Part shown: positions 1 to 64,000 of the stretch, piece after piece
How positions within the stretch are numbered: position 1 is the stretch's first letter
Layout of the letters: each line of letters begins with the position of its first letter
Virus record (IMG/VR): IMGVR_UViG_3300037424_001256
Location: 1 to 64,000 of that record
Length of the DNA stretch: 64,000 nt
Reading direction: 5' to 3' (one strand)
Source: a virus
Taxonomy: Duplodnaviria; Caudoviricetes
The notes under the pieces: generated by a model
Told to the model about the DNA's origin: nothing
The model's input: the letters and a program-made list of their open reading frames with translations, nothing else
Databases searched by the model: none
Program-made: the position numbers and the translations under genes

Positions 1-397
1 ATAGAGCTTGAGAGTAACAGTTTCTAAGAGTGAGCCAGAACTGCAGATATCAACACTTTCTGGGAGCGAACCAATATACAGGACTAAATTATATTAGCGT
101 GAGTGAATCACTGATTAAGAATGTTTCACGGAATTGGAATGAGCCAAAGCACCAGACTAAATCAGTATGGGAGAAGCGAGCCAGAGGAAAAGATCGAAAC
201 ATTACAGGAAAGCGAACCGTAAGATGTGATTGGGACAACGACCAAGAATGAGCCAATATGTTTGATTTATCAGTCCACGGAAGCTAATCAGTACGCTTGA
301 TTGCACCAAAATTGAGAATGAACCAACTAGACTAATTGTACCGTAAAAAGAGAGCGAACCAAGAACCAGAAGAGCACCAAATACAATGAGTGGATCA
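1..397 (+). ncRNA. TIGR-like dual-repeat array A (about 11 units of 35-37 nt; runs off the left edge of the window)
   Basis: Edge motif (G/A)A(G/A)YGARYCA starts at 28,64,101,137,174,210,246,281,316,352,388; a GA-n5-(C/T/A)CA loop motif lies midway; ~8-nt variable segments separate them. Confidence 0.8.
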
Positions 398-561
398 TTA
401 TATCTAAAAGCGAGTTGATTTTTGTGGAAATGCTATTATTTCTAATGGCAGTAGGCAATTTATTCGCATTCAGGAACGAAATGAAGGTTAAAAGTTTCAA
501 TGTCACATATTTATTTTCAGCTATAGTATTTTCATTATTGCTTTTATTTAAGGAGTGAAAA

Positions 562-747
562 ATGGAACACAAAATCATATATCCTGAACTTATTTGCCCG
601 GAATGCCAAAGCAAAGACTTTCTAATGGGTCCACGTGGTGGGTTAAATCAAAATATACTTTGCGTTGGTTGTCTTTTGGAGTGGAATTATGGCCCTCTTG
701 GTTTTGAACCAATTGTTCCAGCAAGGATGGATCTTTATGGGCTATAA
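562..747 (+). CDS. small zinc-ribbon protein
   Basis: AAGGAG RBS; CPEC...CVGC motifs. Confidence 0.6.
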   Translation: MEHKIIYPELICPECQSKDFLMGPRGGLNQNILCVGCLLEWNYGPLGFEPIVPARMDLYGL

Positions 748-994
748 CGAATACCCATTAATCGTGCCAATTGGGTGCAAAAGGGGGTGTAATGGCAAAA
801 ATTACCCCTGTATTAGTGATATCCAGAGTATTTTGACACAAGGAAACATTGCTTTTATGATCTATACTAAGCACGTACTACATAAACTAAGACAAATGGA
901 TTGTAAAATAGAGATCAAGAAGATTAATGGAGTTTCGATAGGCATGTACATATCAGAAAAGGGCTCCAAAAGTGTTTATGGAATATTTAATTAA
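737..994 (+). CDS. hypothetical protein (probable start ATG 737)
   Basis: ORF 665-994; ATG 737 overlaps the upstream gene end, in a tightly packed + operon. Confidence 0.5.
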   Translation: MGYNEYPLIVPIGCKRGCNGKNYPCISDIQSILTQGNIAFMIYTKHVLHKLRQMDCKIEIKKINGVSIGMYISEKGSKSVYGIFN

Positions 995-1012
995 GTTGGA
1001 AAGGAACTCTAA

Positions 1013-1264
1013 ATGCTAGATGATTCGATTGAATTCGAAAAAGAAACATCTGGGCTTGCTATCATGACTATTTATTGGCAGAAAACTACAAACCCTGAAC
1101 AATATCCCTCACTTGATGTATTTCTTGATAAAGTCAGATCTATGCTTTGGAGGGACCATAAAATAGTAGTCCATTGCGAGTGTTGCCTCAGTACGGATGA
1201 AAAATGCGAGAGAATAGTTTCCACCTTGAAACAGTACAACCTAATTAAGTTGGGAAGTGAGTAA
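1013..1264 (+). CDS. hypothetical protein
   Basis: GGAAAGGA RBS, operon packing. Confidence 0.55.
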   Translation: MLDDSIEFEKETSGLAIMTIYWQKTTNPEQYPSLDVFLDKVRSMLWRDHKIVVHCECCLSTDEKCERIVSTLKQYNLIKLGSE

Positions 1265-1447
1265 ATGCCCGGAAGATGGCTTAAAATTAAACGTCACCGG
1301 GATGGAACGGTGAGCTATTTTAGTGATCTGCAGAAAAAATGGATTTTTAATGTTAGGGAAGTATCTGAGAAAGAGTTAAGTTGCATGATTCCAGAAGAAA
1401 GTAGGTTATTACTTAATTTCTTGGCTAAACAAAATAAAAATTCTTAG
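1265..1447 (+). CDS. hypothetical protein
   Basis: Abuts the previous stop codon. Confidence 0.5.
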   Translation: MPGRWLKIKRHRDGTVSYFSDLQKKWIFNVREVSEKELSCMIPEESRLLLNFLAKQNKNS

Positions 1448-1460
1448 AGAGGAATTTAAT

Positions 1461-1736
1461 ATGGCAAAATATTTCAGGCATCCCAATGGTATTACGGTTA
1501 GCGAGTTTCAAATGTTGTGTATTTATCTCAATAGACACTGCGACTACCAAATAGCGTTGCGCGTTGTCCGGGATGAACTTGGTGCCAAGAAAGAACAAGG
1601 GCGGTACTGGCTAGTTGGTCATGATCGGGTTTGGAATTACCTTTGCATCAATTTTAATCTTGCCCTAGCTAAAATGAGCTTGAGTAATATACACGATTTG
1701 ATAGAATCAGTGAGGTTTGAATTTGAAAAAAGATGA
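1461..1736 (+). CDS. hypothetical protein
   Basis: GAGAGGA RBS, operon packing. Confidence 0.55.
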   Translation: MAKYFRHPNGITVSEFQMLCIYLNRHCDYQIALRVVRDELGAKKEQGRYWLVGHDRVWNYLCINFNLALAKMSLSNIHDLIESVRFEFEKR

Positions 1737-2076
1737 TATGCTTCAATTCGATATCCTTAAGCCAAGTGAATTGAGTAAGAAACCAGAAGTTAAAGTAACT
1801 ATTGAATACGATGGCGAAGTTATTTCCATGGATGTATTCAGTGTTTTTGGTGGAGCCATAGTTGAATACATAAAGGACAGCCCCACTACCTGCGTTATCC
1901 CTCTTGTAGCAGGTGATATGACTCCGGGAATGGTATTTTCCTATGTTTCCAGTATGCTAACTTGCGCTATGGATATTTTGAATAAAGTTGGAATACCAAA
2001 GGATTTACTAAAGGATATAGCCCACATTGCGATTGATGAAGGGTTGTATGGGAAAATAATAAAGAAAAGGGACTGA
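1717..2076 (+). CDS. hypothetical protein
   Basis: 119-aa ORF overlapping the previous gene; T-rich tract follows. Confidence 0.55.
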   Translation: MNLKKDDMLQFDILKPSELSKKPEVKVTIEYDGEVISMDVFSVFGGAIVEYIKDSPTTCVIPLVAGDMTPGMVFSYVSSMLTCAMDILNKVGIPKDLLKDIAHIAIDEGLYGKIIKKRD

Positions 2077-2102
2077 TAACTAATATCAGCCTCTTTTTTG
2101 TT

Positions 2103-2525
2103 TTACATAGTGAAAATATTCCATTGATTAGATACAGTTACCCATGGGCCTTTATGTCTTGTTTCCCATGACATTTTTCTTACTTCATCTAATGTGTATT
2201 CTACATACTTGACTAAACCCCTAGCCTCATAATATTTCTTCTTATCGTAGAAGCGCTGATAAACTCCTTCGAACACAATGTCCTCACCTATTTCAATCCA
2301 GCCATGATCTATCGCCAATCCTCCTAGTACCATACACGTTCCATGGACAAGCTTTAATCCTGAATGATGTAATGAGTTTACTATATATTCCCAACTTTTT
2401 TCGAAGCATGATTTCGGGTAAACTCTGTTGGTTACTCCATCCATATATTTGGGATCTACTTCTACTACCATATCTTCGTATTGTTCTCTAGTCTTTTTTA
2501 CTGCTTGGTACATAGTTTTATACAT
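2103..2525 (-). CDS. hypothetical protein (C..H..H-containing)
   Basis: 140-aa ORF in a leftward operon. Confidence 0.6.
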   Translation of the reverse strand: MYKTMYQAVKKTREQYEDMVVEVDPKYMDGVTNRVYPKSCFEKSWEYIVNSLHHSGLKLVHGTCMVLGGLAIDHGWIEIGEDIVFEGVYQRFYDKKKYYEARGLVKYVEYTLDEVRKMSWETRHKGPWVTVSNQWNIFTM

Positions 2526-2527
2526 AA

Positions 2528-2767
2528 TTATTCATCCATGACGAGATAGAATTTTTTCTTAGCAAAATAATCCGTTACGTCATCCTTGCTAGGCACTCGT
2601 TGCAATCCACGAACTTGAATAGCGATAATTCCAATTTCTTCATGATGACTACAAGCATGTCTCTCCAACCTGTCTAATTGACTACCAATATGAGCAATTT
2701 TATCATTGAGTTCACCAAAAATACTCTCAAGTCGTTCGATAATATCTTCATGGGTGATATTTTCCAT
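2528..2767 (-). CDS. small coiled-coil protein
   Basis: Heptad pattern; GAGGGGAG RBS. Confidence 0.55.
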   Translation of the reverse strand: MENITHEDIIERLESIFGELNDKIAHIGSQLDRLERHACSHHEEIGIIAIQVRGLQRVPSKDDVTDYFAKKKFYLVMDE

Positions 2768-2783
2768 AAGGCTAATCTCCCCT

Positions 2784-3107
2784 CTAGCTAATTTTTTGAT
2801 TATCCTCCAGCACTGTCAGTCTATCTTTAATTCTATCCATATCGAGTTCCAGTCCCTTTTCAAGATACATTTTGATATCCCCGACATCTTTAGCTAGACC
2901 TTTTGTGACCTTTTCGAGCCTTCCTTGACCAATAGTTAATTTGTTGATATCGCCAGCCATCTTTTCTTGAGATTCGACTAACCTATTGATATCGCGAGCC
3001 ATTATCTCTTGACCGTGAGTGAGATCAATAATTCCCTGAGCCATATCTCTCATTGCACTAGATGACTTTTTGTTTTCCTCTAGGATCTGCCTGAGTATTT
3101 CTTCCAT
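2784..3107 (-). CDS. coiled-coil protein with internal QE/GMAxDINxL repeats
   Basis: GGAGG RBS; heptad repeats. Confidence 0.6.
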   Translation of the reverse strand: MEEILRQILEENKKSSSAMRDMAQGIIDLTHGQEIMARDINRLVESQEKMAGDINKLTIGQGRLEKVTKGLAKDVGDIKMYLEKGLELDMDRIKDRLTVLEDNQKIS

Positions 3108-3236
3108 CTTAAATCCTCCACTTCTATATCTAATTGCTTCATAATTTCCTTGAATGTCGCAAGATCAGTAGCACTTTCCTTGGAGATCCAGATCCGCGTT
3201 TGTCCATTGTCACTGGTTCTAAAAAGTGTACAATCC

Positions 3237-3824
3237 TCAAATGGTGGCTTTGTCATAAGCTACCCTCTTTCTCTTAGCCCGGATCAGGGTTGACTTACTA
3301 ATCTTGGTTTGTCTTTCAACTTCTTTATAGGAATTGGTATCTAGTAAGTTAAGAGCACTCTCTATATAAAATTCTGCAAACTTAGGCTTTCTACCTTCTC
3401 TGTATCCAACTTTCGTTCTTGCAATGGCTTTTCCTTCCTGAGTTCTTTCGGCAATCATTTCTCTCTCGAATTGAGCGAAAGCGAAAAATATCGTTCTCAT
3501 TAATGTGCTGGCTGGAGTATTGTCTAACATTCCCATATTAAGGATATTGACCTTAATTCCTCTGTCAATTAATTCCTGAGCTATTGTACATCCCTGAATT
3601 GTACTCCTTGCAAATCTATCCAATTTTGTAACCATCAAAGTATCGCCATCTTTTAACGAGCTGAGTAATTGGGTAAATATGGGACGATCAGTTGTAGACC
3701 CTGAATATCCTTCTTTGTGTACAATTTCGCATCCATTTTTTGTTAATGTATTTTCTTGCTCTTCCAAGCTATTTCCAGTTGTTACCTGTCCCCTAGTTGA
3801 AACTCTAGCATAGCCGATAATCAC
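3237..3824 (-). CDS. serine recombinase (resolvase/invertase family) with C-terminal HTH
   Basis: IGYARVST, KEGYSG..DRP, VTKLDRFARS, FAQFEREMIAERT, GRKP motifs. Confidence 0.93.
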   Translation of the reverse strand: MIIGYARVSTRGQVTTGNSLEEQENTLTKNGCEIVHKEGYSGSTTDRPIFTQLLSSLKDGDTLMVTKLDRFARSTIQGCTIAQELIDRGIKVNILNMGMLDNTPASTLMRTIFFAFAQFEREMIAERTQEGKAIARTKVGYREGRKPKFAEFYIESALNLLDTNSYKEVERQTKISKSTLIRAKRKRVAYDKATI

Positions 3825-3849
3825 CGTGAATCATCCCCTTTTTAGCGTA

Positions 3850-3936
3850 TAGTTTTGACACTATGTTTTGACACCAGCTCGTACCTTGATTATACACGAT
3901 GAGATAACTGGTGTCAATATTGAACAGTTATGACAC
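3850..3936. promoter_or_regulatory. putative res site / autoregulatory binding sites of the resolvase
   Basis: TTTTGACAC twice (3853, 3866); inverted pair TTGACACCAG (3868)/CTGGTGTCAA (3908); imperfect palindrome ATAACTG..TCAATATTGA..CAGTTAT, directly upstream of the gene. Confidence 0.55.
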
Positions 3937-4683
3937 TCATGACAATATCTTCAAGTAGTCACCTTTGAGATTTTCTTCCAGACCACACTTATTGCAATCT
4001 CCAATTTCCATAGATTTAATCCTATTAAACATTGATTTCAAGTTACTCGTCACTGTCCCAATCTGAAAACATTCGTCTGCTTCTCCAATATGAACTCCAC
4101 CACTTACATCTATGGACGGTATACAAAACTTTTGTAGTCTTGTCTCATAAAATTCCATAAGATCTTGGAAATTTGTAATGTGTCCAGATCGGATGATGCT
4201 TCGAGCATTAAAACATTTTGGATAGACAAGTTTGACCTCCATGTCATCCATGCTGAGATTATTTGTTACAGCTCTACCGAGTGGAAATAAATGTTGTATC
4301 TCGTTTATGTAACAAAGATTTTCATGTTCGATCACCGGGACGCTTTGTGGATAAAATCTTTTGTCGTTTGTAATTTGGATCTGGATGCCTAAGCTCAGGA
4401 TTTCCTTTGTGTATTCTTTATTGTGTAGAAACATGCCATTACTTGCGATGATCAATAATTCTGGACGTTCCATTTTTCTTTTCAGTAATTCAACAATTTC
4501 TATGAACTGAGGATGCTCACTTGGTTCCCCGCCTGTAAGGAGAATCATTTTAGCAGATGATTTTGAGATGAACTTCAACGAATCCCGAAAAGTATCAAAA
4601 TTCATATGCTTACCATCCGGGGATGCATTATCAAAACAATGATTGCAGTTCATATGGCATTTATTCGTTATACGCAGAATCAT
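3937..4683 (-). CDS. radical SAM protein with Cys-containing C-terminal (SPASM/twitch-like) region
   Basis: ITNKCHMNCNHCF (CxxxCxxC), LTGGEP, SNG motifs. Confidence 0.88.
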   Translation of the reverse strand: MILRITNKCHMNCNHCFDNASPDGKHMNFDTFRDSLKFISKSSAKMILLTGGEPSEHPQFIEIVELLKRKMERPELLIIASNGMFLHNKEYTKEILSLGIQIQITNDKRFYPQSVPVIEHENLCYINEIQHLFPLGRAVTNNLSMDDMEVKLVYPKCFNARSIIRSGHITNFQDLMEFYETRLQKFCIPSIDVSGGVHIGEADECFQIGTVTSNLKSMFNRIKSMEIGDCNKCGLEENLKGDYLKILS

Positions 4684-4750
4684 CGAATCAGTTCCCTTCT
4701 ATATAGATAGAAATCCTAGCTTTGTCGGCTAGGATTTTTCTACTTTTTAT

Positions 4751-5149
4751 TCAAAATGTGATCTGCTTACCAATAATGCTTCCTAAAAACAGGATCATCG
4801 CCTTATTTGCCGGGGTGAATAGTTTCAATCCATGTTCCACTGTCTGGATGAAACCATCCTTGTCTAACCTGAGAGTCATTACGGTTCCCGACATATCCAT
4901 TTCTTCCTCCGTTGGTTCGTATCCTACTGGCCCAATACTAAACATGGCGTGATCGATATCCTTAAATGTAATTATCTTGCCACTCTGTAGATCTATTACC
5001 TCAGTTTCCAGCCTTCCGAATATCTGCATAGCTCCATTTACCATGCTTTCGAAATTTTCTAAAGTTGCGGATAGGCTATCAAAGTAACCATCTTTTATTT
5101 TTTCGTAAAAAATATCTCTATCCATTTTAATTCCCCTCCACACGAACAT
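4751..5149 (-). CDS. hypothetical protein
   Basis: 132-aa ORF; likely start MDRDIF after GGAGGGG RBS. Confidence 0.55.
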   Translation of the reverse strand: MFVWRGIKMDRDIFYEKIKDGYFDSLSATLENFESMVNGAMQIFGRLETEVIDLQSGKIITFKDIDHAMFSIGPVGYEPTEEEMDMSGTVMTLRLDKDGFIQTVEHGLKLFTPANKAMILFLGSIIGKQITF

Positions 5150-5382
5150 ACATTCGACATTATTGGGACAATTCCAAACCTTCCATAATTAGGCATTTAA
5201 CACTATAATGGTAGTACACTTATATTCGACATTACTGTTTTTTAACTGGAGGGGATGTTTATTGAGAGAAGTCATGACTATAGATGAATTTAGAACAATG
5301 GTATTGGATGATGAGTTATTGAAGCAGTTACCATTATCTAATGAGATGATCGATTTCATAGTTGAATTGGTGAGAATAGAAA

Positions 5383-5748
5383 CTACAATGGCGTAGATTT
5401 TATTTTGTTTAGGACGGAGATATAGCTCATGAGCGTATCTACCGTCTTTTTATCTATGGTGTCGTTTGTGTTTACTAATCCCGCCTCTCTGAGCTTGAGA
5501 AGTAGATAGTCAATAGTTTCTTCCTCTTGTCTGAACGAAGATATCCCACATAGATAATCCACTGATACCTTAAAGAACCTAGCAATCTCAGTCACTTTTT
5601 CAAGGTTTGGCTCACGTGTACCTGCCTCCCAGTGCCCAACAGCACCCTTTGAAACCTTTAGTACGGTAGCTAGTTCTGGTTGCGTAATATCTCTGTCTTT
5701 TCGCAGTAGCTTCAGACGCTTCATGAAAACTACGTTTCTATCTAGCAA
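5383..5748 (-). CDS. XRE-family HTH repressor (CI-like)
   Basis: LRKDRDITQPELA..VSKGAVGHWEAGTREP..IARFFKVSVDYL; divergent from the Cro-like gene. Confidence 0.88.
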   Translation of the reverse strand: MLDRNVVFMKRLKLLRKDRDITQPELATVLKVSKGAVGHWEAGTREPNLEKVTEIARFFKVSVDYLCGISSFRQEEETIDYLLLKLREAGLVNTNDTIDKKTVDTLMSYISVLNKIKSTPL

Positions 5749-5953
5749 TCTTTATCAACCTTTCCTCATTCAACCTGTATAGGATTTATATTTTTGTTTC
5801 TTACGCTTTAGAATGTTTTTCCTTCCCTATTATACGACATAACGTATTCAACGGACAAGCTTTTTCTTCAATCTTTATTTCTACAAACTTATCATAATTG
5901 AGTTAATTTCTTCCATAACGTATCATTCGTGAATTAATTCGTATCAAATATGG

Positions 5954-6313
5954 TTGATTTTCTTACAACTTGGTGGTATGATTATATCAAGAGGTGAGCG
6001 CATCATGGTTGTAAATGAGCAGGAATTAAGGGCCATAATTGAACACGCCAGAATACTGGCAAACTACACTAAGAAAGAATTATCTGACCAGTTAAAAATG
6101 TCAATTAGTACTTTTAAGAGAAAATTAGACAATCCTCTTAGTTTTACATTGGCTGAATACTTTGAGATAGCCCATGTGTTAGACAATAATGTTTTGGTTG
6201 ATTTCTTAAAAGAAGTAGAAATGGGAATGCAAAAAAGAAGAAGAAAAGTTAGAAAAGGTTATATGGGAACACAAAGCTTAATAATAAATGAAACCGGAGG
6301 GGACGAACAATGA
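5954..6313 (+). CDS. Cro-like HTH protein
   Basis: TKKELSDQLKMSISTFKRKL helix-turn-helix; first gene of the rightward early operon. Confidence 0.7.
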   Translation: MIFLQLGGMIISRGERIMVVNEQELRAIIEHARILANYTKKELSDQLKMSISTFKRKLDNPLSFTLAEYFEIAHVLDNNVLVDFLKEVEMGMQKRRRKVRKGYMGTQSLIINETGGDEQ

Positions 6314-7257
6314 GCGCAATATCACTGGCCTCAACTACTAATATGACTAGAGAAGATTGGCTACAGTGGCGAAAGAGAGGAATCGGTGGATCTGACGCAT
6401 CTGCAATCGCTGGTCTTAATCGCTGGAGAAGCCCTATCGAGATATGGATGGAGAAAACCGGACAATTGGATGGTCAAGAACTTGGAGAAGTGGCGTATTG
6501 GGGTAATGTCCTTGAGGATGTTGTTGCTAAGGAATTCGCTAAACGTTCTGGGCTCAAGGTACAAAGACGAAATGCTATCCTACAGCATCCCAAGCACGAT
6601 TTTATGTTAGCAAATATCGATAGAATGATTCACGATAAAGATCGTGGTAATGGAATCCTAGAATGCAAAACAGCCGGGGAATATAAAAAGGGTGAGTGGG
6701 AAGATGGTCTTATTCCCGAAGAATATGCTTTGCAGGTTCATCATTATTTAATGGTGACAGGATTACAATTTGCTAGGATTGCTGTATTAATAGGTGGAAA
6801 CAAATTCGAAATTCGCGAAATTGACCGTGATGATGAAATCATTGATTACTTAACTAAAATCGAGAGTGATTTCTGGCAATTAGTCAAACAAGGCACCCCG
6901 CCACCAATAGACGGCTCAGATTCTTCGAGTAAGCTATTAAAGTTAATGTACCCTCAGTCAATGCTAACATCAATTGAGTTACCAGATTCTCAATCTTTAG
7001 TAGATGACTTTTTAAGACTTCAGGAAATGGAAAAGGAAATAGTTGAAAAAAAGGACACTGTAGCTAATAAACTTAAAGATATGATGGGTGAAAATGAAAT
7101 AGGTTATACTCCGGGTCATAAATTAAGCTGGAAAACCGTTAATACTAAGCGCTTTGATACTAATGCATTCAAGATCAACCATATGGATCTCTATGAGCAG
7201 TTTATTAATGAAACCAAATCAAGAAGGTTTACTGTATCTTTAAATAAAAAAAAGTAA
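6310..7257 (+). CDS. YqaJ-family viral recombinase exonuclease
   Basis: WLQWRKRGIGGSDA, ANIDR, LECKTA, YALQVHHY motifs. Confidence 0.93.
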   Translation: MSAISLASTTNMTREDWLQWRKRGIGGSDASAIAGLNRWRSPIEIWMEKTGQLDGQELGEVAYWGNVLEDVVAKEFAKRSGLKVQRRNAILQHPKHDFMLANIDRMIHDKDRGNGILECKTAGEYKKGEWEDGLIPEEYALQVHHYLMVTGLQFARIAVLIGGNKFEIREIDRDDEIIDYLTKIESDFWQLVKQGTPPPIDGSDSSSKLLKLMYPQSMLTSIELPDSQSLVDDFLRLQEMEKEIVEKKDTVANKLKDMMGENEIGYTPGHKLSWKTVNTKRFDTNAFKINHMDLYEQFINETKSRRFTVSLNKKK

Positions 7258-7263
7258 TTAAAT

Positions 7264-8169
7264 TTGAGGGGGAAAATTAAAATGACAGAATTACAAAAAT
7301 CTACACTCAAGGATAAACTATCCGATAAAGCAAATGGGACTACTAATGCTCTAGCTAAGAAAGAACAAAAGGCCACATTCAGTAATTTTATGACGCAAGC
7401 AGGGGTTAAGGCCAAAATTAATGAAATTGTCGGTGGAAAAAACGGACAGAGCTTTATGACAGCTATTCTTTCGGCAGTAGGAGCAAACCCAGCCCTTGCA
7501 GATTGTGATCACTCCAGCATCCTATCAGCCGCACTCCTTGGTGAGACTCTTAAGTTATCTCCATCACCCCAACTTGGTCAATATTATATGGTACCTTTCG
7601 ATGACAATAAACTTGGGAGGCGCGTGGCTACCTTCATTCTGGGATATAAAGGGTACGTCCAATTAGCGATTCGTTCAGGTTACTATAAAAAACTCAATGT
7701 AATAGCTATTAAAGAGGGTGAATTGCAGAACTACGATATCCTCAACGAAGAGATTACCTGTGTTATTATTGAGGATGAAGAAGAACGAGAAAAAGCTAAG
7801 ACCGTAGGTTATTATGCGATGTTTGAATATCATAATGGTTTCCGCAAGACAATGTATTGGAGTAGAAAGAAGATGGAAGCTCATGCACTTCAATACTCTT
7901 CAGGATACCGCAACGATGTTAAGAAGGGTTGGAATTACACTTTCTGGTCAAAAGACTTTGACGGAATGGCCTTGAAAACAATGTTACGTCAACTAATCAG
8001 TAAGTGGGGAATCATGTCTATAGAACTTCAGGATGCTTATATAAAAGATAATGCAGTTATTAAGGATGATGGCACCTTCGATTATGTAGATAACGGAGAT
8101 GAACTCAATACAGTAGATATCAGAGTAACGGAACCAGAGCAAAGCGATCAAGTAGATCCAACCGCGTAA
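7264..8169 (+). CDS. recT: RecT-family single-strand annealing protein
   Basis: LSPSPQLGQYYMVPF, GYKGYVQLAIRSG, FWSKDFDGMALKTML; follows YqaJ. Confidence 0.92.
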   Translation: MRGKIKMTELQKSTLKDKLSDKANGTTNALAKKEQKATFSNFMTQAGVKAKINEIVGGKNGQSFMTAILSAVGANPALADCDHSSILSAALLGETLKLSPSPQLGQYYMVPFDDNKLGRRVATFILGYKGYVQLAIRSGYYKKLNVIAIKEGELQNYDILNEEITCVIIEDEEEREKAKTVGYYAMFEYHNGFRKTMYWSRKKMEAHALQYSSGYRNDVKKGWNYTFWSKDFDGMALKTMLRQLISKWGIMSIELQDAYIKDNAVIKDDGTFDYVDNGDELNTVDIRVTEPEQSDQVDPTA

Positions 8170-8187
8170 TAAAGATAACAAAATAAT

Positions 8188-8218
8188 ACGACTCAGGATT
8201 ATAATTATCCTGAGTCGT
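8188..8218. terminator. 12-bp inverted repeat after recT
   Basis: ACGACTCAGGAT-tataatt-ATCCTGAGTCGT. Confidence 0.6.
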
Positions 8219-8284
8219 TGTTATCTATAAATTAGAGAGACGTTCCAGTGGCAAGCTGAAACGTCAAGATTGGAGGAAAAGTAA

Positions 8285-8857
8285 ATGAATGAGGTAGCAG
8301 TAGCTCAAAAATGGATCTCTTTAGGAAAGGCTCCATTACTTAAGGATATGTTTGATTCGATAGAGAATATACCATTGTTTCCAAAACCATCTGGCGGGTT
8401 GTGGATCTGTCCTTACCATCCCCAGCGGAAGTTCAAAAGCGCTTGGCAAAAATGGTGTAGCGAAAATAATTTCAGGGAGTACAAAATTGGTTCCATCATA
8501 ACTCTACCTAAAAATACAAGAACTTACATAATAGATTCCCAGAAAGACTTGATTCAACTCATAGACGAAGTTGGGTCATCACCAGAATGCGAACTGTTCC
8601 CCTTCTGGAAAATAATAGATTTTGAAAAGGCTAGTAAAAGATATGATCTCATCTATTTGACCGAAAAAGGGCAACATGAAACTAGAATACCTTGGAATAA
8701 TAGAGAGTATAACTTATATTCTTGGGATGTATGTTGTGGCCTGTTGCTTAATTATAAAATAAGAAGTCAGAAACCTATCAGGTTGCCATTTTCTCCTGAA
8801 GAGTCAAAGATAGCTCAAACTGATTTTCTTGACCTTCAACAAAGAGTTGAATTCTAG
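8285..8857 (+). CDS. hypothetical protein (KPSGGLW..SAWQKWC..SWDV motif pattern)
   Basis: GGAGG RBS; 190-aa ORF. Confidence 0.65.
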   Translation: MNEVAVAQKWISLGKAPLLKDMFDSIENIPLFPKPSGGLWICPYHPQRKFKSAWQKWCSENNFREYKIGSIITLPKNTRTYIIDSQKDLIQLIDEVGSSPECELFPFWKIIDFEKASKRYDLIYLTEKGQHETRIPWNNREYNLYSWDVCCGLLLNYKIRSQKPIRLPFSPEESKIAQTDFLDLQQRVEF

Positions 8858-9842
8858 TTAAGAATGACTTGATCTGTTCTGAATTATAAACATTCTTAAC
8901 CGATATCCTAAGTAAGTCTATATCCGTGTTCTTGACCTCTACAAGTGTAATTTGAGAAGGTGAAATTTCTTGAACTGGTATAACCTCTTGTATTGGTTCT
9001 GGCGTTGGTATGGGATCATTAAATACGGTATCGCTAATCGTCTGAATTTCCATTTGAGACGGAGCCTTATTAATTTCCTCATCCTCTTTGGGTTTGCGGT
9101 TATACTTTCTCTTGGTTGTAGTCTCTTTAGCCTTAGTTATAACCTCTTGTTCGTCCTTTTCCCTCTTTACGCTTGCTTGATTCATGCGGTTCTCCGTAAA
9201 ACCCCTCAAAACGTCTAAGGCTTGCTCTCCCACTAGTATCATTTTTCCTTTACGAGCAACTTGAAAATGGTATGAAAGTTCTGATATTTGCGCTGAGGAA
9301 CATGAAAAACCCTTATACATATCGGCAGTAGTATAGAGTCTTCTTAATTCGGCGTAAATTTTTTGACCTTCCTTAAATTCAAGATCTTTTAATTCAGATA
9401 CAGTTATCCATTCTCCATATTGTGTTCTCTTCATCCAATCTAAATTGAAGATAGTCGATAGCTCTAGAATTTCTTCAAGGGAACATTCTAGAGCTTTTTG
9501 CAATTCTTCAATTCCATACATTCTTCTTAGTTCAGTATAAATTTCAAGACCGTCTTTGACAGGTAATTCTTTAATGTCATCAATGGTAATCTGTTGCTTA
9601 TTCTTCACTCTATCCAGTAATTCCAATAATTTCATCTCCCTTAATGTTGTTACATAACATGGGCCAGCTCCCAATATGATTTTACGTTGAAATTTATCTG
9701 TTTCGCGTTCGGAGGGCATTTTTACTGCTTCTTTTTTACGCAATCTGGCAGCGCGACCATGTATGCCGTTCCCGGTTCTCTTCTTATCCCGGCAATCTTG
9801 ATTGAAGATCCATTCTATATTTTCCTCATACAATTCATACAC
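8778..9842 (-). CDS. hypothetical protein with duplicated helical domain
   Basis: 354 aa; internal repeat ITIDDIKELPVKDGLEIYTELRRMY / ITVSELKDLEFKEGQKIYAELRRLY. Confidence 0.65.
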   Translation of the reverse strand: MYELYEENIEWIFNQDCRDKKRTGNGIHGRAARLRKKEAVKMPSERETDKFQRKIILGAGPCYVTTLREMKLLELLDRVKNKQQITIDDIKELPVKDGLEIYTELRRMYGIEELQKALECSLEEILELSTIFNLDWMKRTQYGEWITVSELKDLEFKEGQKIYAELRRLYTTADMYKGFSCSSAQISELSYHFQVARKGKMILVGEQALDVLRGFTENRMNQASVKREKDEQEVITKAKETTTKRKYNRKPKEDEEINKAPSQMEIQTISDTVFNDPIPTPEPIQEVIPVQEISPSQITLVEVKNTDIDLLRISVKNVYNSEQIKSFLTRIQLFVEGQENQFELSLTLQEKMAT

Positions 9843-9923
9843 CTCAGCCCAGTATGTGAATTAGGCTCTCTAATTCTCAATATATATCATAAACATATGC
9901 TTGTCTACGATTTGTATACGTCA

Positions 9924-18510: not shown

Positions 18511-18843
18511 ATGGGAAGAGGGGTTACAAAGCTAATGAGGACATATATCGTGAATAAGGAACGAGCCGACATGGACATAATAGTGGATTCGTTTATCGAT
18601 GATTTGGATCTTAGGGAAATGACGGTAATGCCGATCATAACAATCTACAAGAATACGACTAAAGATTATCCCGGAAAATATGTGGCGCGGTTGTTTGATA
18701 TCATGCCGGGGCAGGTTAAATTCACAAGATATATTATGCTATCTGATAACCTTAACAAAATAAGGAAGCAGATACCACATAACATGACGATGTTTATGCC
18801 ACAAGAAAATGAAGATCCGGTTGTGCTTGAAACTTGGATTTAG
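18511..18843 (+). CDS. hypothetical protein
   Basis: TIYKNTTKDYPGKYVARLF...EDPVVLETWI, a recurrent phage small-protein pattern. Confidence 0.6.
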   Translation: MGRGVTKLMRTYIVNKERADMDIIVDSFIDDLDLREMTVMPIITIYKNTTKDYPGKYVARLFDIMPGQVKFTRYIMLSDNLNKIRKQIPHNMTMFMPQENEDPVVLETWI

Positions 18844-18858
18844 AGAAAGGAGTATGAG

Positions 18859-19344
18859 TTGATGTTTCTCTCTGAAACAGAAGTATTCAGGAGAGCTATT
18901 CAAGATTACGGAAAAATACCTCAAAAGATAAAGGCCATCGAAGAATTGGCAGAACTAATTGAAGCTGTATCTATAGGGAATACACGTATGATTGCGGAAG
19001 AAATGGCAGATGTATCCATAATGATTGATCAACTAGAGCTTATATATGATAATAAGCATGAGGTAATGGGATATATAAAGGACCGTAAGAAAAAAAAATC
19101 TAGGCAGATAAGGCCGATAGAAGAGTTATCAAGATTGATACAGGTAATCGCCAAGGGTAGCGATTTGAGTTCGGTGGCTAAGAAAATGGCAGATGTTTAC
19201 GTTATATTAGATTATCTGAAGGAATTGTATGGAAATGCGCTGGATGTTGGAATTTACAGAGAATCAAAGTTGGAGAGGTTGAATCTCAGGTTACTTAGGC
19301 TTGAAGAGATACAGGAAATTAATCAACAAGGAGTGCAGATATGA
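18859..19344 (+). CDS. MazG-like dNTP pyrophosphohydrolase with tandem-duplicated motif
   Basis: IEELAELI..IAEEMADV and IEELSRLI..AKKMADV. Confidence 0.75.
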   Translation: MMFLSETEVFRRAIQDYGKIPQKIKAIEELAELIEAVSIGNTRMIAEEMADVSIMIDQLELIYDNKHEVMGYIKDRKKKKSRQIRPIEELSRLIQVIAKGSDLSSVAKKMADVYVILDYLKELYGNALDVGIYRESKLERLNLRLLRLEEIQEINQQGVQI

Positions 19345-19658
19345 GTTATGAAATCGTGGAACTGAAATCTCCGTTGGCTAGTGCTAAGGCTTATCGAGTT
19401 GGGGATTGTACAGTTATGGTGGGACAGGAAAATGGTATGTGGCATCTATCAATTAGTAATCCAGATCATTACCCAGAGTGGAACGTGATTAAAGAAGCGC
19501 GATATTTGTTTTGTCCAGAAGATATAACAATGGCTATGTTGTTGCCGCCAAAATCGGAGTATGTCAATATCCATTCAAATTGCTTCCATTTATGGCAATT
19601 AAAAGAAGAGTCACAAGTAGTTGTAGTCAAGAAGAAATCAAAGATAGTTCTACCGTAG
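19341..19658 (+). CDS. conserved phage hypothetical protein
   Basis: WHLSIS..YPEWNVIKEARY..LPPKSEYVNIHSNCFHLW. Confidence 0.7.
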   Translation: MSYEIVELKSPLASAKAYRVGDCTVMVGQENGMWHLSISNPDHYPEWNVIKEARYLFCPEDITMAMLLPPKSEYVNIHSNCFHLWQLKEESQVVVVKKKSKIVLP

Positions 19659-19669
19659 GAGGGATATAA

Positions 19670-19861
19670 ATGAGAAGTTACCATTGGAAGTTGGCGCTCT
19701 TCGTACTTATTATGATAAGTATTGGAAATTTTATACCGAGTGACTGGAAGGTTTTGTTTGGCTTTTTTTCCGGGATGACATGTGGTGCTTATTTTATCCC
19801 TTATGTCGTTAAGGAAAGATTGAACAGTGAAATTAGTAAAATGTGGCAGAAGGAAGAATGA
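19670..19861 (+). CDS. small membrane protein
   Basis: Two hydrophobic segments; GGAGG RBS. Confidence 0.55.
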   Translation: MRSYHWKLALFVLIMISIGNFIPSDWKVLFGFFSGMTCGAYFIPYVVKERLNSEISKMWQKEE

Positions 19862-19864
19862 TGA

Positions 19865-20089
19865 ATGGCAAGTGGAGCCATTATCGGAGATTGTCCAATA
19901 TGTAGAGAATTAATTTGGGAAGATGAAGATTTCACTGTAGATCATGATGGTTTTCAACATAGGAATTGTCTAATACGTAAAGCGAATAACGATATGTTGA
20001 AAAAAATTGGTAGGCTGAATAATACTAATGCGAGAATTCTGACCGAATTGCTAAACGTTTTGTTGTTGGCCCAAGGAGACAAGACGTAG
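19865..20089 (+). CDS. small zinc-finger protein
   Basis: CPIC...HxxC. Confidence 0.55.
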   Translation: MASGAIIGDCPICRELIWEDEDFTVDHDGFQHRNCLIRKANNDMLKKIGRLNNTNARILTELLNVLLLAQGDKT

Positions 20090-20211
20090 TACAAATAGGG
20101 CGTGTTTTTTTATTTGCCCATTTGTCTTACGTATTGTAGATTACGTAAAGGAATAAACTATTATTAGGAATACAGCAATAAGAGAATATTGGAATAAAGG
20201 AATATAAGAAT

Positions 20212-20559
20212 ATGGTGAATAGCAGGGACAAAGGATGTAGGGGTGAGAGGGAGTTCAGTAGGGTTTGCCGGGACGAAGGTTATGATGGAGCTAGAAGAGG
20301 ACAGCAATATTGTGGATTAAATAATGATGCAGACGTGACAGGTTTACCAGGAATTCACATTGAGGTAAAGCGCGTCAATAGGCTCCAGCTTAGTGATGCG
20401 ATGGCACAAAGCATCCGTGACGCAAAGCAAGGTGAGATACCCATCGTTGCTCATAGAAAAGATAGGGAAAAATGGCTTATCACCATGAGGGCCGAAGATT
20501 GGTTTATTATTTTTAGGGAGTGGGAAGCAGAATTAGATATTATTGAAAAGAATAAATAA
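20212..20559 (+). CDS. Holliday junction resolvase (Hjc-like PD-(D/E)xK)
   Basis: NSRDKGCRGERE, DADV, IHIEVKR. Confidence 0.8.
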   Translation: MVNSRDKGCRGEREFSRVCRDEGYDGARRGQQYCGLNNDADVTGLPGIHIEVKRVNRLQLSDAMAQSIRDAKQGEIPIVAHRKDREKWLITMRAEDWFIIFREWEAELDIIEKNK

Positions 20560-20642
20560 TTACCAAATTTTCCGCATGGACAATGATTGTTTCAAAAGTT
20601 ATATTTTAGTGAGACAATCTGTAAGAAATGGGGAATTAGGAA

Positions 20643-21308
20643 GTGTCTAGTCATAATAAACTTAAACTCCTCGGAGAAAAATTTGATATGTTAAAAGTTA
20701 TTTCACATGCTGGGATTCATAAGAGTGGTTATAGTTTATGGAACTGTAAATGCGATTGTGGAAATTTTAGGATAGTAACAGGAAGTAAGTTGGTTCGTAA
20801 AGTTATAGAAAATTGTGGTTGTCTAAAGGGAAATGCTCAAAGAACTCACGGTTTAAGTAAAACAGCTTTATTCAAAGTTTGGTGTTCTATGAAAAATCGT
20901 TGCAATAGGATGAAAGATCCGTCATTCAAGGATTATGGAGCAAGAGGAATTAAATTGTGTGATGAATGGATGAATGACTTTCAAATTTTCTATAATTGGT
21001 GTATGTATAATGGTTACAAAAAAGGACTTAGCCTAGATAGGAAAGACAATAATGGAAATTATGATCCTGATAATTGTAGATGGGTGACAATTGATATTCA
21101 GGTTAGGAATAAAAGAAGTAATATTATTTTAGAATTCAATGGAGAATTATTAACGCTCACAGATATTGCAAAAAAATTAAATATTTGTGATGAAACATTA
21201 CGGAATAGATACCATCGTGGAGAAAGAGGGGAAAGATTATTTAGGACGATTGAAACTAAATTTAGAAAGAAGCTTATTTTAAGAGAGTTGGAGGGGGAGG
21301 AATATTAA
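20643..21308 (+). CDS. HNH-type homing endonuclease-like protein
   Basis: WNCKCDCG, YGARGIKLC, SLDRKDNNGNYDPDNCRW. Confidence 0.8.
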   Translation: MSSHNKLKLLGEKFDMLKVISHAGIHKSGYSLWNCKCDCGNFRIVTGSKLVRKVIENCGCLKGNAQRTHGLSKTALFKVWCSMKNRCNRMKDPSFKDYGARGIKLCDEWMNDFQIFYNWCMYNGYKKGLSLDRKDNNGNYDPDNCRWVTIDIQVRNKRSNIILEFNGELLTLTDIAKKLNICDETLRNRYHRGERGERLFRTIETKFRKKLILRELEGEEY

Positions 21309-21310
21309 CG

Positions 21311-21958
21311 ATGATAAAGGTTGAGAATATTAGAGTATTTAACCTCCTTGGAGCCTTCAGGGGCGCTAGGAATCCCCTTGAGAGTTGGGATTTGTCGGAT
21401 AGTTTTTATCTAGATGGTGAGGAAATAATAGGGAAAAATGATTTATCCCTCGGATTGAAACTAATCAAAGCTGGCCCGGACCATTCAAAATACATGAGAC
21501 AAATATTTGTATGTATGGATATTACATCTTCCATAAGTTGGTGGTGGGACTTTGATACATACAAAGTATCCACCGTTAAGAATAGTACGAGTAGGATGCA
21601 TAAGTTGGGAACTAGGTTATTAACAGCTAAGGACTTCAGTTTTGACAATGAATATGGAGATATAAGCATTACTCCGTTTAGACAGTATGTAATGGATGAT
21701 CTAAATAGACGTATATCCGAGTATCAAAAACTAAAAAAAACAGATTTGAGGGCAGCAAAGGCATTATGGCGAGAAATCATACTTGACTTACCGCAAAGTT
21801 ATAATTTTTTAGCTACATGGACCGGAAATTACGAAAACTTAAGAAATATTTATCACAATAGAAAAGATCATAAACAAAGGGAATTCCGGGAATTCCGCAA
21901 GGAAATTGAAGGGTTGCCGTATGGCGAGTTGATTACAGTAGCAAGAGGTAGGAAGTGA
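21311..21958 (+). CDS. ThyX-like (FAD-dependent thymidylate synthase fold) phage protein
   Basis: ARNPLESW, HSKYMRQI, FDTYKVSTVKNSTSRMHK, LPQSYN, NYENLRNIY..RKDHK. Confidence 0.6.
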   Translation: MIKVENIRVFNLLGAFRGARNPLESWDLSDSFYLDGEEIIGKNDLSLGLKLIKAGPDHSKYMRQIFVCMDITSSISWWWDFDTYKVSTVKNSTSRMHKLGTRLLTAKDFSFDNEYGDISITPFRQYVMDDLNRRISEYQKLKKTDLRAAKALWREIILDLPQSYNFLATWTGNYENLRNIYHNRKDHKQREFREFRKEIEGLPYGELITVARGRK

Positions 21959-22170
21959 TAAAAATGGAGGAGCAAACTAAAAAATGCGGTAACTGCGTTC
22001 ACTTAATGGGAAAAAAGGGAACGATTGCGGAAAATACTTGGCAAAAGGAATTAAATTCTGGTGTTTGTGAAATGAATGGAAAGGCGATGAGCGGATCGTT
22101 AATAGCGGGCTGCCCCTTGCATAAGTTTAGGAAAAAGGAAGATATAATGGGAGAACAAGGACATGGATAA
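21955..22170 (+). CDS. small Cys-containing protein
   Basis: CGNC..C..C; overlaps the upstream stop. Confidence 0.5.
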   Translation: MIKMEEQTKKCGNCVHLMGKKGTIAENTWQKELNSGVCEMNGKAMSGSLIAGCPLHKFRKKEDIMGEQGHG

Positions 22171-22182
22171 ACGTAGTCAGAA

Positions 22183-22803
22183 CTATGACCAATCACCATA
22201 AAACCATAAATATCCACCCGATGACTTAGACACCCTTTTTAAGTGCTTAGATAAATTAGTGCGTCCGATACCTGTTTCCTTGCTTGCTTGCTCGATTGAT
22301 GCATAAGATTTTATAAAATTTCCACGAAGATCATGTTGGGATACCTTCTTGTTGCCATAATGTTTTCCGATTAGTTTCTTAGAATAATGGTTATCTCCTT
22401 TAGGAACATATTGTAATCCTAGTTTAATGGCATGAATTATGTTTTCCGAATTAGTTGCCCATTCTAGATTCAATTCATGACAATGTATTTTATCCCCATC
22501 CTTATGATTGACTTGTGTTTTATTTTCTGGATTTGGAATAAAGGCTAATGCCACAAGTTGATGTACACTATATTGTTTACTTCTAAGATTCAATTTCAAG
22601 TAACCATCCTGTTTTTTCCTTTTCTTATTCCGTGCAATTTCTGGCTTAAGTATGCGTTGAGGCGTATCGGAAACATAAAATCCATAAGAACCAGAACATC
22701 TTTTTAAATAACTAGTAATTGTTCCGTCATTTGTAATTTTATAACCAGTTAAGTGCTCTAAGCCTTGTATGTCGCATAACCATTTCTCTTTCATAACACA
22801 CAC
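22183..22803 (-). mobile_element. NUMOD4/HNH/NUMOD1 homing endonuclease gene inserted against the operon direction
   Basis: VHQLVALAFIPNPENKTQVNHKDGDK..NLEWATNSENIIHA; C-terminal YASIEQASKETGI. Confidence 0.85.
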
Positions 22804-22854
22804 CCCTACATTATTAACATGAACTAATTATAACCTATCTGGAGGTAAAAACGC

Positions 22855-23688
22855 ATGGTAAAGATTTGTATTGATCCCGGTCATAATTCATTTGGCGAAG
22901 ATACCGGAGCTGAAGGTAACGGTTTGAATGAACAAGACATTAACCTTGATATAGGATTGAGATTAAATGATATTCTAGTTGCCAATGGGTTTGAAATGAT
23001 AATGACAAGGACAGGAAATTTGGTTAATGGGTTATCAGAAGGCTATAAATTGCATGAATCATTACAAAGAAGATGTGATATTGCCAACGCTTTTCAAGCT
23101 AATTTATTTGTCTCAATACACTCCAACAGTGCAGATATCAGTTCTCCTAACGGTGTCGAGATTTTGGTTTCTGGACTTGGTGGTGAAGCTGAAAAATTAG
23201 CAGACAAGGTTCTTCCTTATTTAGTTGGACTTGGACAAACTGATAGACATGTCAAAATACAAAATGTCTATGTTTTAAAAAATACTCCTATGCCAGCCAT
23301 ACTCACGGAAAACGGATTTCTTAGTAACGCTAAAGATGCTGAGAAGTTAGCTAATCCAGCATTTCGCCAAAAGATAGCGATTGCTCACGCCAAAGGAATA
23401 ATGGAATACTTTGGAATTAAGAGTGGAGGGGAAAGTGCAGTGGAGATAGCTATCCTTAAATTTACCCCGGAAGATGATTGGGCAGCTAAAGATGTTGATT
23501 CTAAACATGGTGGAGTAGCAAACTTTACGCGCCAAGGTGTTAGTAAAGTTATCCCAGCAGGAGCTATGCTATCGGATCGGTTAATAGTCATTGGTGGTCC
23601 AACGACTGGGCACAAAAATGAGATATTGCTTTCCGGTAAGGATAAATACGAAACAGCAACAAAGGTAGCTGAATATCTAAAGAATTAG
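22855..23688 (+). CDS. N-acetylmuramoyl-L-alanine amidase (Amidase_3 endolysin) with C-terminal cell-wall-binding region
   Basis: ICIDPGH, E, LFVSIHSNS, PAILTENGF; C-terminal LSGKDKYETA. Confidence 0.92.
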   Translation: MVKICIDPGHNSFGEDTGAEGNGLNEQDINLDIGLRLNDILVANGFEMIMTRTGNLVNGLSEGYKLHESLQRRCDIANAFQANLFVSIHSNSADISSPNGVEILVSGLGGEAEKLADKVLPYLVGLGQTDRHVKIQNVYVLKNTPMPAILTENGFLSNAKDAEKLANPAFRQKIAIAHAKGIMEYFGIKSGGESAVEIAILKFTPEDDWAAKDVDSKHGGVANFTRQGVSKVIPAGAMLSDRLIVIGGPTTGHKNEILLSGKDKYETATKVAEYLKN

Positions 23689-23709
23689 TTCCCTAAGGAG
23701 CTGGTTTGA

Positions 23710-24264
23710 ATGCAGATGACAGAGGAACAAAGAAAATTAGTTGAGGATCATATTAAGCTTGCATGGTTCATGACTCATAAATGGGCAAAAAGAGGAACCT
23801 TCTATTTTGGGATAGATGAGATGTTTAGTATATTTTCCCTTGCGCTCTGTAAGGCTGGTTATACTTATAGTAATAAAAGGGGCACCAAATTTATAACCTA
23901 CGCTACTAAATGTATGGAAAATGAAATAAGAATGGCATTTAGAAAAAGATTCAACACGGGTCAATCTAGGGAATTGTCAATGATTAGCATGGACAAATTT
24001 GGGAATGAAGTTGATTATAGTGAAATATTTACAGATGATACACATTTAGAATTAGATGAAGTATTGGATTTGATGGTACTTAAAGATGCATTAAATATAT
24101 TGAACGATAAAGAACTAAGAATACTTAAATTGCGTTATTGTGATGAAATAAGCCAACAAAAAATAGCTGGTATAATTAATATCTCAAGAAGTTATGTGTC
24201 TCGTATCGAGAGAAGATCGTTAAGAAAACTAAAAAAATGGTATGATGAAAATGTTCAGGTATAA
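23710..24264 (+). CDS. sporulation-type (SigE/SigK-like) sigma factor 1
   Basis: KFITYATKCMENEIRM (region 2); SQQKIAGIINISRSYVSRIERR (region 4). Confidence 0.85.
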   Translation: MQMTEEQRKLVEDHIKLAWFMTHKWAKRGTFYFGIDEMFSIFSLALCKAGYTYSNKRGTKFITYATKCMENEIRMAFRKRFNTGQSRELSMISMDKFGNEVDYSEIFTDDTHLELDEVLDLMVLKDALNILNDKELRILKLRYCDEISQQKIAGIINISRSYVSRIERRSLRKLKKWYDENVQV

Positions 24265-24396
24265 TCAATATGTTTCTACGGATTGTGAGATAAAGGAATA
24301 TAATAAATGTAGAATATAGAAGAAATATACATAGTGACATACTATTTATTTTATATTAACATTAGGACAAGTTAATAGAAGGGAGAGCATATACTT

Positions 24397-24822
24397 ATGA
24401 GTTCGGTAGAAAACTTTTACGAGGATTTGAATGAACTCAAGGCACATATTGAGGTTTTAAGGGCTGAATTATTTTCGCTGGAGGCAACGGGAATATCGGC
24501 TATGAGATTAGACAAGATTGGTAAAAGTTATAATATTTCAAAACCAACAGAAATTGATGCCATTAGTTTAATATCTAAGAGAACGGAATTAAATGAGAAG
24601 ATTATCGTGATGCAACAAAGGGTGGAAATATTAGATAATGCATTAAATGCGTTGACACCATTTGAATACGAGATAATCAATCGTAAAGTGATAAATAATG
24701 AACCGTTTTACAGGATATGTGGAGATCTTAAAATAAGTGAGAGAAACGCTCGAAGAACAAAAGCTAGGGCGTTGATTAAGTTGGAAAGAACCATTAATTT
24801 TGAAAATAGGAAATTTTTCTGA
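24397..24822 (+). CDS. ArpU/RinA-family late transcription activator
   Basis: ALNALTPFEYEII...ICGDLKISERNARRTKARAL; directly upstream of terS. Confidence 0.75.
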   Translation: MSSVENFYEDLNELKAHIEVLRAELFSLEATGISAMRLDKIGKSYNISKPTEIDAISLISKRTELNEKIIVMQQRVEILDNALNALTPFEYEIINRKVINNEPFYRICGDLKISERNARRTKARALIKLERTINFENRKFF

Positions 24823-24965
24823 ATTTGGCAGGGTTTTGGCAGGGTTTTGTCCATTTACAATGTGAAAGAAACATGTTATATTAATGCTGAGACAACCACG
24901 AAAAACATACAAAACGGCTTCTTTTGAAGTCGTTTTTTTACTTTCATTAAATAGAGGTGATTTAG

Positions 24966-25472
24966 ATGGCAAGTAGAGGTAGACCGGACATGCTCACCCC
25001 AAAGCTTAGGGAGGATCTTCTCAAAATGATTGTGGCTGGAAATTATATTGAAACTGCAGCGGCTTACGTGGGAATTGCTCAACAAACCTTGCGTGAATGG
25101 ATGAGGAGAGGGGAAAGGGAGGCGCAAAGATTATATTCAGATCCAGATGCAAGACCAATAAAATCAGAGGGAAAATACTTGGAGATATCACAAGCTATCA
25201 GACAGGCTCAGGCTGAGTCTGAAGTTAGGGATGTTGTTTTGATAGGCAGGGCTGCCCAAGAACAGTGGCAAGCGGCTGCGTGGAGATTGGAGAGAAGATA
25301 TCCAGATCGTTGGGGTAAGAAGGAACGCCATGAAGTTACAGGTGCAAATGGTGGACCAGTCCAATTCGAAGAAATACGCGAACGATTACTAAGGAAATTA
25401 ACAGAAATTAATGTTGAGGAACATAGTAGTAGGGATGGGAGAAAAATGATCAGTGGAGATAGAGAAGATTGA
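24966..25472 (+). CDS. terS: terminase small subunit
   Basis: GNYIETAAAYVGI, WQAAAWRLERRYPDRWG, HEVTGANGGPVQ. Confidence 0.8.
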   Translation: MASRGRPDMLTPKLREDLLKMIVAGNYIETAAAYVGIAQQTLREWMRRGEREAQRLYSDPDARPIKSEGKYLEISQAIRQAQAESEVRDVVLIGRAAQEQWQAAAWRLERRYPDRWGKKERHEVTGANGGPVQFEEIRERLLRKLTEINVEEHSSRDGRKMISGDRED

Positions 25473-25941
25473 GCTATCTAAAATAAAACCAGCTAAATAT
25501 AATCCCCGGAAAGACCTGAAAAAGGGTGATGCGGAATATGAGAGGATCAAAAAAAGCATAATTGAATTTGGCTTAGTAGATCCACTCATCGTAAATACTG
25601 ACTTTACCTTGATAGCTGGTCATCAAAGGTTAAAGATATTGCGAGAACTTCATTTTTCAGAAGTTGATTGCGTAGTATTAAGGCTTACGAAGAAAAAAGA
25701 AAAGGCTTTAAACTTAGCCCTTAATAAAATCACTGGAAAATGGGATAACGCATTATTAAAAGATCTGCTTCAGGATCTGGATACAGGTTCATTTGATATG
25801 GAGTTGACTGGATTCAGCACCATAGAATTAGAGAACTTACTTACAGTCATTCCAGATATTGAAGAAAATGATGATAAGTTTGACTTCGATAAAAAGGGAA
25901 AAGTCAATTGCCCAAGATGCGGTCACGAATTCGAACTCTAA
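25453..25941 (+). CDS. ParB/Srx-like domain protein with C-terminal zinc ribbon
   Basis: KPAKYNPRK, SIIEFGLVDPL, IAGHQRL; CPRCGHEF. Confidence 0.85.
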   Translation: MEIEKIELSKIKPAKYNPRKDLKKGDAEYERIKKSIIEFGLVDPLIVNTDFTLIAGHQRLKILRELHFSEVDCVVLRLTKKKEKALNLALNKITGKWDNALLKDLLQDLDTGSFDMELTGFSTIELENLLTVIPDIEENDDKFDFDKKGKVNCPRCGHEFEL

Positions 25942-25961
25942 AAAAATGGGGGAGAATACTT

Positions 25962-26177
25962 TTGAAACCTGAAACAATAGAAAATAATTTCAGTTATCAT
26001 GCTCCCAAAAAGGGGCAACACGAAAAATATAATGCTATTAGGACAAAGGCGAAAGAATTAGCTTATCTACTGGATGAAATGTGTCCAATATGCAGAGAAA
26101 AATCAGTGGCCTTTACTAAATTGGAAGAATGCGTAATGTGGGCAAATTCGTCTATTGCGAGGGAAAAAATAGACTAA
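25962..26177 (+). CDS. Acb2/Tad1-like hairpin protein (candidate cyclic-nucleotide sponge)
   Basis: GGGGGAG RBS + TTG; NFSYHAP..REKSVAFTKLEECVMWANSSIAR. Confidence 0.65.
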   Translation: MKPETIENNFSYHAPKKGQHEKYNAIRTKAKELAYLLDEMCPICREKSVAFTKLEECVMWANSSIAREKID

Positions 26178-27170
26178 ATGTGGGGGAAATATATGGCTCA
26201 TGTTTTTCTAGATAAGAATATACTCATATCAGGTGGTACGGGTACGTTTGGAAGAAATTTTGTAAAATGGCTCCTAGAGAAAGAAAATCCCAAACGAATA
26301 ATTATATTTTCAAGAGATGAACTAAAGCAACATGATATGAGAACAAACGGATACGATGACGAACGTATTCGTTTTTTTATTGGTGATGTAAGGGACAAGG
26401 AAAGACTTAGGAGGGCTTTGCATGGAGTAGATATAGTTATCCATGCCGCAGCTTTAAAACAAGTACCAGCATGTGAGTATAATCCTTACGAAGCAGTTAA
26501 AACAAATGTAATAGGTACTCAAAATGTCATCGAATCTTCCATTGATGCGCGAGTAGAACGTGTCATGGCAATATCTACTGATAAAGGATGTATGCCAAGT
26601 AACACATATGGAGGAACTAAATTTTTATCAGAGCGACTTGTTATAAATGGAAATGCTTATGCAAGTAGGACTAAAACAAAATTTAGCTGTATCCGATACG
26701 GAAATGTGACTGGTTCGCGTGGTAGCATTGTTCCCTTGATGATTAAACAAAGGGACGAAGGACAACCGATTACGATCACGGACGTTAGAATGACTAGATT
26801 TTGGTTACAGCCTGAGAGGGCTTGCGAAATTGTGGCTAAGGCAATCGAAGTAATGCATGGTGGAGAAATATTTATTCCCAAGATACCAAGCATTAGAATT
26901 CTAGACTTAAAGAGAGCTATTGCCCCGGAGTCAGAAACTAAATATATAGGAATTCGCGAAGGCGAAAAACTCCACGAATCATTAGTTGGTGAACAAGAAG
27001 CGCCACTTACTATTGATACTGGAGATTTTTTTATTATTGAGAGTCCTCAGGACTGGTTCCAGAGAGGACGAATCAAAGGAGAACCATTCAGGAAGCAAAG
27101 ATACGTCAGTGATGAGAATGATGATTTCTTAACTATTGATGGAATAAAGAAAAGCATTGGCAGTGCTTAA
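26178..27170 (+). CDS. pseB: UDP-GlcNAc 4,6-dehydratase (PseB/FlaA1-like)
   Basis: GGTGTFG, FSRDELKQ, GDVRD, HAAALKQVPACEYNP, STDK, YGGTK, RYGNVTGSRGS, GIREGEKLHE. Confidence 0.93.
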   Translation: MWGKYMAHVFLDKNILISGGTGTFGRNFVKWLLEKENPKRIIIFSRDELKQHDMRTNGYDDERIRFFIGDVRDKERLRRALHGVDIVIHAAALKQVPACEYNPYEAVKTNVIGTQNVIESSIDARVERVMAISTDKGCMPSNTYGGTKFLSERLVINGNAYASRTKTKFSCIRYGNVTGSRGSIVPLMIKQRDEGQPITITDVRMTRFWLQPERACEIVAKAIEVMHGGEIFIPKIPSIRILDLKRAIAPESETKYIGIREGEKLHESLVGEQEAPLTIDTGDFFIIESPQDWFQRGRIKGEPFRKQRYVSDENDDFLTIDGIKKSIGSA

Positions 27171-27190
27171 TTAATTGGGGGAAAAATTAA

Positions 27191-27421
27191 ATGGAAAAAA
27201 ATTCTATATGCAAAAATATTTCGAAGATATTAGAAGATTTAAGGCAGATAAATTTTGATTTTCCAGAGTTAGTACCTTTTATTGAAAGCGGAATATTAAA
27301 TATTCCAATGGCAAAATTAATCAGCAGTAGGATGGATCTAAGTTTAAGGGGAAGACTTCTTGATAAATTGAGGAGCGGAAAAGATCCTTATATTATAGAT
27401 CTTGTTTTGCAAAGAACATGA
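27191..27421 (+). CDS. hypothetical protein
   Basis: GGGGA RBS; ends just before array E. Confidence 0.5.
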   Translation: MEKNSICKNISKILEDLRQINFDFPELVPFIESGILNIPMAKLISSRMDLSLRGRLLDKLRSGKDPYIIDLVLQRT

Positions 27422-27424
27422 TTT

Positions 27425-27753
27425 TACTAGCCAGTTAAATGGATAGAACCCATTGAATAAGAGCGAGCCAAAGGTCAGGATATTATCAAATACGATGAGT
27501 AAATCAAAAAATATAGATTGTATCAAATAATTAGATTGAACCAATATGGTTAGAGTACCATTCCGTAAGAGTGAATCAAAGGATCTAAATGTATCATGTC
27601 GCGCGAATGAATCAAAGGTATCGAATTAATCAGCTTCTTGGAGTGAATCACAATGATGATCTGAACATGTACCCGAATGCGCCAATGCATATGAATAATC
27701 AACCCTTTTGAGCGAGCCATTTGCAAGAAAGAAACAAAAACTAAGAGCGATCA
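27425..27753 (+). ncRNA. TIGR-like array E (about 9 units) inside the sugar cluster
   Basis: Edge motifs gagcgagcca (27461), gagtaaatca, gattgaacca, gagtgaatca, gaatgaatca, gagtgaatca, gaatgcgcca, gagcgagcca, gagcgatca (27745), at ~36-nt period with loop motifs. Confidence 0.78.
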
Positions 27754-27781
27754 AAAATCAAATTGGAAGAGGTAGGACAAT

Positions 27782-28051
27782 TTGAGATTAGGGCAATTCA
27801 ATATCCAGAGAAGCGCTATCTTAGAATTACCAGAGTTGGTCATGGCAATTACTGCTAGGATGATTATTTATCGGGCTGAGATGATGTTCCATAAAGATTG
27901 CGTGGAGTACATTGCCATTTCTGATTTATTTGATGAGGTAGAGCAAGGGCAATGCCCACCGGAATATATGATAATCGTCGAGACAAACGAGGATGGCACA
28001 TATGTAATTTCAGCGCAAAAGAAGAGGGATAGGGTGACACCATTTCAATGA
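27782..28051 (+). CDS. conserved phage hypothetical protein
   Basis: VEYIAISDLFDEVEQGQCPPEY; GAGGTAGGA RBS. Confidence 0.6.
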   Translation: MRLGQFNIQRSAILELPELVMAITARMIIYRAEMMFHKDCVEYIAISDLFDEVEQGQCPPEYMIIVETNEDGTYVISAQKKRDRVTPFQ

Positions 28052-28068
28052 TGAGATGGTTTTTTTAG

Positions 28069-28992
28069 TTGGGGGGAAAAGCAATGGAATTCCATCCGAT
28101 ATGTGAGATATTCCCAAAAATGAATGACCAAGAATTCCTAGATTTGATTCAGGATATAGCGGTAAATGGACAGATTGAATCTATCAAAACTTATCAAGGT
28201 AAGATTATTGACGGTAGGAATAGGTTCTTAGCTTGTCAGAGGTTGAATGTAGAACCAGTTTTTAGTGAGTGGGATGGTAGGGGTTCGCTTGTCTCGTATG
28301 TGCTGAGCTTGAATCTAATTAGGAGACATTTAACGGCAAGTCAGGGAGCAGTAGTTGCAAATAAAATTCTTCCATTCAAGGAAGAAGAAGCGAGAGAGAG
28401 ACAAAAAACATTGGCAGGAACTAGACCAAATACAGATATAGACCTTAGTCAAAAAATTGACGAAGGTATTATTAAGGGAAGAGCAACAGAACAGGTTGCT
28501 CAAATGTTTGGAACAAATCGCCAATATGTTACCGATGTTAAGAAGATAAGTGAAAATGCTAAGGAACTAATTCCTTTTATTGAAGATGGGACATTAACAG
28601 TCCCAGAAGCAAAGATTATTTCAAGAGATGTTGAGCCAGAACGCAGACAGGAAGTTATCCAAAAGTTCAAAGATATTGATTCAGGTGGGAAAAAGCCCAA
28701 AGTTTTGGAGTTGGTCGGAGGTGAAAAGAAGGAAAAGAAGGTTGAAAAAGTAGATCCAAGAGATCCAGAAATTAAGGAATATGATGAATACATAGATAAA
28801 TGCGATAAGATTGCAGATGAATTTAGAGAGGTAATTTATCAATTCGTATTACTTGATGTGGATGATGGAAATTTAAACGCTTGGTCACAATTTTTAGATG
28901 CGAAAGATGTGATACAGGCAAACATTGATAATATGGAAATTATTTTATCTAAAGTTCTAAAGATTAAAAAATTTCTGAGGGGGTTAAAATAG
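28069..28992 (+). CDS. ParB-like N-terminal domain protein with HTH
   Basis: FHPICEIFP, IIDGRNR, SLNLIRRHLTASQ, VAQMFGTNRQYV. Confidence 0.8.
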   Translation: MGGKAMEFHPICEIFPKMNDQEFLDLIQDIAVNGQIESIKTYQGKIIDGRNRFLACQRLNVEPVFSEWDGRGSLVSYVLSLNLIRRHLTASQGAVVANKILPFKEEEARERQKTLAGTRPNTDIDLSQKIDEGIIKGRATEQVAQMFGTNRQYVTDVKKISENAKELIPFIEDGTLTVPEAKIISRDVEPERRQEVIQKFKDIDSGGKKPKVLELVGGEKKEKKVEKVDPRDPEIKEYDEYIDKCDKIADEFREVIYQFVLLDVDDGNLNAWSQFLDAKDVIQANIDNMEIILSKVLKIKKFLRGLK

Positions 28993-29451
28993 GTGGCTAT
29001 ACAAAATGTCCGAAGACCAAGAACGGATAAAAAGGTTAAAGAAAGAATCGAAATCTTAATTAAAGATGGAAAAGCTAGATCAAGGGAAGAATTATACGAA
29101 ATCATGGAACCATATTATCAGGAAGACCCAGAGGCATCCAAATACAGAGATTTTAGATGTTGGTGTAATGGTATTTTGGCAAGTTTTAAGGATGAAGATG
29201 GAGTAAGATCATGTTTGAATTTTAAAAAAGTAACAAAGAAAAAGGGGAAAGTAATTAAAAGTGAATCCAGATGGGTTGATATAGACACAACGAAAGACCT
29301 CAAAGCATTAAAGGAAATTGAAAAATCTTTAGATAAAAAAAGAGCTGGAATCACGAATACACAAATGAAAGTTAATAAGAGATACAAAAAAGTTCATAAA
29401 GACCAACAAAGATTTAATTTTGATAAAGGAACGGTTGAGAGTGGAGAGTAA
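28993..29451 (+). CDS. basic hypothetical protein
   Basis: Abuts the ParB-like gene; Lys-rich. Confidence 0.6.
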   Translation: MAIQNVRRPRTDKKVKERIEILIKDGKARSREELYEIMEPYYQEDPEASKYRDFRCWCNGILASFKDEDGVRSCLNFKKVTKKKGKVIKSESRWVDIDTTKDLKALKEIEKSLDKKRAGITNTQMKVNKRYKKVHKDQQRFNFDKGTVESGE

Positions 29452-29476
29452 GGATTAAAGAGAGGGTGAGGAACTT

Positions 29477-30565
29477 TTGATTCCCTACGCCAAGCACAAA
29501 CTGGAAGCTGAGGACATCATTGAAGTCATGAGAGCATTGCAAGGACCAAGTATAACTCAAGGCACCATGATTGATTGGTTTGAAGATGTTTTCAGGGAAG
29601 CAGTAGGAGCCAAATACGCAGTAGCAGTATCAAGTGGTACCGCAGCACTTCATGCTTCATTGATGGCAATCGGGATTGGTCCCGGTGATGAAGTCATTGT
29701 ACCATCCATGACATTTGTCGCAACGGCGAACGTAGTCAAGTATCTTAATGCTACTCCTATATTTGCAGACATTGATCCTGAAACATTATTGGTAGATCCA
29801 GAAGATATTGAAAAGAAGATTACAAATAAAACCAGAGCTATAATAGTTGTGGATTTTTCTGGTCAACCAGTAGATTATTCTGCTATAAAAGAAATTTGCG
29901 AGAGATATCATCTAATCCTGATTGCGGATGCTTGCCATAGCTTGGGAGCAACTTATAAAGGTGAAAAAGTTGGTAAACTGGCAGATCTTAATTGCTTTAG
30001 CTTACATGCTACTAAACTAATAACCAGCGCCGAAGGTGGAGTAATTACAACGGATGACAAATGTTATTACGATAAAATGAGAGCTTTTCGTAACCATGGG
30101 AGAATAGATGGAGACATGATGTTGCTTGGATATAATTACCGAATGACTCATCTACAGGCGGCGTTATGTATTAACCAAATCAAGAGAATACCAAATTTAG
30201 TTGCAGTAAGGCAAACTATAGCTGAATTTTACGATAATCAACTTAAGGAATTAGGAATAAAATCCTTGAAGCAGAAGGTAGATCGGACAAATGCAAGGCA
30301 TATATATGTGATATTCGCCAAGCATCGCGAAGCATTAAGGTCAAAGTTAGAGATTTATGGCATTGGTAGTCAAATACATTACAAACCGATTACATTACAG
30401 AGCTATTATGATTGTCCCGGATCTACTCCGAGGGCTGAAGATATATGGAGAAGCATACTAACGATCCCTTTATATCATCACTTAATTGAAGGTGAGCAAA
30501 AAACTATAATTAGGGCATTAAAATCGGCAAGTGAATACGTAGAGAACTATAAAGAAAAGCAATGA
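29477..30565 (+). CDS. pseC: PLP-dependent DegT/DnrJ sugar aminotransferase (PseC-like)
   Basis: MIPYAKH, AVSSGTAALH, VPSMTFVATAN, DACHSLGA, FSLHATKLITSAEGG, GYNYRM. Confidence 0.92.
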   Translation: MIPYAKHKLEAEDIIEVMRALQGPSITQGTMIDWFEDVFREAVGAKYAVAVSSGTAALHASLMAIGIGPGDEVIVPSMTFVATANVVKYLNATPIFADIDPETLLVDPEDIEKKITNKTRAIIVVDFSGQPVDYSAIKEICERYHLILIADACHSLGATYKGEKVGKLADLNCFSLHATKLITSAEGGVITTDDKCYYDKMRAFRNHGRIDGDMMLLGYNYRMTHLQAALCINQIKRIPNLVAVRQTIAEFYDNQLKELGIKSLKQKVDRTNARHIYVIFAKHREALRSKLEIYGIGSQIHYKPITLQSYYDCPGSTPRAEDIWRSILTIPLYHHLIEGEQKTIIRALKSASEYVENYKEKQ

Positions 30566-30604
30566 TATAATATTTGCTTTTCTTTATTTTTTGGAGGAAA
30601 AGCG

Positions 30605-31168
30605 ATGAGATTAACGGAGGGGCAACAGAAAATTGTTGAAGACAACATTAGGCTAGCTGGTTACATGACTCAGAAATGGATTAAAAAAGGTGTACGCAAT
30701 ATCGACCAAGATGAGATATTTTCCCTGTTTTCCTTTGCGCTCTGCAAGGCAGCAGCTACCTTTGATCCAAATCGGGGAGCTAAATTCGCAACGTATGCTG
30801 GACGTTGTATGGAAAACGAACTAAAAATGGAATTTAGGAGAAAAGATAGAGGCGGGGGAGAAAATTCAGAGATTACATTTGGGACAGTTATTAAGTCAGA
30901 TGAAAATGGAGGCGAAGTTGAACTCCATGAAGTCCTTAGAGATGACTCCTATCTTGAATACGATAGAATTATTGATGTTATGTATGCGAAAGAAGCCCTT
31001 ATGATCTTGAGTGACAGGGATATGGCAATCCTCAAGGGTAAATATTTTTTCGAGGAAACACAAAGATCAATTGCAGGAAGACTTAATATTTCTCAATCGT
31101 ATGTTAGTAGAATTGAAAAGAAGATATTACGTAGGTTGAGGCAATGGAATAGAGGTAAAGTATCTTGA
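30605..31168 (+). CDS. sporulation-type (SigE/SigK-like) sigma factor 2, embedded in the sugar cluster
   Basis: KFATYAGRCMENELKM; TQRSIAGRLNISQSYVSRIEKKIL. Confidence 0.87.
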   Translation: MRLTEGQQKIVEDNIRLAGYMTQKWIKKGVRNIDQDEIFSLFSFALCKAAATFDPNRGAKFATYAGRCMENELKMEFRRKDRGGGENSEITFGTVIKSDENGGEVELHEVLRDDSYLEYDRIIDVMYAKEALMILSDRDMAILKGKYFFEETQRSIAGRLNISQSYVSRIEKKILRRLRQWNRGKVS

Positions 31169-31186
31169 GTGGTGGGGTAAATTATT

Positions 31187-31696
31187 ATGAGATCAAGCTT
31201 AAAGAAGTTTATCATTAGAACTTTAGGATTACGAGAAAATATATTTCATCCCCTCGTCCTTATTAATGGTGATCCAGACATAGGGGAAAATGTTTACATA
31301 GGAGCTTTGTCTGAAATAAATTCCAAGGGTGCGAGGGTATCCATTGGTATGAATTCTGATATAGCTTCTTTTGTCAGTATTAATGTTGCTGACAGTCACA
31401 AAAGATGTATAGGCATTCAGGATAATATAGAACGAAGAGATATCATAATTGGGAATAATGTGTTTATTGGATCTCATTCACTTATTAAAGGTGGTGCTAT
31501 AATTGGAGATTACTCCGTTATTGCTTCTGGTACGATAGTAGATGGAGGAACTATTCCACCATATTCTCTTGTCCATGGGAATCCCATGAAAATAAAGGTA
31601 GGTTATTACTTTGAAAAGGTCAATCCCACACAACAGACCAACATTAGGAAAAGAGGAGGAGAGGGCATCTATCCGGGCTTTAAGGTCTGGGATTAA
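31187..31696 (+). CDS. hexapeptide-repeat (LbH) acyltransferase
   Basis: IGENVYIG, IGMNSDIA, IIIGNNVFIG, IGDYSVIASG, VHGNP. Confidence 0.85.
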   Translation: MRSSLKKFIIRTLGLRENIFHPLVLINGDPDIGENVYIGALSEINSKGARVSIGMNSDIASFVSINVADSHKRCIGIQDNIERRDIIIGNNVFIGSHSLIKGGAIIGDYSVIASGTIVDGGTIPPYSLVHGNPMKIKVGYYFEKVNPTQQTNIRKRGGEGIYPGFKVWD

Positions 31697-32588
31697 TCAG
31701 GGAAAAGAAGTTAAAGCTTTCGAAGATGAATTATGTGAATATCTGGGATTACCAGAAGATCATGCAGTAATGGTAAGTAGTGGAACGGCAGCTCTTTATT
31801 TAGCAGTTAGGCATATAAAAAAGAGAGAAATAACTTATCCAATATATAGTTTCCCTAGTGTCAGGAATGCTATCCTAATGGCAAATCGTCAACCAATTGA
31901 AACTGAATTGTCAGATCCAAATCAAGATATATTTTGCCATATGTTTGGAAATGTAAATACCACATTAACCTACCCAATGAGAAGAGGGAAAATTTTTATT
32001 GAAGACGCAACTCAAGCATTGGGAGCTAAAGCGGGATCAGATTTTATTGGGACACTTGGAACCTATGGAGTATTTTCTTTTGCATCAACAAGGATCATAA
32101 CTAGTGGTGGACAGGGTGGAGCAGTTGTTTCAATGAATAAATCAAGGATAGATGAAATCAGAGATTTACGTGACCTTGATATACGTAATGATACAAAACA
32201 GAGATTTAATTTTGGAATGACAGATTTACAAGCAGCGATAGGGCGTGAGCAATTAAAGAAGATTGATAATTTTCTTGAACGTCGAGAAGAAATATTCCAA
32301 AAATATCTCAATGGTGGTCTTGATCTACTAAGAAATAAAAATGAATATATCACAGATGTCAGATATGGTGCCATTGTAAGGGCGCATAAACCCTTAAAAA
32401 TGATAACAGATCTAGGAAGGAGGGGAGTAAGGGCTTTAATTCCAATTGAAGATCTTGAAGTACCGAATGCTAAAATGTTTCACCAATCATATGCTCTAAC
32501 TAAAAATAGAGTTTCTTTACCTATTTACCCAACTTTGACAGATAAATATGTCGATTTGATTATTTCAGTAGCAAGAAAATATATCTAA
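31611..32588 (+). CDS. second DegT/DnrJ-family protein with the catalytic Lys apparently replaced by Arg
   Basis: MVSSGTAALY, IEDATQALGA, FSFASTRIITSGGQGG, FNFGMTDLQAAIG. Confidence 0.85.
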   Translation: MKRSIPHNRPTLGKEEERASIRALRSGINQGKEVKAFEDELCEYLGLPEDHAVMVSSGTAALYLAVRHIKKREITYPIYSFPSVRNAILMANRQPIETELSDPNQDIFCHMFGNVNTTLTYPMRRGKIFIEDATQALGAKAGSDFIGTLGTYGVFSFASTRIITSGGQGGAVVSMNKSRIDEIRDLRDLDIRNDTKQRFNFGMTDLQAAIGREQLKKIDNFLERREEIFQKYLNGGLDLLRNKNEYITDVRYGAIVRAHKPLKMITDLGRRGVRALIPIEDLEVPNAKMFHQSYALTKNRVSLPIYPTLTDKYVDLIISVARKYI

Positions 32589-32617
32589 AATGTTATAACT
32601 ATAGGGGGAAGAGTAAA

Positions 32618-33691
32618 CTGAAGATTATTAGTAGTCTAAAACAAACTATAAGCATTAATAAGAGCGATATCGGAGATGGATATCCAGTATTTATTGTTGC
32701 AGAAGTTGGAGTCACGGCAAATGGCTCACTAGAAAAAGGTAAATCATTAATTGAAATAGCTAAAAATTCAGGTGCAGATGCCGTAAAGTTTCAAACGATA
32801 GATTGTGATGATTTTATGGCAGATAAATCTGTTCTTTATAAATACGAGACACTAGAAGGATTCAAGGAAGAGAACATGTATGAAATGCTCAAGAAGAACA
32901 GATTTACGCAGAGTGAACTTATTGAATTATCTAGATATGCAAGGAAATTAGGAATTATATTCTACTTATCTGTTGATAGTATTAGGAGTGTTCAATGGGC
33001 CGATAATGCAAATTCAGCAACTTATAAAATAGGCTCTTGGGATTTGCGTAATTATCCCTTGCTTGAAGCAGTAGCTAAAAGTGGAAAATCAATCCAAATT
33101 GATTTAGGACCAGTTATTTTAGGCGAAATCGTGCAGATGCTTGAATTCCTAGAGTTTCATGGAGCGACAGAGATTATGCTTGTTCATTGTAGTCATGCAA
33201 GTAAATTGTCTAATCTAAATCTAAAAAGTATTACATATCTCAAAGATATGTTTAATGTTCCAGTAGGATACTCCGCAGATACTAGAGAGATAATACCTGA
33301 TATAACAGCAATATCTTTAGGTGCAAAAATGATTGAGAAAAGACTCACCTTAAGTCGTAACGAATTAGGCCACCATCATATTAAGGCTCTTGAGCCAAAA
33401 GAATTTATGGATTGGGTGGATATTATTCGAAAAACTGAAGCGACATTAGGACTTAAGAAATTAATACCTTCCTACGAGGATCTTTCAATCAAAAATCTAT
33501 ATTTCACTAGTATAGCTACTACCAGAGAAATAGCAGAAGGTGAATTCATAACGAAAGATATGCTTGGTGCAAAAAGACCGGGAACAGGTGTTTCTCCTTT
33601 ATATATGGATCAAATCATAGGTAAACGTACTAATAGATCATTTCAGGAGAATGAAATCATTGCTTGGGATGATTGGGGTAGTTTCAAATGA
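32618..33691 (+). CDS. NeuB/PseI/SpsE-family nonulosonate synthase 1 with SAF domain (probable CTG start)
   Basis: Frame open upstream of ATG 32816: FIVAEVGVTANGSLE..ADAVKFQT; YKIGS, GYSAD, IEKRLTL, KRPGTG; GGGGGAAG RBS before CTG 32618. Confidence 0.88.
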   Translation: MKIISSLKQTISINKSDIGDGYPVFIVAEVGVTANGSLEKGKSLIEIAKNSGADAVKFQTIDCDDFMADKSVLYKYETLEGFKEENMYEMLKKNRFTQSELIELSRYARKLGIIFYLSVDSIRSVQWADNANSATYKIGSWDLRNYPLLEAVAKSGKSIQIDLGPVILGEIVQMLEFLEFHGATEIMLVHCSHASKLSNLNLKSITYLKDMFNVPVGYSADTREIIPDITAISLGAKMIEKRLTLSRNELGHHHIKALEPKEFMDWVDIIRKTEATLGLKKLIPSYEDLSIKNLYFTSIATTREIAEGEFITKDMLGAKRPGTGVSPLYMDQIIGKRTNRSFQENEIIAWDDWGSFK

Positions 33692-34737
33692 AATTAATTG
33701 AAATTGATGGAAAATTTATATCAAATAATTCAATTTATACTATTGTAGAGTCCGGGATAAACCACAACGGTAGCATACAAACTGCTTACCAAATGATTGA
33801 AGTTGCGAAGGAATCTGGAGCAGATGCAATAAAATTCCAGACATTCAGGGCAGATGAATTTTGCGATAAAGAATCTTATCTATATCCAATTTTCAAAAAG
33901 TGTGAAATAAGATCGGATCATTGGCAGTATATCAAAGAAAGGTGCGATTTATTTAAAATAACATTTCTCTCAACCCCCCAGAACTTTTCGGACCTTGAAA
34001 TTTTATTGGGTTGTGGTGTTAAGGCAATTAAAATAGGATCTGATGATTTGACCAATGTTTCATTAATCAGGAAATATTCAGAAACTAAATTACCGATAAT
34101 ACTATCTTGCGGTATGGCTGATGAGTCGGAAATTAATATTGCAACTGAAACAATTAGGGAGTATGAGAGACACTATCCTTTGATATTAATGCATTGCACG
34201 TCATCTTATCCCACGTTTCCCAAAGATGTAAACATGAGGAAGTTAATTAGAATGGGAGTAAAGTATCCCGAAATGATACTTGGGTATTCTGACCACACAT
34301 ATGGACATATAGCTAGTGTCCTTGCGGTAGCATATGGTGCAAGAGTATTTGAAACACACTTTACGCTGGATAATAACTATATAGGACCAGATCATGAATT
34401 TAGTAAAAATCCAAAAGCACTGAAGATATGGGTCAATTCTATACGTGAAGCTTATGATATGCTTGGTAACAGTGATTTAAGGCCAACTAAGCAAGAAGAA
34501 GATATGAGGATTGTTGCGAGAAGAACTATAACTGCAATTAAAGATATCAGAAAGGGTGATATCTTCACTGATAAAAATATCGGTATGATGCGTCCTGCTG
34601 TTGGCTTACCATCATTGTATCTTCCGGTATTTTTGAATGCCGAAGCAGGGAGAGATATTGATATAGGGGAAAAATTGCGAAAAGAAGATATTGCATACCA
34701 AAAAATGATGAATAATCCAAAGCATTTCTCTGAGTGA
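33688..34737 (+). CDS. neuB: NeuB/PseI/SpsE-family nonulosonate synthase 2 with SAF domain
   Basis: ESGINHNGS, ADAIKFQTF, KIGS, HCTSSYP, GYSDHT, ETHFTLD, GPDH, MRPAVG. Confidence 0.92.
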   Translation: MKLIEIDGKFISNNSIYTIVESGINHNGSIQTAYQMIEVAKESGADAIKFQTFRADEFCDKESYLYPIFKKCEIRSDHWQYIKERCDLFKITFLSTPQNFSDLEILLGCGVKAIKIGSDDLTNVSLIRKYSETKLPIILSCGMADESEINIATETIREYERHYPLILMHCTSSYPTFPKDVNMRKLIRMGVKYPEMILGYSDHTYGHIASVLAVAYGARVFETHFTLDNNYIGPDHEFSKNPKALKIWVNSIREAYDMLGNSDLRPTKQEEDMRIVARRTITAIKDIRKGDIFTDKNIGMMRPAVGLPSLYLPVFLNAEAGRDIDIGEKLRKEDIAYQKMMNNPKHFSE

Positions 34738-34753
34738 AAAGAGGGATAAGTTA

Positions 34754-35470
34754 ATGATTCTCGTAGATCATCAAACTTCTTATTTACCATGGCTTGGGTT
34801 TTTTCATAGATTATCTTTGGCAGATAAGTATATTAATTTTGATCAAGTTCAATACTCACCGCGTAATTGGATAAATCGAAACAGGATTAAGGTTAAGGAT
34901 AGGTTCCAGTGGCTTACTATACCTATTTTGTCTTCTGGACATCGAGGTAAAGTCGTTGCTGATATGGAGATAAATAACCAGACAAGATGGCGAGAAAAAC
35001 ATTGGGGAACGATCCAACATGCATATAAAAAATCACCATACTTTAATGAATACGCTGGTTTTTTTGAAGATCTTTATAAAATGGAATGGCAATATCTCAT
35101 AGACATAAATGAATACATGCTTAAGTGGTTCGTAAAAACATTAGGCATAACGATAGAGTTGGATGATGCTGTAAATTATAAGTTTATAGGATCTAAAAGT
35201 GATCTTATTTTAGATATGTGCAAACAGTTGAATACGGATATCTATATATTTGGTGGAGAAGGTAAAAATTACGCAGATATTAAATCTTTCGAGAAGGAAA
35301 ATATTAAAACTTATTTCCAAGAGTATAAGCATCCTGAATACAATCAAAGATTCGGTAAATTTATTCCAAATTTGAGTATTATAGATCTGTTATTCAATGA
35401 GGGTCCGAAATCACTTGAAATAATAAAAAATGGTAACGTTACAAAAGAAACTTTAATGGAGATGATTTAA
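34754..35470 (+). CDS. wbqC: WbqC-family protein
   Basis: HQTSYLPWLGFF, DQVQY..WINRNRI, YKHPEYNQ, PNLSIIDLLFNEG. Confidence 0.9.
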   Translation: MILVDHQTSYLPWLGFFHRLSLADKYINFDQVQYSPRNWINRNRIKVKDRFQWLTIPILSSGHRGKVVADMEINNQTRWREKHWGTIQHAYKKSPYFNEYAGFFEDLYKMEWQYLIDINEYMLKWFVKTLGITIELDDAVNYKFIGSKSDLILDMCKQLNTDIYIFGGEGKNYADIKSFEKENIKTYFQEYKHPEYNQRFGKFIPNLSIIDLLFNEGPKSLEIIKNGNVTKETLMEMI

Positions 35471-36144
35471 TGTTCTCTGAGGCATGGGAGGGAAGGTTTT
35501 CCCAAGGAAAAAGCCATTCATTGTTTCCTTGGACGGATTTAATATCTTATATTTCCAAGTATAGAAAAATAGAAAGGGGGGATAAGGTATTAGAACTTGG
35601 TCCGGGTGTTGGGGCCAATATCCCATATTTCTTATCAAGGGGTGCTGAATACTATGCTATTGAGGGTAGTAAAACTGCAGTATCAGAAATTATCAAGAGG
35701 TTCCCAGAACTTAAGGATAGGATAGTGGTAGGAGATTTTACGGAAGCTATTCCGTTTCCAGATAAATTCAAATTGGTAATTGATAGGGGTTCAATTACCC
35801 ACAATTCTACCGTAGGGATACAAAAAGCATTAAAGATGGTTCACGATAAACTAGATAATGATGGAAAATATTTCGGAATAGATTGGTTTTCATGGTTTCA
35901 CGGAGAAAGACCAAGGGGTAAAAATGAAGATGATATTTACACCTACTCATTTGAAGATGGGAAACTCGAAGGTCATGGCAAGGTTCATTTCAGCACAAAA
36001 AGTCATTTATTTGAAATGTTTATCGATGCAGATATCAGAATTGAGGTATTACATCATAAGACTATTCAAGGAAAGCTGATTAGTGATGATCCTGAAAATA
36101 TTCAAGCAACATGGAATGTAGTGGGTAGAAAAATGAAAGCTTGA
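35470..36144 (+). CDS. class I SAM-dependent methyltransferase
   Basis: KVLELGPGVGAN, YAIEGS, VIDRGSITH. Confidence 0.85.
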   Translation: MFSEAWEGRFSQGKSHSLFPWTDLISYISKYRKIERGDKVLELGPGVGANIPYFLSRGAEYYAIEGSKTAVSEIIKRFPELKDRIVVGDFTEAIPFPDKFKLVIDRGSITHNSTVGIQKALKMVHDKLDNDGKYFGIDWFSWFHGERPRGKNEDDIYTYSFEDGKLEGHGKVHFSTKSHLFEMFIDADIRIEVLHHKTIQGKLISDDPENIQATWNVVGRKMKA

Positions 36145-36154
36145 GGAATTAAAT

Positions 36155-36853
36155 ATGAAATCCATGGCTATTATACCTGCAAGAAGTGGGTCAAAAAGAC
36201 TTCCCGGCAAAAACCTTTGTAAGATAAATGACAAAACTCTTCTTGAGTATGCAATAGAAGCAAGTTTGAGTAGCGCTATTTTCTCGGACATAATTGTAAC
36301 TAGTAATGATCCAGAACTTCTAGATTTGGTAGCTACTAAGTTTGGCGATAAAGTTCTCTATCACTTGAGGCCGTCCAGTTTAAGTCAAGACGATAGCATG
36401 TTAAAGACTCTATTAAAATATCTTATTGAATTATATGAAAATGAATCAAAAAACTTGGACTTGGTTATGGCTTTAATTTTGCCTACTTCTCCATTGCGAA
36501 CTTCAGAAGATATCAGATCTGCGTCAGCGCTCATGAAGAAAAACTTTGAAAATATTAATGGAGTCATGAGTGTTTCAAGATTAAGATATCCTCCACAACA
36601 CAGTTTATTAGTAGATAAAGATGGGTTTGTTCAACTTATGCACCCAGAGTATGTGGATATACAGAGTCAAAATTTAGAACCAGCATATATCCATGATGGA
36701 TCTATCATCATCGTAAAGCCTAAACAGTTTCTCAAGTATGGGGATTTTTATATGCCGGGAATTATTCCATTTTATATCGACGAAAATAGGGCAATTGATA
36801 TAAATACAGAGTTTGATTTGAAATTAGCCAGATATTTGATGAAGGAGAAGTGA
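36155..36853 (+). CDS. neuA: acylneuraminate cytidylyltransferase (NeuA/PseF/SpsF-like)
   Basis: AIIPARSGSKRLPGKN, RPSSLSQD, PTSPLR, IDINTEFDL. Confidence 0.92.
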   Translation: MKSMAIIPARSGSKRLPGKNLCKINDKTLLEYAIEASLSSAIFSDIIVTSNDPELLDLVATKFGDKVLYHLRPSSLSQDDSMLKTLLKYLIELYENESKNLDLVMALILPTSPLRTSEDIRSASALMKKNFENINGVMSVSRLRYPPQHSLLVDKDGFVQLMHPEYVDIQSQNLEPAYIHDGSIIIVKPKQFLKYGDFYMPGIIPFYIDENRAIDINTEFDLKLARYLMKEK

Positions 36854-36869
36854 AGATGGACGGTGATAC

Positions 36870-37574
36870 ATGACTAAGATTTTGGTGGTTTGCGCTCACC
36901 CAGATGATGAAGTTCTCGGATGTGGTGGCATGTTAGCAAGATTAACTAGGATTGATAAGCAAGAAGTCTTTATTGGGTATCTTAGTTATGGACTTACATC
37001 TCGGATTAATACCCCGGAACTTGATGAAGTGGAAAAGGAAAGAGTCAAGGAAAAAAGTAGAAAAGCTATTGAAGTATTAACAGGTTTACCAAGGCCAATC
37101 ATTAAAAAGAATCTCAGATTCGCAAATTATCCAGACAATATGTTTGATAGCGTCCCATTGTTGCAGATTACAAAGGTTATCGAAGGTTGGGTTGATGAAA
37201 TTAAGCCAGATGTTATATTTACTCATTCCAATAAAGATCTAAACATAGATCATAGGATTACGCATGGTGCCGTATTGACAGCTACAAGACCAATTCATGG
37301 TGAGCACATAGTCAAAACGATCTATTCTTTTCAAATTCCCTCAAGCACAGAATGGTCATTTGGTAATTATGGAAAATTTAATCCGAATGTTTTCTTGAAT
37401 GTAACAGGGTTCCTGCACAACAAACAAGAGGCTCTAGAATGTTACGATACCGAGGTGAGGGAATTTCCACATCCACGTAACTTATTGGCGATATATTACT
37501 CAGCTCATCTAGCTGGTTCTGTAGTAGGAATGGCTGAAGCTGAAGCGTTTGAGTTAATCAGGGGGTTAATTTAA
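36870..37574 (+). CDS. PIG-L/LmbE-family deacetylase
   Basis: VCAHPDDEVLGCGG, FTHSNKDLNIDH, SSTEW, HPRN, AEAF. Confidence 0.9.
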   Translation: MTKILVVCAHPDDEVLGCGGMLARLTRIDKQEVFIGYLSYGLTSRINTPELDEVEKERVKEKSRKAIEVLTGLPRPIIKKNLRFANYPDNMFDSVPLLQITKVIEGWVDEIKPDVIFTHSNKDLNIDHRITHGAVLTATRPIHGEHIVKTIYSFQIPSSTEWSFGNYGKFNPNVFLNVTGFLHNKQEALECYDTEVREFPHPRNLLAIYYSAHLAGSVVGMAEAEAFELIRGLI

Positions 37575-37701
37575 TAATTAGTGGGGCGACTCTAGGGATC
37601 GTGCTGCTTCCGCACTCACTATTCCGAGTAACTAGGGGAGTTGCAGACGCATAAGGGGCGAAGAGCGTCATTGATAAAATAGTTTATAAGGGTGATAAAC
37701 T

Positions 37702-39052
37702 TTGAAAGATTTAATATCAAACTTAAGTAGGTTAAGTAAAGAGCAGAAAGCAAAGTTCATAGAAAGCTTGAGCCCTGAAGAACTTATAAACATTGCCTAC
37801 GATTGGGAGGGGGTGTTCGCTCGTCCCAGCCAATTAGAACCAGCCGGGGATTGGACCTATTGGTTGATCCTAGCTGGTCGTGGCTGGGGTTAGCTAACCT
37901 ATAGGCAAAACTAAAACTGCTGGCGAATGGATAAGAAAAAGAATATATACAGGAGAAAGCAGACATCTTGCGTTAATTGCTCCAAGGGCAGCAGATATCC
38001 GGGATGTTATGATAGAAGGGCCAAGTGGCTTGCTTAATTGTTTCGAGCCAAGTCATAGACCAATTTACGAACCTTCAAAGAGAAGAGTAACATTTCATAC
38101 TGGAGCTACGGCAATAACTTATTCCGGTGATGAACCAGATCAATTGCGCGGCCCCAATATAGACTCATTTTGGGTCGATGAGTTGGCGGCGTGTAGGTTG
38201 CAGAAAGAGATCATGGAAATGCTTGCCTTTTGCTTGAGAATTGGTTCTAATCCAAGAGGTATAATTACCACAACTCCAAAACCAACAGTCACCGTTAAGG
38301 GGTTGGTAAGACAAAAAAATGTAGTAGTAACAAGAGGTTCAACTTTTGAAAACAGGGATAACTTATCACCTGTTTTTTTTGACTCCATTATTGGAAAGTA
38401 CGAAAATACGCGTATTGGCAGACAAGAGTTGATGGGTGAAATACTGGAAGATAACCCAAAAGCTCTTTGGAAGAGTAGCGAAATAGACCAGCATAGGGTA
38501 AGTAAAGCACCTATCTTTAGAAGAATTGTTATTGGCGTTGATCCAGCGATTAGCGCAAATAAAAAGTCTGACGAAACAGGAATTGTTGCAGTTGCAAAAG
38601 GAGTGGATGATCATTTCTACGTCTTAGATGATCATTCTTGCAAGGAAACTCCCTCTAAGTGGGGTAAGGCTATCTGCAATCTATATGATAAATGGGAGGC
38701 AGACAAAGTTATTGGAGAGGTTAATCAGGGTGGAGATATGGTTTCTTATGTCATCAAGAACATTGATCCTTTGATTAACTTCAAATCAGTCCGGGCAACA
38801 AGAGGTAAGAAACTTAGAGCTGAGCCTGTAGCTAGCCTCTACGAATCTGGAAAAGTTCACCATTTAGGAGTATTTCCAGAACTTGAAACACAAATGGTAG
38901 AGTGGAATCCAGAGGAAGATACAGGATCTCCCGATAGAATAGATGCCTTATGTTGGGCAATTTGGGAATTGATGGATCTTAAAAAGAAGGGCATAGGTAA
39001 ATACAATCCTAGTGGAATAACTGATTTCAAAAGAGAAAGTCCAAATATGTAG
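37702..39052 (+). CDS. terL: terminase large subunit interrupted by a 16-nt insertion (stop + frameshift) in Walker A
   Basis: 37702-37890 ends LILAGRGWG; frame resumes GGC AAA ACT at 37904 (GKTKTAGEW) into ORF 38009-39052 with WVDELAA, GVDP, DETGI, ESGKVHH, PDRIDA. Confidence 0.88.
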
Positions 39053-39079
39053 GAAAAATCATAAGAATATTACTGTAAT

Positions 39080-39304
39080 GTGGAGGTGAGAAAAGTGGAA
39101 CAGTTATTAGAACACTGGAAACAGATGGTTTTTATAGTTAATCAGGAACAACGAATCGAGAAAGAGTGTCAGTATAATGGCATAGATTTTAATGTTGTTA
39201 TGCAATTAGCTGATTCGACTCACTGGAGCTTACAGAAAACATTTGATTTTTGCCTTCGGAATAAGGAGGCGATGCAAGAATGGCCTTGCCAAAAGATCCT
39301 ATAA
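39080..39304 (+). CDS. hypothetical protein
   Basis: 74-aa ORF between terL and portal. Confidence 0.45.
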   Translation: MEVRKVEQLLEHWKQMVFIVNQEQRIEKECQYNGIDFNVVMQLADSTHWSLQKTFDFCLRNKEAMQEWPCQKIL

Positions 39305-40593
39305 AACCAAATAAGAAAATTAGTCCTCAGATAGCTACAAAAGAGCTTGGCAGAACTGGCCTAATAGAATATTCGGGATTTGTTTACGAGGAACAATTAA
39401 AGCAATTATCCAGTTATCAGACAAGAATAAGAATTTACCGGGAAATGTCTGAGAATGATAGTGTAATTGGTTCCATTTTATTCGTCATTGATATGTTGAT
39501 TAGGCAAGTATTATGGAGAGTTCAAGCTGGGGGCTCAAGTGCTGAAGATCAAGAAGCAAAAGAATTTCTAGAGAGTTGTCTGCTGGATATGTCTTCCACT
39601 TGGGAAGATACCATTTCTGAAATCATGTCCTTTCTTGTCTACGGTTATTCTTACCATGAAATAGTTTATAAAAGGAGGATGGGAAATAGTTTAGATCCTA
39701 CAAAAAATAGTAGATTTAATGATGGTCGAATAGGTTGGAGAAAATTGCCCATAAGAGCACAAGATACATTATGGCGCTGGAACCTTGATGAACATGGTGG
39801 TATTCACGGCATGGTTCAACAAGCTCCACCAGATTATAGCCTCAGGGAAATACCTATGGAAAAAGCACTTCTTTTTAGGACTGGAATTCATAAAGGAAAT
39901 CCTGAAGGTAGATCAATATTAAGAACAAGCTATCGTACATGGTATATAAAAAAACGTATTGAAACTTATGAAGCTATCGGCGTGGAGAGAGAATTAGCTG
40001 GTTATCCAGTTTGTTATGTTCCGGTAGAGTGGACAGATGAGAATGCTACTCCGGGGGAAAAGCAAGCATATCAACAAATGAAAAATTTAGTAACCAATAT
40101 CAGGAGAGATGAACAAGAGGGAGCGGTACTACCTTCTATCTATGATGAGCAAAATAATCAGTTGGTAAAACTTGAACTATTAACTTCTGGTGGTAGGCGT
40201 ACTTTTGATACCAATCAAATTATTAATAGATTAGATCAGCGTCTTGCTATGACGGTTATGGCAGATTTTATATTACTTGGTATTTTGCCAAATGGTTCCT
40301 ATGCACTAAGCGCCGATAAATCAAAATTATTCAGTATAGCTCTAGGGACATGGCTTGACTCTATAGCAGCTACTTTTAATCGGTATGCTATTCCAAGACT
40401 ATTTGAATTAAATAATTTTAATGTTGATAAATTACCCACGCTGGAACATGGAGACATTCAACATAATGATCTAAAAGAGCTTGGTAATTATATTTCTAAA
40501 TTAGCTGGTGCTGGAGCGCCACTATTCCCAGATAATGAACTCGAAGATTTCTTAAAGAAAACAGCAGGATTACCTGTTACACCTAGAGATTAA
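39280..40593 (+). CDS. portal protein (DUF935-like)
   Basis: Position after terL; DGRIGWRKLPIRAQ, GNPEGRSILR, GVERELAGYP, SYALSADK. Confidence 0.85.
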   Translation: MALPKDPIKPNKKISPQIATKELGRTGLIEYSGFVYEEQLKQLSSYQTRIRIYREMSENDSVIGSILFVIDMLIRQVLWRVQAGGSSAEDQEAKEFLESCLLDMSSTWEDTISEIMSFLVYGYSYHEIVYKRRMGNSLDPTKNSRFNDGRIGWRKLPIRAQDTLWRWNLDEHGGIHGMVQQAPPDYSLREIPMEKALLFRTGIHKGNPEGRSILRTSYRTWYIKKRIETYEAIGVERELAGYPVCYVPVEWTDENATPGEKQAYQQMKNLVTNIRRDEQEGAVLPSIYDEQNNQLVKLELLTSGGRRTFDTNQIINRLDQRLAMTVMADFILLGILPNGSYALSADKSKLFSIALGTWLDSIAATFNRYAIPRLFELNNFNVDKLPTLEHGDIQHNDLKELGNYISKLAGAGAPLFPDNELEDFLKKTAGLPVTPRD

Positions 40594-40614
40594 TAGCCAT
40601 GAGGGGGAAATTTC

Positions 40615-40905
40615 ATGGGTTTCAAGGGTTTCAGTAATACGAAAACGAGAACTATAGCTGAAGCTTACTTTATCATCGAAAACGAAGCTACTATAAGAGC
40701 AACAGCATCTGCTTTTGGGGTTAGTAAGAGTACGGTCCACCGCGATATAAGGACTCATCTCGAAGATCTCGATCTAGTTCTTTACAATAAAGTGAGAGAT
40801 ATCATTAGCTTAAATTTAGCAGAACGACATATCAGGGGTGGTCAGGCTACAAAGCTTAAAAAGTTCAAAGAGTCATCTACTAAAAGTCTTGAGAGGAGAT
40901 CTTGA
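40615..40905 (+). CDS. spoIIID: SpoIIID-family sporulation transcription regulator
   Basis: TIRATASAFGVSKSTVHRDI...RHIRGGQATK, matching SpoIIID GVSKSTVHKD...RHLRGGEAT. Confidence 0.88.
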   Translation: MGFKGFSNTKTRTIAEAYFIIENEATIRATASAFGVSKSTVHRDIRTHLEDLDLVLYNKVRDIISLNLAERHIRGGQATKLKKFKESSTKSLERRS

Positions 40906-40909
40906 CACC

Positions 40910-41113
40910 TTGAATGGAGGAAATTTAGAATATCTAAAGAAAGAACCAATTATACATCCAAGTACCATAAACCTCAAAGCTGTAAGATGTCCGATTTGTA
41001 ATCATCTACTTGGTTTTGTAGATGGAAGATCACAAATTAAATGCCACAAGTGTAAGTACCTACACTTGTCAGATGATACTAGAGTAGCGCCGACTACCAA
41101 TGCATTGATTTAA
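40910..41113 (+). CDS. Mu Com-like zinc-ribbon regulator
   Basis: GAGGAG RBS + TTG; VRCPICNHLL..IKCHKCK. Confidence 0.65.
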   Translation: MNGGNLEYLKKEPIIHPSTINLKAVRCPICNHLLGFVDGRSQIKCHKCKYLHLSDDTRVAPTTNALI

Positions 41114-41145
41114 TAAAGTGCATTTGGTTAGTCGGCGCTTTTTAT
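41086..41145 (+). terminator. rho-independent terminator
   Basis: AGCGCCGACTA...TAGTCGGCGCT followed by a T run. Confidence 0.7.
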
Positions 41146-41167
41146 TTTTGAGAGAGAGGAGAGATGA

Positions 41168-42631
41168 GTGATGCATGTTCAGGAGTATTTAGATGTAGTC
41201 TTAGATACTCTCAAAAAATTTATTCCAAAAGAAACATTTGATAAAATTAATGAAATAGCAGTTCCAGAGGAGATCATAAAGGGAGTGACACCTTTTAGGG
41301 ATCTCCCACTTGCTGATAGAGAGATGGAGTGGGATGGATCACAGGCAGATAAAAATATTAGGGAATGGGCCGGGGGCGATGATAAGGAAAATATAAATTG
41401 GAGTAAGTATAGCCAAGGGTTCTTATGGGTTGATGATGAAAATAAGGAATCTTTTGGTGGATATAAGTTTCCAATTGCTAATGTAATTGAAGGTAAATTA
41501 ACAGCAATACCGAGAGGAATATTCGCTTCTGCAGGAGTTCTCAATGGTGCCATGTTAGAGGGAGGAGTATCCCAGATAAATGTTCCAAGTGAAGATATAC
41601 AAGGTATGAAAAATCACGTTGACCGTTATTATGCAAAAATGAGAGAAACTTGGGATGATGATAAATTAGTTAGTCCATTCAAAAAGGAAACAGATATTGT
41701 TGAAAAAATAAATGATCGAGTGCGAATGGTGAAGAGTTCAGGTAAGCCAAATTCTGAAATAGCATTTGTCGGAGCTTCACCGGGAAAGATTGAATACTTA
41801 AGAGGTGAAGCGTTTGTTGGACCATGTGGAGAAACATTCAATGAATCATACATTAAGCCATTAGGATTAAGTCGTGAAGATGTATTTCTAACAAATGCTG
41901 TCCCTACGCTATTGATTGATGACTTCGGAAATGTCAGGGAGCCAACAGATATTGAGGTCGGGGATTGGCATGGATGGTTGGATGGTGAATTAGAAAGAGC
42001 TAATCCAAAAGTAATAGTGGCCTTGGGTCAAAAGGCAAAAAAAGCCCTTGGAGAAGATGTTGATTTTGTCTTACCACACCCTATGGCAATCCGAAGATTT
42101 AGTGATTCTGGTGAAGTAGGTAGAAAACTGAAACAGATAAAGCTTAAACTAGACGAAATTAATAAGGGATTGCCAAGTGTAGGTGATGTTCATATAGATT
42201 CCACTAATTGGAAAAGACCTAAGAGAAACAAATCTAGTATCCAAAAAGATGAAATTATCTATGCCGATATAATCAAGGCCGATATAGAAAAGAAACTTGT
42301 ATATGGCATAGTTTTAGAGCCGGGAAGTGTCGATGCTCAGAATGACACAATAAGCGCAGATGAGATAGAAAGATCTGCACATATGTATTTAAGGGATTCC
42401 AGAGTTGTTGGAGAGTCACACAAGGGTAAAGCTGGAGCAAATGTCGTGGAGAGTTATATTGCTCCTGTAGACTTTACTCTTGGTGGTCAAAACGTGTCTA
42501 AGGGAACATGGATAATGGTCGCTAAAATCAATGATGAAAAACTTTGGAATGACACGAAAGACAAAAAATTCAATGGTTTTTCGATAGGGGGATTTTCTAG
42601 GAGAATCCCAGTAGATAAACCAGTCAGCTAA
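41168..42631 (+). CDS. XkdF-like prohead serine protease fused to a uracil-DNA-glycosylase-like domain
   Basis: Middle: IAFVGASPG..FVGPCG..VFLTNAV..PKVIVALG..LPHP; C-term: LVYGIVLEP..DAQND..H..VESYIAP..GTW..NGFSIGG. Confidence 0.8.
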   Translation: MMHVQEYLDVVLDTLKKFIPKETFDKINEIAVPEEIIKGVTPFRDLPLADREMEWDGSQADKNIREWAGGDDKENINWSKYSQGFLWVDDENKESFGGYKFPIANVIEGKLTAIPRGIFASAGVLNGAMLEGGVSQINVPSEDIQGMKNHVDRYYAKMRETWDDDKLVSPFKKETDIVEKINDRVRMVKSSGKPNSEIAFVGASPGKIEYLRGEAFVGPCGETFNESYIKPLGLSREDVFLTNAVPTLLIDDFGNVREPTDIEVGDWHGWLDGELERANPKVIVALGQKAKKALGEDVDFVLPHPMAIRRFSDSGEVGRKLKQIKLKLDEINKGLPSVGDVHIDSTNWKRPKRNKSSIQKDEIIYADIIKADIEKKLVYGIVLEPGSVDAQNDTISADEIERSAHMYLRDSRVVGESHKGKAGANVVESYIAPVDFTLGGQNVSKGTWIMVAKINDEKLWNDTKDKKFNGFSIGGFSRRIPVDKPVS

Positions 42632-42635
42632 GGGG

Positions 42636-43556
42636 GTGACACAAATTAATATTACTGAACTTAAGGGTTTAAACGTTGAAGAAATATCTTTAGTAGCTAA
42701 ACCAGCAAACGAAAGGATATTCTTACTTTTAAAACAAGAAGGAGGGTCCACCTTGGATCAATTGGATGATGTCTTGAAATCACTTGCTGAGCTAGATATT
42801 GATCTAGAGAATGCTGAAAGCATCGAAGATATCATGAAAAAGATGAAGTTGAGTGAAAAGGCTTCTAAGGCTTGCAAAGGTGCTCTCAAACTAATGTCGG
42901 CATATAAGGAAGAAATGCCGAAAAGCTTCATGGAAAAGCTGATTAGCATGGCTGGTTATGGTGATATGGAAGAAGAAGAAGTGGAAATGCAAAAACCAGC
43001 AAAACCAAAAGGAGGAAAAGAAATGCCTAAAACAACCCCTGTTGTCGAGGAAAAAAAGAGGATGAAGAAAGAAGACGGGTCATTAGATTTTGATGCCATT
43101 CCTGAAGAGTCACGGGAACTTGTTCAGATGCTTTGGAAAGAACATGAAACCGCAGTTCAAAAGGCTCAAAAACTTGAGACTGACCTTAAAATTGAACGAG
43201 ATATCAGGGTTACTAAAGAATTCCAAGATAGAGGGAAGGGATTCCCCAATATCGGTACAGCCGAAGTGGTTGGCGATGTCTTGAGAAAAGCCTTTGACGT
43301 TTCCGATGAATACGGAAATCAATTAGAAGTAATTCTCAGAGATGCTAATACCAAGATTGAAAAATCGGAACTGTTTATCGAGAAGGGAACCAGTGCAAGA
43401 AGTATCGCCGATAGTTCATGGGCTAAGATCGAAGAACTTGCAAAAAGTATGGTCACTAAGGGTCAGGGTCAGACAATGGCACAAGCCATTGATAGAGTTT
43501 TGGCTGAAAATCCTCTACTCTACGAAGAATACACCAAAGAAAGGAGCGGTAAATAA
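42636..43556 (+). CDS. capsid scaffolding protein
   Basis: EEISLVAKPAN start, acidic/coiled-coil body, position before head genes. Confidence 0.7.
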   Translation: MTQINITELKGLNVEEISLVAKPANERIFLLLKQEGGSTLDQLDDVLKSLAELDIDLENAESIEDIMKKMKLSEKASKACKGALKLMSAYKEEMPKSFMEKLISMAGYGDMEEEEVEMQKPAKPKGGKEMPKTTPVVEEKKRMKKEDGSLDFDAIPEESRELVQMLWKEHETAVQKAQKLETDLKIERDIRVTKEFQDRGKGFPNIGTAEVVGDVLRKAFDVSDEYGNQLEVILRDANTKIEKSELFIEKGTSARSIADSSWAKIEELAKSMVTKGQGQTMAQAIDRVLAENPLLYEEYTKERSGK

Positions 43557-43957
43557 TGGCTTACGATATCAGAAATTTAAGCTTCTCTCTGATTGCATCA
43601 AGTAGCTACACAACTAGCCAATATAAAGCTGTCTTTGCATCAACTGCTACAGCGGATAATTTCGTAATCCTCGGAACTACAGTTGGAAATAGGATTCCTG
43701 TTGGAATTCTTCAGAATAATCCCGGCAATGGGGAATCAGGAGAGATTTGGGTTCCCGGATGTATTTCTAAAATAATTACTGGTGGGATCATTTCTCTTGG
43801 GAAAACATTTTATATTAAGGGCAATGGGAGAGCTTATAGTAGCACTGGCACTAACCCTTCTGCGAGATCTTTCCTTTATGGACCTACCCTTGAAGCTGCG
43901 TCAGCATCTTCGGATGTTATTACGGTCAGTTTTAATACCATAGGGACAACAACCTAA
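43556..43957 (+). CDS. capsid cement/decoration protein, Ser/Thr-rich
   Basis: VGILQNNPGNGE; position before the MCP. Confidence 0.65.
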   Translation: MAYDIRNLSFSLIASSSYTTSQYKAVFASTATADNFVILGTTVGNRIPVGILQNNPGNGESGEIWVPGCISKIITGGIISLGKTFYIKGNGRAYSSTGTNPSARSFLYGPTLEAASASSDVITVSFNTIGTTT

Positions 43958-43985
43958 TTAAATTGTTTGTAAAAATTTAAGATTT

Positions 43986-44045
43986 AGCACGGTCTAGGGC
44001 ATTGCCCGAAATTACTGAATCCCCCCCAGTAAGACCGTGCTTTTT
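43986..44045 (+). terminator. three-way-junction hairpin followed by a T tract, between cement and MCP genes
   Basis: AGCACGGTCT/AGACCGTGCT closing stem with GGGCA-t-TGCCC and TTACTG..CAGTAA sub-hairpins. Confidence 0.55.
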
Positions 44046-44133
44046 GTTTGCCTTTTTAGGGGGTTTTTATTCCACGTGAACATCGTTTTATGTAAATTTA
44101 AATTTATGAAAATTGGAATAAATTGAAGAAGGA

Positions 44134-45117
44134 GTGAGTAATTTGGGAAATCCTACCATATCCGACGTACATGTCGATAGGGCATTGACCAACATTTCCA
44201 TTGCGTATATCCAAGATACCGAACGCAATTTCATTGCTAATAAAGTTTTCCCTATAGTTCCAGTTAATAACAAAAGTGACAAATACTTCATATTTTCGCA
44301 AGCAGATTTTTTTAGAAATGAGGCAAAGGTAAGGGCACCGGGAGCCGAAACTGCTGGTGGAGGTTATAGGCTTAGTACCGATAATTACTCTTGTGATGTA
44401 CTCGGATACCATGCGGATCTCGACGACCAAACAAGAGCAAATGCAGATCAACCATTACAACTTGAGAGATCCCACACCATTTATGTAACACAACAAATTC
44501 TGCTTAAACGTGAAGTTGAATGGGTTAGTCATTTCTTCACAACTGGCTTATGGACCGGATCTACAACGGGTACAGATCTAGTTGGTGGCGTAGACTTTAC
44601 TCAATGGGACAATATCGTTAGTACGCCTATTGAGGATATCACCCAACAAGCTGATAGCATTTCTCGAAAAACTGGATATCGTCCAAATTGTCTGGTTCTT
44701 GGCCCAGAAGTATACACTACCCTCAAAAATCATCCAGATATTCTTGACCGTGTTAAATATACCCAAAGGGGGATTATCACGGAAGATATCTTAGCGGTAC
44801 TATTTGATGTTGACCGAGTTCTTGTTCCTAGAGCTGTACAAAATACAGCAAATGAAAATACTACTGCTTCATATGCATTTATTTATGGGAAAAATGCCTT
44901 CCTTGGATACGCAGCACCAGCACCCGGATTGTATCAGCCATCGGCTGGTTATATGTTTACTTGGCAGGGTCTATTCGGAGCTGGAGCAGAAGGTGTCCGT
45001 ATGAAAAACTTCAGAGTAGAAGTAAATGCATCTAATCGTATTGAGGGAGAAGCTGCTTGGTCAATGAAAGTTGTTGGAGCAGATTTGGGATGCTTCTTCT
45101 CATCTGCTATAGCTTAG
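44134..45117 (+). CDS. major capsid protein
   Basis: 327 aa; HVDRALTNISIAY, VFPIVPV, YRPNCLVLG, HPDILDRVKY; follows scaffold and cement. Confidence 0.85.
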   Translation: MSNLGNPTISDVHVDRALTNISIAYIQDTERNFIANKVFPIVPVNNKSDKYFIFSQADFFRNEAKVRAPGAETAGGGYRLSTDNYSCDVLGYHADLDDQTRANADQPLQLERSHTIYVTQQILLKREVEWVSHFFTTGLWTGSTTGTDLVGGVDFTQWDNIVSTPIEDITQQADSISRKTGYRPNCLVLGPEVYTTLKNHPDILDRVKYTQRGIITEDILAVLFDVDRVLVPRAVQNTANENTTASYAFIYGKNAFLGYAAPAPGLYQPSAGYMFTWQGLFGAGAEGVRMKNFRVEVNASNRIEGEAAWSMKVVGADLGCFFSSAIA

Positions 45118-45134
45118 GCATAAATATTAGGGTA

Positions 45135-45187
45135 TGGAATAAAAATGACTCAAAAACTTAGTTGTTGATGAGTCATTTTTTATTCCA
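45135..45187. terminator. long inverted repeat after the MCP gene
   Basis: TGGAATAAAAATGACTCA...TGAGTCATTTTTTATTCCA. Confidence 0.6.
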
Positions 45188-45204
45188 ATACCATTTCCAT
45201 TTTT

Positions 45205-45606
45205 ATGGAGGTGAAATCATTAATGGGGTTTGAAAAAGAACAACGTCCAGCCATGAAGACGTTTGATGAAAGATATAGAATTCAGGCAGTAACAAGTACA
45301 GGAACAACAATTCTTGGCTATGGAGTTACTACTCTATCGTCTACTAAAGCGGGTACTCTAACATTTATGATAGATCCACCACTCTATGCAGGAGTAGATA
45401 AGACTATTATTGCATTACTTCAGTCAGGTTCATCTTCATTGTTTAGAGTAATTCCAAATACTACAACTGTAACATTTAGGTCAACCGGAGCAGGAACTAG
45501 AGCGTGTGCATTTAGCTCTACTGGAGAATCGGCTCAATTTATTGCAACATCTGCACTTAGGTACCATTGTGTATCGAATATGGGATCAACTTTTGGATCA
45601 TCTTAA
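45205..45606 (+). CDS. Ser/Thr-rich putative head accessory protein
   Basis: Paralogous to the C-terminal domain of 45649-46536; ends STFGSS. Confidence 0.65.
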   Translation: MEVKSLMGFEKEQRPAMKTFDERYRIQAVTSTGTTILGYGVTTLSSTKAGTLTFMIDPPLYAGVDKTIIALLQSGSSSLFRVIPNTTTVTFRSTGAGTRACAFSSTGESAQFIATSALRYHCVSNMGSTFGSS

Positions 45607-45648
45607 GGGTAAAATTATGAAACAATGAGGAAAGGAGGAGAATTATAA

Positions 45649-46536
45649 ATGGGCAATGAGTATATAAAAAGACCGATTTTTTCTAATATGTTAAGGAATC
45701 TTCCGTCAACTGATAGCTATCTACTTTCAGATGGAGATATTATCCTACATTTGCGTTCTACTGCTGGGGTTACAAGTGTAAAGATATTAGATAGCTCAAC
45801 TAATGTAGTTGCTAGTATTAATTCTGCTGGTGCTGCCAGTTTCTCAGGTTTAGCTGCTACGAGCGATTTCGATGTAACTGGAAGTTTCTCTGTTAATACA
45901 GATGATTTTGTCGTTTCAGTAACATCTGATATATCAATGAAGCCAACTGGTGGAAATTTCAGAATTACGTTAGGTGATGCAGTAGGGGCAAAAAAATTAT
46001 TTATCAAAGATTCGGCAAATAGTACAGTAGCAACAATTGATTCAGATGGCACAGCTACAGTAGTTAAATTAACAGCTAGTAGTGATATTTCTGGTCAATC
46101 GGTCAGTGCAACGAGCAATCTTTCTGGTGTTCACGTAACAGCAAGCTCTAATTTCGTAGGCACTGGCTTCGTACAAGGTGGTGGTGGTTTTGTTGATAGC
46201 TATTTGGCTAAGACAACTGCTACAGTCGGAACGGCTATCACAAATAAAGGTTTTACATCATTGGCCCAAGCCAATACAACCCAAGTGACTTGGACGTTGG
46301 CAGATCCAACGGCAGCAGGATTTACTAAAACAATTTTTGTGCTCAGTCAGACTGGTACTACGGCGAGAACTTTTATATTACCAGCATCAACGAAGACTGT
46401 CTTTTCTTCATCTCAAGGATCTACTGGTAGAAAAATTACGTTCGATGATCCGAGGGAATCAGTTTCGATGGTGAGCGCATCGACAACTACGTGGTTAGTT
46501 TACAATAGTCAATTCGCTACATTTGGATCGTCTTAA
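45649..46536 (+). CDS. Ser/Thr-rich putative head fibre/decoration protein
   Basis: AGGAGG RBS; beta-rich, many S/T; ends ATFGSS. Confidence 0.7.
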   Translation: MGNEYIKRPIFSNMLRNLPSTDSYLLSDGDIILHLRSTAGVTSVKILDSSTNVVASINSAGAASFSGLAATSDFDVTGSFSVNTDDFVVSVTSDISMKPTGGNFRITLGDAVGAKKLFIKDSANSTVATIDSDGTATVVKLTASSDISGQSVSATSNLSGVHVTASSNFVGTGFVQGGGGFVDSYLAKTTATVGTAITNKGFTSLAQANTTQVTWTLADPTAAGFTKTIFVLSQTGTTARTFILPASTKTVFSSSQGSTGRKITFDDPRESVSMVSASTTTWLVYNSQFATFGSS

Positions 46537-46550
46537 TCACAACCTAATAA

Positions 46551-47513
46551 TTGAAAAAAGAGGAGGACAGGGGCAATCCTTTGGGGGGAGATGCCCACTT
46601 ATTTATGAATAGAAGCGAGACTATAGACACTAGCAAGCCCATAGAAATATCTAATGTACCAGTAGAGTCACCGTTAGACTTAGAAAAAGTAACAAAAATA
46701 AAGAAAAACATATCAGAATTCAAGAGACATTCCGACAGTGTTATGATTTTGGGATTTGCGCCTGATAGTTTGAAATGGGCACCACTGGACGCTAGCAACA
46801 TCGATATATGGGCTCTGAACGAATTATACATGGATAAACCGAAAATTGCCGTTAGAGCTACTGCTTGGTTTCAGCTTCATGGTTACGAGCCTCCGGTAAT
46901 CAGAGATCCTAATCAAGTAAAAAGCCTATCATTTTTAAAATGCCCCGTTTTAATGTGGAGAAAACATCCAAATATTCCAAATTCTATTGAATATCCATTA
47001 CGGGAAGTATTAGAAGAATTTGATATATATGGTGATGATATGGCATTGGATCAACCTGATATCAGACAGAGAGCCTATTTTACTAACTCAATTTCATGGA
47101 TGATAGCCCTTGCGATCAAGATGGGTTACAAGGATATTCAGGTTTATGGTGTCAATATGGCACAGGATCAAGAGTTCCAACACCAAAGACCAAGTTGTGA
47201 GTTCTTCCTTGGGTGGGCTAGGGGGAAGGGTATCAAAATATACAAACCACCAGTCTCAGACTTGTTATTATCTACTTTCTTATACGGATACGATGATGCA
47301 TCATCGTATATGCAAAAATTGGAAGCAAGAAGGATAGAATTAATTGAGAGGGTTGAGGGAACTAGGAGACAAAGAATCCAGTTCCAAGAACAAAGCAATC
47401 AACAATTGCAAGCAGAACAGAATTTATTGGGTGCATTGCATGATGTGGAATACATTATGAGACTAGGTAATCCTCTTCAACCGGATAAATTCTCAAAACC
47501 TAAAGGGGGATGA
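46551..47513 (+). CDS. GT42/Maf-like (sialyltransferase-fold) glycosyltransferase candidate
   Basis: VMILGFAPDSL..DIWALNELY and FTNSISWMIALAIKMGYKDIQVYGVNM parallel CstII VIIAGNGPSL..DVFRCNQFY and ITSGVYMCAVAIALGYKEIYLSGIDF. Confidence 0.65.
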   Translation: MKKEEDRGNPLGGDAHLFMNRSETIDTSKPIEISNVPVESPLDLEKVTKIKKNISEFKRHSDSVMILGFAPDSLKWAPLDASNIDIWALNELYMDKPKIAVRATAWFQLHGYEPPVIRDPNQVKSLSFLKCPVLMWRKHPNIPNSIEYPLREVLEEFDIYGDDMALDQPDIRQRAYFTNSISWMIALAIKMGYKDIQVYGVNMAQDQEFQHQRPSCEFFLGWARGKGIKIYKPPVSDLLLSTFLYGYDDASSYMQKLEARRIELIERVEGTRRQRIQFQEQSNQQLQAEQNLLGALHDVEYIMRLGNPLQPDKFSKPKGG

Positions 47514-47522
47514 TCCACTAAC

Positions 47523-47780
47523 ATGAGTAGTGATTTATTTTATCTTGTCTTAAGGGATGGATATAGATTCAATGATCTTATCCTTAAGGCTGGATCAATT
47601 TATACATCGGAAGATTTTGAAGAAGTTCATGAACAAAGAAAGATTGTCCTTGTTCTTGGGAGAATCATTTATCGTGGATCTGAAGAAGATGTAAAAGATA
47701 AGAGAAATAAAATTTTCGGAATCACTGATAGCGGTGAAGATTTAACTAAGAGAGAATATAAAAAGAAAACGACTAAGTAA
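47523..47780 (+). CDS. hypothetical protein
   Basis: 85-aa ORF in the head-neck region. Confidence 0.55.
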   Translation: MSSDLFYLVLRDGYRFNDLILKAGSIYTSEDFEEVHEQRKIVLVLGRIIYRGSEEDVKDKRNKIFGITDSGEDLTKREYKKKTTK

Positions 47781-47802
47781 GGTCGTTTTCTTTTTTTGGG
47801 AG

Positions 47803-48264
47803 TTGATCCAAAATATGGTCTGGAGCTATGATGGAAATCCCGGAGATAACCCCAAGGATGAGGTGCGCTTTCTTCTCGGAGATACTGATTCAGCAGATCA
47901 ACTCTTGAGTGACGAAGAGATTTATTACTTGCTCACCTATTGGCCTAATCCTATTGCTTCTGCCGCCATGGGAGCAGAAAGACTTGCCACTCAATTCGCT
48001 AGAGATGCATCAACTAAAGCGGTAGGAGACTTAAAAATTACCCTCACTGAGAAAGGTAGGTCTTTTAGCGCTCAGGCATCGAGACTTTGGATCTTATCAA
48101 GACAATATAGAGGAAGACCACAATGTTATGCTGGTGGAATTTCTAAGGCCGATAGGCAAAACCAACTCAATAATAGTGATAGGGTACCACCTGATTTCTA
48201 TAGGCATATGAATGACTTACCGGGCACAGGAACAGAGTTAGGATCTTCCTTTGGGTCAAGTTAG
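47803..48264 (+). CDS. head-tail adaptor/connector
   Basis: DEVRFLLGDTD..LLSDEEI; ends SSFGSS. Confidence 0.75.
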   Translation: MIQNMVWSYDGNPGDNPKDEVRFLLGDTDSADQLLSDEEIYYLLTYWPNPIASAAMGAERLATQFARDASTKAVGDLKITLTEKGRSFSAQASRLWILSRQYRGRPQCYAGGISKADRQNQLNNSDRVPPDFYRHMNDLPGTGTELGSSFGSS

Positions 48265-48277
48265 GGGTTGATTTTAA

Positions 48278-48616
48278 ATGTTTGAAACAGAATTTTTGGA
48301 ATTTATGCGAGAGACAATAATTGTAAATCGATTATCGGGATATACGGACTATGGAACTCCAACTCACTCAACTGCTTCAACTAGCTTTAGTTGTAGGATA
48401 GTTAGGGTGCATGAGAGTTTTACAGAAAGTAATGGCGCAGAAAGCCTTATTGAGTCTTTTGTATATGTTGCCTCTACTGGAACATTTGATCCCGAAGACA
48501 GATTTACGTTTCCAGATGGATCTAATCCAATCTTGAAAGTTGTAGATTCTTATCCCGACGAAGATGGCCCATGGCACCATAATAGGCTTAAATTTGGCAA
48601 GAGAGGTGATCTATAG
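48278..48616 (+). CDS. head closure protein
   Basis: Size, position and beta-rich pattern. Confidence 0.6.
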   Translation: MFETEFLEFMRETIIVNRLSGYTDYGTPTHSTASTSFSCRIVRVHESFTESNGAESLIESFVYVASTGTFDPEDRFTFPDGSNPILKVVDSYPDEDGPWHHNRLKFGKRGDL

Positions 48617-49015
48617 TTGGCTAACGAAGGAATTGTTATCACTGGACTTACTGAAGCTCTTGCTACGCTTGGGAAACTAGGTGGTGGTTTGCTGTCTGTT
48701 ATCTCTGAAACTATAGATGAGGAACATGAAAAGATTATGGTATTAGCAAAAGAACGGACACCCGTGGACACCGGAGCGCTAAGAGCATCTGGTCATGTCA
48801 TTCCAGCTAAAATTTCTGGCAATATGGTTAAGAGTGTTGGCGAATTCGGCGGTGAATCAGCACCATATGCATTAATTGTTCACGAAGATCTTACCAAGCA
48901 TCATCCAATTGGGAGAGCAAAATTTTATGAATCAGCTATGCAGGAAAAAACACCAAATGTTGGACCTGCAGTAAGGGATGCTATTTACGATTATTTTAAA
49001 TCCATATCTATTTAA
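48617..49015 (+). CDS. HK97 gp10-family neck protein
   Basis: TPVDTGALRAS, YALIVHE, AKFYE. Confidence 0.8.
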   Translation: MANEGIVITGLTEALATLGKLGGGLLSVISETIDEEHEKIMVLAKERTPVDTGALRASGHVIPAKISGNMVKSVGEFGGESAPYALIVHEDLTKHHPIGRAKFYESAMQEKTPNVGPAVRDAIYDYFKSISI

Positions 49016-49030
49016 AAGTTGGTGCTTTAA

Positions 49031-49447
49031 ATGATATTAGATGAAGTTGCTAAGTATCTCCAAACTAGCGGTGTTGGAACAATCGGTACAAATATTTTTA
49101 AATCATATGGTACCAATCTCCCTAATACTTCCCTCTTCATTTACGAAACAGGAGGATTTAGACCGCAAGATACTTTCGGGTCAACATGTCAAGCTGCGTG
49201 GGAAAATCCAAACATTCAGATTGTATCAAGGTCAACAAATTACGTAACTGCAAGAAGGACCGCAGAAAATGCTTATAGGGCTCTTATTAACGTAGTGAAT
49301 GAAACTTTACAAACATCAAGTTCCGATACGGGGAGTTTTTATCTCAGAATATTCGCTAATCAATCTCCATTCAGGCTTGGTGTTGATGAAAACGACAGAC
49401 ATCAAATAGCTTGTAATTTCGGGGTGATGAAGACATTTTCAACTTAA
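49031..49447 (+). CDS. tail terminator / minor capsid-type protein
   Basis: ETGGFRP, QIVSRS, QSPFRLGVDENDR..NF. Confidence 0.7.
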   Translation: MILDEVAKYLQTSGVGTIGTNIFKSYGTNLPNTSLFIYETGGFRPQDTFGSTCQAAWENPNIQIVSRSTNYVTARRTAENAYRALINVVNETLQTSSSDTGSFYLRIFANQSPFRLGVDENDRHQIACNFGVMKTFST

Positions 49448-49465
49448 GAAAGGAGGGAGGATATA

Positions 49466-50173
49466 TTGACTGGAACTCATGGTAAACATGCCCGGACTTA
49501 TATTAACGGGTTTGATCTAAGCTCATATCTGAATAGTTTTGGTGTAGCACAAACAGCCGATACCGTAGAGACAAGCGCATTTAGTTCCAGTGATAAAACC
49601 TACGTAGTTGGCTTAAGGGATGCTACTGTTTCCGCAGAAGGTTTTTTTGCAGGAAGTACAGTCCAGACTGATTATGTATTTAACCAAGTTCTAGGATCTA
49701 CTGTTATTTGGTCATACTATCCTGCTGGCCCAGCACTAAGTAACGCTGGATATGGAGTTAAATCAATTGAAACAGCATACGAAATAACAAGTCCAATTGA
49801 TGGCGTTGTTTCTATATCTGTTGAGGGTCAGGCTATCCTTGGTGCAGATAGAATATTATCGCATCATGACCTAATATCTGAATCAACAACCGGGAACGAG
49901 ACATCTATTGATGCTACAGCTGCCAGTTCAAGGGGAGCTACGGGCTATTTACAGATAACAGGTATTACAGGTGGAATAACTGCAACTATACGTATTCAAG
50001 ATTCGTCTGCTGGAAGTACATTCGCCGATCTAATTTCATTTACTGCTTCTACAGGAATAACTGCCGAGAGATCCATATCATCAAGTGGGACAATAAAGCG
50101 TTTTACTAGGGCAGCGTGGACGCTTTCCGCTGCTGGAACAGTTACATTTAACGTTGGGATGAAGAGAAAATAA
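49466..50173 (+). CDS. tail tube-like protein with C-terminal extra domain
   Basis: HGK..VETSAF..YVVGLRDATVS, paralogous to 50193-50606. Confidence 0.65.
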   Translation: MTGTHGKHARTYINGFDLSSYLNSFGVAQTADTVETSAFSSSDKTYVVGLRDATVSAEGFFAGSTVQTDYVFNQVLGSTVIWSYYPAGPALSNAGYGVKSIETAYEITSPIDGVVSISVEGQAILGADRILSHHDLISESTTGNETSIDATAASSRGATGYLQITGITGGITATIRIQDSSAGSTFADLISFTASTGITAERSISSSGTIKRFTRAAWTLSAAGTVTFNVGMKRK

Positions 50174-50192
50174 TTGGAAGGAGTTGTTTTAA

Positions 50193-50606
50193 TTGGCAGT
50201 TCATGGCAAGTCAGCTGGATTCTCAATAACAGATACTGGCGGAACTCCCAGATTATTGAATTGTTGGATCACAAGTGTTTCGTTTCCAAGAACTAATGAT
50301 ACCGTAGAAGTTTCAAATTTCTGTAGTTCTGCAAAGGAATATGTTGCGGGACTTAGGGATGCAACTATATCAATTGAAGGTATCTGGGCAACTACACCGG
50401 ATAAATACCTGAGTGGAATCCTTGGTACTTCTGCAGCGTTCATTTATTATCCGGGTACTACTGCACCTGTAGCTGGAAAATATGCTAAATATACTGGTAC
50501 TTGTTTTGAAACCGCATACGAAGTCCCAACTGCGATTGACGCAGCAGCCACCTTCAGTGCAGAATTCCAAGTAAGCGGTCTGGTCAGCCGTAGTACCTCA
50601 GCATAA
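50193..50606 (+). CDS. major tail tube protein
   Basis: HGKS..VEVSNF..YVAGLRDATIS..FSAEFQVSG. Confidence 0.75.
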   Translation: MAVHGKSAGFSITDTGGTPRLLNCWITSVSFPRTNDTVEVSNFCSSAKEYVAGLRDATISIEGIWATTPDKYLSGILGTSAAFIYYPGTTAPVAGKYAKYTGTCFETAYEVPTAIDAAATFSAEFQVSGLVSRSTSA

Positions 50607-50636
50607 TTATCAAAAAATTAGTGGGGGGAAATATTT

Positions 50637-50993
50637 ATGACAAAGTCTAAAAGGAGATTATCAACGGATGATATTCTCAAGTCCACCGGACTAATTGAGA
50701 AGGAAGTTGAAGTTGAGCAATGGGGTGGATCAGTAATGATCCGGGAATTCAGTAAAGGTAGGCAACAACAGATTAGGAAAGAAGCAAGCGTTAGCGATGA
50801 GATAGACGTTGATAAATTAGAGCTTTTAATGTTTATTCATGGCGTTATTGATCCTGTTTTTTCTGAACAGGATTATTATGCGCTCAGAGAAAAATCTGCA
50901 ATGGCAATCGACAAGGTTCTTAAGGAAATTATGGCTATATCAGGTCTGGGTGAAAAGGATATTAAAGAAGCTGAGAAAAAATTTCGCACTTGA
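50637..50993 (+). CDS. tail assembly chaperone
   Basis: EVEVEQWGGSVMIRE; between tube and tape measure genes. Confidence 0.75.
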   Translation: MTKSKRRLSTDDILKSTGLIEKEVEVEQWGGSVMIREFSKGRQQQIRKEASVSDEIDVDKLELLMFIHGVIDPVFSEQDYYALREKSAMAIDKVLKEIMAISGLGEKDIKEAEKKFRT

Positions 50994-51159
50994 TGGAGAT
51001 TTTAGATTCCAATTCATATTGGCTAAAGATCTAGGTAAGACAGTTAATGAAATAAGACAAATGGGAACGGTTGAGTTTTATCAATGGATGGCCTTTTATT
51101 CTTATCAAGAAAAAATGAGGAAAGCTGAAGAAAATAAAGCAAAATCAAAAAGAAGATAA
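50983..51159 (+). CDS. frameshift extension of the tail chaperone (GT-like)
   Basis: Overlapping +1 frame FALDGDFRFQFILAKDLGKTVNEI..EFYQWMAFY with no own RBS. Confidence 0.55.
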   Translation, partial: FALDGDFRFQFILAKDLGKTVNEIRQMGTVEFYQWMAFYSYQEKMRKAEENKAKSKRR

Positions 51160-51182
51160 ACTCTGTAAGGGCTTATCTTCTT

Positions 51183-54014
51183 TTGTATTTTCCTTATCCA
51201 GATGAGACTGGAGGTGAAATGATGGCAATAACTATTGCAGATATTCAGATATTAATTGGGGGAAATACTGCTGGTTTACAGAGTAGCTTGAGTGACGCGG
51301 AGCGTCGAATGCTTGTCTTTAGGGCTAATGCTTTAATTGTTGGGAGTGCGTTGCAACAAAATGTAACAGCACCAATTGTAGCAATGGGAAAAGCTGCCCT
51401 CAAGGCTGGAATTGAATTTGATGAATCAATGACTAGTATTAAAGCTGTAACTGGGGCTACTTCTGAAGAGATGGAGTTTCTTTCTGATACAGCAAAAGCA
51501 ATGTCCAAGAATACGATATTCTCATCTAAGGAAGCTGCTGATGGAATGTTGGAACTTTTAAAGGCTGGTGTTAAAACAAAAGATGTTACCTTTGCCTTAA
51601 AGGGAGTCTTGGATTTAGCTGCTGCAGGAGAAATAAGTTTATCTGATGCAGCTATTGTGGCAAGTACCTCAATGAATGCATTCAAGAAGGATATGCTGAC
51701 TACTTCCGATGTAGCGAATATTCTTGCTGGAACCGCTAAGGCTTCGACAACAGATGTTCATGGTCTTAGGCTAGGACTGTCACAGGCATCGGCTGTAGCA
51801 GCAGGGCTAGGGTTGACGTTCGAAGATACTGCTACGGCTCTAGGTTTGTTCGCGAACAATGGCCTTAGGGGCTCGGATGCTGGTACATCCTTGAAAACAA
51901 TGTTATTGAATTTGCAACCAACGACTAAAAAACAAAAGGAATTATTTCAAGAATTAGGATTAACTACGGCAGATGGTACTAATGCCTTTTTCGATCAAAC
52001 TGGTAAAATTAAGAATTTAGCTGGTATTGCTAGTACGCTTGAGGGCGCTCTTGCAGGAATGACTGATGCACAGAGATTAGCTACCTTGGAAGCATTATTT
52101 GGAACAGATGCTATCAGAGCTGGAAATATTATTTTTAAAGAGGGAGAAAAAGGAGTAACCGCATTTAAGTTGGCAATTGGAAATGTAACTGCAGAAGAAG
52201 TAGCAAAGACGAAGACTGAAGCTCTAGGTGCCCAGATAAAGATGCTCAAAAATGATATAGAACGTGTTGGAATTTCAGTGACAGAACAATTTGCAACCCC
52301 ACTTAAGTTTTTAGTGACGGTTATGAAGGATGTCATTTCATGGTTTGATAAATTAAATCCTAATGTAAAGGGATTTATTGTTATTGTGCTTGGGATTATG
52401 GCAGCCGTTGGTCCTATATTAGTAGGGCTAGCTGGATTATCTGTAGTATTAGCAGCTTTAGTTCCAGTGGCAACTTTTGTTGGAACATCCGTGGCGGGAT
52501 TAATAGCAGGATTTTTATTAATACCAATAGCGATCGCAGCTGTAATAGCCATTGGTATATCTCTATATAAGAATTGGGATCTAATAAAGACAAATGCATC
52601 AAGAGATTGGAAAGAAATAACAGATTTAATTTTGAATTTTTGCTATTCTGTAGACACAGCAATTAATAATTTCATCAAAGCCGTAGTAAAGTATTTCAGT
52701 GATGGATGGTCTAGTGTAAAAACTAAAACTTCTGCATTCATGAGTAGCATCGGTACATTTTTTACTGATGGATGGTCAAGTATAAAGACAATGACATTGA
52801 CTTTCGTAAATGATGTTGTTTCGGCATTTAAGGATGGATGGAACAATATGAAGAAATCTGTTTCAGATGGATGGGAAAATATAAAGAATACTATTAAGGA
52901 ATTTATTCCAAAGATTGATGATATTATTATGGAATTTTTAATGAAGCTTGCTTATGATTTTGGCTTTGCACTTGGTACAATAGTTAAGTATTTCATAGAT
53001 TTGCCGGGAAAAATAATTGGTGCAGTAATAAGCTTAAGGGATAAAGTTATTGGTGGTTGGGAAGAAATTAAGGATTTCGTTATTAATGAAGTCCCCAAAA
53101 TGATTAATAGCGTTATAACATTCTTTAAGGAATTACCGGGGAATGTATCTAATGCAATGCAAGCTGTATGGCAAGCCATATCAGATAAATGGTCAGAAAT
53201 AAAGGCAAATACCTTAGCGTGGTTAGGAATTATATGGCAAGCCATATCAGATAAATGGCGTGATGTAGCTGTAAATACTGATGCATGGTGGGCGAGCATC
53301 GTGGAAAGAGTAGGGAATTGGCTTAGGTCATTGCCCGGAAAGGCAAGTACGTGGTTACAACAAACTTGGCAATCAGTTTCAGATAAATGGCGTGATATAG
53401 CCGTAAATACTGATGCATGGTGGGATAGTATCGTTAATAGAGCTGGTAGTTGGCTTAAAACATTACCGGGAAGAGTGGGTGAATGGTTAGCAAGTTTACC
53501 GGGTAAATTTACTGACATATGGGAAGGTATATTTAGGTATATATCTGGCTTGTACAACGCCTTTTATAATGTAGCAGCTAATTTAGGTGGAGCATTCTGG
53601 GCAGGTTTTAAAAGGGCAATTGGGTATAGCTCACCTTCATACATGGAACGTGCATTTATGGCTATGGCAGATCAGGCCAAGACTACTTCCAGAGATATAA
53701 CAGCACTTATACCTTCTTTCGTTAGAGCTGGTAAGGGAATTTCAAGTGCTTTCACAACGCCAGAAATGGGAATGATGGGTTCACCAGCATATGGAGGATC
53801 TGGAACTGGATCAATGGGTCTTAGTGTTCCAATTTCCCCAATGGGAACTTCTCCGGTGACAACGCCAGAAACAAATGAAGGAGAAGGATCATGGGGAGGG
53901 TTAAATGTTTCTGTTGGTCAGATGGTTGTCAGGGAAGAGGTAGATATTTTAAAAGTAGCACAACAGTTATATAGACTACAAAAAGATAGAACTAGGGGAA
54001 GGGGGTCGCGCTAA
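51183..54014 (+). CDS. tape measure protein (TP901 family core; likely start 51219-51222)
   Basis: EFDESM, FSSKEAADGM, GLRGSDAGTSLKTM, LFGTDA; Trp-periodic repeats. Confidence 0.92.
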   Translation: MYFPYPDETGGEMMAITIADIQILIGGNTAGLQSSLSDAERRMLVFRANALIVGSALQQNVTAPIVAMGKAALKAGIEFDESMTSIKAVTGATSEEMEFLSDTAKAMSKNTIFSSKEAADGMLELLKAGVKTKDVTFALKGVLDLAAAGEISLSDAAIVASTSMNAFKKDMLTTSDVANILAGTAKASTTDVHGLRLGLSQASAVAAGLGLTFEDTATALGLFANNGLRGSDAGTSLKTMLLNLQPTTKKQKELFQELGLTTADGTNAFFDQTGKIKNLAGIASTLEGALAGMTDAQRLATLEALFGTDAIRAGNIIFKEGEKGVTAFKLAIGNVTAEEVAKTKTEALGAQIKMLKNDIERVGISVTEQFATPLKFLVTVMKDVISWFDKLNPNVKGFIVIVLGIMAAVGPILVGLAGLSVVLAALVPVATFVGTSVAGLIAGFLLIPIAIAAVIAIGISLYKNWDLIKTNASRDWKEITDLILNFCYSVDTAINNFIKAVVKYFSDGWSSVKTKTSAFMSSIGTFFTDGWSSIKTMTLTFVNDVVSAFKDGWNNMKKSVSDGWENIKNTIKEFIPKIDDIIMEFLMKLAYDFGFALGTIVKYFIDLPGKIIGAVISLRDKVIGGWEEIKDFVINEVPKMINSVITFFKELPGNVSNAMQAVWQAISDKWSEIKANTLAWLGIIWQAISDKWRDVAVNTDAWWASIVERVGNWLRSLPGKASTWLQQTWQSVSDKWRDIAVNTDAWWDSIVNRAGSWLKTLPGRVGEWLASLPGKFTDIWEGIFRYISGLYNAFYNVAANLGGAFWAGFKRAIGYSSPSYMERAFMAMADQAKTTSRDITALIPSFVRAGKGISSAFTTPEMGMMGSPAYGGSGTGSMGLSVPISPMGTSPVTTPETNEGEGSWGGLNVSVGQMVVREEVDILKVAQQLYRLQKDRTRGRGSR

Positions 54015-55976
54015 ATGGCAGAATGCTCATTTATTTATGGTGGTGTAAGGTCTGAATTCAAGGGAATTATAGTTAATGATATTCGTCGAAGCGTTCTCCC
54101 TCCCATTAGTCCTAGAACAATAAATGTTCCAGATAGAGATGGTATTTATTTCTTTAAGACAGATTTTAAGGAAAGAATTATTGAGGTGGATATTACCTTA
54201 GTGGAAACATCTAAAGAAGCTCTTAGGTCTAGGATCGAGAATATTAGTATCTATTTAGATCCTAGAAATGGAGTTCAATCCTTGGTTTTCGATGATGAAT
54301 TAGATAGGACATACTATGCAGTTTTGTCAAATGAGACAAATTTTCCTCAATTAAAAGCGTGGGGTAAGACAACGTTAGTATTTCTGGTTCCAGATGGATT
54401 TTCATATTCAACTTTACCAGTTATTCAAAATATAAACGCAGCTCAAGATGCAATATTTTCACGAAGTTCAGATGCCTATGAATCAGATGGCACATTAGTT
54501 GGTCCCAATATTCCAAGATATGAAAGTGGCGTATTTGGTACTGCTATTCAAATAGAAGAAGGTACTACGAATATGCTTACTGCTAATCAAAGTAGTATTG
54601 AAACAGATACAGTGGGATTTACTGCGACTACTGGAGCTACAATAGGGCAAGAATTTACCTATGCCCACGTTGGAATAGCTGGACTAGTTATTGTAACGCA
54701 AGGTCAAACGGTAGAGGAAGGCGTAGCACTAACATTCGTCGCTGCTGCTGCAACAACAACCTATACCTATAGTGTTTATCTAATTGGAAGCGGTAAAGTA
54801 AAACTTAATATTGAGGAACAAACAGGAGTTGGAGTATTTATAACTGATACTGATTCAGCAGAGATAACTCTATCATTTGATGAATTTGTAAGATATTCTC
54901 TGACTATAACGACAACTGGGACAACTGGAAGATTAGTACCTAAAATATTGACATCGGTTCAAATTTTTGCTCAAGTATATGCTGATGCTTTCCAAGTTGA
55001 GGCAAAAGCATACGCAACAAGTTGGCACTTAGGAGGAGCTTCTAGGGGTGACGAGCTTTTAAAAATAGCTACGAATACTAGGTTATTTGGACAACAAGGC
55101 ACATTGGATTTCTTCTTCAAGAAAACTGGCAGAGCTGGTGATTTTGGTGGAATGTTTGATTGGGGAACATTTTCAGCAGGATCTACAAGGGACAGAATTG
55201 CAATTATACATGGTGCATCTGTTGGATCAGGAGAGGATGATATTCAATTTACTATTGTTAATTCATCTCAAACACAGTCAAAAACGATTACTGTTAGCCT
55301 TACAACTGATTTAGTAGTTGGAAGAGACTATTATTTAGCCGCTAGATGGTATCTTGATGGTTCAGTAAATGGAAAAATGATTTTAACCCTTGCTGATTTA
55401 GTGACAAATGAGGAATTTAAGACCATTTCTAGCGCTACTATAAATCCTCCAACAATGACAGGATTTAGTACAGCATTTCTTGGCAGTTTGAGAAATGGAA
55501 ATTATTGGTCAAATTGTCGCTACGATAGTTTTAGAATGTCCATTGTAATACGAAGCTCATCGGATATCACGGATTCATGGGAATTCAGAAGACCATTAAT
55601 CAAAGATCCAAAATCATCGGTTAAATATTCATTTGCAGAAACCTTAGCAGGAACATTGATTACAAATCTTGGTACGGCACCAGCAGATCCTACGATTACA
55701 TTAACCTTTATTAACCCAACTACAGATCCAATCATTACGCAATATAAAGCTGGATCTACAGAGGTTCAGGCATTACAGGTTACAGGATCTTTTTCTTCCG
55801 GTGATCAAGTTGTTATCAATTCAGATATAAGAAAAGTCACATTTAATGGTGCCGTTATTAATAATCAAGTTACTTTAGCTAGTGAATTCCCCGTTTTATC
55901 AGGAGATCATTTTTATACTTTTGCACCAACAACGACCACCAATATTGACGTAAATTATGTTCCGAGGTGGCTATAG
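54015..55976 (+). CDS. evolved distal tail protein (Dit) with inserted CBM/LamG-like domains
   Basis: Dit N-term (VPDRDG, LVFDDELDRTYYA, FLVPDG) and C-term (INSDIRKVTFNG..YVPRWL) flank a ~400-aa insert. Confidence 0.82.
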   Translation: MAECSFIYGGVRSEFKGIIVNDIRRSVLPPISPRTINVPDRDGIYFFKTDFKERIIEVDITLVETSKEALRSRIENISIYLDPRNGVQSLVFDDELDRTYYAVLSNETNFPQLKAWGKTTLVFLVPDGFSYSTLPVIQNINAAQDAIFSRSSDAYESDGTLVGPNIPRYESGVFGTAIQIEEGTTNMLTANQSSIETDTVGFTATTGATIGQEFTYAHVGIAGLVIVTQGQTVEEGVALTFVAAAATTTYTYSVYLIGSGKVKLNIEEQTGVGVFITDTDSAEITLSFDEFVRYSLTITTTGTTGRLVPKILTSVQIFAQVYADAFQVEAKAYATSWHLGGASRGDELLKIATNTRLFGQQGTLDFFFKKTGRAGDFGGMFDWGTFSAGSTRDRIAIIHGASVGSGEDDIQFTIVNSSQTQSKTITVSLTTDLVVGRDYYLAARWYLDGSVNGKMILTLADLVTNEEFKTISSATINPPTMTGFSTAFLGSLRNGNYWSNCRYDSFRMSIVIRSSSDITDSWEFRRPLIKDPKSSVKYSFAETLAGTLITNLGTAPADPTITLTFINPTTDPIITQYKAGSTEVQALQVTGSFSSGDQVVINSDIRKVTFNGAVINNQVTLASEFPVLSGDHFYTFAPTTTTNIDVNYVPRWL

Positions 55977-57821
55977 ATGCAATTAAAGAAAACATCAAAT
56001 ACGATAGGCATCGACTGTTCTTGCTTTAATGGTTCTATTACATGGGGGACAGTTGCCACAGATCCAAGAAATATTCAATTTGCCTATCTTCGGTGTTCTA
56101 TGGGAACCAGTAATTTTGATACAAAATTTGCCGTTAATGCAAATGGAGCAAGGGCTAATAATATTCTAGTTGGTGCTTATCATTTCATGAGGCCAAATAG
56201 TACGATATATGCAACATCGAGAGCTATAACAGAAGCTAATCATTTTGTGAATAGAATGCAGATTGGTTTAGGAAATGGTGAGTTTGGTGATCTATATCCT
56301 GTTGTCGATCTTGAATTTCCAAGTACACCTAAAATAGCGAATAATCCGGTGGAAGTAAGGTTATTGGTAGACTATTGCCAAACATTTAGAGCACAAGTAG
56401 AGCAACTTACAGGTAGAACTGTAATGGTTTATGCTGGTATAGATTATATACAAAGCCCTTGGAATAACTTTAATTATCCAACGTCAGCAAATCCTATTTC
56501 AGATATGCCATTATGGGCTGCGTATTGGCTGAGATTACACGTTGGTTCAAGTGCTCCTCCAGATGCTGGAGGCTGGTCCCAGTGGCGTGTTTGGCAGTAT
56601 TCAGATACAGGAGTAGTGACTGGAATAACAACAGCGACGGACTTAAATTTTGGTCCAGATAACCTTAGGTTTTTGCAGGATAATAGTCTAGAATCTAAGG
56701 GTTTAGCACCCGTAACTCAACTTTATGTATTGAATTCAAATCGACAACTACAGGTAGTTCTGAGTAATGATAGTTCTGCATGTCCGTTCTATAACCCTAT
56801 CCATATGGAACAAATAAACCAAGAAAACAAACTTACATTTAGTGTTCCTGCAAGTCATCCAGACGCAAGTGATATCATTGAGGGTAATTTAGTATTTTTC
56901 AGAGACTTTGATGACCCTGCTCAAATTCAGCTATTTGAAGTTTTAAGAATTGAAGAAAGTCATCTTGGAAATTTATACAAAGATGTAGTGTGTCAGCATA
57001 AAGTTTTTGAATTGGTAGATGATTGGATTGATGCATTAACTCTTACAGGAGTTGGTTGTTCCTCAGCTCTTAACTCCATATTATCTGGAACAAAATGGAT
57101 TGTTGGTACAGTAGAACCTACTGGAACTCAGACATTCGTATTTTCAAGAATAACCGTCATGGAAGCCTTAAGGGAAATAGTTCAAGCATTTAATGCAGAA
57201 TGGAGATTCAGAGTACAATTTGTTGGTGCAGATGTAACAACTCAATTTGTCGATATTTTAGACCAAAGAGGCGAAGACCGAGGGAAACGCTTTGAGTATA
57301 GTCGAGATATGAAAAGTGTCAAACGAACGATTGATAATTCAAAACTAGTAACAAAATCATTCGGTTACGGAAATTCTATAACCTTTTCAACGGTTCTATG
57401 GACGACATTAGGGGGAGATCCAGCAGATAAGCCAGTTGGACAGTTATATGTTGAGGACGTTGATGCTACAAGCACTTGGGGTAGGTATAGGGGATCTACC
57501 AACGTTATCCCAATTGAGTCAGAATTTACTTCAAATACTACTTCTCCATCGAATTTATTACAAGAAACATGGGATTATATTCAGGCTAATAACGTTCCGT
57601 GGGTAGCTTATGAGATTGATATTGCTGATTTGGAGATCATTGCAGGAAGTGCATCCCAGAAAGTTAGATTGGGAGATACCGTAAAAGTCATTGATAATTT
57701 ATTTGAACCAGTTTTGAGATCTTCTGCAAGGATTTTAGAGATTGATAGATATCTCAGTGAACCAGAAAAGACCCAAGTTGTTATTAGTCAGATACCGCCA
57801 ATTATTATAGCTGATACCTAA
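55977..57821 (+). CDS. GH25 muramidase fused N-terminally to a Tal/baseplate hub protein
   Basis: GIDCSCFNG, GAYHF, VVDLE, WAAYW, VWQYSDTG; then Tal motifs GKRFEYSRDMKSVKR, VRLGDTVKVID. Confidence 0.85.
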   Translation: MQLKKTSNTIGIDCSCFNGSITWGTVATDPRNIQFAYLRCSMGTSNFDTKFAVNANGARANNILVGAYHFMRPNSTIYATSRAITEANHFVNRMQIGLGNGEFGDLYPVVDLEFPSTPKIANNPVEVRLLVDYCQTFRAQVEQLTGRTVMVYAGIDYIQSPWNNFNYPTSANPISDMPLWAAYWLRLHVGSSAPPDAGGWSQWRVWQYSDTGVVTGITTATDLNFGPDNLRFLQDNSLESKGLAPVTQLYVLNSNRQLQVVLSNDSSACPFYNPIHMEQINQENKLTFSVPASHPDASDIIEGNLVFFRDFDDPAQIQLFEVLRIEESHLGNLYKDVVCQHKVFELVDDWIDALTLTGVGCSSALNSILSGTKWIVGTVEPTGTQTFVFSRITVMEALREIVQAFNAEWRFRVQFVGADVTTQFVDILDQRGEDRGKRFEYSRDMKSVKRTIDNSKLVTKSFGYGNSITFSTVLWTTLGGDPADKPVGQLYVEDVDATSTWGRYRGSTNVIPIESEFTSNTTSPSNLLQETWDYIQANNVPWVAYEIDIADLEIIAGSASQKVRLGDTVKVIDNLFEPVLRSSARILEIDRYLSEPEKTQVVISQIPPIIIADT

Positions 57822-57844
57822 AGGAATCGAGGTGCGATAATCAA

Positions 57845-59089
57845 GTGGTAGCTTTTATTCCCCCACAAAATCACAGGAATGCTTCAGAATCTATTTATAA
57901 TGGTCAATTGCTACGAGATGCATCCAAAAAGGGTCCACAATATTCAATATTTGGAGACACTATAACTGGATCAAAATATGATGAAGTTACAGTTTCTTTC
58001 CAAGTAGGAATTTCGTCATACGACACAATTAGTGCTGTTACTGGAGGTGGTGCCGTAACAAGTGTTGTGCCACAAGCAAAAATAGCTAGTGGTCTTGCCG
58101 TTGCTGGTACTGCCCAATTACAATCTTTGCAATCAGTAAGATATAGAGCTGGAAGAGAAGGATATGCATTCTTTACTTGTGAATTTACAACCCAAGCTGG
58201 AGGATTATTAGGAATAGCTGATTCAAACCAACAGATGGGCCTGTTTGATGACCAAAATGGGATATATCTAGGATTTACTGGCATTAATTTCTGTATAGCA
58301 ATTAGAAAAGAAGGCGTAGATACCGTTGTTACTCAAGCTAATTTCAATAGGGACAAATTAGATGGTACGGGAATGAGTGGCATTACTGCAGACTTCTCTA
58401 AAAATAATGTTTTTAAAGTTTCATTTGGATATTTAGGAGCCGCGACGATAGTTTATGAAATTTTAAGATCCGATGGTGTGTGGGTACCTTTTCACGTAGT
58501 TGAGTATCCCGGCAGTTCGATAAATACACACATTTCTAACCCTGTTGTACCAGTTACTTGTAGAGTTGAAAAAACTGCAGGAGCAACAAATATTACCATG
58601 ATGACATCTAGTTGGAGCGCAGGTACCATAGTTGGCAATTCTCAACTTCAGATTTCCAACCGTGGATTTGCATTCACTAATACTAAATCTATATCTGCCA
58701 ATCTACGCACAAGCATATTTACCTTGAGAAATTCTACTGTATTTGGAGGACTAGCAAATAGGATTCCGTTTCAACCAATATTTATATCAGTTTCAGCAGA
58801 TGGAACAAAGAATGTCGATATTCAAGTTTTAAAAAATGCAACAATTAACGGAACTAGCTTCCATACAATTGACGCCAATAATAGTGTCGTGAGTTATGAT
58901 ATCTTAGCTACTAGCGTAAGTGGTGGAACTTTGGCTTTACCAATTAAATTAGGTAAAACTGGTAGTCAAAGTCTTGATATGGCTGATTACATCATGCTGT
59001 CCTTACCGGGTGAAACACTTTCGTTCACGGCATTTTCATCTGGAGCTAGTTCGATAGGTATCGGATGTAGATGGTTGGATAAGTTCTAG
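57845..59089 (+). CDS. putative virion/baseplate-associated protein
   Basis: 414 aa beta-rich; LQSLQSVRYRAG, QANFNRDKLDGTG. Confidence 0.65.
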   Translation: MVAFIPPQNHRNASESIYNGQLLRDASKKGPQYSIFGDTITGSKYDEVTVSFQVGISSYDTISAVTGGGAVTSVVPQAKIASGLAVAGTAQLQSLQSVRYRAGREGYAFFTCEFTTQAGGLLGIADSNQQMGLFDDQNGIYLGFTGINFCIAIRKEGVDTVVTQANFNRDKLDGTGMSGITADFSKNNVFKVSFGYLGAATIVYEILRSDGVWVPFHVVEYPGSSINTHISNPVVPVTCRVEKTAGATNITMMTSSWSAGTIVGNSQLQISNRGFAFTNTKSISANLRTSIFTLRNSTVFGGLANRIPFQPIFISVSADGTKNVDIQVLKNATINGTSFHTIDANNSVVSYDILATSVSGGTLALPIKLGKTGSQSLDMADYIMLSLPGETLSFTAFSSGASSIGIGCRWLDKF

Positions 59090-59119
59090 GACATTATATT
59101 AGAAAGGTGGGTTTTTGTA

Positions 59120-59500
59120 ATGACGTTTATACCACCAGCACCAGCAAATCATCGCAATAGTGCAGTTTTAGTAGCATCAACTAGTTTAGTTGTAAATGTT
59201 GGAAATGATGCATGGGGACCTACATCTGTAATAGGTAGAATAACGCTAGGTTCAACATTTTTAACCGAGCTAAAAGTTGGTACATCTGCATTACCAAATA
59301 GACACACATTGAAGGTATTGAACGATTCGTCATTTCTTTTCTATGTTAAAAATACAACGACATTACCAACCAGCGATGGTGTTCTAGTCAATTCGGGAGT
59401 AGCTGCGGAAATCACTTTGAACCCCTCTCAAAGTGTGAAATTTTATGGTATAACATTTGCTGGTACGGCTGATATTAAAATTATTGAGATAAGCAACTAA
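59120..59500 (+). CDS. small virion-associated protein
   Basis: N-terminus FIPPAPANHRNS resembles FIPPQNHRNAS of the previous gene. Confidence 0.6.
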   Translation: MTFIPPAPANHRNSAVLVASTSLVVNVGNDAWGPTSVIGRITLGSTFLTELKVGTSALPNRHTLKVLNDSSFLFYVKNTTTLPTSDGVLVNSGVAAEITLNPSQSVKFYGITFAGTADIKIIEISN

Positions 59501-59520
59501 GGTGAAGGGAGGTATTAAAT

Positions 59521-60021
59521 GTGACATCACCATCGTTAAGTCTAGTTCCATTTAGGGATACTCCTTATAGTTTGCAGTTTGCTTTTGCTGGCGTAATGTT
59601 TTCGGTTTCAAGTGCCGTGCTATTGGGTTCAGGAATTTATAATCACTGTTTTGTGACCCAAGGTAAATCAGTCCATATAATAGCTAGATCTTACCAAACC
59701 AATTCCACTAATTTAACAGTTGATTGGATTGAAAATGGAGTAGACATTGCTGGATCATCTGGACCTAGTCAATTTTTATATAATGTGAACCGTGTATTAT
59801 CAGATACGACTAATACTGCATCATTGTTTAGCTCTCCAACGACATCTGCTAGTAGTGGGGTTTCAATTGAAACTATTGGTCTTGTCCCGGCTGATAAATG
59901 GGTACAGACAGCACCTGAATTCATACTAGAAAATAATAAAATGTATTTAATTCAAGCTAACAATCATAATAGTACGGGTTATTTTGTGATAAATTTGACA
60001 TGGTATGAATCCGGTAACTAA
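59521..60021 (+). CDS. hypothetical protein, paralog 1
   Basis: PFRDTPYSLQF..PEFILE..WYESGN. Confidence 0.65.
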   Translation: MTSPSLSLVPFRDTPYSLQFAFAGVMFSVSSAVLLGSGIYNHCFVTQGKSVHIIARSYQTNSTNLTVDWIENGVDIAGSSGPSQFLYNVNRVLSDTTNTASLFSSPTTSASSGVSIETIGLVPADKWVQTAPEFILENNKMYLIQANNHNSTGYFVINLTWYESGN

Positions 60022-60038
60022 GGGAAGGTGATTATAAA

Positions 60039-60521
60039 TTGAGTATTGAATTACAGCCTTTCAGACAGACTGATTATGCATTACAGTTTGATTTCGTTGG
60101 AAATTTTTATTCATGGCAATATCAATTAATGTCATCAGGTGGAACTTCACATGATTTGAAATTTGCGACTAGTGATAATTTTGTCCATATAACCTCTAGG
60201 GAAATACAGACTAATAGTTCGGCAATATCTATCAATATCTACGAAGGTGCAACATTTGGGATAGGCTCATCTTCTTCAAAAATTTATAATTTGAATAGGG
60301 GTATCAATAACCCTAATACAATGAAAATTATCACAAATTCAACACATGTATTACCCGGAAATACATTGGAAGCATTTACGTTAATTGCGAATGACAGGTG
60401 GAAGCAACAGAGTCCAGAATTAATTCTTAAGACCAACACCTTGTATTGGATGGAAATATTAAATTCTGGTTTAAATGCATTCGTTAATTTCAATTATGTC
60501 TGGTATGAATCTGGTAATTAA
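60039..60521 (+). CDS. hypothetical protein, paralog 2
   Basis: PFRQTDYALQF..PELILK..WYESGN. Confidence 0.65.
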   Translation: MSIELQPFRQTDYALQFDFVGNFYSWQYQLMSSGGTSHDLKFATSDNFVHITSREIQTNSSAISINIYEGATFGIGSSSSKIYNLNRGINNPNTMKIITNSTHVLPGNTLEAFTLIANDRWKQQSPELILKTNTLYWMEILNSGLNAFVNFNYVWYESGN

Positions 60522-60544
60522 CTTTTGAAAGGAGTTTTAATATT

Positions 60545-61398
60545 ATGGCAAATATGGTCTATGATTATGCAAAGAAATTTTTAGTTGCTTCATCTAGTAC
60601 TCCAGCAAAACACATCGATCTACTTGGTAATACTATCAAGGTTGCATTAGTGGGAAGTACCTATATTCAAGCATCTAGTCATTTCCTTTTTAAGAGAGGA
60701 ACAGGAGCAGCAGCAAGTATCACTCCTTCATGTTGTGAGCTAAATGGAACTGGATACGCAGAAGGTATTGGAGCTAGTACAGGTCGTAAAACTTTAGCTT
60801 CTAAGGTATTGACTCAAGAATCTGCAAATACTAGGGTCATCTTCGATGCAGCGGATATAACTTGGACAGCAATCAACGCTGGAACGGCAGGAAAGTTGAT
60901 CGTTATTCGTGAGGGTGGGCGGGGGACTACTACGAGCGACACTGGTACAGTTTTGATTTGTACAATTGATAGCGGATTTCCAGTTGTTACAAATGGTAAA
61001 TTGTGGAAACAAACTGCCGTCTAAGGTGGAAACAGCTTAGATTATTAGCGCGAAATTAAGCGGGAAAGTCCTCCATTTTTTAGGATAACCCGAACCGAAG
61101 GCGTGTGAAAGCACTAAATCATGGTAACATGATTGATAGCGAGAGCTAGTCAGGGGCAACGCATAGGAGCTGCGGCTTTAAGCCAATAACGCTCCCAAGA
61201 GTTCGCGCCACGAAAGCAACAGAGCTTTCCTAAATGGGGTTGTAACCATTTAGCCTAACGTTATGTCGAGGGTGAAAAGGTATGCTGGACTATACCAATG
61301 GTAAAGGTATAGAAGTTAGGATAAAAAGCCTAACGATAACAAGATCGGGTGATCTCACTATTTCATGGTCAACAGCGGGTATAATAGATTTGACATAA
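60545..61398 (+). CDS. tail-associated protein split by a group I intron (exon 1 60545-60997, exon 2 61348-61398; 167 aa spliced)
   Basis: Splicing gives FPVVTNG|GDLTISWSTAGIIDLT*, a natural C-terminus for this phage family. Confidence 0.75.
60998..61347 (+). ncRNA. group I self-splicing intron, 350 nt, no internal ORF
   Basis: 5' exon ends in U, intron ends in G; P-like AATTAAGCGGGAAA, Q-like AACCCGAACCGAAG, R CAGGGGCAACGCATAG and S AAGGTATGCTGG with P7 GCATA/TATGC. Confidence 0.82.
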
Positions 61399-61435
61399 CA
61401 GCAAGTATACCATAATGTTGTGAAATGTGTTATAA

Positions 61436-62353
61436 TTGAGGTGGAGGTGTTTCATCATGGAAATACAAAATCCACCTCAAAAATTATTCCGAGGATGGAA
61501 ACAGGATTTAGCAGATCAAATTCAGGGGATTTATGATCAGGGATTTTCAACAGGAGAGGTAGCTAAAAAATTAGATATTAACAAATTAAGAGTTAAGCAT
61601 TATTTATCAATTATGGGTTATGAATTTTCAATGTCGGAAGGATGTAAGAGAAGAACAAAATCAGTATTCAATGATGTTGAACTAAGTAAAGAAGTTTTAG
61701 AAATTATTGAGGGTAATTTATTAGGTGATGGTTCATTGACTCTCCAGAAAAACACTAGCAAACCTCATCTAGTTCCTAGGTCAGCAGTTTATTCTCATGC
61801 GACAAAATCATTAGCTCAGATTGAATGGCTCAAGAAATTATTGGTTGATAATGGTTTACCTGTTAGGGATTATGTTCATCTAAAAAAAGCTCACCAAGAA
61901 ATATATAAAAATGGCCCAAATGCTGGCACTATTGCCAATTATAGTGATAGATATGATTTTAAAAGTGTTTCTCAGCCATCCATAAAGATATTGAGAGAAA
62001 AATGGTATAAACCTCATAAGATTGTACCAACAGATTTAAAATTAACTCCATTAACGCTCCTGCATTGGTATTTAGGAGATGGAACTTTATGTAGAAATAA
62101 AAAACCTGTATCTTATTCAGTAAAACTTTATACCTATTCATTCACTTATGATGAAGTTTTTTATCTGAAGAAAAGATTATTATTTGATCTGGATTTAGAA
62201 TCAACAGTATTAAAGAGGCACATGACTGATGGCCAATATTATATCGCTATACCAAGTATTAATGACAAAAATATTTCACATTTCTTCTCCCTAATCGGCC
62301 CATGCCCACCGGAACTCATCACCGACTACGGACACAAATGGCCCAACACATAG
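61436..62353 (+). mobile_element. free-standing LAGLIDADG homing endonuclease with N-terminal HTH
   Basis: IIEGNLLGDGSL and LLHWYLGDGT motifs. Confidence 0.85.
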
Positions 62354-62378
62354 AAAAGAAACGAGGTTAATCCTCGTC

Positions 62379-62723
62379 TCAAGCTAACATCTTATAGGCA
62401 AACTTGGCTACTTCCTTTACTTTTTGGGCTTCTCCAAACAACTTGGAGACATCATGTTTGATGGCATCGTGTTCAGATTTGTTTATTTCGCTGACGAATT
62501 CTAATGACCTGAGTATTCTTGTATTTTCATCTACCTGAGATTTTAGGATTTCAATATCTTGCTTCATGATACCGACATCTGATTTTAGAGTGCTAACATC
62601 TAGCTTGAGAGAAATGACATCCGATTTCAGACTACTGACATCCGACTTAAGGGAACTGACATCCAACTTTATCTCCCGAATTTCCTTGAGTATTTCTTTG
62701 AGTAAATTTTCTATCATAACCAC
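62379..62723 (-). CDS. coiled-coil protein with heptad tandem repeats
   Basis: LKSDVSS/LKLDVST/LKSDVGI repeats; GAGGTG RBS. Confidence 0.65.
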   Translation of the reverse strand: MVMIENLLKEILKEIREIKLDVSSLKSDVSSLKSDVISLKLDVSTLKSDVGIMKQDIEILKSQVDENTRILRSLEFVSEINKSEHDAIKHDVSKLFGEAQKVKEVAKFAYKMLA

Positions 62724-62787
62724 CTCAAGTATAATTGTACAAGTTCTACGCGAAACGTCAACCTGAATAATTATCCAACTTCAAACT

Positions 62788-63249
62788 ATGTACACTCCGT
62801 ACTCTCCGTGCTATAATTATTGTATGGAGGTGTATGGAATGTTAAGTGCAACAGAAGTAAGGGCTAATTTTGGTCAGTTTATTGACGATGTAGTTCGGAT
62901 CAAGCCACAAATTGTTAAACGCAATCGAGATACCATTATTGCTTTTTCCCAAGCTTATCTGAAAGATGCTCTATCTATCTATGAATTAACTTTCGAGTAT
63001 GAACAAGATGAAGATGGTATTTACGCTGGAAGCATCGAACAGATTCCTGATATAGTGGCAGATGGAGCTACTTTGGATGAATTACGCAATGAACTAGCTC
63101 ATCACCTTATAGAATATGCCAAAGATTATTATGATGATTTTGATCGTTACTACAATGCTTCCAATCGTCGATCACATGCTAATTATATGTTGCGAGTTTT
63201 ATTGGAAGATGAAGATATCCAATCTGTAGCGAGTATGCTACATGCCTAG
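62788..63249 (+). CDS. antitoxin with Phd-like N-terminus and HicB-like C-terminus (likely start MLSATEV ~62818)
   Basis: SATEVRANFGQFIDDV; YAGSIEQIPDIVADGATLDELR. Confidence 0.75.
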   Translation: MYTPYSPCYNYCMEVYGMLSATEVRANFGQFIDDVVRIKPQIVKRNRDTIIAFSQAYLKDALSIYELTFEYEQDEDGIYAGSIEQIPDIVADGATLDELRNELAHHLIEYAKDYYDDFDRYYNASNRRSHANYMLRVLLEDEDIQSVASMLHA

Positions 63250-63457
63250 TTGGAGTGATTTGGAAAAATATTTGAAAAGACATGGATGGAAGTTAGTTCG
63301 ACAAAATGGCAGGGATAAGATTTATGAAAAAGTCATATCAAATGAATTGACTATCAGAACTAGCGTATCTAAATCTAGCGGTGAAATTAGGAAGAATCTA
63401 TTCAGTAAAATATTAAAGCAACAACTTGGAATAACCAAAGAGGAATTTAATGCATAA
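63242..63457 (+). CDS. HicA-like toxin
   Basis: WSDLEKYLKRHGWKLVRQ..ILKQQLGIT; overlaps the antitoxin stop. Confidence 0.75.
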   Translation: MPSWSDLEKYLKRHGWKLVRQNGRDKIYEKVISNELTIRTSVSKSSGEIRKNLFSKILKQQLGITKEEFNA

Positions 63458-63460
63458 CCT

Positions 63461-63490
63461 AAAACCTGAGCTAAAAACTCAGGTTTTTCT
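63461..63490 (+). terminator. terminator after the TA pair
   Basis: AAAACCTGAG-ctaaaaa-CTCAGGTTTT(T). Confidence 0.65.
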
Positions 63491-63520
63491 TATTATCTTC
63501 TGTAGAAAGGATTAAATGCT

Positions 63521-63868
63521 ATGCCAACTTATTTTACCAAATCAACTATTGTGTATGAATCTAGTGCACCATGGAACGACACTTTAAACGCTTTAGATTC
63601 AGCAGGACTAGGATGGAATATCCACCTAGCTTGTAGTCGGTGTTCTACATGTGCTTGTGACTTTTGTTATACAGAAGACCCTAACCCAAGTATGCTTCCG
63701 CAATACTGGATGGTTATCTCAGGTAATATTTTTAATTCTAGCTTTGACGCTCAAGTATATTGCGACCAAGTATCTTTAATAATTCAAATGGATGTTAAGC
63801 AATTTAAGAATCTTAATGCAGATGGATTAAGTTGTTCTCCATTTATTCCGGGGTTATTGACTAGCTAG
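63521..63868 (+). CDS. Cys-containing hypothetical protein
   Basis: GAAAGGA RBS; CSRCSTCACDFC. Confidence 0.55.
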   Translation: MPTYFTKSTIVYESSAPWNDTLNALDSAGLGWNIHLACSRCSTCACDFCYTEDPNPSMLPQYWMVISGNIFNSSFDAQVYCDQVSLIIQMDVKQFKNLNADGLSCSPFIPGLLTS

Positions 63869-63909
63869 TGATAAATATCATACTTAATACTGAGGAAAGG
63901 AGGTAAAAA

Positions 63910-64000
63910 ATGGCAACAATTAATCCAACTCCTGCGGTATTGAGAATGTTTACTATTCCTGCACCACCATTTCAGTTTCAACTTTTAAATTTTAATGGTA
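63910..64000 (+). CDS. partial ORF running off the window edge
   Basis: GGAGGT RBS + ATG. Confidence 0.45.
   Translation, partial: MATINPTPAVLRMFTIPAPPFQFQLLNFNG

Follow-up and report, generated by a model that had tools for sequence, protein, structure and literature searches.

An uncultured tailed phage carries ten intact bacterial-type sugar-enzyme genes between its terminase genes, terS and terL, and probably uses their products to make a tailored, CMP-activated nonulosonate of pseudaminic type with which, late in infection, it would O-glycosylate the exposed proteins of its own particle. The phage record spans 88,032 bp (IMG/VR IMGVR_UViG_3300037424_001256), and the window analysed here is its first 64,000 nt. 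The wider proposition, that hundreds of uncultured tailed phages coat their own head-fibre or decoration proteins with such a sugar, through a new transferase family and with a NeuB paralogue of new function that many bacterial clusters also have, has in our estimate about an even chance of being right. An initial annotation of the cluster had proposed a tailored CMP-nonulosonate pathway directed at the virion, the host spore or cell surface, or DNA. Its core holds, in that the genes are intact, conserved and under purifying selection, although the PseG step is lacking; among the targets the virion is favoured, given a predicted transferase fold in the head module beside Ser/Thr-rich proteins, in a family that co-occurs, across unrelated phages, with NeuB and cytidylyltransferase genes.

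An intact sugar-gene cluster between terS and terL

All ten enzymes are encoded on the plus strand and were assigned to families by domain or profile matches (Table 1); every gene named initially was recovered, intact and co-oriented, between terS and terL. PseB exceeds its equivalog cut-off and shares 73–83% amino acid identity with its relatives. Four core enzymes fall below the NCBIfam equivalog cut-offs; among them, TIGR03588 was the best match of the PseC-like protein (355.9 bits, cut-off 423.5) and TIGR03584 that of the PseF-like protein (139.8 bits, cut-off 205.7), while NeuB2 scored 233.9 bits against TIGR03586 (cut-off 340) and higher, 290 bits, against the NeuB model (cut-off 399.65). 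Outside the cluster, a terminator-like hairpin (24911–24936) stands just 5′ of terS, and the terL frame, compared with a full-length homologue, is broken by 16 nt within the Walker A motif (37891–37906).

Table 1. Positions of the genes discussed, with the basis of each assignment.
Feature	Position	Strand	Basis or remark
terS (upstream slot boundary)	24966–25472	+	phrog_4102 terminase small subunit, E 1.4e-38
PseB, inverting UDP-GlcNAc 4,6-dehydratase	26178–27170	+	TIGR03589 420.6 bits, above equivalog cut-off 407.75
PseC-like aminotransferase	29477–30565	+	PF01041 E 8e-108; PLP lysine present in alignment
Sigma-70-family factor (inside cluster)	30605–31168	+	Sigma70_r2 and r4 domains
Left-handed beta-helix (LbH, hexapeptide) acyltransferase	31187–31696	+	PF00132 E 3e-12
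Second DegT-family aminotransferase (DegT2)	31611–32588	+	PF01041 E 2e-39
NeuB1, NeuB-family paralogue, CTG start	32618–33691	+	EKR and GHHH motifs; canonical metal histidines missing
NeuB2, canonical nonulosonate synthase	33688–34737	+	PF03102 E 2.5e-64
WbqC-family protein (putative tailoring)	34754–35470	+	PF08889 E 1.4e-73
SAM-dependent methyltransferase (putative tailoring)	35470–36144	+	PF13649 and PF08241
PseF-like CMP-nonulosonate synthetase (cytidylyltransferase)	36155–36853	+	PF02348 E 2.5e-19
PIG-L/LmbE-family deacetylase	36870–37574	+	PF02585 E 1.3e-22
terL (downstream slot boundary)	37702–39052	+	Terminase_6N and 6C domains
SpoIIID-like gene	40615–40905		Counted as hint of a spore-forming host
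Cement/decoration-like head protein ending GTTT	43556–43957	+	PF09956 E 7.6e-07
Major capsid protein	44134–45117	+	phrog_1005 E 1.5e-93
Ser/Thr-rich (28%) beta-sandwich knob protein ending STFGSS (proposed acceptor)	45205–45606	+	Model pLDDT 72.6
Second Ser/Thr-rich (30%) protein ending ATFGSS	45649–46536	+	Present in G002; absent from G003 and G004
GT42/Maf-fold transferase candidate, long C-terminal helix	46551–47513	+	Model pLDDT 84.8; single copy in genome
phrog_1732 virion-module protein ending SSFGSS	47803–48264	+	GSSS ending in relatives

No PseG or NeuC was detected with the TIGR03590, PF04101 and PF02350 profiles anywhere in the 88,032-bp record, so that the absence noted initially for the cluster holds for the full record; nor was a PseG-type hydrolase found in four relatives. 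There is likewise no GNAT PseH in the cluster, where an LbH acyltransferase stands instead, always paired with DegT2 and shifting with it as one unit in relatives; phage G062 and bacterial clusters do carry a GNAT. WbqC adjoins PseF and PIG-L in bacterial clusters too, and PIG-L recurs both there and in 10/21 phage records carrying the module. The relatives have two tandem sigma factors at the equivalent place and an extra TylF-like methyltransferase upstream.

All ten enzymes are kept in four related phages (82–88 kb) at 50–83% amino acid identity, with gene order rearranged. Their dN/dS (0.03–0.13) is like that of terL and indicates strong purifying selection, and the GC content of the cluster is that of the rest of the phage. 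The cluster is thus intact, conserved and selected, rather than a near-identical, frameshifted copy of a host locus absent from relatives. An uncharacterised bacterial cluster type, found in Phycisphaerae, Gaiellaceae, Syntrophobacteraceae and other MAGs, has the order PseB-PseC-NeuB1like-PseG-NeuB2-(GNAT-DegT)-WbqC-PseF-PIG-L; it shares its gene families, and almost their whole order, with the phage relatives, at 26–56% amino acid identity, and it too includes a NeuB paralogue lacking the histidines. The bacterial clusters differ in having PseG, absent from the phage clade, and a GNAT-DegT fusion where the phages have separate LbH and DegT2 genes, whereas the clusters of the phage clade contain in addition one or two methyltransferases together with a sigma factor, and are set within a packaging operon. 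Judged by gene content, the phage cluster is a copy of this bacterial type, minus PseG.

This pattern of conservation bears on the third target initially suggested, DNA hypermodification, by which a nonulosonate would be placed on phage DNA bases against restriction. Only the position near packaging genes and the ParB-like and Dam neighbours speak for it, and these DNA-related neighbours vary among relatives while the sugar genes persist: the slot holds a ParB-like gene here and Dam in the relatives, variable cargo with no relation to the sugar genes. The 88 kb encode no thymidylate-synthase-like hydroxymethylase, the one transferase candidate, encoded in the head module, resembles enzymes that sialylate proteins and glycans, and no report of nonulosonate-modified DNA was found in the literature searched. 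We give DNA as target next to no weight.

NeuB1, NeuB2 and the second aminotransferase

The initial count of two NeuB synthases stands as a count of NeuB-family genes, but only one of them encodes a canonical synthase. NeuB2 has intact INHNG, SDH, THF and PDH motifs, and its nearest solved relative is a pseudaminic acid synthase (PseI, PDB 8h2c, E 3.8e-48). NeuB1 lacks both of the conserved histidines (SDH and EKH motifs) that we take, from the Neisseria meningitidis NeuB structure, to be metal ligands of NeuB-type synthases. Its SAD and EKR motifs are found in the window, the four relatives, phage G056 and 119/120 database homologues, an invariant GHHH motif replacing the canonical histidines, and its dN/dS is 0.07. 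Its nearest solved relative, SpsE of Bacillus subtilis (PDB 1vli, E 2.6e-34), retains in the alignment the histidine ligands that NeuB1 is without. By its sequence, then, NeuB1 is a member of a widespread NeuB-like subfamily without both canonical metal-binding histidines. The gene looks cut at its N-terminus because the start codon is CTG, but truncation is ruled out by that start, at 32618 behind a GGGGGA ribosome-binding site, and by the ATG or TTG starts of orthologues at the identical place.

In DegT2, the PLP lysine is replaced by arginine (AGG, 32091–32093) in the window genome only, among the genomes compared (SFASTRIITS, against SFSATKIITS in the four relatives); the lysine is kept in those relatives and in phage G056.

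A candidate transferase in the head module

The initial annotation recognised no transferase, which is correct within the cluster (26178–37574); a candidate lies 9 kb downstream, at 46551–47513. Its predicted fold is of the sialyltransferase type with aligned CMP-binding motifs. Foldseek returned 16 matches at E≤0.001, the best 13 of which were all bacterial sialyltransferases (those listed being GT42 Cst-I/CstII and one from Pasteurella multocida), and VIA-align gave Z 11.4 for Cst-I (rmsd 3.3, 164 residues aligned), 9.5 for Maf (5mu5) and 7.0 for ST8SiaIII. The sequence profile aligned to CstII residues 3–161 (E 0.003), and a consensus HQRPS motif following the GVDMA strand is a putative counterpart of the CstII base histidine. 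The protein scored 17.5 bits against Pfam CST-I (PF06002), under the threshold of 25, and matched no PHROG family; a search of the genome with PF01973 (MptE-like, Maf) gave nothing at E≤0.01, so that likeness to Maf is one of fold only. From profile and model, the protein appears to belong to a sialyltransferase-fold family outside the Pfam and PHROG families.

The transferase gene is immediately preceded by one for a Ser/Thr-rich protein, and both follow the capsid gene; the window, three relatives and 11/12 distant phages all show this arrangement. Across 65 loci, the upstream neighbour of the transferase gene had a median S+T content of 0.25, against a value of 0.154 in the remaining ORFs (Fisher p 9e-12), and this neighbour constitutes one homologous family with a predicted phage-appendage fold. 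Homologues of the knob protein precede the transferase in distant phages; the model of the knob protein, disordered in its C-tail, matches phage tailspike domains (Z 10–11.2) and a capsid spike (Z 8.1), and also fibre proteins in BFVD. Ser/Thr richness is usual in fibre-like beta proteins and alone is no sign of glycosylation. Two terminal Ser/Thr residues were found in 5/13 head-tail ORFs vs 1/80 elsewhere (p 1.4e-4).

Many unrelated phages have the cluster in the interval from terS to terL and the transferase gene flanked by capsid and connector genes, which suggests late, lytic-cycle expression. The same placement, together with a conserved partner gene encoding a phage appendage-like protein, argues against conversion of the host surface, in which the CMP-sugar would go to host flagellin, S-layer, spore coat or polysaccharide, transferred by phage or host enzymes, and would serve to change a receptor, exclude other phages or benefit the carrier cell. 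Neither a flippase nor a polymerase nor any membrane-anchored transferase was detected, and no membrane segment is predicted in the transferase model. On the other side, prophage-encoded enzymes are documented to alter the pseudaminic acid of Acinetobacter capsule (PMC12053666), the SpoIIID-like gene hints at a spore-forming host, and the PseG step would come from a host making pseudaminic acid itself; that the phage has no tyrosine integrase is also counted here. There is no further link to spore-crust synthesis beyond the SpoIIID-like gene, nothing found points to the spore or host surface proposed initially, and we consider such conversion unlikely.

Co-occurrence across phages

Distant transferase homologues were found on 31 other viral contigs, with NeuB on 17/31 and CTP_transf_3 on the same 17, although these contigs are not phylogenetically independent; both genes were present in 5/5 near-complete genomes among them, and the fragments that had the transferase without NeuB were all ≤67% complete. 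In a control set of portal relatives, NeuB and the transferase were both absent (0/49). Only 3 of 50,697 deposited phage records contained NeuB, and a single weak match to the transferase came from the whole set of 50,697. Cultured phages hardly ever carry the module, which would explain how it escaped experiment.

The phage genes might only boost metabolism, raising or redirecting the pseudaminic acid pool of the host, with no dedicated acceptor and another role for the transferase-fold protein. A pathway incomplete without PseG would fit, as would module phages having just NeuB and the cytidylyltransferase (G074). We regard this as quite improbable: occurrence of the sialyltransferase-fold family is strictly tied to that of the NeuB/cytidylyltransferase pair, and selection maintains ten genes, among them some for tailoring enzymes, which would have no use unless a specific product and acceptor existed.

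Proposed pathway and comparison with known systems

For self-glycosylation of the virion, we infer chemical steps, acceptor and timing from gene identities, integrity, conservation, predicted folds and co-occurrence. PseB and PseC would turn UDP-GlcNAc into the UDP-4-amino-4,6-dideoxy-L-altro sugar, whose 4-amine would be acylated by the LbH enzyme, not by a GNAT PseH. A UDP-sugar hydrolase would then free the hexose; as PseG is not encoded, either the host or a phage enzyme not yet recognised must supply this step. Next, NeuB2 would join the hexose and PEP, and the PseF-like enzyme would form the CMP-sugar, with PIG-L, WbqC, the methyltransferase, DegT2 and NeuB1 presumably tailoring the sugar or its N-acyl groups. 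Finally, the GT42/Maf-fold enzyme would move the sugar onto Ser/Thr residues in the knob or fibre proteins encoded next to it, and possibly also onto the short Gly-Ser/Thr C-terminal tails of several head and connector proteins.

The closest known system is the bacterial CMP-pseudaminic acid pathway (PseB, PseC, PseH, PseG, PseI, PseF) with Maf-type flagellin O-glycosylation in Campylobacter and Helicobacter. The phage shares with it a PseB above the equivalog cut-off, PseC-, PseI- and PseF-like enzymes, a transferase whose fold matches Maf as well as GT42, and a proposed acceptor in Ser/Thr on a repetitive surface protein. It differs in having neither PseG nor GNAT PseH, in its LbH acyltransferase and five extra enzymes, in a transferase that misses PF01973 and PF06002 at threshold, and in a proposed acceptor that is a virion protein rather than flagellin. 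Cst-I/CstII of Campylobacter jejuni (GT42, PF06002) are the best structural and sequence-profile matches to the transferase, with aligned nucleotide-binding motifs (GxxPS near the N-terminus, LNxxY, and S..w..A.a.GY.eI.vyGvD), although identity is only about 15–18%, the phage protein has an extra 55-residue C-terminal helix and a head-module context, and its donor is presumably a pseudaminic-type sugar, not Neu5Ac.

Mycobacteriophages with glycosylated virions are known to rely on conventional glycosyltransferases and on nucleotide sugars of the host. Unlike them, the phage described here encodes a whole sugar pathway, for a nonulosonate. Mycobacteriophage virion proteins are glycosylated by phage-encoded glycosyltransferases (Freeman et al. 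2023, as given in PMC12619734), and glycans are reported on the C-terminal ends of capsid and tail-tube subunits, which the Gly-Ser/Thr C-terminal tails seen here in sequence recall.

Implications

Nonulosonic acids are sugars known from the surfaces of bacteria, archaea and animals. In no report that we found does a phage make such a sugar and place it on its own particle, and we found no paper describing this module. If true, self-glycosylation would be a new class of virion modification, with possible roles in shielding, in adhesion to mucus, biofilm or sediment matrices, and in mimicry of host surfaces. It would also define a new transferase family together with its acceptor family, and would give a function to a widespread, unstudied type of bacterial gene cluster.

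Gene content of the cluster

The record of 88,032 bp, of which the window is the first 64 kb, was rated 100% complete by CheckV, and GC content (0.34–0.40) was uniform over the cluster and the remaining phage genome. ORF listing with Pfam and NCBIfam scans recovered every enzyme named in the initial annotation, all on the + strand, with a ParB-N protein, an Acb2/Tad1-hairpin protein, a repeat array, a ParB-HTH-like ORF and a sigma factor lying between the sugar genes. The absence of a PseG/NeuC-type hydrolase, also claimed there, extends to the full 88,032-bp record, which held no PseG, NeuC or GT28 gene. No hydroxymethylase was found, and DNA modification by nonulosonate, which nothing supports, is highly improbable.

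Positions of terS, terL and the genes of the nonulosonate cluster
Feature	Position	Strand	Match
terS	24966–25472		
PseB	26178–27170	+	TIGR03589, 420.6 bits, above equivalog cut-off
PseC-like aminotransferase	29477–30565	+	
LbH acyltransferase	31187–31696	+	
Second DegT protein (DegT2)	31611–32588	+	
NeuB-family proteins, two	between DegT2 and WbqC	+	
WbqC	34754–35470	+	
SAM methyltransferase	35470–36144	+	
PseF-like cytidylyltransferase	36155–36853	+	
PIG-L deacetylase	36870–37574	+	
terL	37702–39052		

WbqC had no match among solved structures or, as a single sequence, among the viral contigs scanned, and its literature yielded incidental mentions only. The 12-kb cluster gave no megablast match to deposited phages and Rfam no match over 24–40 kb; a promoter scan, which returned fewer sites than in shuffled sequence, was uninformative.

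The 89-aa ORF directly upstream of PseB (25908–26177), conserved in relatives, may encode an anti-CBASS/anti-Thoeris nucleotide sponge; it contains an Acb2/Tad1 hairpin domain (PF24729, E 2e-22). At the other end, a 127-nt GC-rich non-coding gap (37575–37701; no Rfam match) separates PIG-L from the start of terL. The latter gene is interrupted within its Walker A motif (37882–37922): the upstream frame reads GRGWG and then TAG, GKT resumes 16 nt on, and the two frames are not joined by a simple +1 or −1 shift. The sole minus-strand gene in the stretch (22183–22803), HNH/NUMOD1 homing-endonuclease-like, is flanked by unannotated ORFs and the endolysin.

Conservation in relatives

Four relatives of 82–88 kb were retrieved by portal protein (80–83% identical portals), each with all ten enzymes in the terS–terL interval at 50–83% amino-acid identity. 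For the less diverged pair, G002 and G001, dN/dS was 0.03–0.13 for each enzyme gene, a range that includes terL (0.055). The initial annotation had left room for a cluster missing from relatives, host-like and frameshifted; its retention in four relatives, with low dN/dS in the G002/G001 pair, therefore argues against this. Gene order was rearranged, NeuB1-NeuB2 preceding LbH-DegT2 in the relatives, and these pairs therefore behave as units. Cargo in the PseB-PseC gap also varied (ParB-like ORFs in the window; in relatives, a Dam methyltransferase among other genes), and the relatives had an additional TylF-like methyltransferase.

Two sigma-70-family genes are present in the phage (23710–24264 and 30605–31168), the second within the sugar cluster; between PseC and NeuB1 there are two in tandem in G001, G002 and G004, and one in G003 (compare locus L094, 9157–10352).

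NeuB1, NeuB2 and DegT2

The NeuB1 frame is open from 32546, and the ORF finder placed its start at 32816. A CTG at 32618 is preceded by a GGGGGA ribosome-binding site, and the four relatives start with ATG or TTG in this exact place, with the same site ahead; the gene is therefore whole, spanning 32618–33691 and encoding 357 aa. A truncated NeuB1, or one frameshift-fused to DegT2, was dropped in favour of the CTG start.

In N. meningitidis NeuB, the histidines that bind metal lie in the SDH and EKH motifs. NeuB1 has SAD for SDH and EKR for EKH, with GHHH invariant, in the window, the four relatives, the more distant module-bearing phage G056 and 119/120 database homologues; judged by these motifs, it is not a standard synthase. 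NeuB2, whose nearest solved relative is the pseudaminic acid synthase 8h2c, is by its sequence canonical. Of the two NeuB synthases originally proposed, one (NeuB2) is canonical in sequence and the other (NeuB1) is a paralogue with non-standard motifs.

The NeuB1-like subfamily (EKR, SAD, invariant GHHH), the function of which appears undescribed, is widespread in bacterial pseudaminic-type clusters, directly after PseC (loci L192–L228).

In DegT2 the PLP lysine is kept in the four relatives and G056 and is Arg in the window (AGG at 32091), a one-base difference that may reflect either genuine loss or an error in sequencing. That DegT2 forms a lysine-less pseudo-aminotransferase family was considered and proved wrong, since the relatives retain the lysine.

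Relation to bacterial clusters

Species-representative genomes were scanned with the NeuB1 alignment and context was read from their contigs. NeuB1-like loci numbered 37, in Phycisphaerae, Gaiellaceae, Syntrophobacteraceae, Omnitrophota, Patescibacteria and others, and window proteins matched a recurring cluster in the order PseB, PseC, NeuB1-like, gap, NeuB2, second DegT, WbqC, PseF, PIG-L. At locus L196 the gap is filled by PseG, and the second DegT carries a fused GNAT domain; PseG was also present in the other genomes (above cut-off in 13/18 genomes), its placement in the gap being mapped in L196 only. By gene content, then, the phage cluster is of this bacterial type with three apparent changes: PseG, present in the bacterial cluster, has been lost; LbH and DegT2 replace the GNAT-DegT fusion; and methyltransferases have been added on the phage side. 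Two other module-bearing phages, G056 and G066, do have PseG-like genes. PIG-L as a substitute for PseG was unsupported, both coexisting in bacterial clusters and in G056.

A candidate transferase and its pairing with the pathway

The transferase (ORF 46551–47513, a GT42/Maf-fold candidate) matched the CST-I Pfam family below threshold (E 0.003) and had no match in PHROGs; it has at least 185 homologues that bear no family annotation. An AlphaFold model built from 39 homologues reached pLDDT 84.8. With Foldseek at E≤0.001, the 13 matches listed of 16 were all bacterial sialyltransferases (GT42 Cst-I/CstII, plus one from Pasteurella multocida); a Foldseek-independent fold search gave, over residues 52–240, Cst-I (Z 11.4), a Maf flagellin glycosyltransferase (9.5), an MptE-type kinase (9.3) and ST8SiaIII (7.0). 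The best solved sequence by family profile was CstII (E 0.003), with nucleotide-binding motifs aligned. The gene is single-copy in the genome and present in all four long relatives.

The sole homologue in deposited phages, at 30% identity, is in Microcystis phage Mvi-Yong1342-1 (locus L230, PP496355.1 34781–35584), annotated ‘type 11 methyltransferase’ and lying immediately before terS; this phage was discarded as a useful model, its record having no NeuB match (E≤1e-5).

An alignment search put the number of IMG/VR stretches with the transferase family at 451 or more. Of 31 contigs ≥20 kb long that carry distant members (34–56% identity), 17 had NeuB and the identical 17 had a CTP_transf_3 cytidylyltransferase, including 5/5 near-complete genomes; contigs with neither were all ≤67% complete. 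Phages with a 52%-identical portal had neither NeuB nor transferase (0/49 for each), the sensitivity of the transferase model having been checked on the phage's own genome. NeuB was matched by 3/50,697 deposited phage records. Pathway gene content varied among phages, from NeuB and PseF alone up to sets resembling that of the window. That the phage genes merely feed the host sugar pool agrees with the missing PseG, but such a metabolic boost disagrees with the strict pairing of pathway and transferase family and is quite improbable.

A likely acceptor among virion proteins

In 11/12 distant phages, as in the window and three relatives, the gene directly 5′ of the transferase gene encodes a Ser/Thr-rich protein and lies 3′ of the capsid gene. 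Across 65 non-close loci, median S+T fraction was 0.25 in upstream neighbours against 0.154 in other ORFs, and S+T≥0.22 was reached by 43/65 neighbours versus 183/763 others (Fisher p 9e-12; loci not independent). These neighbours are homologous, those of three distant phages being 30–40% identical to the window protein, and some have fibre-like N-terminal repeats. The window protein (ORF 45205–45606) was modelled as an all-beta domain with a disordered C-terminal tail (pLDDT 72.6). Of its six matches at Z≥8 (Z 11.2 to 8.1; next 6.5), nearly all were phage domains from tailspikes, baseplates or capsid spikes, and its BFVD matches were fibre proteins. This protein is proposed as the likely acceptor.

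In the head module, a 487-aa protein (41168–42631) joins a uracil-DNA-glycosylase-superfamily domain (PF03167, residues 192–311) to an XkdF-type prohead protease domain, with orthologues of 500–502 aa and the same C-terminal end in two relatives (L102, L103). Portal and protease genes flank a SpoIIID-like transcription regulator (40615–40905; PF12116, E 2e-27), a hint that the host forms endospores.

Two terminal Ser/Thr residues were found in 5/13 head-tail ORFs versus 1/80 others (p 1.4e-4). The endings, within 43556–50606, were FGSS (three), GTTT and FST (one each), and relatives keep GSS, GTT or GSSS. C-terminal glycans are reported on mycobacteriophage virion proteins (cited in PMC12619734).

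A literature search on phage nonulosonates and virion sialylation found nothing on self-glycosylation and no paper that describes this module; the one ‘nonulosonic’ match, in a paper on a Bacillus phage, came from the title of a cited reference. Modification of the host surface rather than the virion is conceivable because prophage enzymes remodel the pseudaminic acid of Acinetobacter capsule, according to PMC12053666, but it leaves the head-module position and the conserved appendage-like partner unexplained, and we think it unlikely. Taken on sequence and predicted structure, it is reasonably probable that the phage-made nonulosonate would be placed on the phage's own virion proteins.

Follow-up and report, generated by a model that had tools for sequence, protein, structure and literature searches.

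A 16-nt insert in the Walker A motif of an uncultured phage terL, at a codon junction repeatedly gapped in its relatives, is a candidate site of programmed translational bypassing

Organization of the terL locus

The window, by which we mean the whole stretch of 64,000 nt that was analysed, is the first 64 kb of the 88,032-bp IMG/VR virus record IMGVR_UViG_3300037424_001256, derived from an uncultured phage with a GC content of about 37% that probably infects a spore-forming Firmicute. The record was rated 100% complete by CheckV; it is a virus contig and not a demonstrated prophage, which an earlier reading made from the letters of the DNA (hereafter the sequence-only reading) had taken it to be. 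The sole DNA-packaging motor gene of the 88-kb phage, terL, lies in two pieces on the + strand, and the features at and around it are as follows.

37688..37695, + strand: Shine-Dalgarno-like AAGGGTGA, 6 nt ahead of the terL TTG start (read from the sequence)
37702..37890, + strand: terL N-part, 63 codons, TTG start, ending ...WLILAGRGWG
37888..37890, + strand: putative take-off codon GGT (Gly63, the last residue of the N-part)
37888..37899, + strand: perfect 12-nt palindrome GGTTAGCTAACC
37891..37893, + strand: zero-frame TAG stop, occupying the A site while GGT occupies the P site, and followed by C
37891..37906, + strand: 16 extra nt, equal to a 13-nt untranslated gap plus the putative landing codon
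37904..37906, + strand: putative landing codon GGC; no frame has a GGN triplet between it and the take-off codon
37907..39052, + strand: terL C-part, 381 codons plus stop, beginning with the K-T of Walker A
39280..40593, + strand: Mu-type portal gene, intact; the head module around terL is otherwise undamaged

The N-part covers strand beta-1 and the first half of the Walker A loop, and the C-part generated hits on Terminase_6N (PF03237, 1e-19) and Terminase_6C (PF17289, 1e-17) in Pfam. The two ORF pieces do not overlap and together make one conserved contiguous protein, whose AGRGxGKT Walker A motif is complete only once both parts are joined. Intact homologues carry LILAGRG[WF]GKT with zero residues between G and K, and therefore exactly 16 nt are extra in the window terL. 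The nearest intact sister (protein P0004; DNA L234) reads GGC TGG GGT AAA ACC, while the window reads GGC TGG GGT, the 16 nt, and AAA ACT; removal of the 16 nt restores LILAGRGWG joined to KTKTAGEW, matching the intact homologues. The sequence-only reading had described a Gly codon, a stop and a 16-nt insert splitting the terL Walker A, a GGC landing Gly that restores the P-loop, and two halves otherwise intact. The first of these is exact and can be read directly from the sequence, the second agrees with the match to intact homologues after the 16-nt removal, and the third was borne out by the Pfam hits on the C-part, by its run to 39052 and by purifying selection (see below).

The insert is closed in all three frames (TAG at 37891, TAA at 37895-97 and TAG at 37902-04), which is expected by chance in about 5-6% of random 16-mers. 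As all three frames are closed within the 16 nt, a single-step frameshift cannot rescue terL, and a simple +1 or -1 frameshift was rejected. The frame of the C-part is +1; it opens at 37898, after the TAA, and reads P-I-G-K-T-K-T-A-G-E-W with no stop until 39052. At least 8 nt must be skipped to repair the gene, and a skip of exactly 16 restores the P-loop. Since the C-part has no in-frame ATG, GTG or TTG before 38009, the Walker A Lys-Thr can be read only by ribosomes coming from upstream. Reassignment of TAG was rejected as the frame would still differ and TAA follows, and a suppressor or other special tRNA of the phage was rejected as no tRNA genes were found anywhere in the 88 kb. The head-tail module of the window consists of tightly packed long intact ORFs, and no endonuclease gene adjoining terL was found in the window.

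The 12-nt palindrome, which the sequence-only reading had likened to a take-off hairpin, is perfect and expected in 0.4% of random 16-mers at that position (p ~0.004); a second palindrome, CCTATAGG (8 nt), lies at 37898-905. Both GGTTAGCTAACC and the insert occur only once, in the window as in the whole 88-kb genome, on which ground a repeated or mobile mini-element was rejected. As RNA, GGTTAGCTAACC would form a stem of 4-5 bp closed by an AGCU loop, and the 5′ arm of this stem would hold the take-off and stop codons. The predicted MFE structure contains the stem, in a region whose stability does not exceed that of shuffled sequence (z -0.7). The gap classes described below do not have a hairpin in common: most are without one, and only the 31-nt gap of relative L016 has a significant one (9 bp, GAAA loop, z -3.8), with the stop lying inside it. 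A conserved hairpin as a general feature was therefore rejected; the hairpin of the window is small and, since most other gap classes have none, may be treated as an optional enhancer.

Gapped genes closest to the window

In clustering at 90%, the two ORF pieces of the window grouped with two proteins from an independent ENA/JGI assembly, P0158 (68 aa, ending GRGWG, 97% identical to the window N-part) and P0157 (390 aa, 96% identical to the window C-part, beginning MAGDNYHIGKT). Both are encoded on contigs of 11,456 nt, apparently one and the same. The start MAGDNYHIGKT comes from extension of the C-part frame upstream across the gap, which is known here from proteins and not from DNA; back-translation of the pair gives CGT GGC TGG GGA TAA YTA YCA YAT HGG N AAR. 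This gap has the same 16-nt length as that of the window and, by back-translation, differs from it in at least 3 of 16 positions, with TAA as the stop where the window has TAG and GGA as the take-off codon where the window has GGT, in proteins that are 3-4% different. With T at gap positions 4 and 7, which back-translation gives as Y, the palindrome would be kept there in register by two compensatory changes (T-A to A-T and G-C to A-T).

A gap of the same length with substitutions in an independent assembly indicates that the gap persisted through divergence and strongly disfavours an artefact. Palindromic junk can arise in amplified libraries, and a chimeric or hairpin-primed read might in this way have made the palindromic insertion during sequencing or assembly. 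Such an error would have to be repeated at the identical junction in independent JGI, ENA and Logan assemblies, once with the same 16-nt length in a near-identical gene, and would not begin with a stop every time; we consider it extremely improbable.

In another gapped relative, L016, the N-part is 94% identical to that of the window and the locus is 84.5% identical in nucleotides. Its gap is 31 nt long, lies at the same Gly-Lys junction, starts with TGA directly after a GGG take-off codon, and ends much like that of the window (TATTAGC in L016, TATAGGC in the window). Between the two N-parts there are 20 synonymous and five non-synonymous differences, giving a dN/dS of 0.037.

Recurrence of gaps at the Gly-Lys junction

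Gapped genes were sought among C-part homologues with truncated or odd N-termini, among N-fragment ORFs, and by a pattern scan of IMG/VR, and the gapped assemblies came from JGI, ENA and Logan samples. The survey of homologues, which the sequence-only reading had proposed, showed the same junction to be gapped in many relatives: independent metagenomes yielded at least 12 different terL genes with a gap, all cut at the same P-loop Gly-Lys junction. Their gaps fall into the following lengths.

1 nt: L018, L038, L046, L049; GGN T AAR; GC about 60% where measured
5 nt: L013, L030-32, L048, L051, L056, L068; GGT TAG GT AAR
9 nt, in frame: L015; GGA TAG AAT AGA AAA
11 nt: L014; GGT TAG CGTGT GGA AAA
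14 nt: L017; GGG TAG CCTAAAGT GGA AAG
15 nt, in frame: L033; GGC TAA CCA AAC CAA CGC AAA
16 nt: the window and the P0157/P0158 contig; in the window GGT TAG ... GGC AAA
17 nt: L044; GGT TGA ... GGA AAA
31 nt: L016; GGG TGA ... AGC AAA

The Gly codon of every gapped relative has a stop codon (TAG, TAA or TGA) immediately after it, also in five genes that were found by C-part homology alone, with no stop in the query. The control motif LAGRGWGK plus stop, in which the stop comes one codon later, had 0 matches in IMG/VR, against eight true terL for a stop after Gly. The codon before Lys, where landing would occur, is GGN in five of the eight distinct hop-type gaps; at the given base composition GGN is expected by chance in about 4.5% of triplets (binomial p ~1e-5 for 5/8). 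In two more gaps the landing codon matches the take-off codon at positions 2 and 3 (GGA/AGA in L015, GGC/CGC in L033), and L016 is the exception (GGG/AGC). As three gap classes thus end in AGA, CGC and AGC and not in GGN, re-pairing cannot be perfect in every gap class.

Gapped genes are a minority, the eight true cases in IMG/VR standing against at least 120 intact LAGRGWGK genes. They are scattered on the tree, implying at least 3-4 gains or losses, and those of the window, L014 and L033 each lie beside an intact gene. A scan for GRGFG plus stop gave 0 matches in IMG/VR, the one GFG gapped case (L014) being known from elsewhere, and a scan for WTYWLILAGRG found 23 contigs, all intact. Among 185,579 species genomes, prophages included, no gapped copy was found, the scan matches being chance ones only; a metagenome scan returned distant intact relatives only, and no other viral contig carried the exact 16-nt sequence of the window. 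Profile searches with the N-fragment added few cases because small ORFs are rarely on record. Cultured phages are all less than 50% identical.

In the four genes with a 1-nt gap, the junction reads AGG GGG TGG GGN T AAR, so that a Shine-Dalgarno-like AGGGGG element lies exactly 3 nt before the shift codon, which is followed by the stop. AGGGGG occupies these two codons in 4/4 of the 1-nt genes and in 0/106 distinct intact genes (Fisher p ~2e-7). The programmed +1 frameshift site of prfB, encoding RF2, is AGG GGG UAU CUU UGA C. Judged by its sequence, the 1-nt class looks like a classical programmed +1 frameshift, which supports the view of the junction as a recoding site and not as a place where genes break.

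Selection on the gapped genes

A stop inside Walker A looks like an inactivating lesion, and the insert might be a null allele in a phage that is defective, decaying or complemented by co-infecting relatives. The small share of gapped genes and the restriction of the exact insert to one viral contig are what such a lesion would lead one to expect. Selection was compared in the two halves of gapped genes. Four lineages from three samples (L013, L030, L031 and L032) have the 5-nt gap in common at a dS of 0.2-0.77, and among them dN/dS was 0.03-0.055 in the N-part and 0.03-0.12 in the C-part. Low dN/dS in both halves, each in its own frame, indicates strong purifying selection while the genes were gapped, and the value of about 0.04 between the window and the 31-nt relative, together with the conservative protein changes in the independent 96-97% identical gene with its same-length gap, speaks likewise against a null allele.

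In gapped genes that reach a contig-internal end, the C-part has about 375-401 codons and a normal stop, with no second lesion; L016, L017 and L018 end at a contig edge, and completeness of the C-part was judged in the other gapped genes. Complete gapped genes showed no further lesion, nor did the module around terL. The ORFs at 40615-41113, tried as a split Mu-F gene and thus a second lesion downstream, proved to be different genes and not fragments. A related gapped phage genome, belonging to the 5-nt lineages, is 83.5 kb long, has direct terminal repeats and was rated 100% complete. A null allele would also not be expected to place every lesion at one codon junction with the stop first, given the empty control position, and no prophage copies with a gap turned up in the species genomes. 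We therefore regard inactivation of terL as unlikely.

Homing elements at the P-loop and a probable origin of the gaps

The P-loop DNA of this terL family is a hotspot of homing elements. In L003 and L019, a LAGLIDADG intein separates the K and T of GKT, and P0129 carries an intein-like insert after GK. In L235 and L236, a group I intron (Rfam RF00028, 65.3 bits, E 2e-16) interrupts the Phe codon of GRGFGKT; its 5′ splice site has a U, and the intron ends in G. In L014 and L017, an HNH gene lies directly upstream of the gapped terL.

The genuine group I intron in L235 and L236, 5 nt upstream of the junction, makes short remnants conceivable, and purifying selection is silent on the level at which a gap is skipped. 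The 16 nt might accordingly be removed without the ribosome, as a mini-intron, by RNA cleavage and ligation, by RNA editing, or by excision at the DNA level in replicating genomes. The 1-, 5- and 9-nt gaps lie far below the size that any known splicing system could remove, and the insert has no direct-repeat borders for excision. A group I intron or intein in the window was rejected in view of the 16-nt length and of no Rfam family matching the site. An archaeal-type bulge-helix-bulge mini-intron at the hairpin was rejected by inspection: the outer helices are absent, and 15 nt would be taken out, leaving the frame unrestored. A Gly codon and stop followed by GGN before Lys is, moreover, a translational and not a splicing geometry, and removal by a non-ribosomal route appears highly unlikely.

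The insert of T4 gene 60 protects its genome from a linked endonuclease (PMC5009743; bioRxiv 10.1101/2022.08.31.505936). By analogy, the terL gaps probably arose, and spread or persist, by destroying the target of a homing endonuclease, and would be tolerated via hopping. The sequence-only reading had seen regulation of packaging as the purpose, which is one possibility; the intron and intein at the same site make immunity to homing endonucleases the likelier origin, and the gaps may also, or instead, serve to lower TerL output or make it conditional. We tentatively suggest, at a little less than even odds, that the Gly-Lys junction holds an allelic series of recoding sites (RF2-like +1 shifts, overlapping 5-nt hops, and 9-31-nt bypasses that may or may not have a hairpin) that are repeated scars of immunity to introns and inteins.

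Proposed translation of the window terL

Judged from the sequence, we put the probability that full-length TerL of the window is made by programmed translational bypassing (ribosomal hopping) at roughly 0.7. What remains after bypassing, a null allele, non-ribosomal removal and an artefact falls to other explanations. The sequence-only reading had preferred programmed hopping to an element footprint or an assembly error, and that preference is strengthened by the gap in an independent assembly, the recurrent junction, the invariable stop and the low dN/dS. The anatomy of the locus, the return of gaps to one codon junction and the selection on either half are observations; in the following scheme, hopping, its efficiency and its purpose are what we infer.

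Translation would begin at TTG 37702 and proceed until GGU (Gly63) occupies the P site and UAG the A site. In E. coli, a C after UAG makes for weak termination. Termination would compete, in this poor context and with a nascent chain ending in GWG, with departure of peptidyl-tRNA-Gly from its codon. Most ribosomes would probably terminate, giving a 63-residue fragment as a by-product. In a fraction of them, peptidyl-tRNA-Gly (anticodon GCC) would drop GGU, the mRNA would slide by 16 nt, and the same tRNA would re-pair with GGC at 37904-06. A tRNA-Gly with the GCC anticodon reads both GGU and GGC, so the landing codon, directly before the codon at which decoding resumes, is one with which the take-off peptidyl-tRNA can pair. 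Lys-tRNA would then decode AAA, and the product would be a complete TerL whose AGRGWGKT P-loop is unbroken. Take-off may be aided by the small hairpin, with the take-off codon and stop in its 5′ arm, as in T4 gene 60, and analogy with Streptomyces phage Hau3, whose terL shares the GWG nascent peptide with the window, makes this peptide a possible stimulator of take-off.

A phage RNA that mimics the 23S GTPase centre and might weaken RF1 was tried as a further component and rejected for want of any association with the gaps: an 80%-identical homologue occurs in a phage with intact terL, and the mimic was not detected in two gapped phages.

Significance

Natural bypassing has been documented in no more than a handful of systems, namely T4 gene 60 and its homologues, the yeast mitochondrial byps and the Hau3 candidate, and what is known of its sequence requirements comes largely from a single 50-nt example. 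The terL series offers a fixed take-off context (GRGWG plus stop) with many gap lengths and sequences in an essential gene that needs exact rejoining. It could be used to study how far the mRNA slides without a strong hairpin, how closely the landing codon has to match, and what part the GWG nascent peptide plays. In annotation, a gapped terL gene shows up as a pair of ORFs or as a truncated protein. For evolution, an arms race is possible between homing elements and decoding tricks that tolerate protective inserts. If the reading of the junction as an allelic series is true, stop-triggered bypassing would be common and evolvable in uncultured phages and not a curiosity of T4.

Comparison with known recoding systems

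The 1-nt relatives resemble prfB in the Shine-Dalgarno-like AGGGGG 3 nt before the shift codon and in the stop. The window differs from prfB in that its zero and +1 frames do not overlap, the +1 frame being closed by TAA at 37895-97, and in having CGT GGC where the 1-nt relatives have AGGGGG.

Weiss et al. reportedly found in 1987 that unstimulated +5/+6 stop hops in E. coli are about 1% efficient, and O'Connor is said to have described low-level hopping in E. coli in 1989. In such hops a peptidyl-tRNA quits a codon beside a stop and pairs again with a matching codon slightly further downstream. The 5-nt relatives (GGT TAG GT) have the same overlapping-hop geometry, while the E. coli cases are synthetic or adventitious events of about 1% and the terL sites are natural, conserved and in an essential gene.

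The mitochondrial byps of Magnusiomyces capitatus (Lang 2014; Nosek 2015) are likewise short inserts (27-55 nt) with matching codons, gained and lost between relatives. They differ in being GC-rich mobile elements with many copies per genome and an unassigned sense codon in the A site, whereas the window insert is single-copy.

With T4 gene 60, the window shares a putative Gly take-off codon followed by a stop, both within the 5′ arm of what is in the window a predicted hairpin, a candidate landing codon for Gly, closure of every frame, and a gap in an essential phage gene at the target site of a homing element. The layout of an HNH gene upstream of gapped terL in L014 and L017 recalls that of mobA and gene 60 in T4, and L016 has a GNRA-capped take-off hairpin as gene 60 does. 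The gap of gene 60 is 50 nt and that of the window 16 nt, the window hairpin is tiny, the wobble base differs between take-off and landing in the window, and there is no sequence homology between gene 60 and the window terL. A 5′ stem-loop, a defined nascent-peptide signal and a GAG mini-Shine-Dalgarno 6 nt before landing were sought in the window by comparison with gene 60 and not found. Gene 60 and the MobA cassette were compared from published accounts (Huang 1988; Bonocora 2011; bioRxiv 10.1101/2022.08.31.505936).

The closest parallel in gene identity is terL of Hau3, in which inserts of 10 nt, beginning with the rare codon UUA, lie between ...KGWG and K (PMC10732093). The peptide across the bypass junction was detected there by mass spectrometry in E. 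coli, with UAA replacing UUA (PMC10732093), and a 2016 review of recoding suggested the KGWG nascent peptide as a stimulator (PMC5009743). The Hau3 set includes the prophages StrepC.1 and S. catenulae (Smith et al. 2013; PMC10732093; PMC5009743). In both systems the gene is terL, the upstream piece ends in GWG, decoding resumes at Lys, the flanks are contiguous in intact homologues, the gaps are short and break the frame (7-10 nt in the Hau3 set, 16 nt in the window), and a poorly decoded A-site codon follows Gly. They differ in the A-site codon, which in Hau3 is the Leu codon UUA, linked to the bldA tRNA and to Streptomyces development, and is the stop TAG in the window and TAA or TGA in relatives; the window is like Hau3 in the proposed mechanism and lies outside the UUA-dependent set. 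The published Hau3 pieces are without the AGRGWGKT P-loop signature, while the window terL is of the Terminase_6N type. Gaps occur in 3/100 genes of the Hau3 set, with two gaps in Hau3 itself, whereas the window family has one gap per gene, of 1-31 nt; the Hau3 hosts are high in GC, and the window clade has about 37% GC. In a December 2024 preprint, the listed cases of bypassing are still confined to gene 60, the terminase of Hau3 and yeast mitochondria, and full-text literature searches returned no description of gaps in this Terminase_6N-type terL family. Compared with Hau3, the present case differs in the stop codon at the take-off site, the occurrence in Terminase_6N-type terL of low-GC uncultured phages, and the family-wide series of gap lengths.

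Introns and inteins in related terL genes

Elements interrupting the P-loop coding region of terL were found in two pairs of related loci.

L003:934-2060 (same in L019), intein carrying LAGLIDADG motifs, about 350 residues long, separating K from T in GRGYGKT
L235:2179-2412 (identical in L236), group I intron matching Rfam RF00028 at 65 bits

The first residue of the L003/L019 intein is Met, not Cys or Ser, and its C-terminal end reads ...THN before the T of the P-loop. The L235/L236 intron lacks an ORF and interrupts the Phe codon of GRGFGKT, the P-loop being regained by joining ...AGA GGG T to TT GGA AAA ACC. Separately, the terL of L018, a relative with a 1-nt gap, seems to carry a further intein in the Walker B region (approximately 880-1636, ...AAW/CLVGETLVTM...), which is incomplete as the contig stops within it.

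Surroundings of terL and the tail module in the window

A spacer of 126 nt (37575-37700) separates the PIG-L-like gene from terL; it is markedly higher in GC than the genome and looks structured. The sole Rfam match over positions 37600-38200, covering the final 35 nt of the spacer, was far below threshold and is a chance match. Other features of the window were as follows.

39080-39304, small ORF of 74 aa, located after terL and ahead of the portal gene
50637-51159, two overlapping ORFs of 118 and 106 aa in different frames, just upstream of the tape-measure gene
51183-54014, tape-measure gene, 943 aa

The 74-aa ORF matched no Pfam family, and counterparts of 69-82 aa occupy the equivalent position in relatives. 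The customary location of the tail-chaperone -1 frameshift is just before the tape-measure gene.

The 283-nt RNA mimicking the 23S GTPase centre has an 80%-identical copy at L232 (G003:C1:45121-45400), in an 88-kb relative whose terL is intact; BLAST did not detect this RNA in two relatives with 5-nt gaps.

Relatives with 1-nt gaps and comparison with known systems

The GC-rich relatives L018 (368-1636), L038, L046 and L049 carry one additional T at the Gly-Lys junction of terL. All four share the junction sequence AGG GGG TGG GGN T AAR, an AGG GGG-type arrangement present in none of 106 intact terL genes. Judged from sequence, terL is likely to be expressed in these four relatives by programmed +1 frameshifting, and the combination of a Shine-Dalgarno sequence, a shift codon and a stop resembles that of prfB.

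At two loci with longer gaps, an HNH endonuclease gene lies immediately upstream of the gapped terL and overlaps its start.

L014:2227-2877, HNH endonuclease gene
L017:76-933, HNH endonuclease gene

The layout of HNH gene and gapped terL at these two loci is similar to that of the mobA-gene 60 cassette.

Follow-up and report, generated by a model that had tools for sequence, protein, structure and literature searches.

A candidate nonulosonic acid transferase in the head module of an uncultured phage and its putative virion acceptors

The head-gene locus and the sugar cluster

The window that we analysed is a stretch of 64,000 nucleotides from the 88-kb genome of an uncultured phage. Its head region carries genes for a cement protein, the major capsid protein (MCP), two candidate acceptor proteins (ORF133 and ORF295) and a candidate transferase; all five are present and all lie on the plus strand (Table 1). 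The gaps between the MCP, ORF133, ORF295 and transferase genes are short (87, 42 and 14 nt), and therefore these four genes are probably transcribed as a single late transcript. Translation of the transferase may begin at any of three codons (TTG 46551, TTG 46581 or ATG 46605).

Table 1. Coordinates of the genes and of the gene cluster considered in this work
Feature	Coordinates	Strand	Evidence or remark
NulO donor-pathway gene cluster	26178..37574	+	Pfam and NCBIfam matches
Capsid cement (decoration) protein; ends GTTT	43556..43957	+	Pfam PF09956 Phage_cement_2, 29.9 bits, above cut-off
Major capsid protein; context marker	44134..45117	+	phrog_1005, E 1.5e-93
ORF133, candidate acceptor; ends TFGSS	45205..45606	+	27.8% Ser+Thr; gp9/gp10-like beta-sandwich spike domain (predicted)
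ORF295, candidate acceptor, head protein; ends TFGSS	45649..46536	+	29.8% Ser+Thr; ORF133 paralogue C-terminally
Candidate CMP-nonulosonate transferase, 320 aa	46551..47513	+	GT42-like predicted fold, remote CstII similarity
phrog_1732 protein, between head and neck genes; ends SFGSS; possible further acceptor	47803..48264	+	PHROGs match
Tail terminator; ends FST; possible further acceptor	49031..49447	+	Pfam PF12691, 47.3 bits
Tail tube protein	49466-50173		26.8% Ser+Thr

The mean Ser+Thr content of the 73 ORFs in the window was 13.2% (sd 5.5). It reached 25.6% in the cement protein and was also high in ORF133, ORF295 and the tail tube protein (Table 1); the transferase itself had 8.7%, and no enrichment was seen in the MCP. 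Thus, the description in an earlier note on this DNA, of a CstII/Maf-like ORF lying directly behind two very Ser/Thr-rich head genes, was borne out, including the GT42-like fold of the ORF (see below). The same note had pointed to the Ser/Thr richness of the cement and tail tube proteins. Both are indeed rich, but the richness of the tube is unrelated to the transferase: the medians were 0.245 in phages with and 0.246 in phages without the transferase, and it is therefore not evidence for an acceptor role.

The sugar cluster lies 9 kb upstream of the transferase. It encodes a PseB-like dehydratase (Polysacc_synt_2), two DegT aminotransferases, a hexapeptide acetyltransferase (Hexapep), two NeuB proteins (217 and 148 bits), WbqC, a methyltransferase, a PseF-like cytidylyltransferase (CTP_transf_3, 70 bits; best NCBIfam match PseF, E 1e-40, below the equivalog cut-off) and PIG-L. 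The synthase, cytidylyltransferase, 4,6-dehydratase and aminotransferase of a CMP-nonulosonic acid (CMP-NulO) pathway are thus all represented, and the product would be a CMP-activated 5,7-diamino-type nonulosonic acid (Pse, Leg or other). We found no Maf, GT2 or GT1 gene in the 88-kb genome, which supports the earlier proposal that the transferase missing from the sugar cluster is the ORF in the head module.

Fold and sequence relations of the transferase

The AlphaFold (AF2) model of the transferase (pLDDT 85) contained a GT42-like nucleotide-sugar domain at residues ~60-245 and one long helix at 250-306; residues 1-55 had low model confidence and weak conservation. When the model was searched with Foldseek, Cst-I, CstII and a Pasteurella sialyltransferase, all of the GT42 type, accounted for all 13 matches listed at E <= 1e-3, with E values for Cst-I/CstII of 8.8e-6 at best and up to 6e-4. 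In VIA-align, the model superposed on Cst-I with Z 11.4 (rmsd 3.3 over 165 residues) and on Maf (5MU5) with Z 8.7 (159 residues aligned). The model has the single-domain modified Rossmann (sialyltransferase) fold and also agrees with the Maf central-domain fold (Z 8.7 for 5MU5, Z 8.8 for 8SD5). The comparison with CstII and Maf suggested in the earlier note therefore confirmed a glycosyltransferase-type fold, closest to Cst-I/CstII, rather than a fold of another type.

At the level of sequence, a profile of the catalytic domain matched CstII in the PDB with E 8.6e-4, and its best 9 matches were all sialyltransferases. This profile had been trimmed from the full-length one, with which coiled-coil matches to the C-terminal helix dominated and CstII reached E 0.45. 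The match indicates a relation to CstII by remote homology only. PF06002 (CST-I, CAZy GT42) was hit below its cut-off (E 0.003, 17.5 bits compared to 25), PF01973 (MptE-like/Maf) matched nothing in the 88-kb genome at E <= 1 and was also missing from the Pfam scan, and neither the transferase nor ORF133 or ORF295 could be assigned to a family by searches of Pfam, PHROGs and NCBIfam. By the family thresholds, the predicted enzyme is a member of neither GT42 nor Maf.

Residue conservation was counted over 46 sequences of the transferase family. In the alignment to CstII, the N-terminal nucleotide loop was matched, Asn31 corresponded to Asn90 (45/46 sequences), and the Thr131/Ser132 region corresponded to Ser182 (45/46); together with T178 (46/46), N90 and S182 match sugar-nucleotide contacts of CstII. 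The family also has a conserved set of its own: H110, E208, E217 and Y245 are invariant, whereas Q212 and S215 are kept in 45 and R213 in 43 of the 46 sequences. In CstII, we take His188 to be the catalytic base and Tyr156/Tyr162 to bind phosphate. The catalytic His and Tyr were not conserved across the 46 sequences: Tyr156 corresponded to Ala204 (Ala in 42/46), and the position of His188, placed by spacing, was His211, which is a His in this phage and in 13/46 members (past residue 206 the correspondence rests on spacing judged by eye, not on structure superposition). The chemistry of the transferase may therefore differ from that of CstII. The earlier description of a CstII/Maf-like ORF thus held for the fold, with the caveats that the family thresholds were not reached and that the catalytic residues of CstII are not conserved.

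Could the product of 46551-47513 not be a glycosyltransferase at all? It might be a nucleotide-binding enzyme of the MptE/thiamine pyrophosphokinase type, acting on a small molecule or at one of the steps in the sugar pathway, or a spike assembly factor with an old nucleotide-binding fold. The model also matched the MptE kinase (8SD5, Z 8.8), SteA (Z 8.6) and thiamine pyrophosphokinases (Z 6.0), and since the MptE pyrophosphokinase and SteA have the same fold, the fold alone is no proof of sugar transfer. The lack of conservation of the catalytic His and Tyr fits such a role as well, and the long C-terminal helix could serve assembly. However, the best matches in both structure and sequence were all sialyltransferases, which scored above the kinases, and the residues that match the sugar-nucleotide contacts of CstII are invariant or almost invariant. 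In addition, a cytidylyltransferase is already present in the pathway, and no other candidate transferase was found in the genome. We therefore regard a non-glycosyltransferase as unlikely.

Linkage of the transferase to sugar genes and Ser/Thr-rich proteins

A profile search of the full database placed the transferase in a large family that is carried by viruses and counts about 5,000 sequence clusters; it has no name and is nearly absent from cultured phages and cellular genomes. Microcystis phage Mvi-Yong1342-1 encodes a distant member, which precedes terS in a genome without NeuB, and in a distant Atlas cluster (score 0.82) 13% of the members matched PF01973. Gene contexts were taken from IMG/VR loci in which ORFs were called anew and labelled by BLAST/HMM. 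In two of these loci (L031 and L045) the transferase lies beside the sugar genes.

We then compared viral records with and without the transferase. NeuB was present in 18/20 and then 2/2 transferase-bearing records (20/22 in total; 6/6 of the complete ones) and in 0/17 records that lack the transferase but have a capsid protein ~50% identical (Fisher p 3e-9, a value that, like the other p value given here, overstates independence because of the relatedness among the records sampled). CTP_transf_3 gave the same counts (20/22 compared to 0/17). NeuB is otherwise very rare in phages (3/50,697 deposited records). The expected co-occurrence of the transferase with CMP-sugar genes, the absence of which would have spoken against the earlier note, was found decisively. 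In the reverse direction, the transferase family was present in 7/40 other NeuB-bearing viral records (4/8 of the complete ones), and we therefore reject a general use of this transferase by the NeuB clusters of phages. The collection was scanned for NeuB with a 6-sequence alignment; an alignment of 14 sequences was too divergent.

The transferase is also linked to its upstream neighbour. In 82% of 61 loci the gene immediately upstream encoded a protein with at least 20% Ser+Thr, compared to 23% of background genes (p 2e-20, to be read with the same reservation about relatedness). These upstream Ser/Thr-rich proteins form one family, present in 50/80 transferase loci and in 0/70 control loci. 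The family was brought together by repeated rounds of HMM search across the loci compared, as a word-indexed protein search gave only close relatives of ORF133, and it includes ORF133 and, as a paralogue (E 1e-10), the C-terminal ~120 aa of ORF295. The AF2 model of ORF133 (pLDDT 81) matched Solidus gp83 (Z 11.1), the N-terminal domain of CBA120 TSP4 (Z 10.2) and the Pa223 capsid spike (Z 7.4); the predicted fold of the family is the gp9/gp10 domain of phage virion spikes.

Moreover, the C-terminal ends of three other proteins co-varied with the transferase. An [ST][ST] end was found in the cement protein at 11/17 orthologous positions with the transferase and at 0/29 without it (7/10 and 0/21 in another count), in the phrog_1732 protein at 14/21 and 2/46, and in the tail terminator at 11/19 and 0/19. 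Such ends were not seen in the portal, scaffold, capsid or tube proteins. The suggestion that the Ser/Thr-rich head genes encode the acceptors thus gained support both from the upstream family and from these ends.

Does the enzyme act on the virion or on the host? Most characterised phage-encoded glycosyltransferases target host envelope glycans or DNA. A nonulosonic acid transferase could likewise modify the host surface (LPS, capsule, S-layer or flagellin) and leave the virion unmodified, which might prevent superinfection or stop progeny from sticking to debris; lipooligosaccharide is the target of GT42 enzymes and flagellin that of Maf, and the co-occurrence with NeuB and the cytidylyltransferase would fit equally well. 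In contrast, the transferase gene is fixed in the head module, in the capsid-to-neck interval, across phages of 35-85% identity, it is coupled to the spike-fold family, and the Ser/Thr ends of virion proteins track it. In addition, neither a signal peptide nor a membrane segment was visible when the transferase translation was inspected by eye. A host-surface target is therefore, in our judgement, improbable. That the sugar cluster, spike gene and transferase were co-inherited in a few phage lineages with no joint function is very unlikely. The sampled records are related, and in a quick capsid tree, on which the transferase label needs 4 changes, the strongly supported branches are compatible with one origin inside the capsid family. 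However, the trio recurs with capsids that BLAST cannot relate to the one studied here (L013, L016, L030, L039, L043 and L052) and in genomes that range from 40 to 100 kb, the sugar cluster is found at different places whereas the spike and transferase genes remain neighbours, and the C-terminal ends in three further protein families follow the transferase.

Proposed virion glycosylation and comparison with known systems

A sialyltransferase-like enzyme encoded in the head module co-occurs with nonulosonic acid genes and with a Ser/Thr-rich spike protein, and therefore self-glycosylation of the virion appears the most likely function. With moderate confidence, we propose that 46551-47513 encodes a cytoplasmic, phage-specific glycosyltransferase with a GT42/Maf-type fold that puts phage-made nonulosonic acid on Ser/Thr residues of the virion. 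Late in infection, the sugar cluster would supply the phage's own CMP-nonulosonic acid, of the pseudaminic or legionaminic type, and the transferase, expressed alongside the head genes, would move the sugar onto Ser/Thr hydroxyls of virion proteins, an O-linkage that we infer along with the donor, the acceptors and the benefit of a coat. The likeliest acceptors would be ORF133 and ORF295, the gp9/gp10-like capsid-spike proteins encoded just upstream, and the Ser/Thr C-termini of the cement protein, the phrog_1732 protein and the tail terminator would be probable further ones. As the sugar would be carried on virion proteins, the particle would acquire a coat of an acidic nine-carbon sugar. The donor-transferase-acceptor system envisaged in the earlier note has thus passed every comparative test that was run, and its support is comparative.

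A broader reading can be put forward tentatively: a phage-specific family with thousands of sequence clusters may use phage-made nonulosonic acid to cap a dedicated spike protein and short C-terminal Ser/Thr tails on the virion, the acceptor code being a small residue followed by a terminal [ST]-[ST]. The family would then be a new one among glycosyltransferases, its catalytic residues differing from those of GT42, and many uncultured phages would wear a sialic-acid-like coat. If virion nonulosonylation is true, it would be a new phage surface chemistry made by an unnamed enzyme family, and would bear on the way in which phages of sediments and soils interact with particles, with predators and with the surfaces of their hosts. 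In viral metagenomes, auxiliary sugar genes could then be read as virion chemistry, not host metabolism, and the donor, enzyme and acceptor tag would form a compact set for adding sialic-acid-like sugars to proteins.

Bacteria and archaea are known to carry protein-bound nonulosonic acids on flagella, pili and S-layers, and glycosylation of phage-particle proteins is known in a handful of actinophages. In our literature search we found no description of virion nonulosonylation by such an enzyme. In mycobacteriophages such as Che8, phage-encoded transferases put shielding glycans on capsid proteins (Freeman et al. 2023, as cited in PMC11256854 and PMC12582341); the hosts in that case are Actinobacteria, and the available text of PMC11256854 and PMC12582341 reports neither nonulosonic acid nor such a phage-encoded sugar pathway.

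The closest structural relatives are Cst-I and CstII of Campylobacter jejuni (GT42, PF06002; 2P56 and 1RO7), which have the same single-domain nucleotide-sugar fold (Z 11.4, E 9e-6). The remote similarity to CstII (E 8.6e-4) covers the nucleotide loop near the N-terminus, the Asn31 motif and the Thr131/Ser132 helix, and a CMP-nonulosonate donor would be a further likeness. In contrast to CstII, the phage enzyme has a long C-terminal helix in place of the membrane-association tail, it is encoded in a phage head module, and its proposed acceptor is protein Ser/Thr, not lipooligosaccharide. Maf (PF01973; 5MU5) is cytoplasmic, is encoded with its sugar pathway and transfers pseudaminic or legionaminic acid onto Ser/Thr of flagellin before assembly. 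The proposed phage system would work alike, and the two enzymes belong to the same fold superfamily (Z 8.7), but the phage enzyme is much smaller, is without the flanking helical domains of Maf, and its proposed acceptors are virion proteins instead of flagellin.

Candidate transferase and its family

In the 88,032-bp uncultured phage record, of which the window covers 64 kb, the candidate transferase (320 aa) is encoded in the late region, among head genes. The most economical explanation of our results is that nonulosonic acid (NulO) made by the phage is put on its own virion proteins by this head-module enzyme.

Features of the late region and its surroundings (positions in the window)
Feature	Position	Strand	Remark
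Second sigma-70-like gene	23710-24264
NulO sugar cluster	26178-37574	+	First in late-region order
Sigma-70-like gene	30605-31168		Within sugar cluster
First NeuB-family gene	32816-33691		Begins at profile position 32
Second NeuB-family gene	33688-34737
Terminase, portal, UDG-protease fusion, scaffold	Between sugar cluster and cement gene	+
Large terminase ORF	38009-39052		Begins at Pfam Terminase_6N position 55
UDG-protease fusion	41168-42631		UDG domain, residues 192-311 (68.5 bits); protease, residues 368-480
Cement protein	43556-43957	+	Ser+Thr 25.6%
Major capsid protein	44134-45117	+
ORF133	45205-45606	+	Ser+Thr 27.8%
ORF295	45649-46536	+	Ser+Thr 29.8%
Candidate transferase	46551-47513	+	3' of ORF295
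phrog_1732 protein	47803-48264
Neck proteins, tail terminator, two tube proteins	3' of candidate transferase	+
Tail assembly chaperone gene	50637-50993
Overlapping second frame	50839-51159		Directly before tape measure gene

The XkdF-type prohead protease carries an N-terminal uracil-DNA-glycosylase (UDG) superfamily domain, a fusion also seen in near relatives (65-82% identity), while in more distant ones only the protease is present. Because the large terminase ORF begins inside its profile, it does not include the N-terminal ATPase part. The chaperone overlap is the arrangement usual for programmed frameshift.

The candidate transferase matched Pfam CST-I only below threshold, and no PHROG or NCBIfam family. 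Its confident AlphaFold model (55 homologues, pLDDT 85), in which residues 250-306 form a single long helix, had Campylobacter Cst-I and CstII as best Foldseek matches (E 9e-6 to 6e-4), and all 13 matches listed at E <= 1e-3 were sialyltransferases of the Cst-I/CstII type. No signal peptide or membrane segment was visible by eye. VIA-align placed Cst-I first (Z 11.4), followed by the MptE pyrophosphokinase (8.8), Maf (8.7) and SteA (8.6), with eukaryotic GT29 enzymes at 6-7. A profile restricted to the catalytic domain matched CstII in the PDB (E 8.6e-4), the best nine matches all being sialyltransferases; with these matches side by side, we consider a non-transferase role of the sialyltransferase-like fold unlikely.

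The profile alignment with CstII pairs the N-terminal nucleotide loop, CstII Asn31 with family Asn90 and the Thr131/Ser132 segment with Ser182 (each 45/46 sequences). CstII Tyr156 pairs with an Ala in the candidate transferase, and the position matching the catalytic His188 of CstII is, judged by spacing, His in only 13 of 46 family members. In the same 46 sequences H110, Y176, T178, E208, E217 and Y245 are invariant, and N179, Q212 and S215 (45/46), R213 (43/46) and D237 (42/46) are conserved. As the Tyr156 and His188 positions are not kept and the conserved polar set is its own, this is a separate family within the sialyltransferase/Maf/MptE fold group, outside GT42 and Maf. Thus the CstII/Maf likeness proposed in the earlier note holds for the fold but not for family membership.

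A full-database profile search returned 5,256 cluster representatives at E <= 1e-3 (1,941 at E <= 1e-30), and at least 442 IMG/VR contigs encode the family; the source names given for members were all 'hypothetical' or 'uncharacterized'. Among 50,697 deposited phage records the only relative, distant at 30% identity, was in Microcystis phage Mvi-Yong1342-1 (PP496355.1; L157, 7917-8720), annotated 'type 11 methyltransferase' and directly before terS. NeuB, the NulO synthase, was not found in the genome of this phage, which may offer a practical system for family activity with host-made sugar. One pattern scan of 185,579 species genomes gave 11 loci, each of them on a short MAG contig. Two family copies stand in tandem in IMGVR_UViG_3300033141_002294 (L089; 10980-11513 and 11570-12112), and 15 kb apart in another NeuB-bearing viral record (G078).

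NulO genes in transferase-bearing phages

The proposed co-occurrence with CMP-sugar genes was recovered across records. NeuB (PF03102) was present in 18 of 20 transferase-bearing viral records and in 6/6 of those at least 90% complete, the two negative records being 60% and 38% complete. Most control phages, defined by a capsid protein ~50% identical to the window's, have no transferase near the capsid gene; in 17 control records (23-99 kb; six at least 90% complete) the transferase was found nowhere and NeuB in 0/17. Two more transferase-bearing records both had NeuB. The CMP-cytidylyltransferase family, like NeuB, was in 20/22 transferase-bearing vs 0/17 control records (Fisher p 3e-9, the records not being independent). 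Among the deposited phage records, tblastn found NeuB in only 3/50,697, one of them a bacterial contig. At two loci (L031, L045) the transferase adjoins the sugar genes themselves, and no Maf, GT2 or GT1 gene was found in the 88-kb phage genome. In the reverse test, only 7/40 other NeuB-bearing viral records (4/8 complete ones) had the transferase family; viruses thus have several routes for NulO, of which this is one.

Judged by its gene content (dehydratase, aminotransferases, acetyltransferase, NeuB and PseF-like enzyme), the cluster would make a 5,7-diamino sugar, either pseudaminic or legionaminic in type; NCBIfam scores do not separate the two. The two NeuB-family genes adjoin, the first being shorter, and close relatives likewise have two.

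Ser/Thr-rich proteins beside the transferase

The Ser/Thr-rich head genes reported beside the transferase were confirmed (cement protein, ORF133 and ORF295, against a window mean of 13.2%). The gene upstream of the transferase had at least 20% Ser+Thr in 82% of 61 loci vs 23% of background genes (Mann-Whitney p 2e-20). By iterative HMM search these upstream proteins are one family with a common C-terminal domain of ~120 aa, present in 50/80 transferase loci and 0/70 control loci; ORF133 consists of this domain only, and in ORF295 it forms the C-terminal part (E 1e-10 for the pair). The ORF133 model is a beta-sandwich (pLDDT 81). Its best matches were gp10-like domains at the N-termini of four phage proteins: the CBA120 TSP4 tailspike (Z 10.2), an Acinetobacter phage tailspike (11.1), a baseplate protein from a Klebsiella phage (10.2) and the Pseudomonas phage Pa223 capsid spike (7.4). 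Since its gene lies directly 3' of the capsid gene, ORF133 would most simply be a capsid spike or knob.

ORF133, ORF295 and the phrog_1732 protein end in [ST]-F-G-S-S and the cement protein in G-T-T-T. Among the real genes of the window, these four are the only ones with such an end. We scored orthologues for C-terminal [ST][ST] (all-ORF background 6%).

C-terminal [ST][ST] in phages with and without the transferase
Protein	With	Without
Cement, by homology	7/10	0/21
Cement, by position	11/17	0/29
phrog_1732 protein	14/21	2/46
Tail terminator	11/19	0/19
Major capsid protein	1/21	0/60
Portal, scaffold, tube, two neck proteins	0	0

With these ends on virion proteins, it is improbable that the enzyme modifies the host surface. 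Whole-protein Ser+Thr was the same in both groups for capsid, scaffold, portal, protease and tube proteins. The tube protein is Ser/Thr-rich as claimed (26.8%), but this was rejected as evidence for virion glycosylation: the median is 0.245 in phages that have the transferase and 0.246 in those that lack it, so the richness is a family trait.

A possible route to NulO-bearing virions

In a quick maximum-likelihood capsid tree, transferase phages form at least two clear clades and two single branches (four changes); strongly supported branches alone allow a single origin. The module was found as well beside capsid proteins with no BLAST-traceable relation to the window's, and in genomes of 40 to 100 kb. 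The association is therefore replicated, but the p values overstate its strength, as one origin is allowed; hitch-hiking of sugar cluster, spike gene and transferase gene is very improbable.

For glycosylation of the phage's own virion, the phage pathway would supply CMP-activated NulO, which the head-module enzyme would move, in the cytoplasm, onto Ser/Thr residues in the spike proteins. Other exposed virion proteins are probably acceptors too, at their short C-terminal Ser/Thr tails. Shielding, solubility, host-surface mimicry and reversible binding are all possible roles of such a coat. In a full-text literature search no paper was found describing NulO on phage particles or the transferase family. 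Phage virion glycosylation itself is already known from mycobacteriophages Che8 and Rita, as cited in PMC11256854 and PMC12582341. The mode of action may be likened to that of Maf: Maf modifies flagellin, and the candidate transferase would modify virion spike proteins in the same way.
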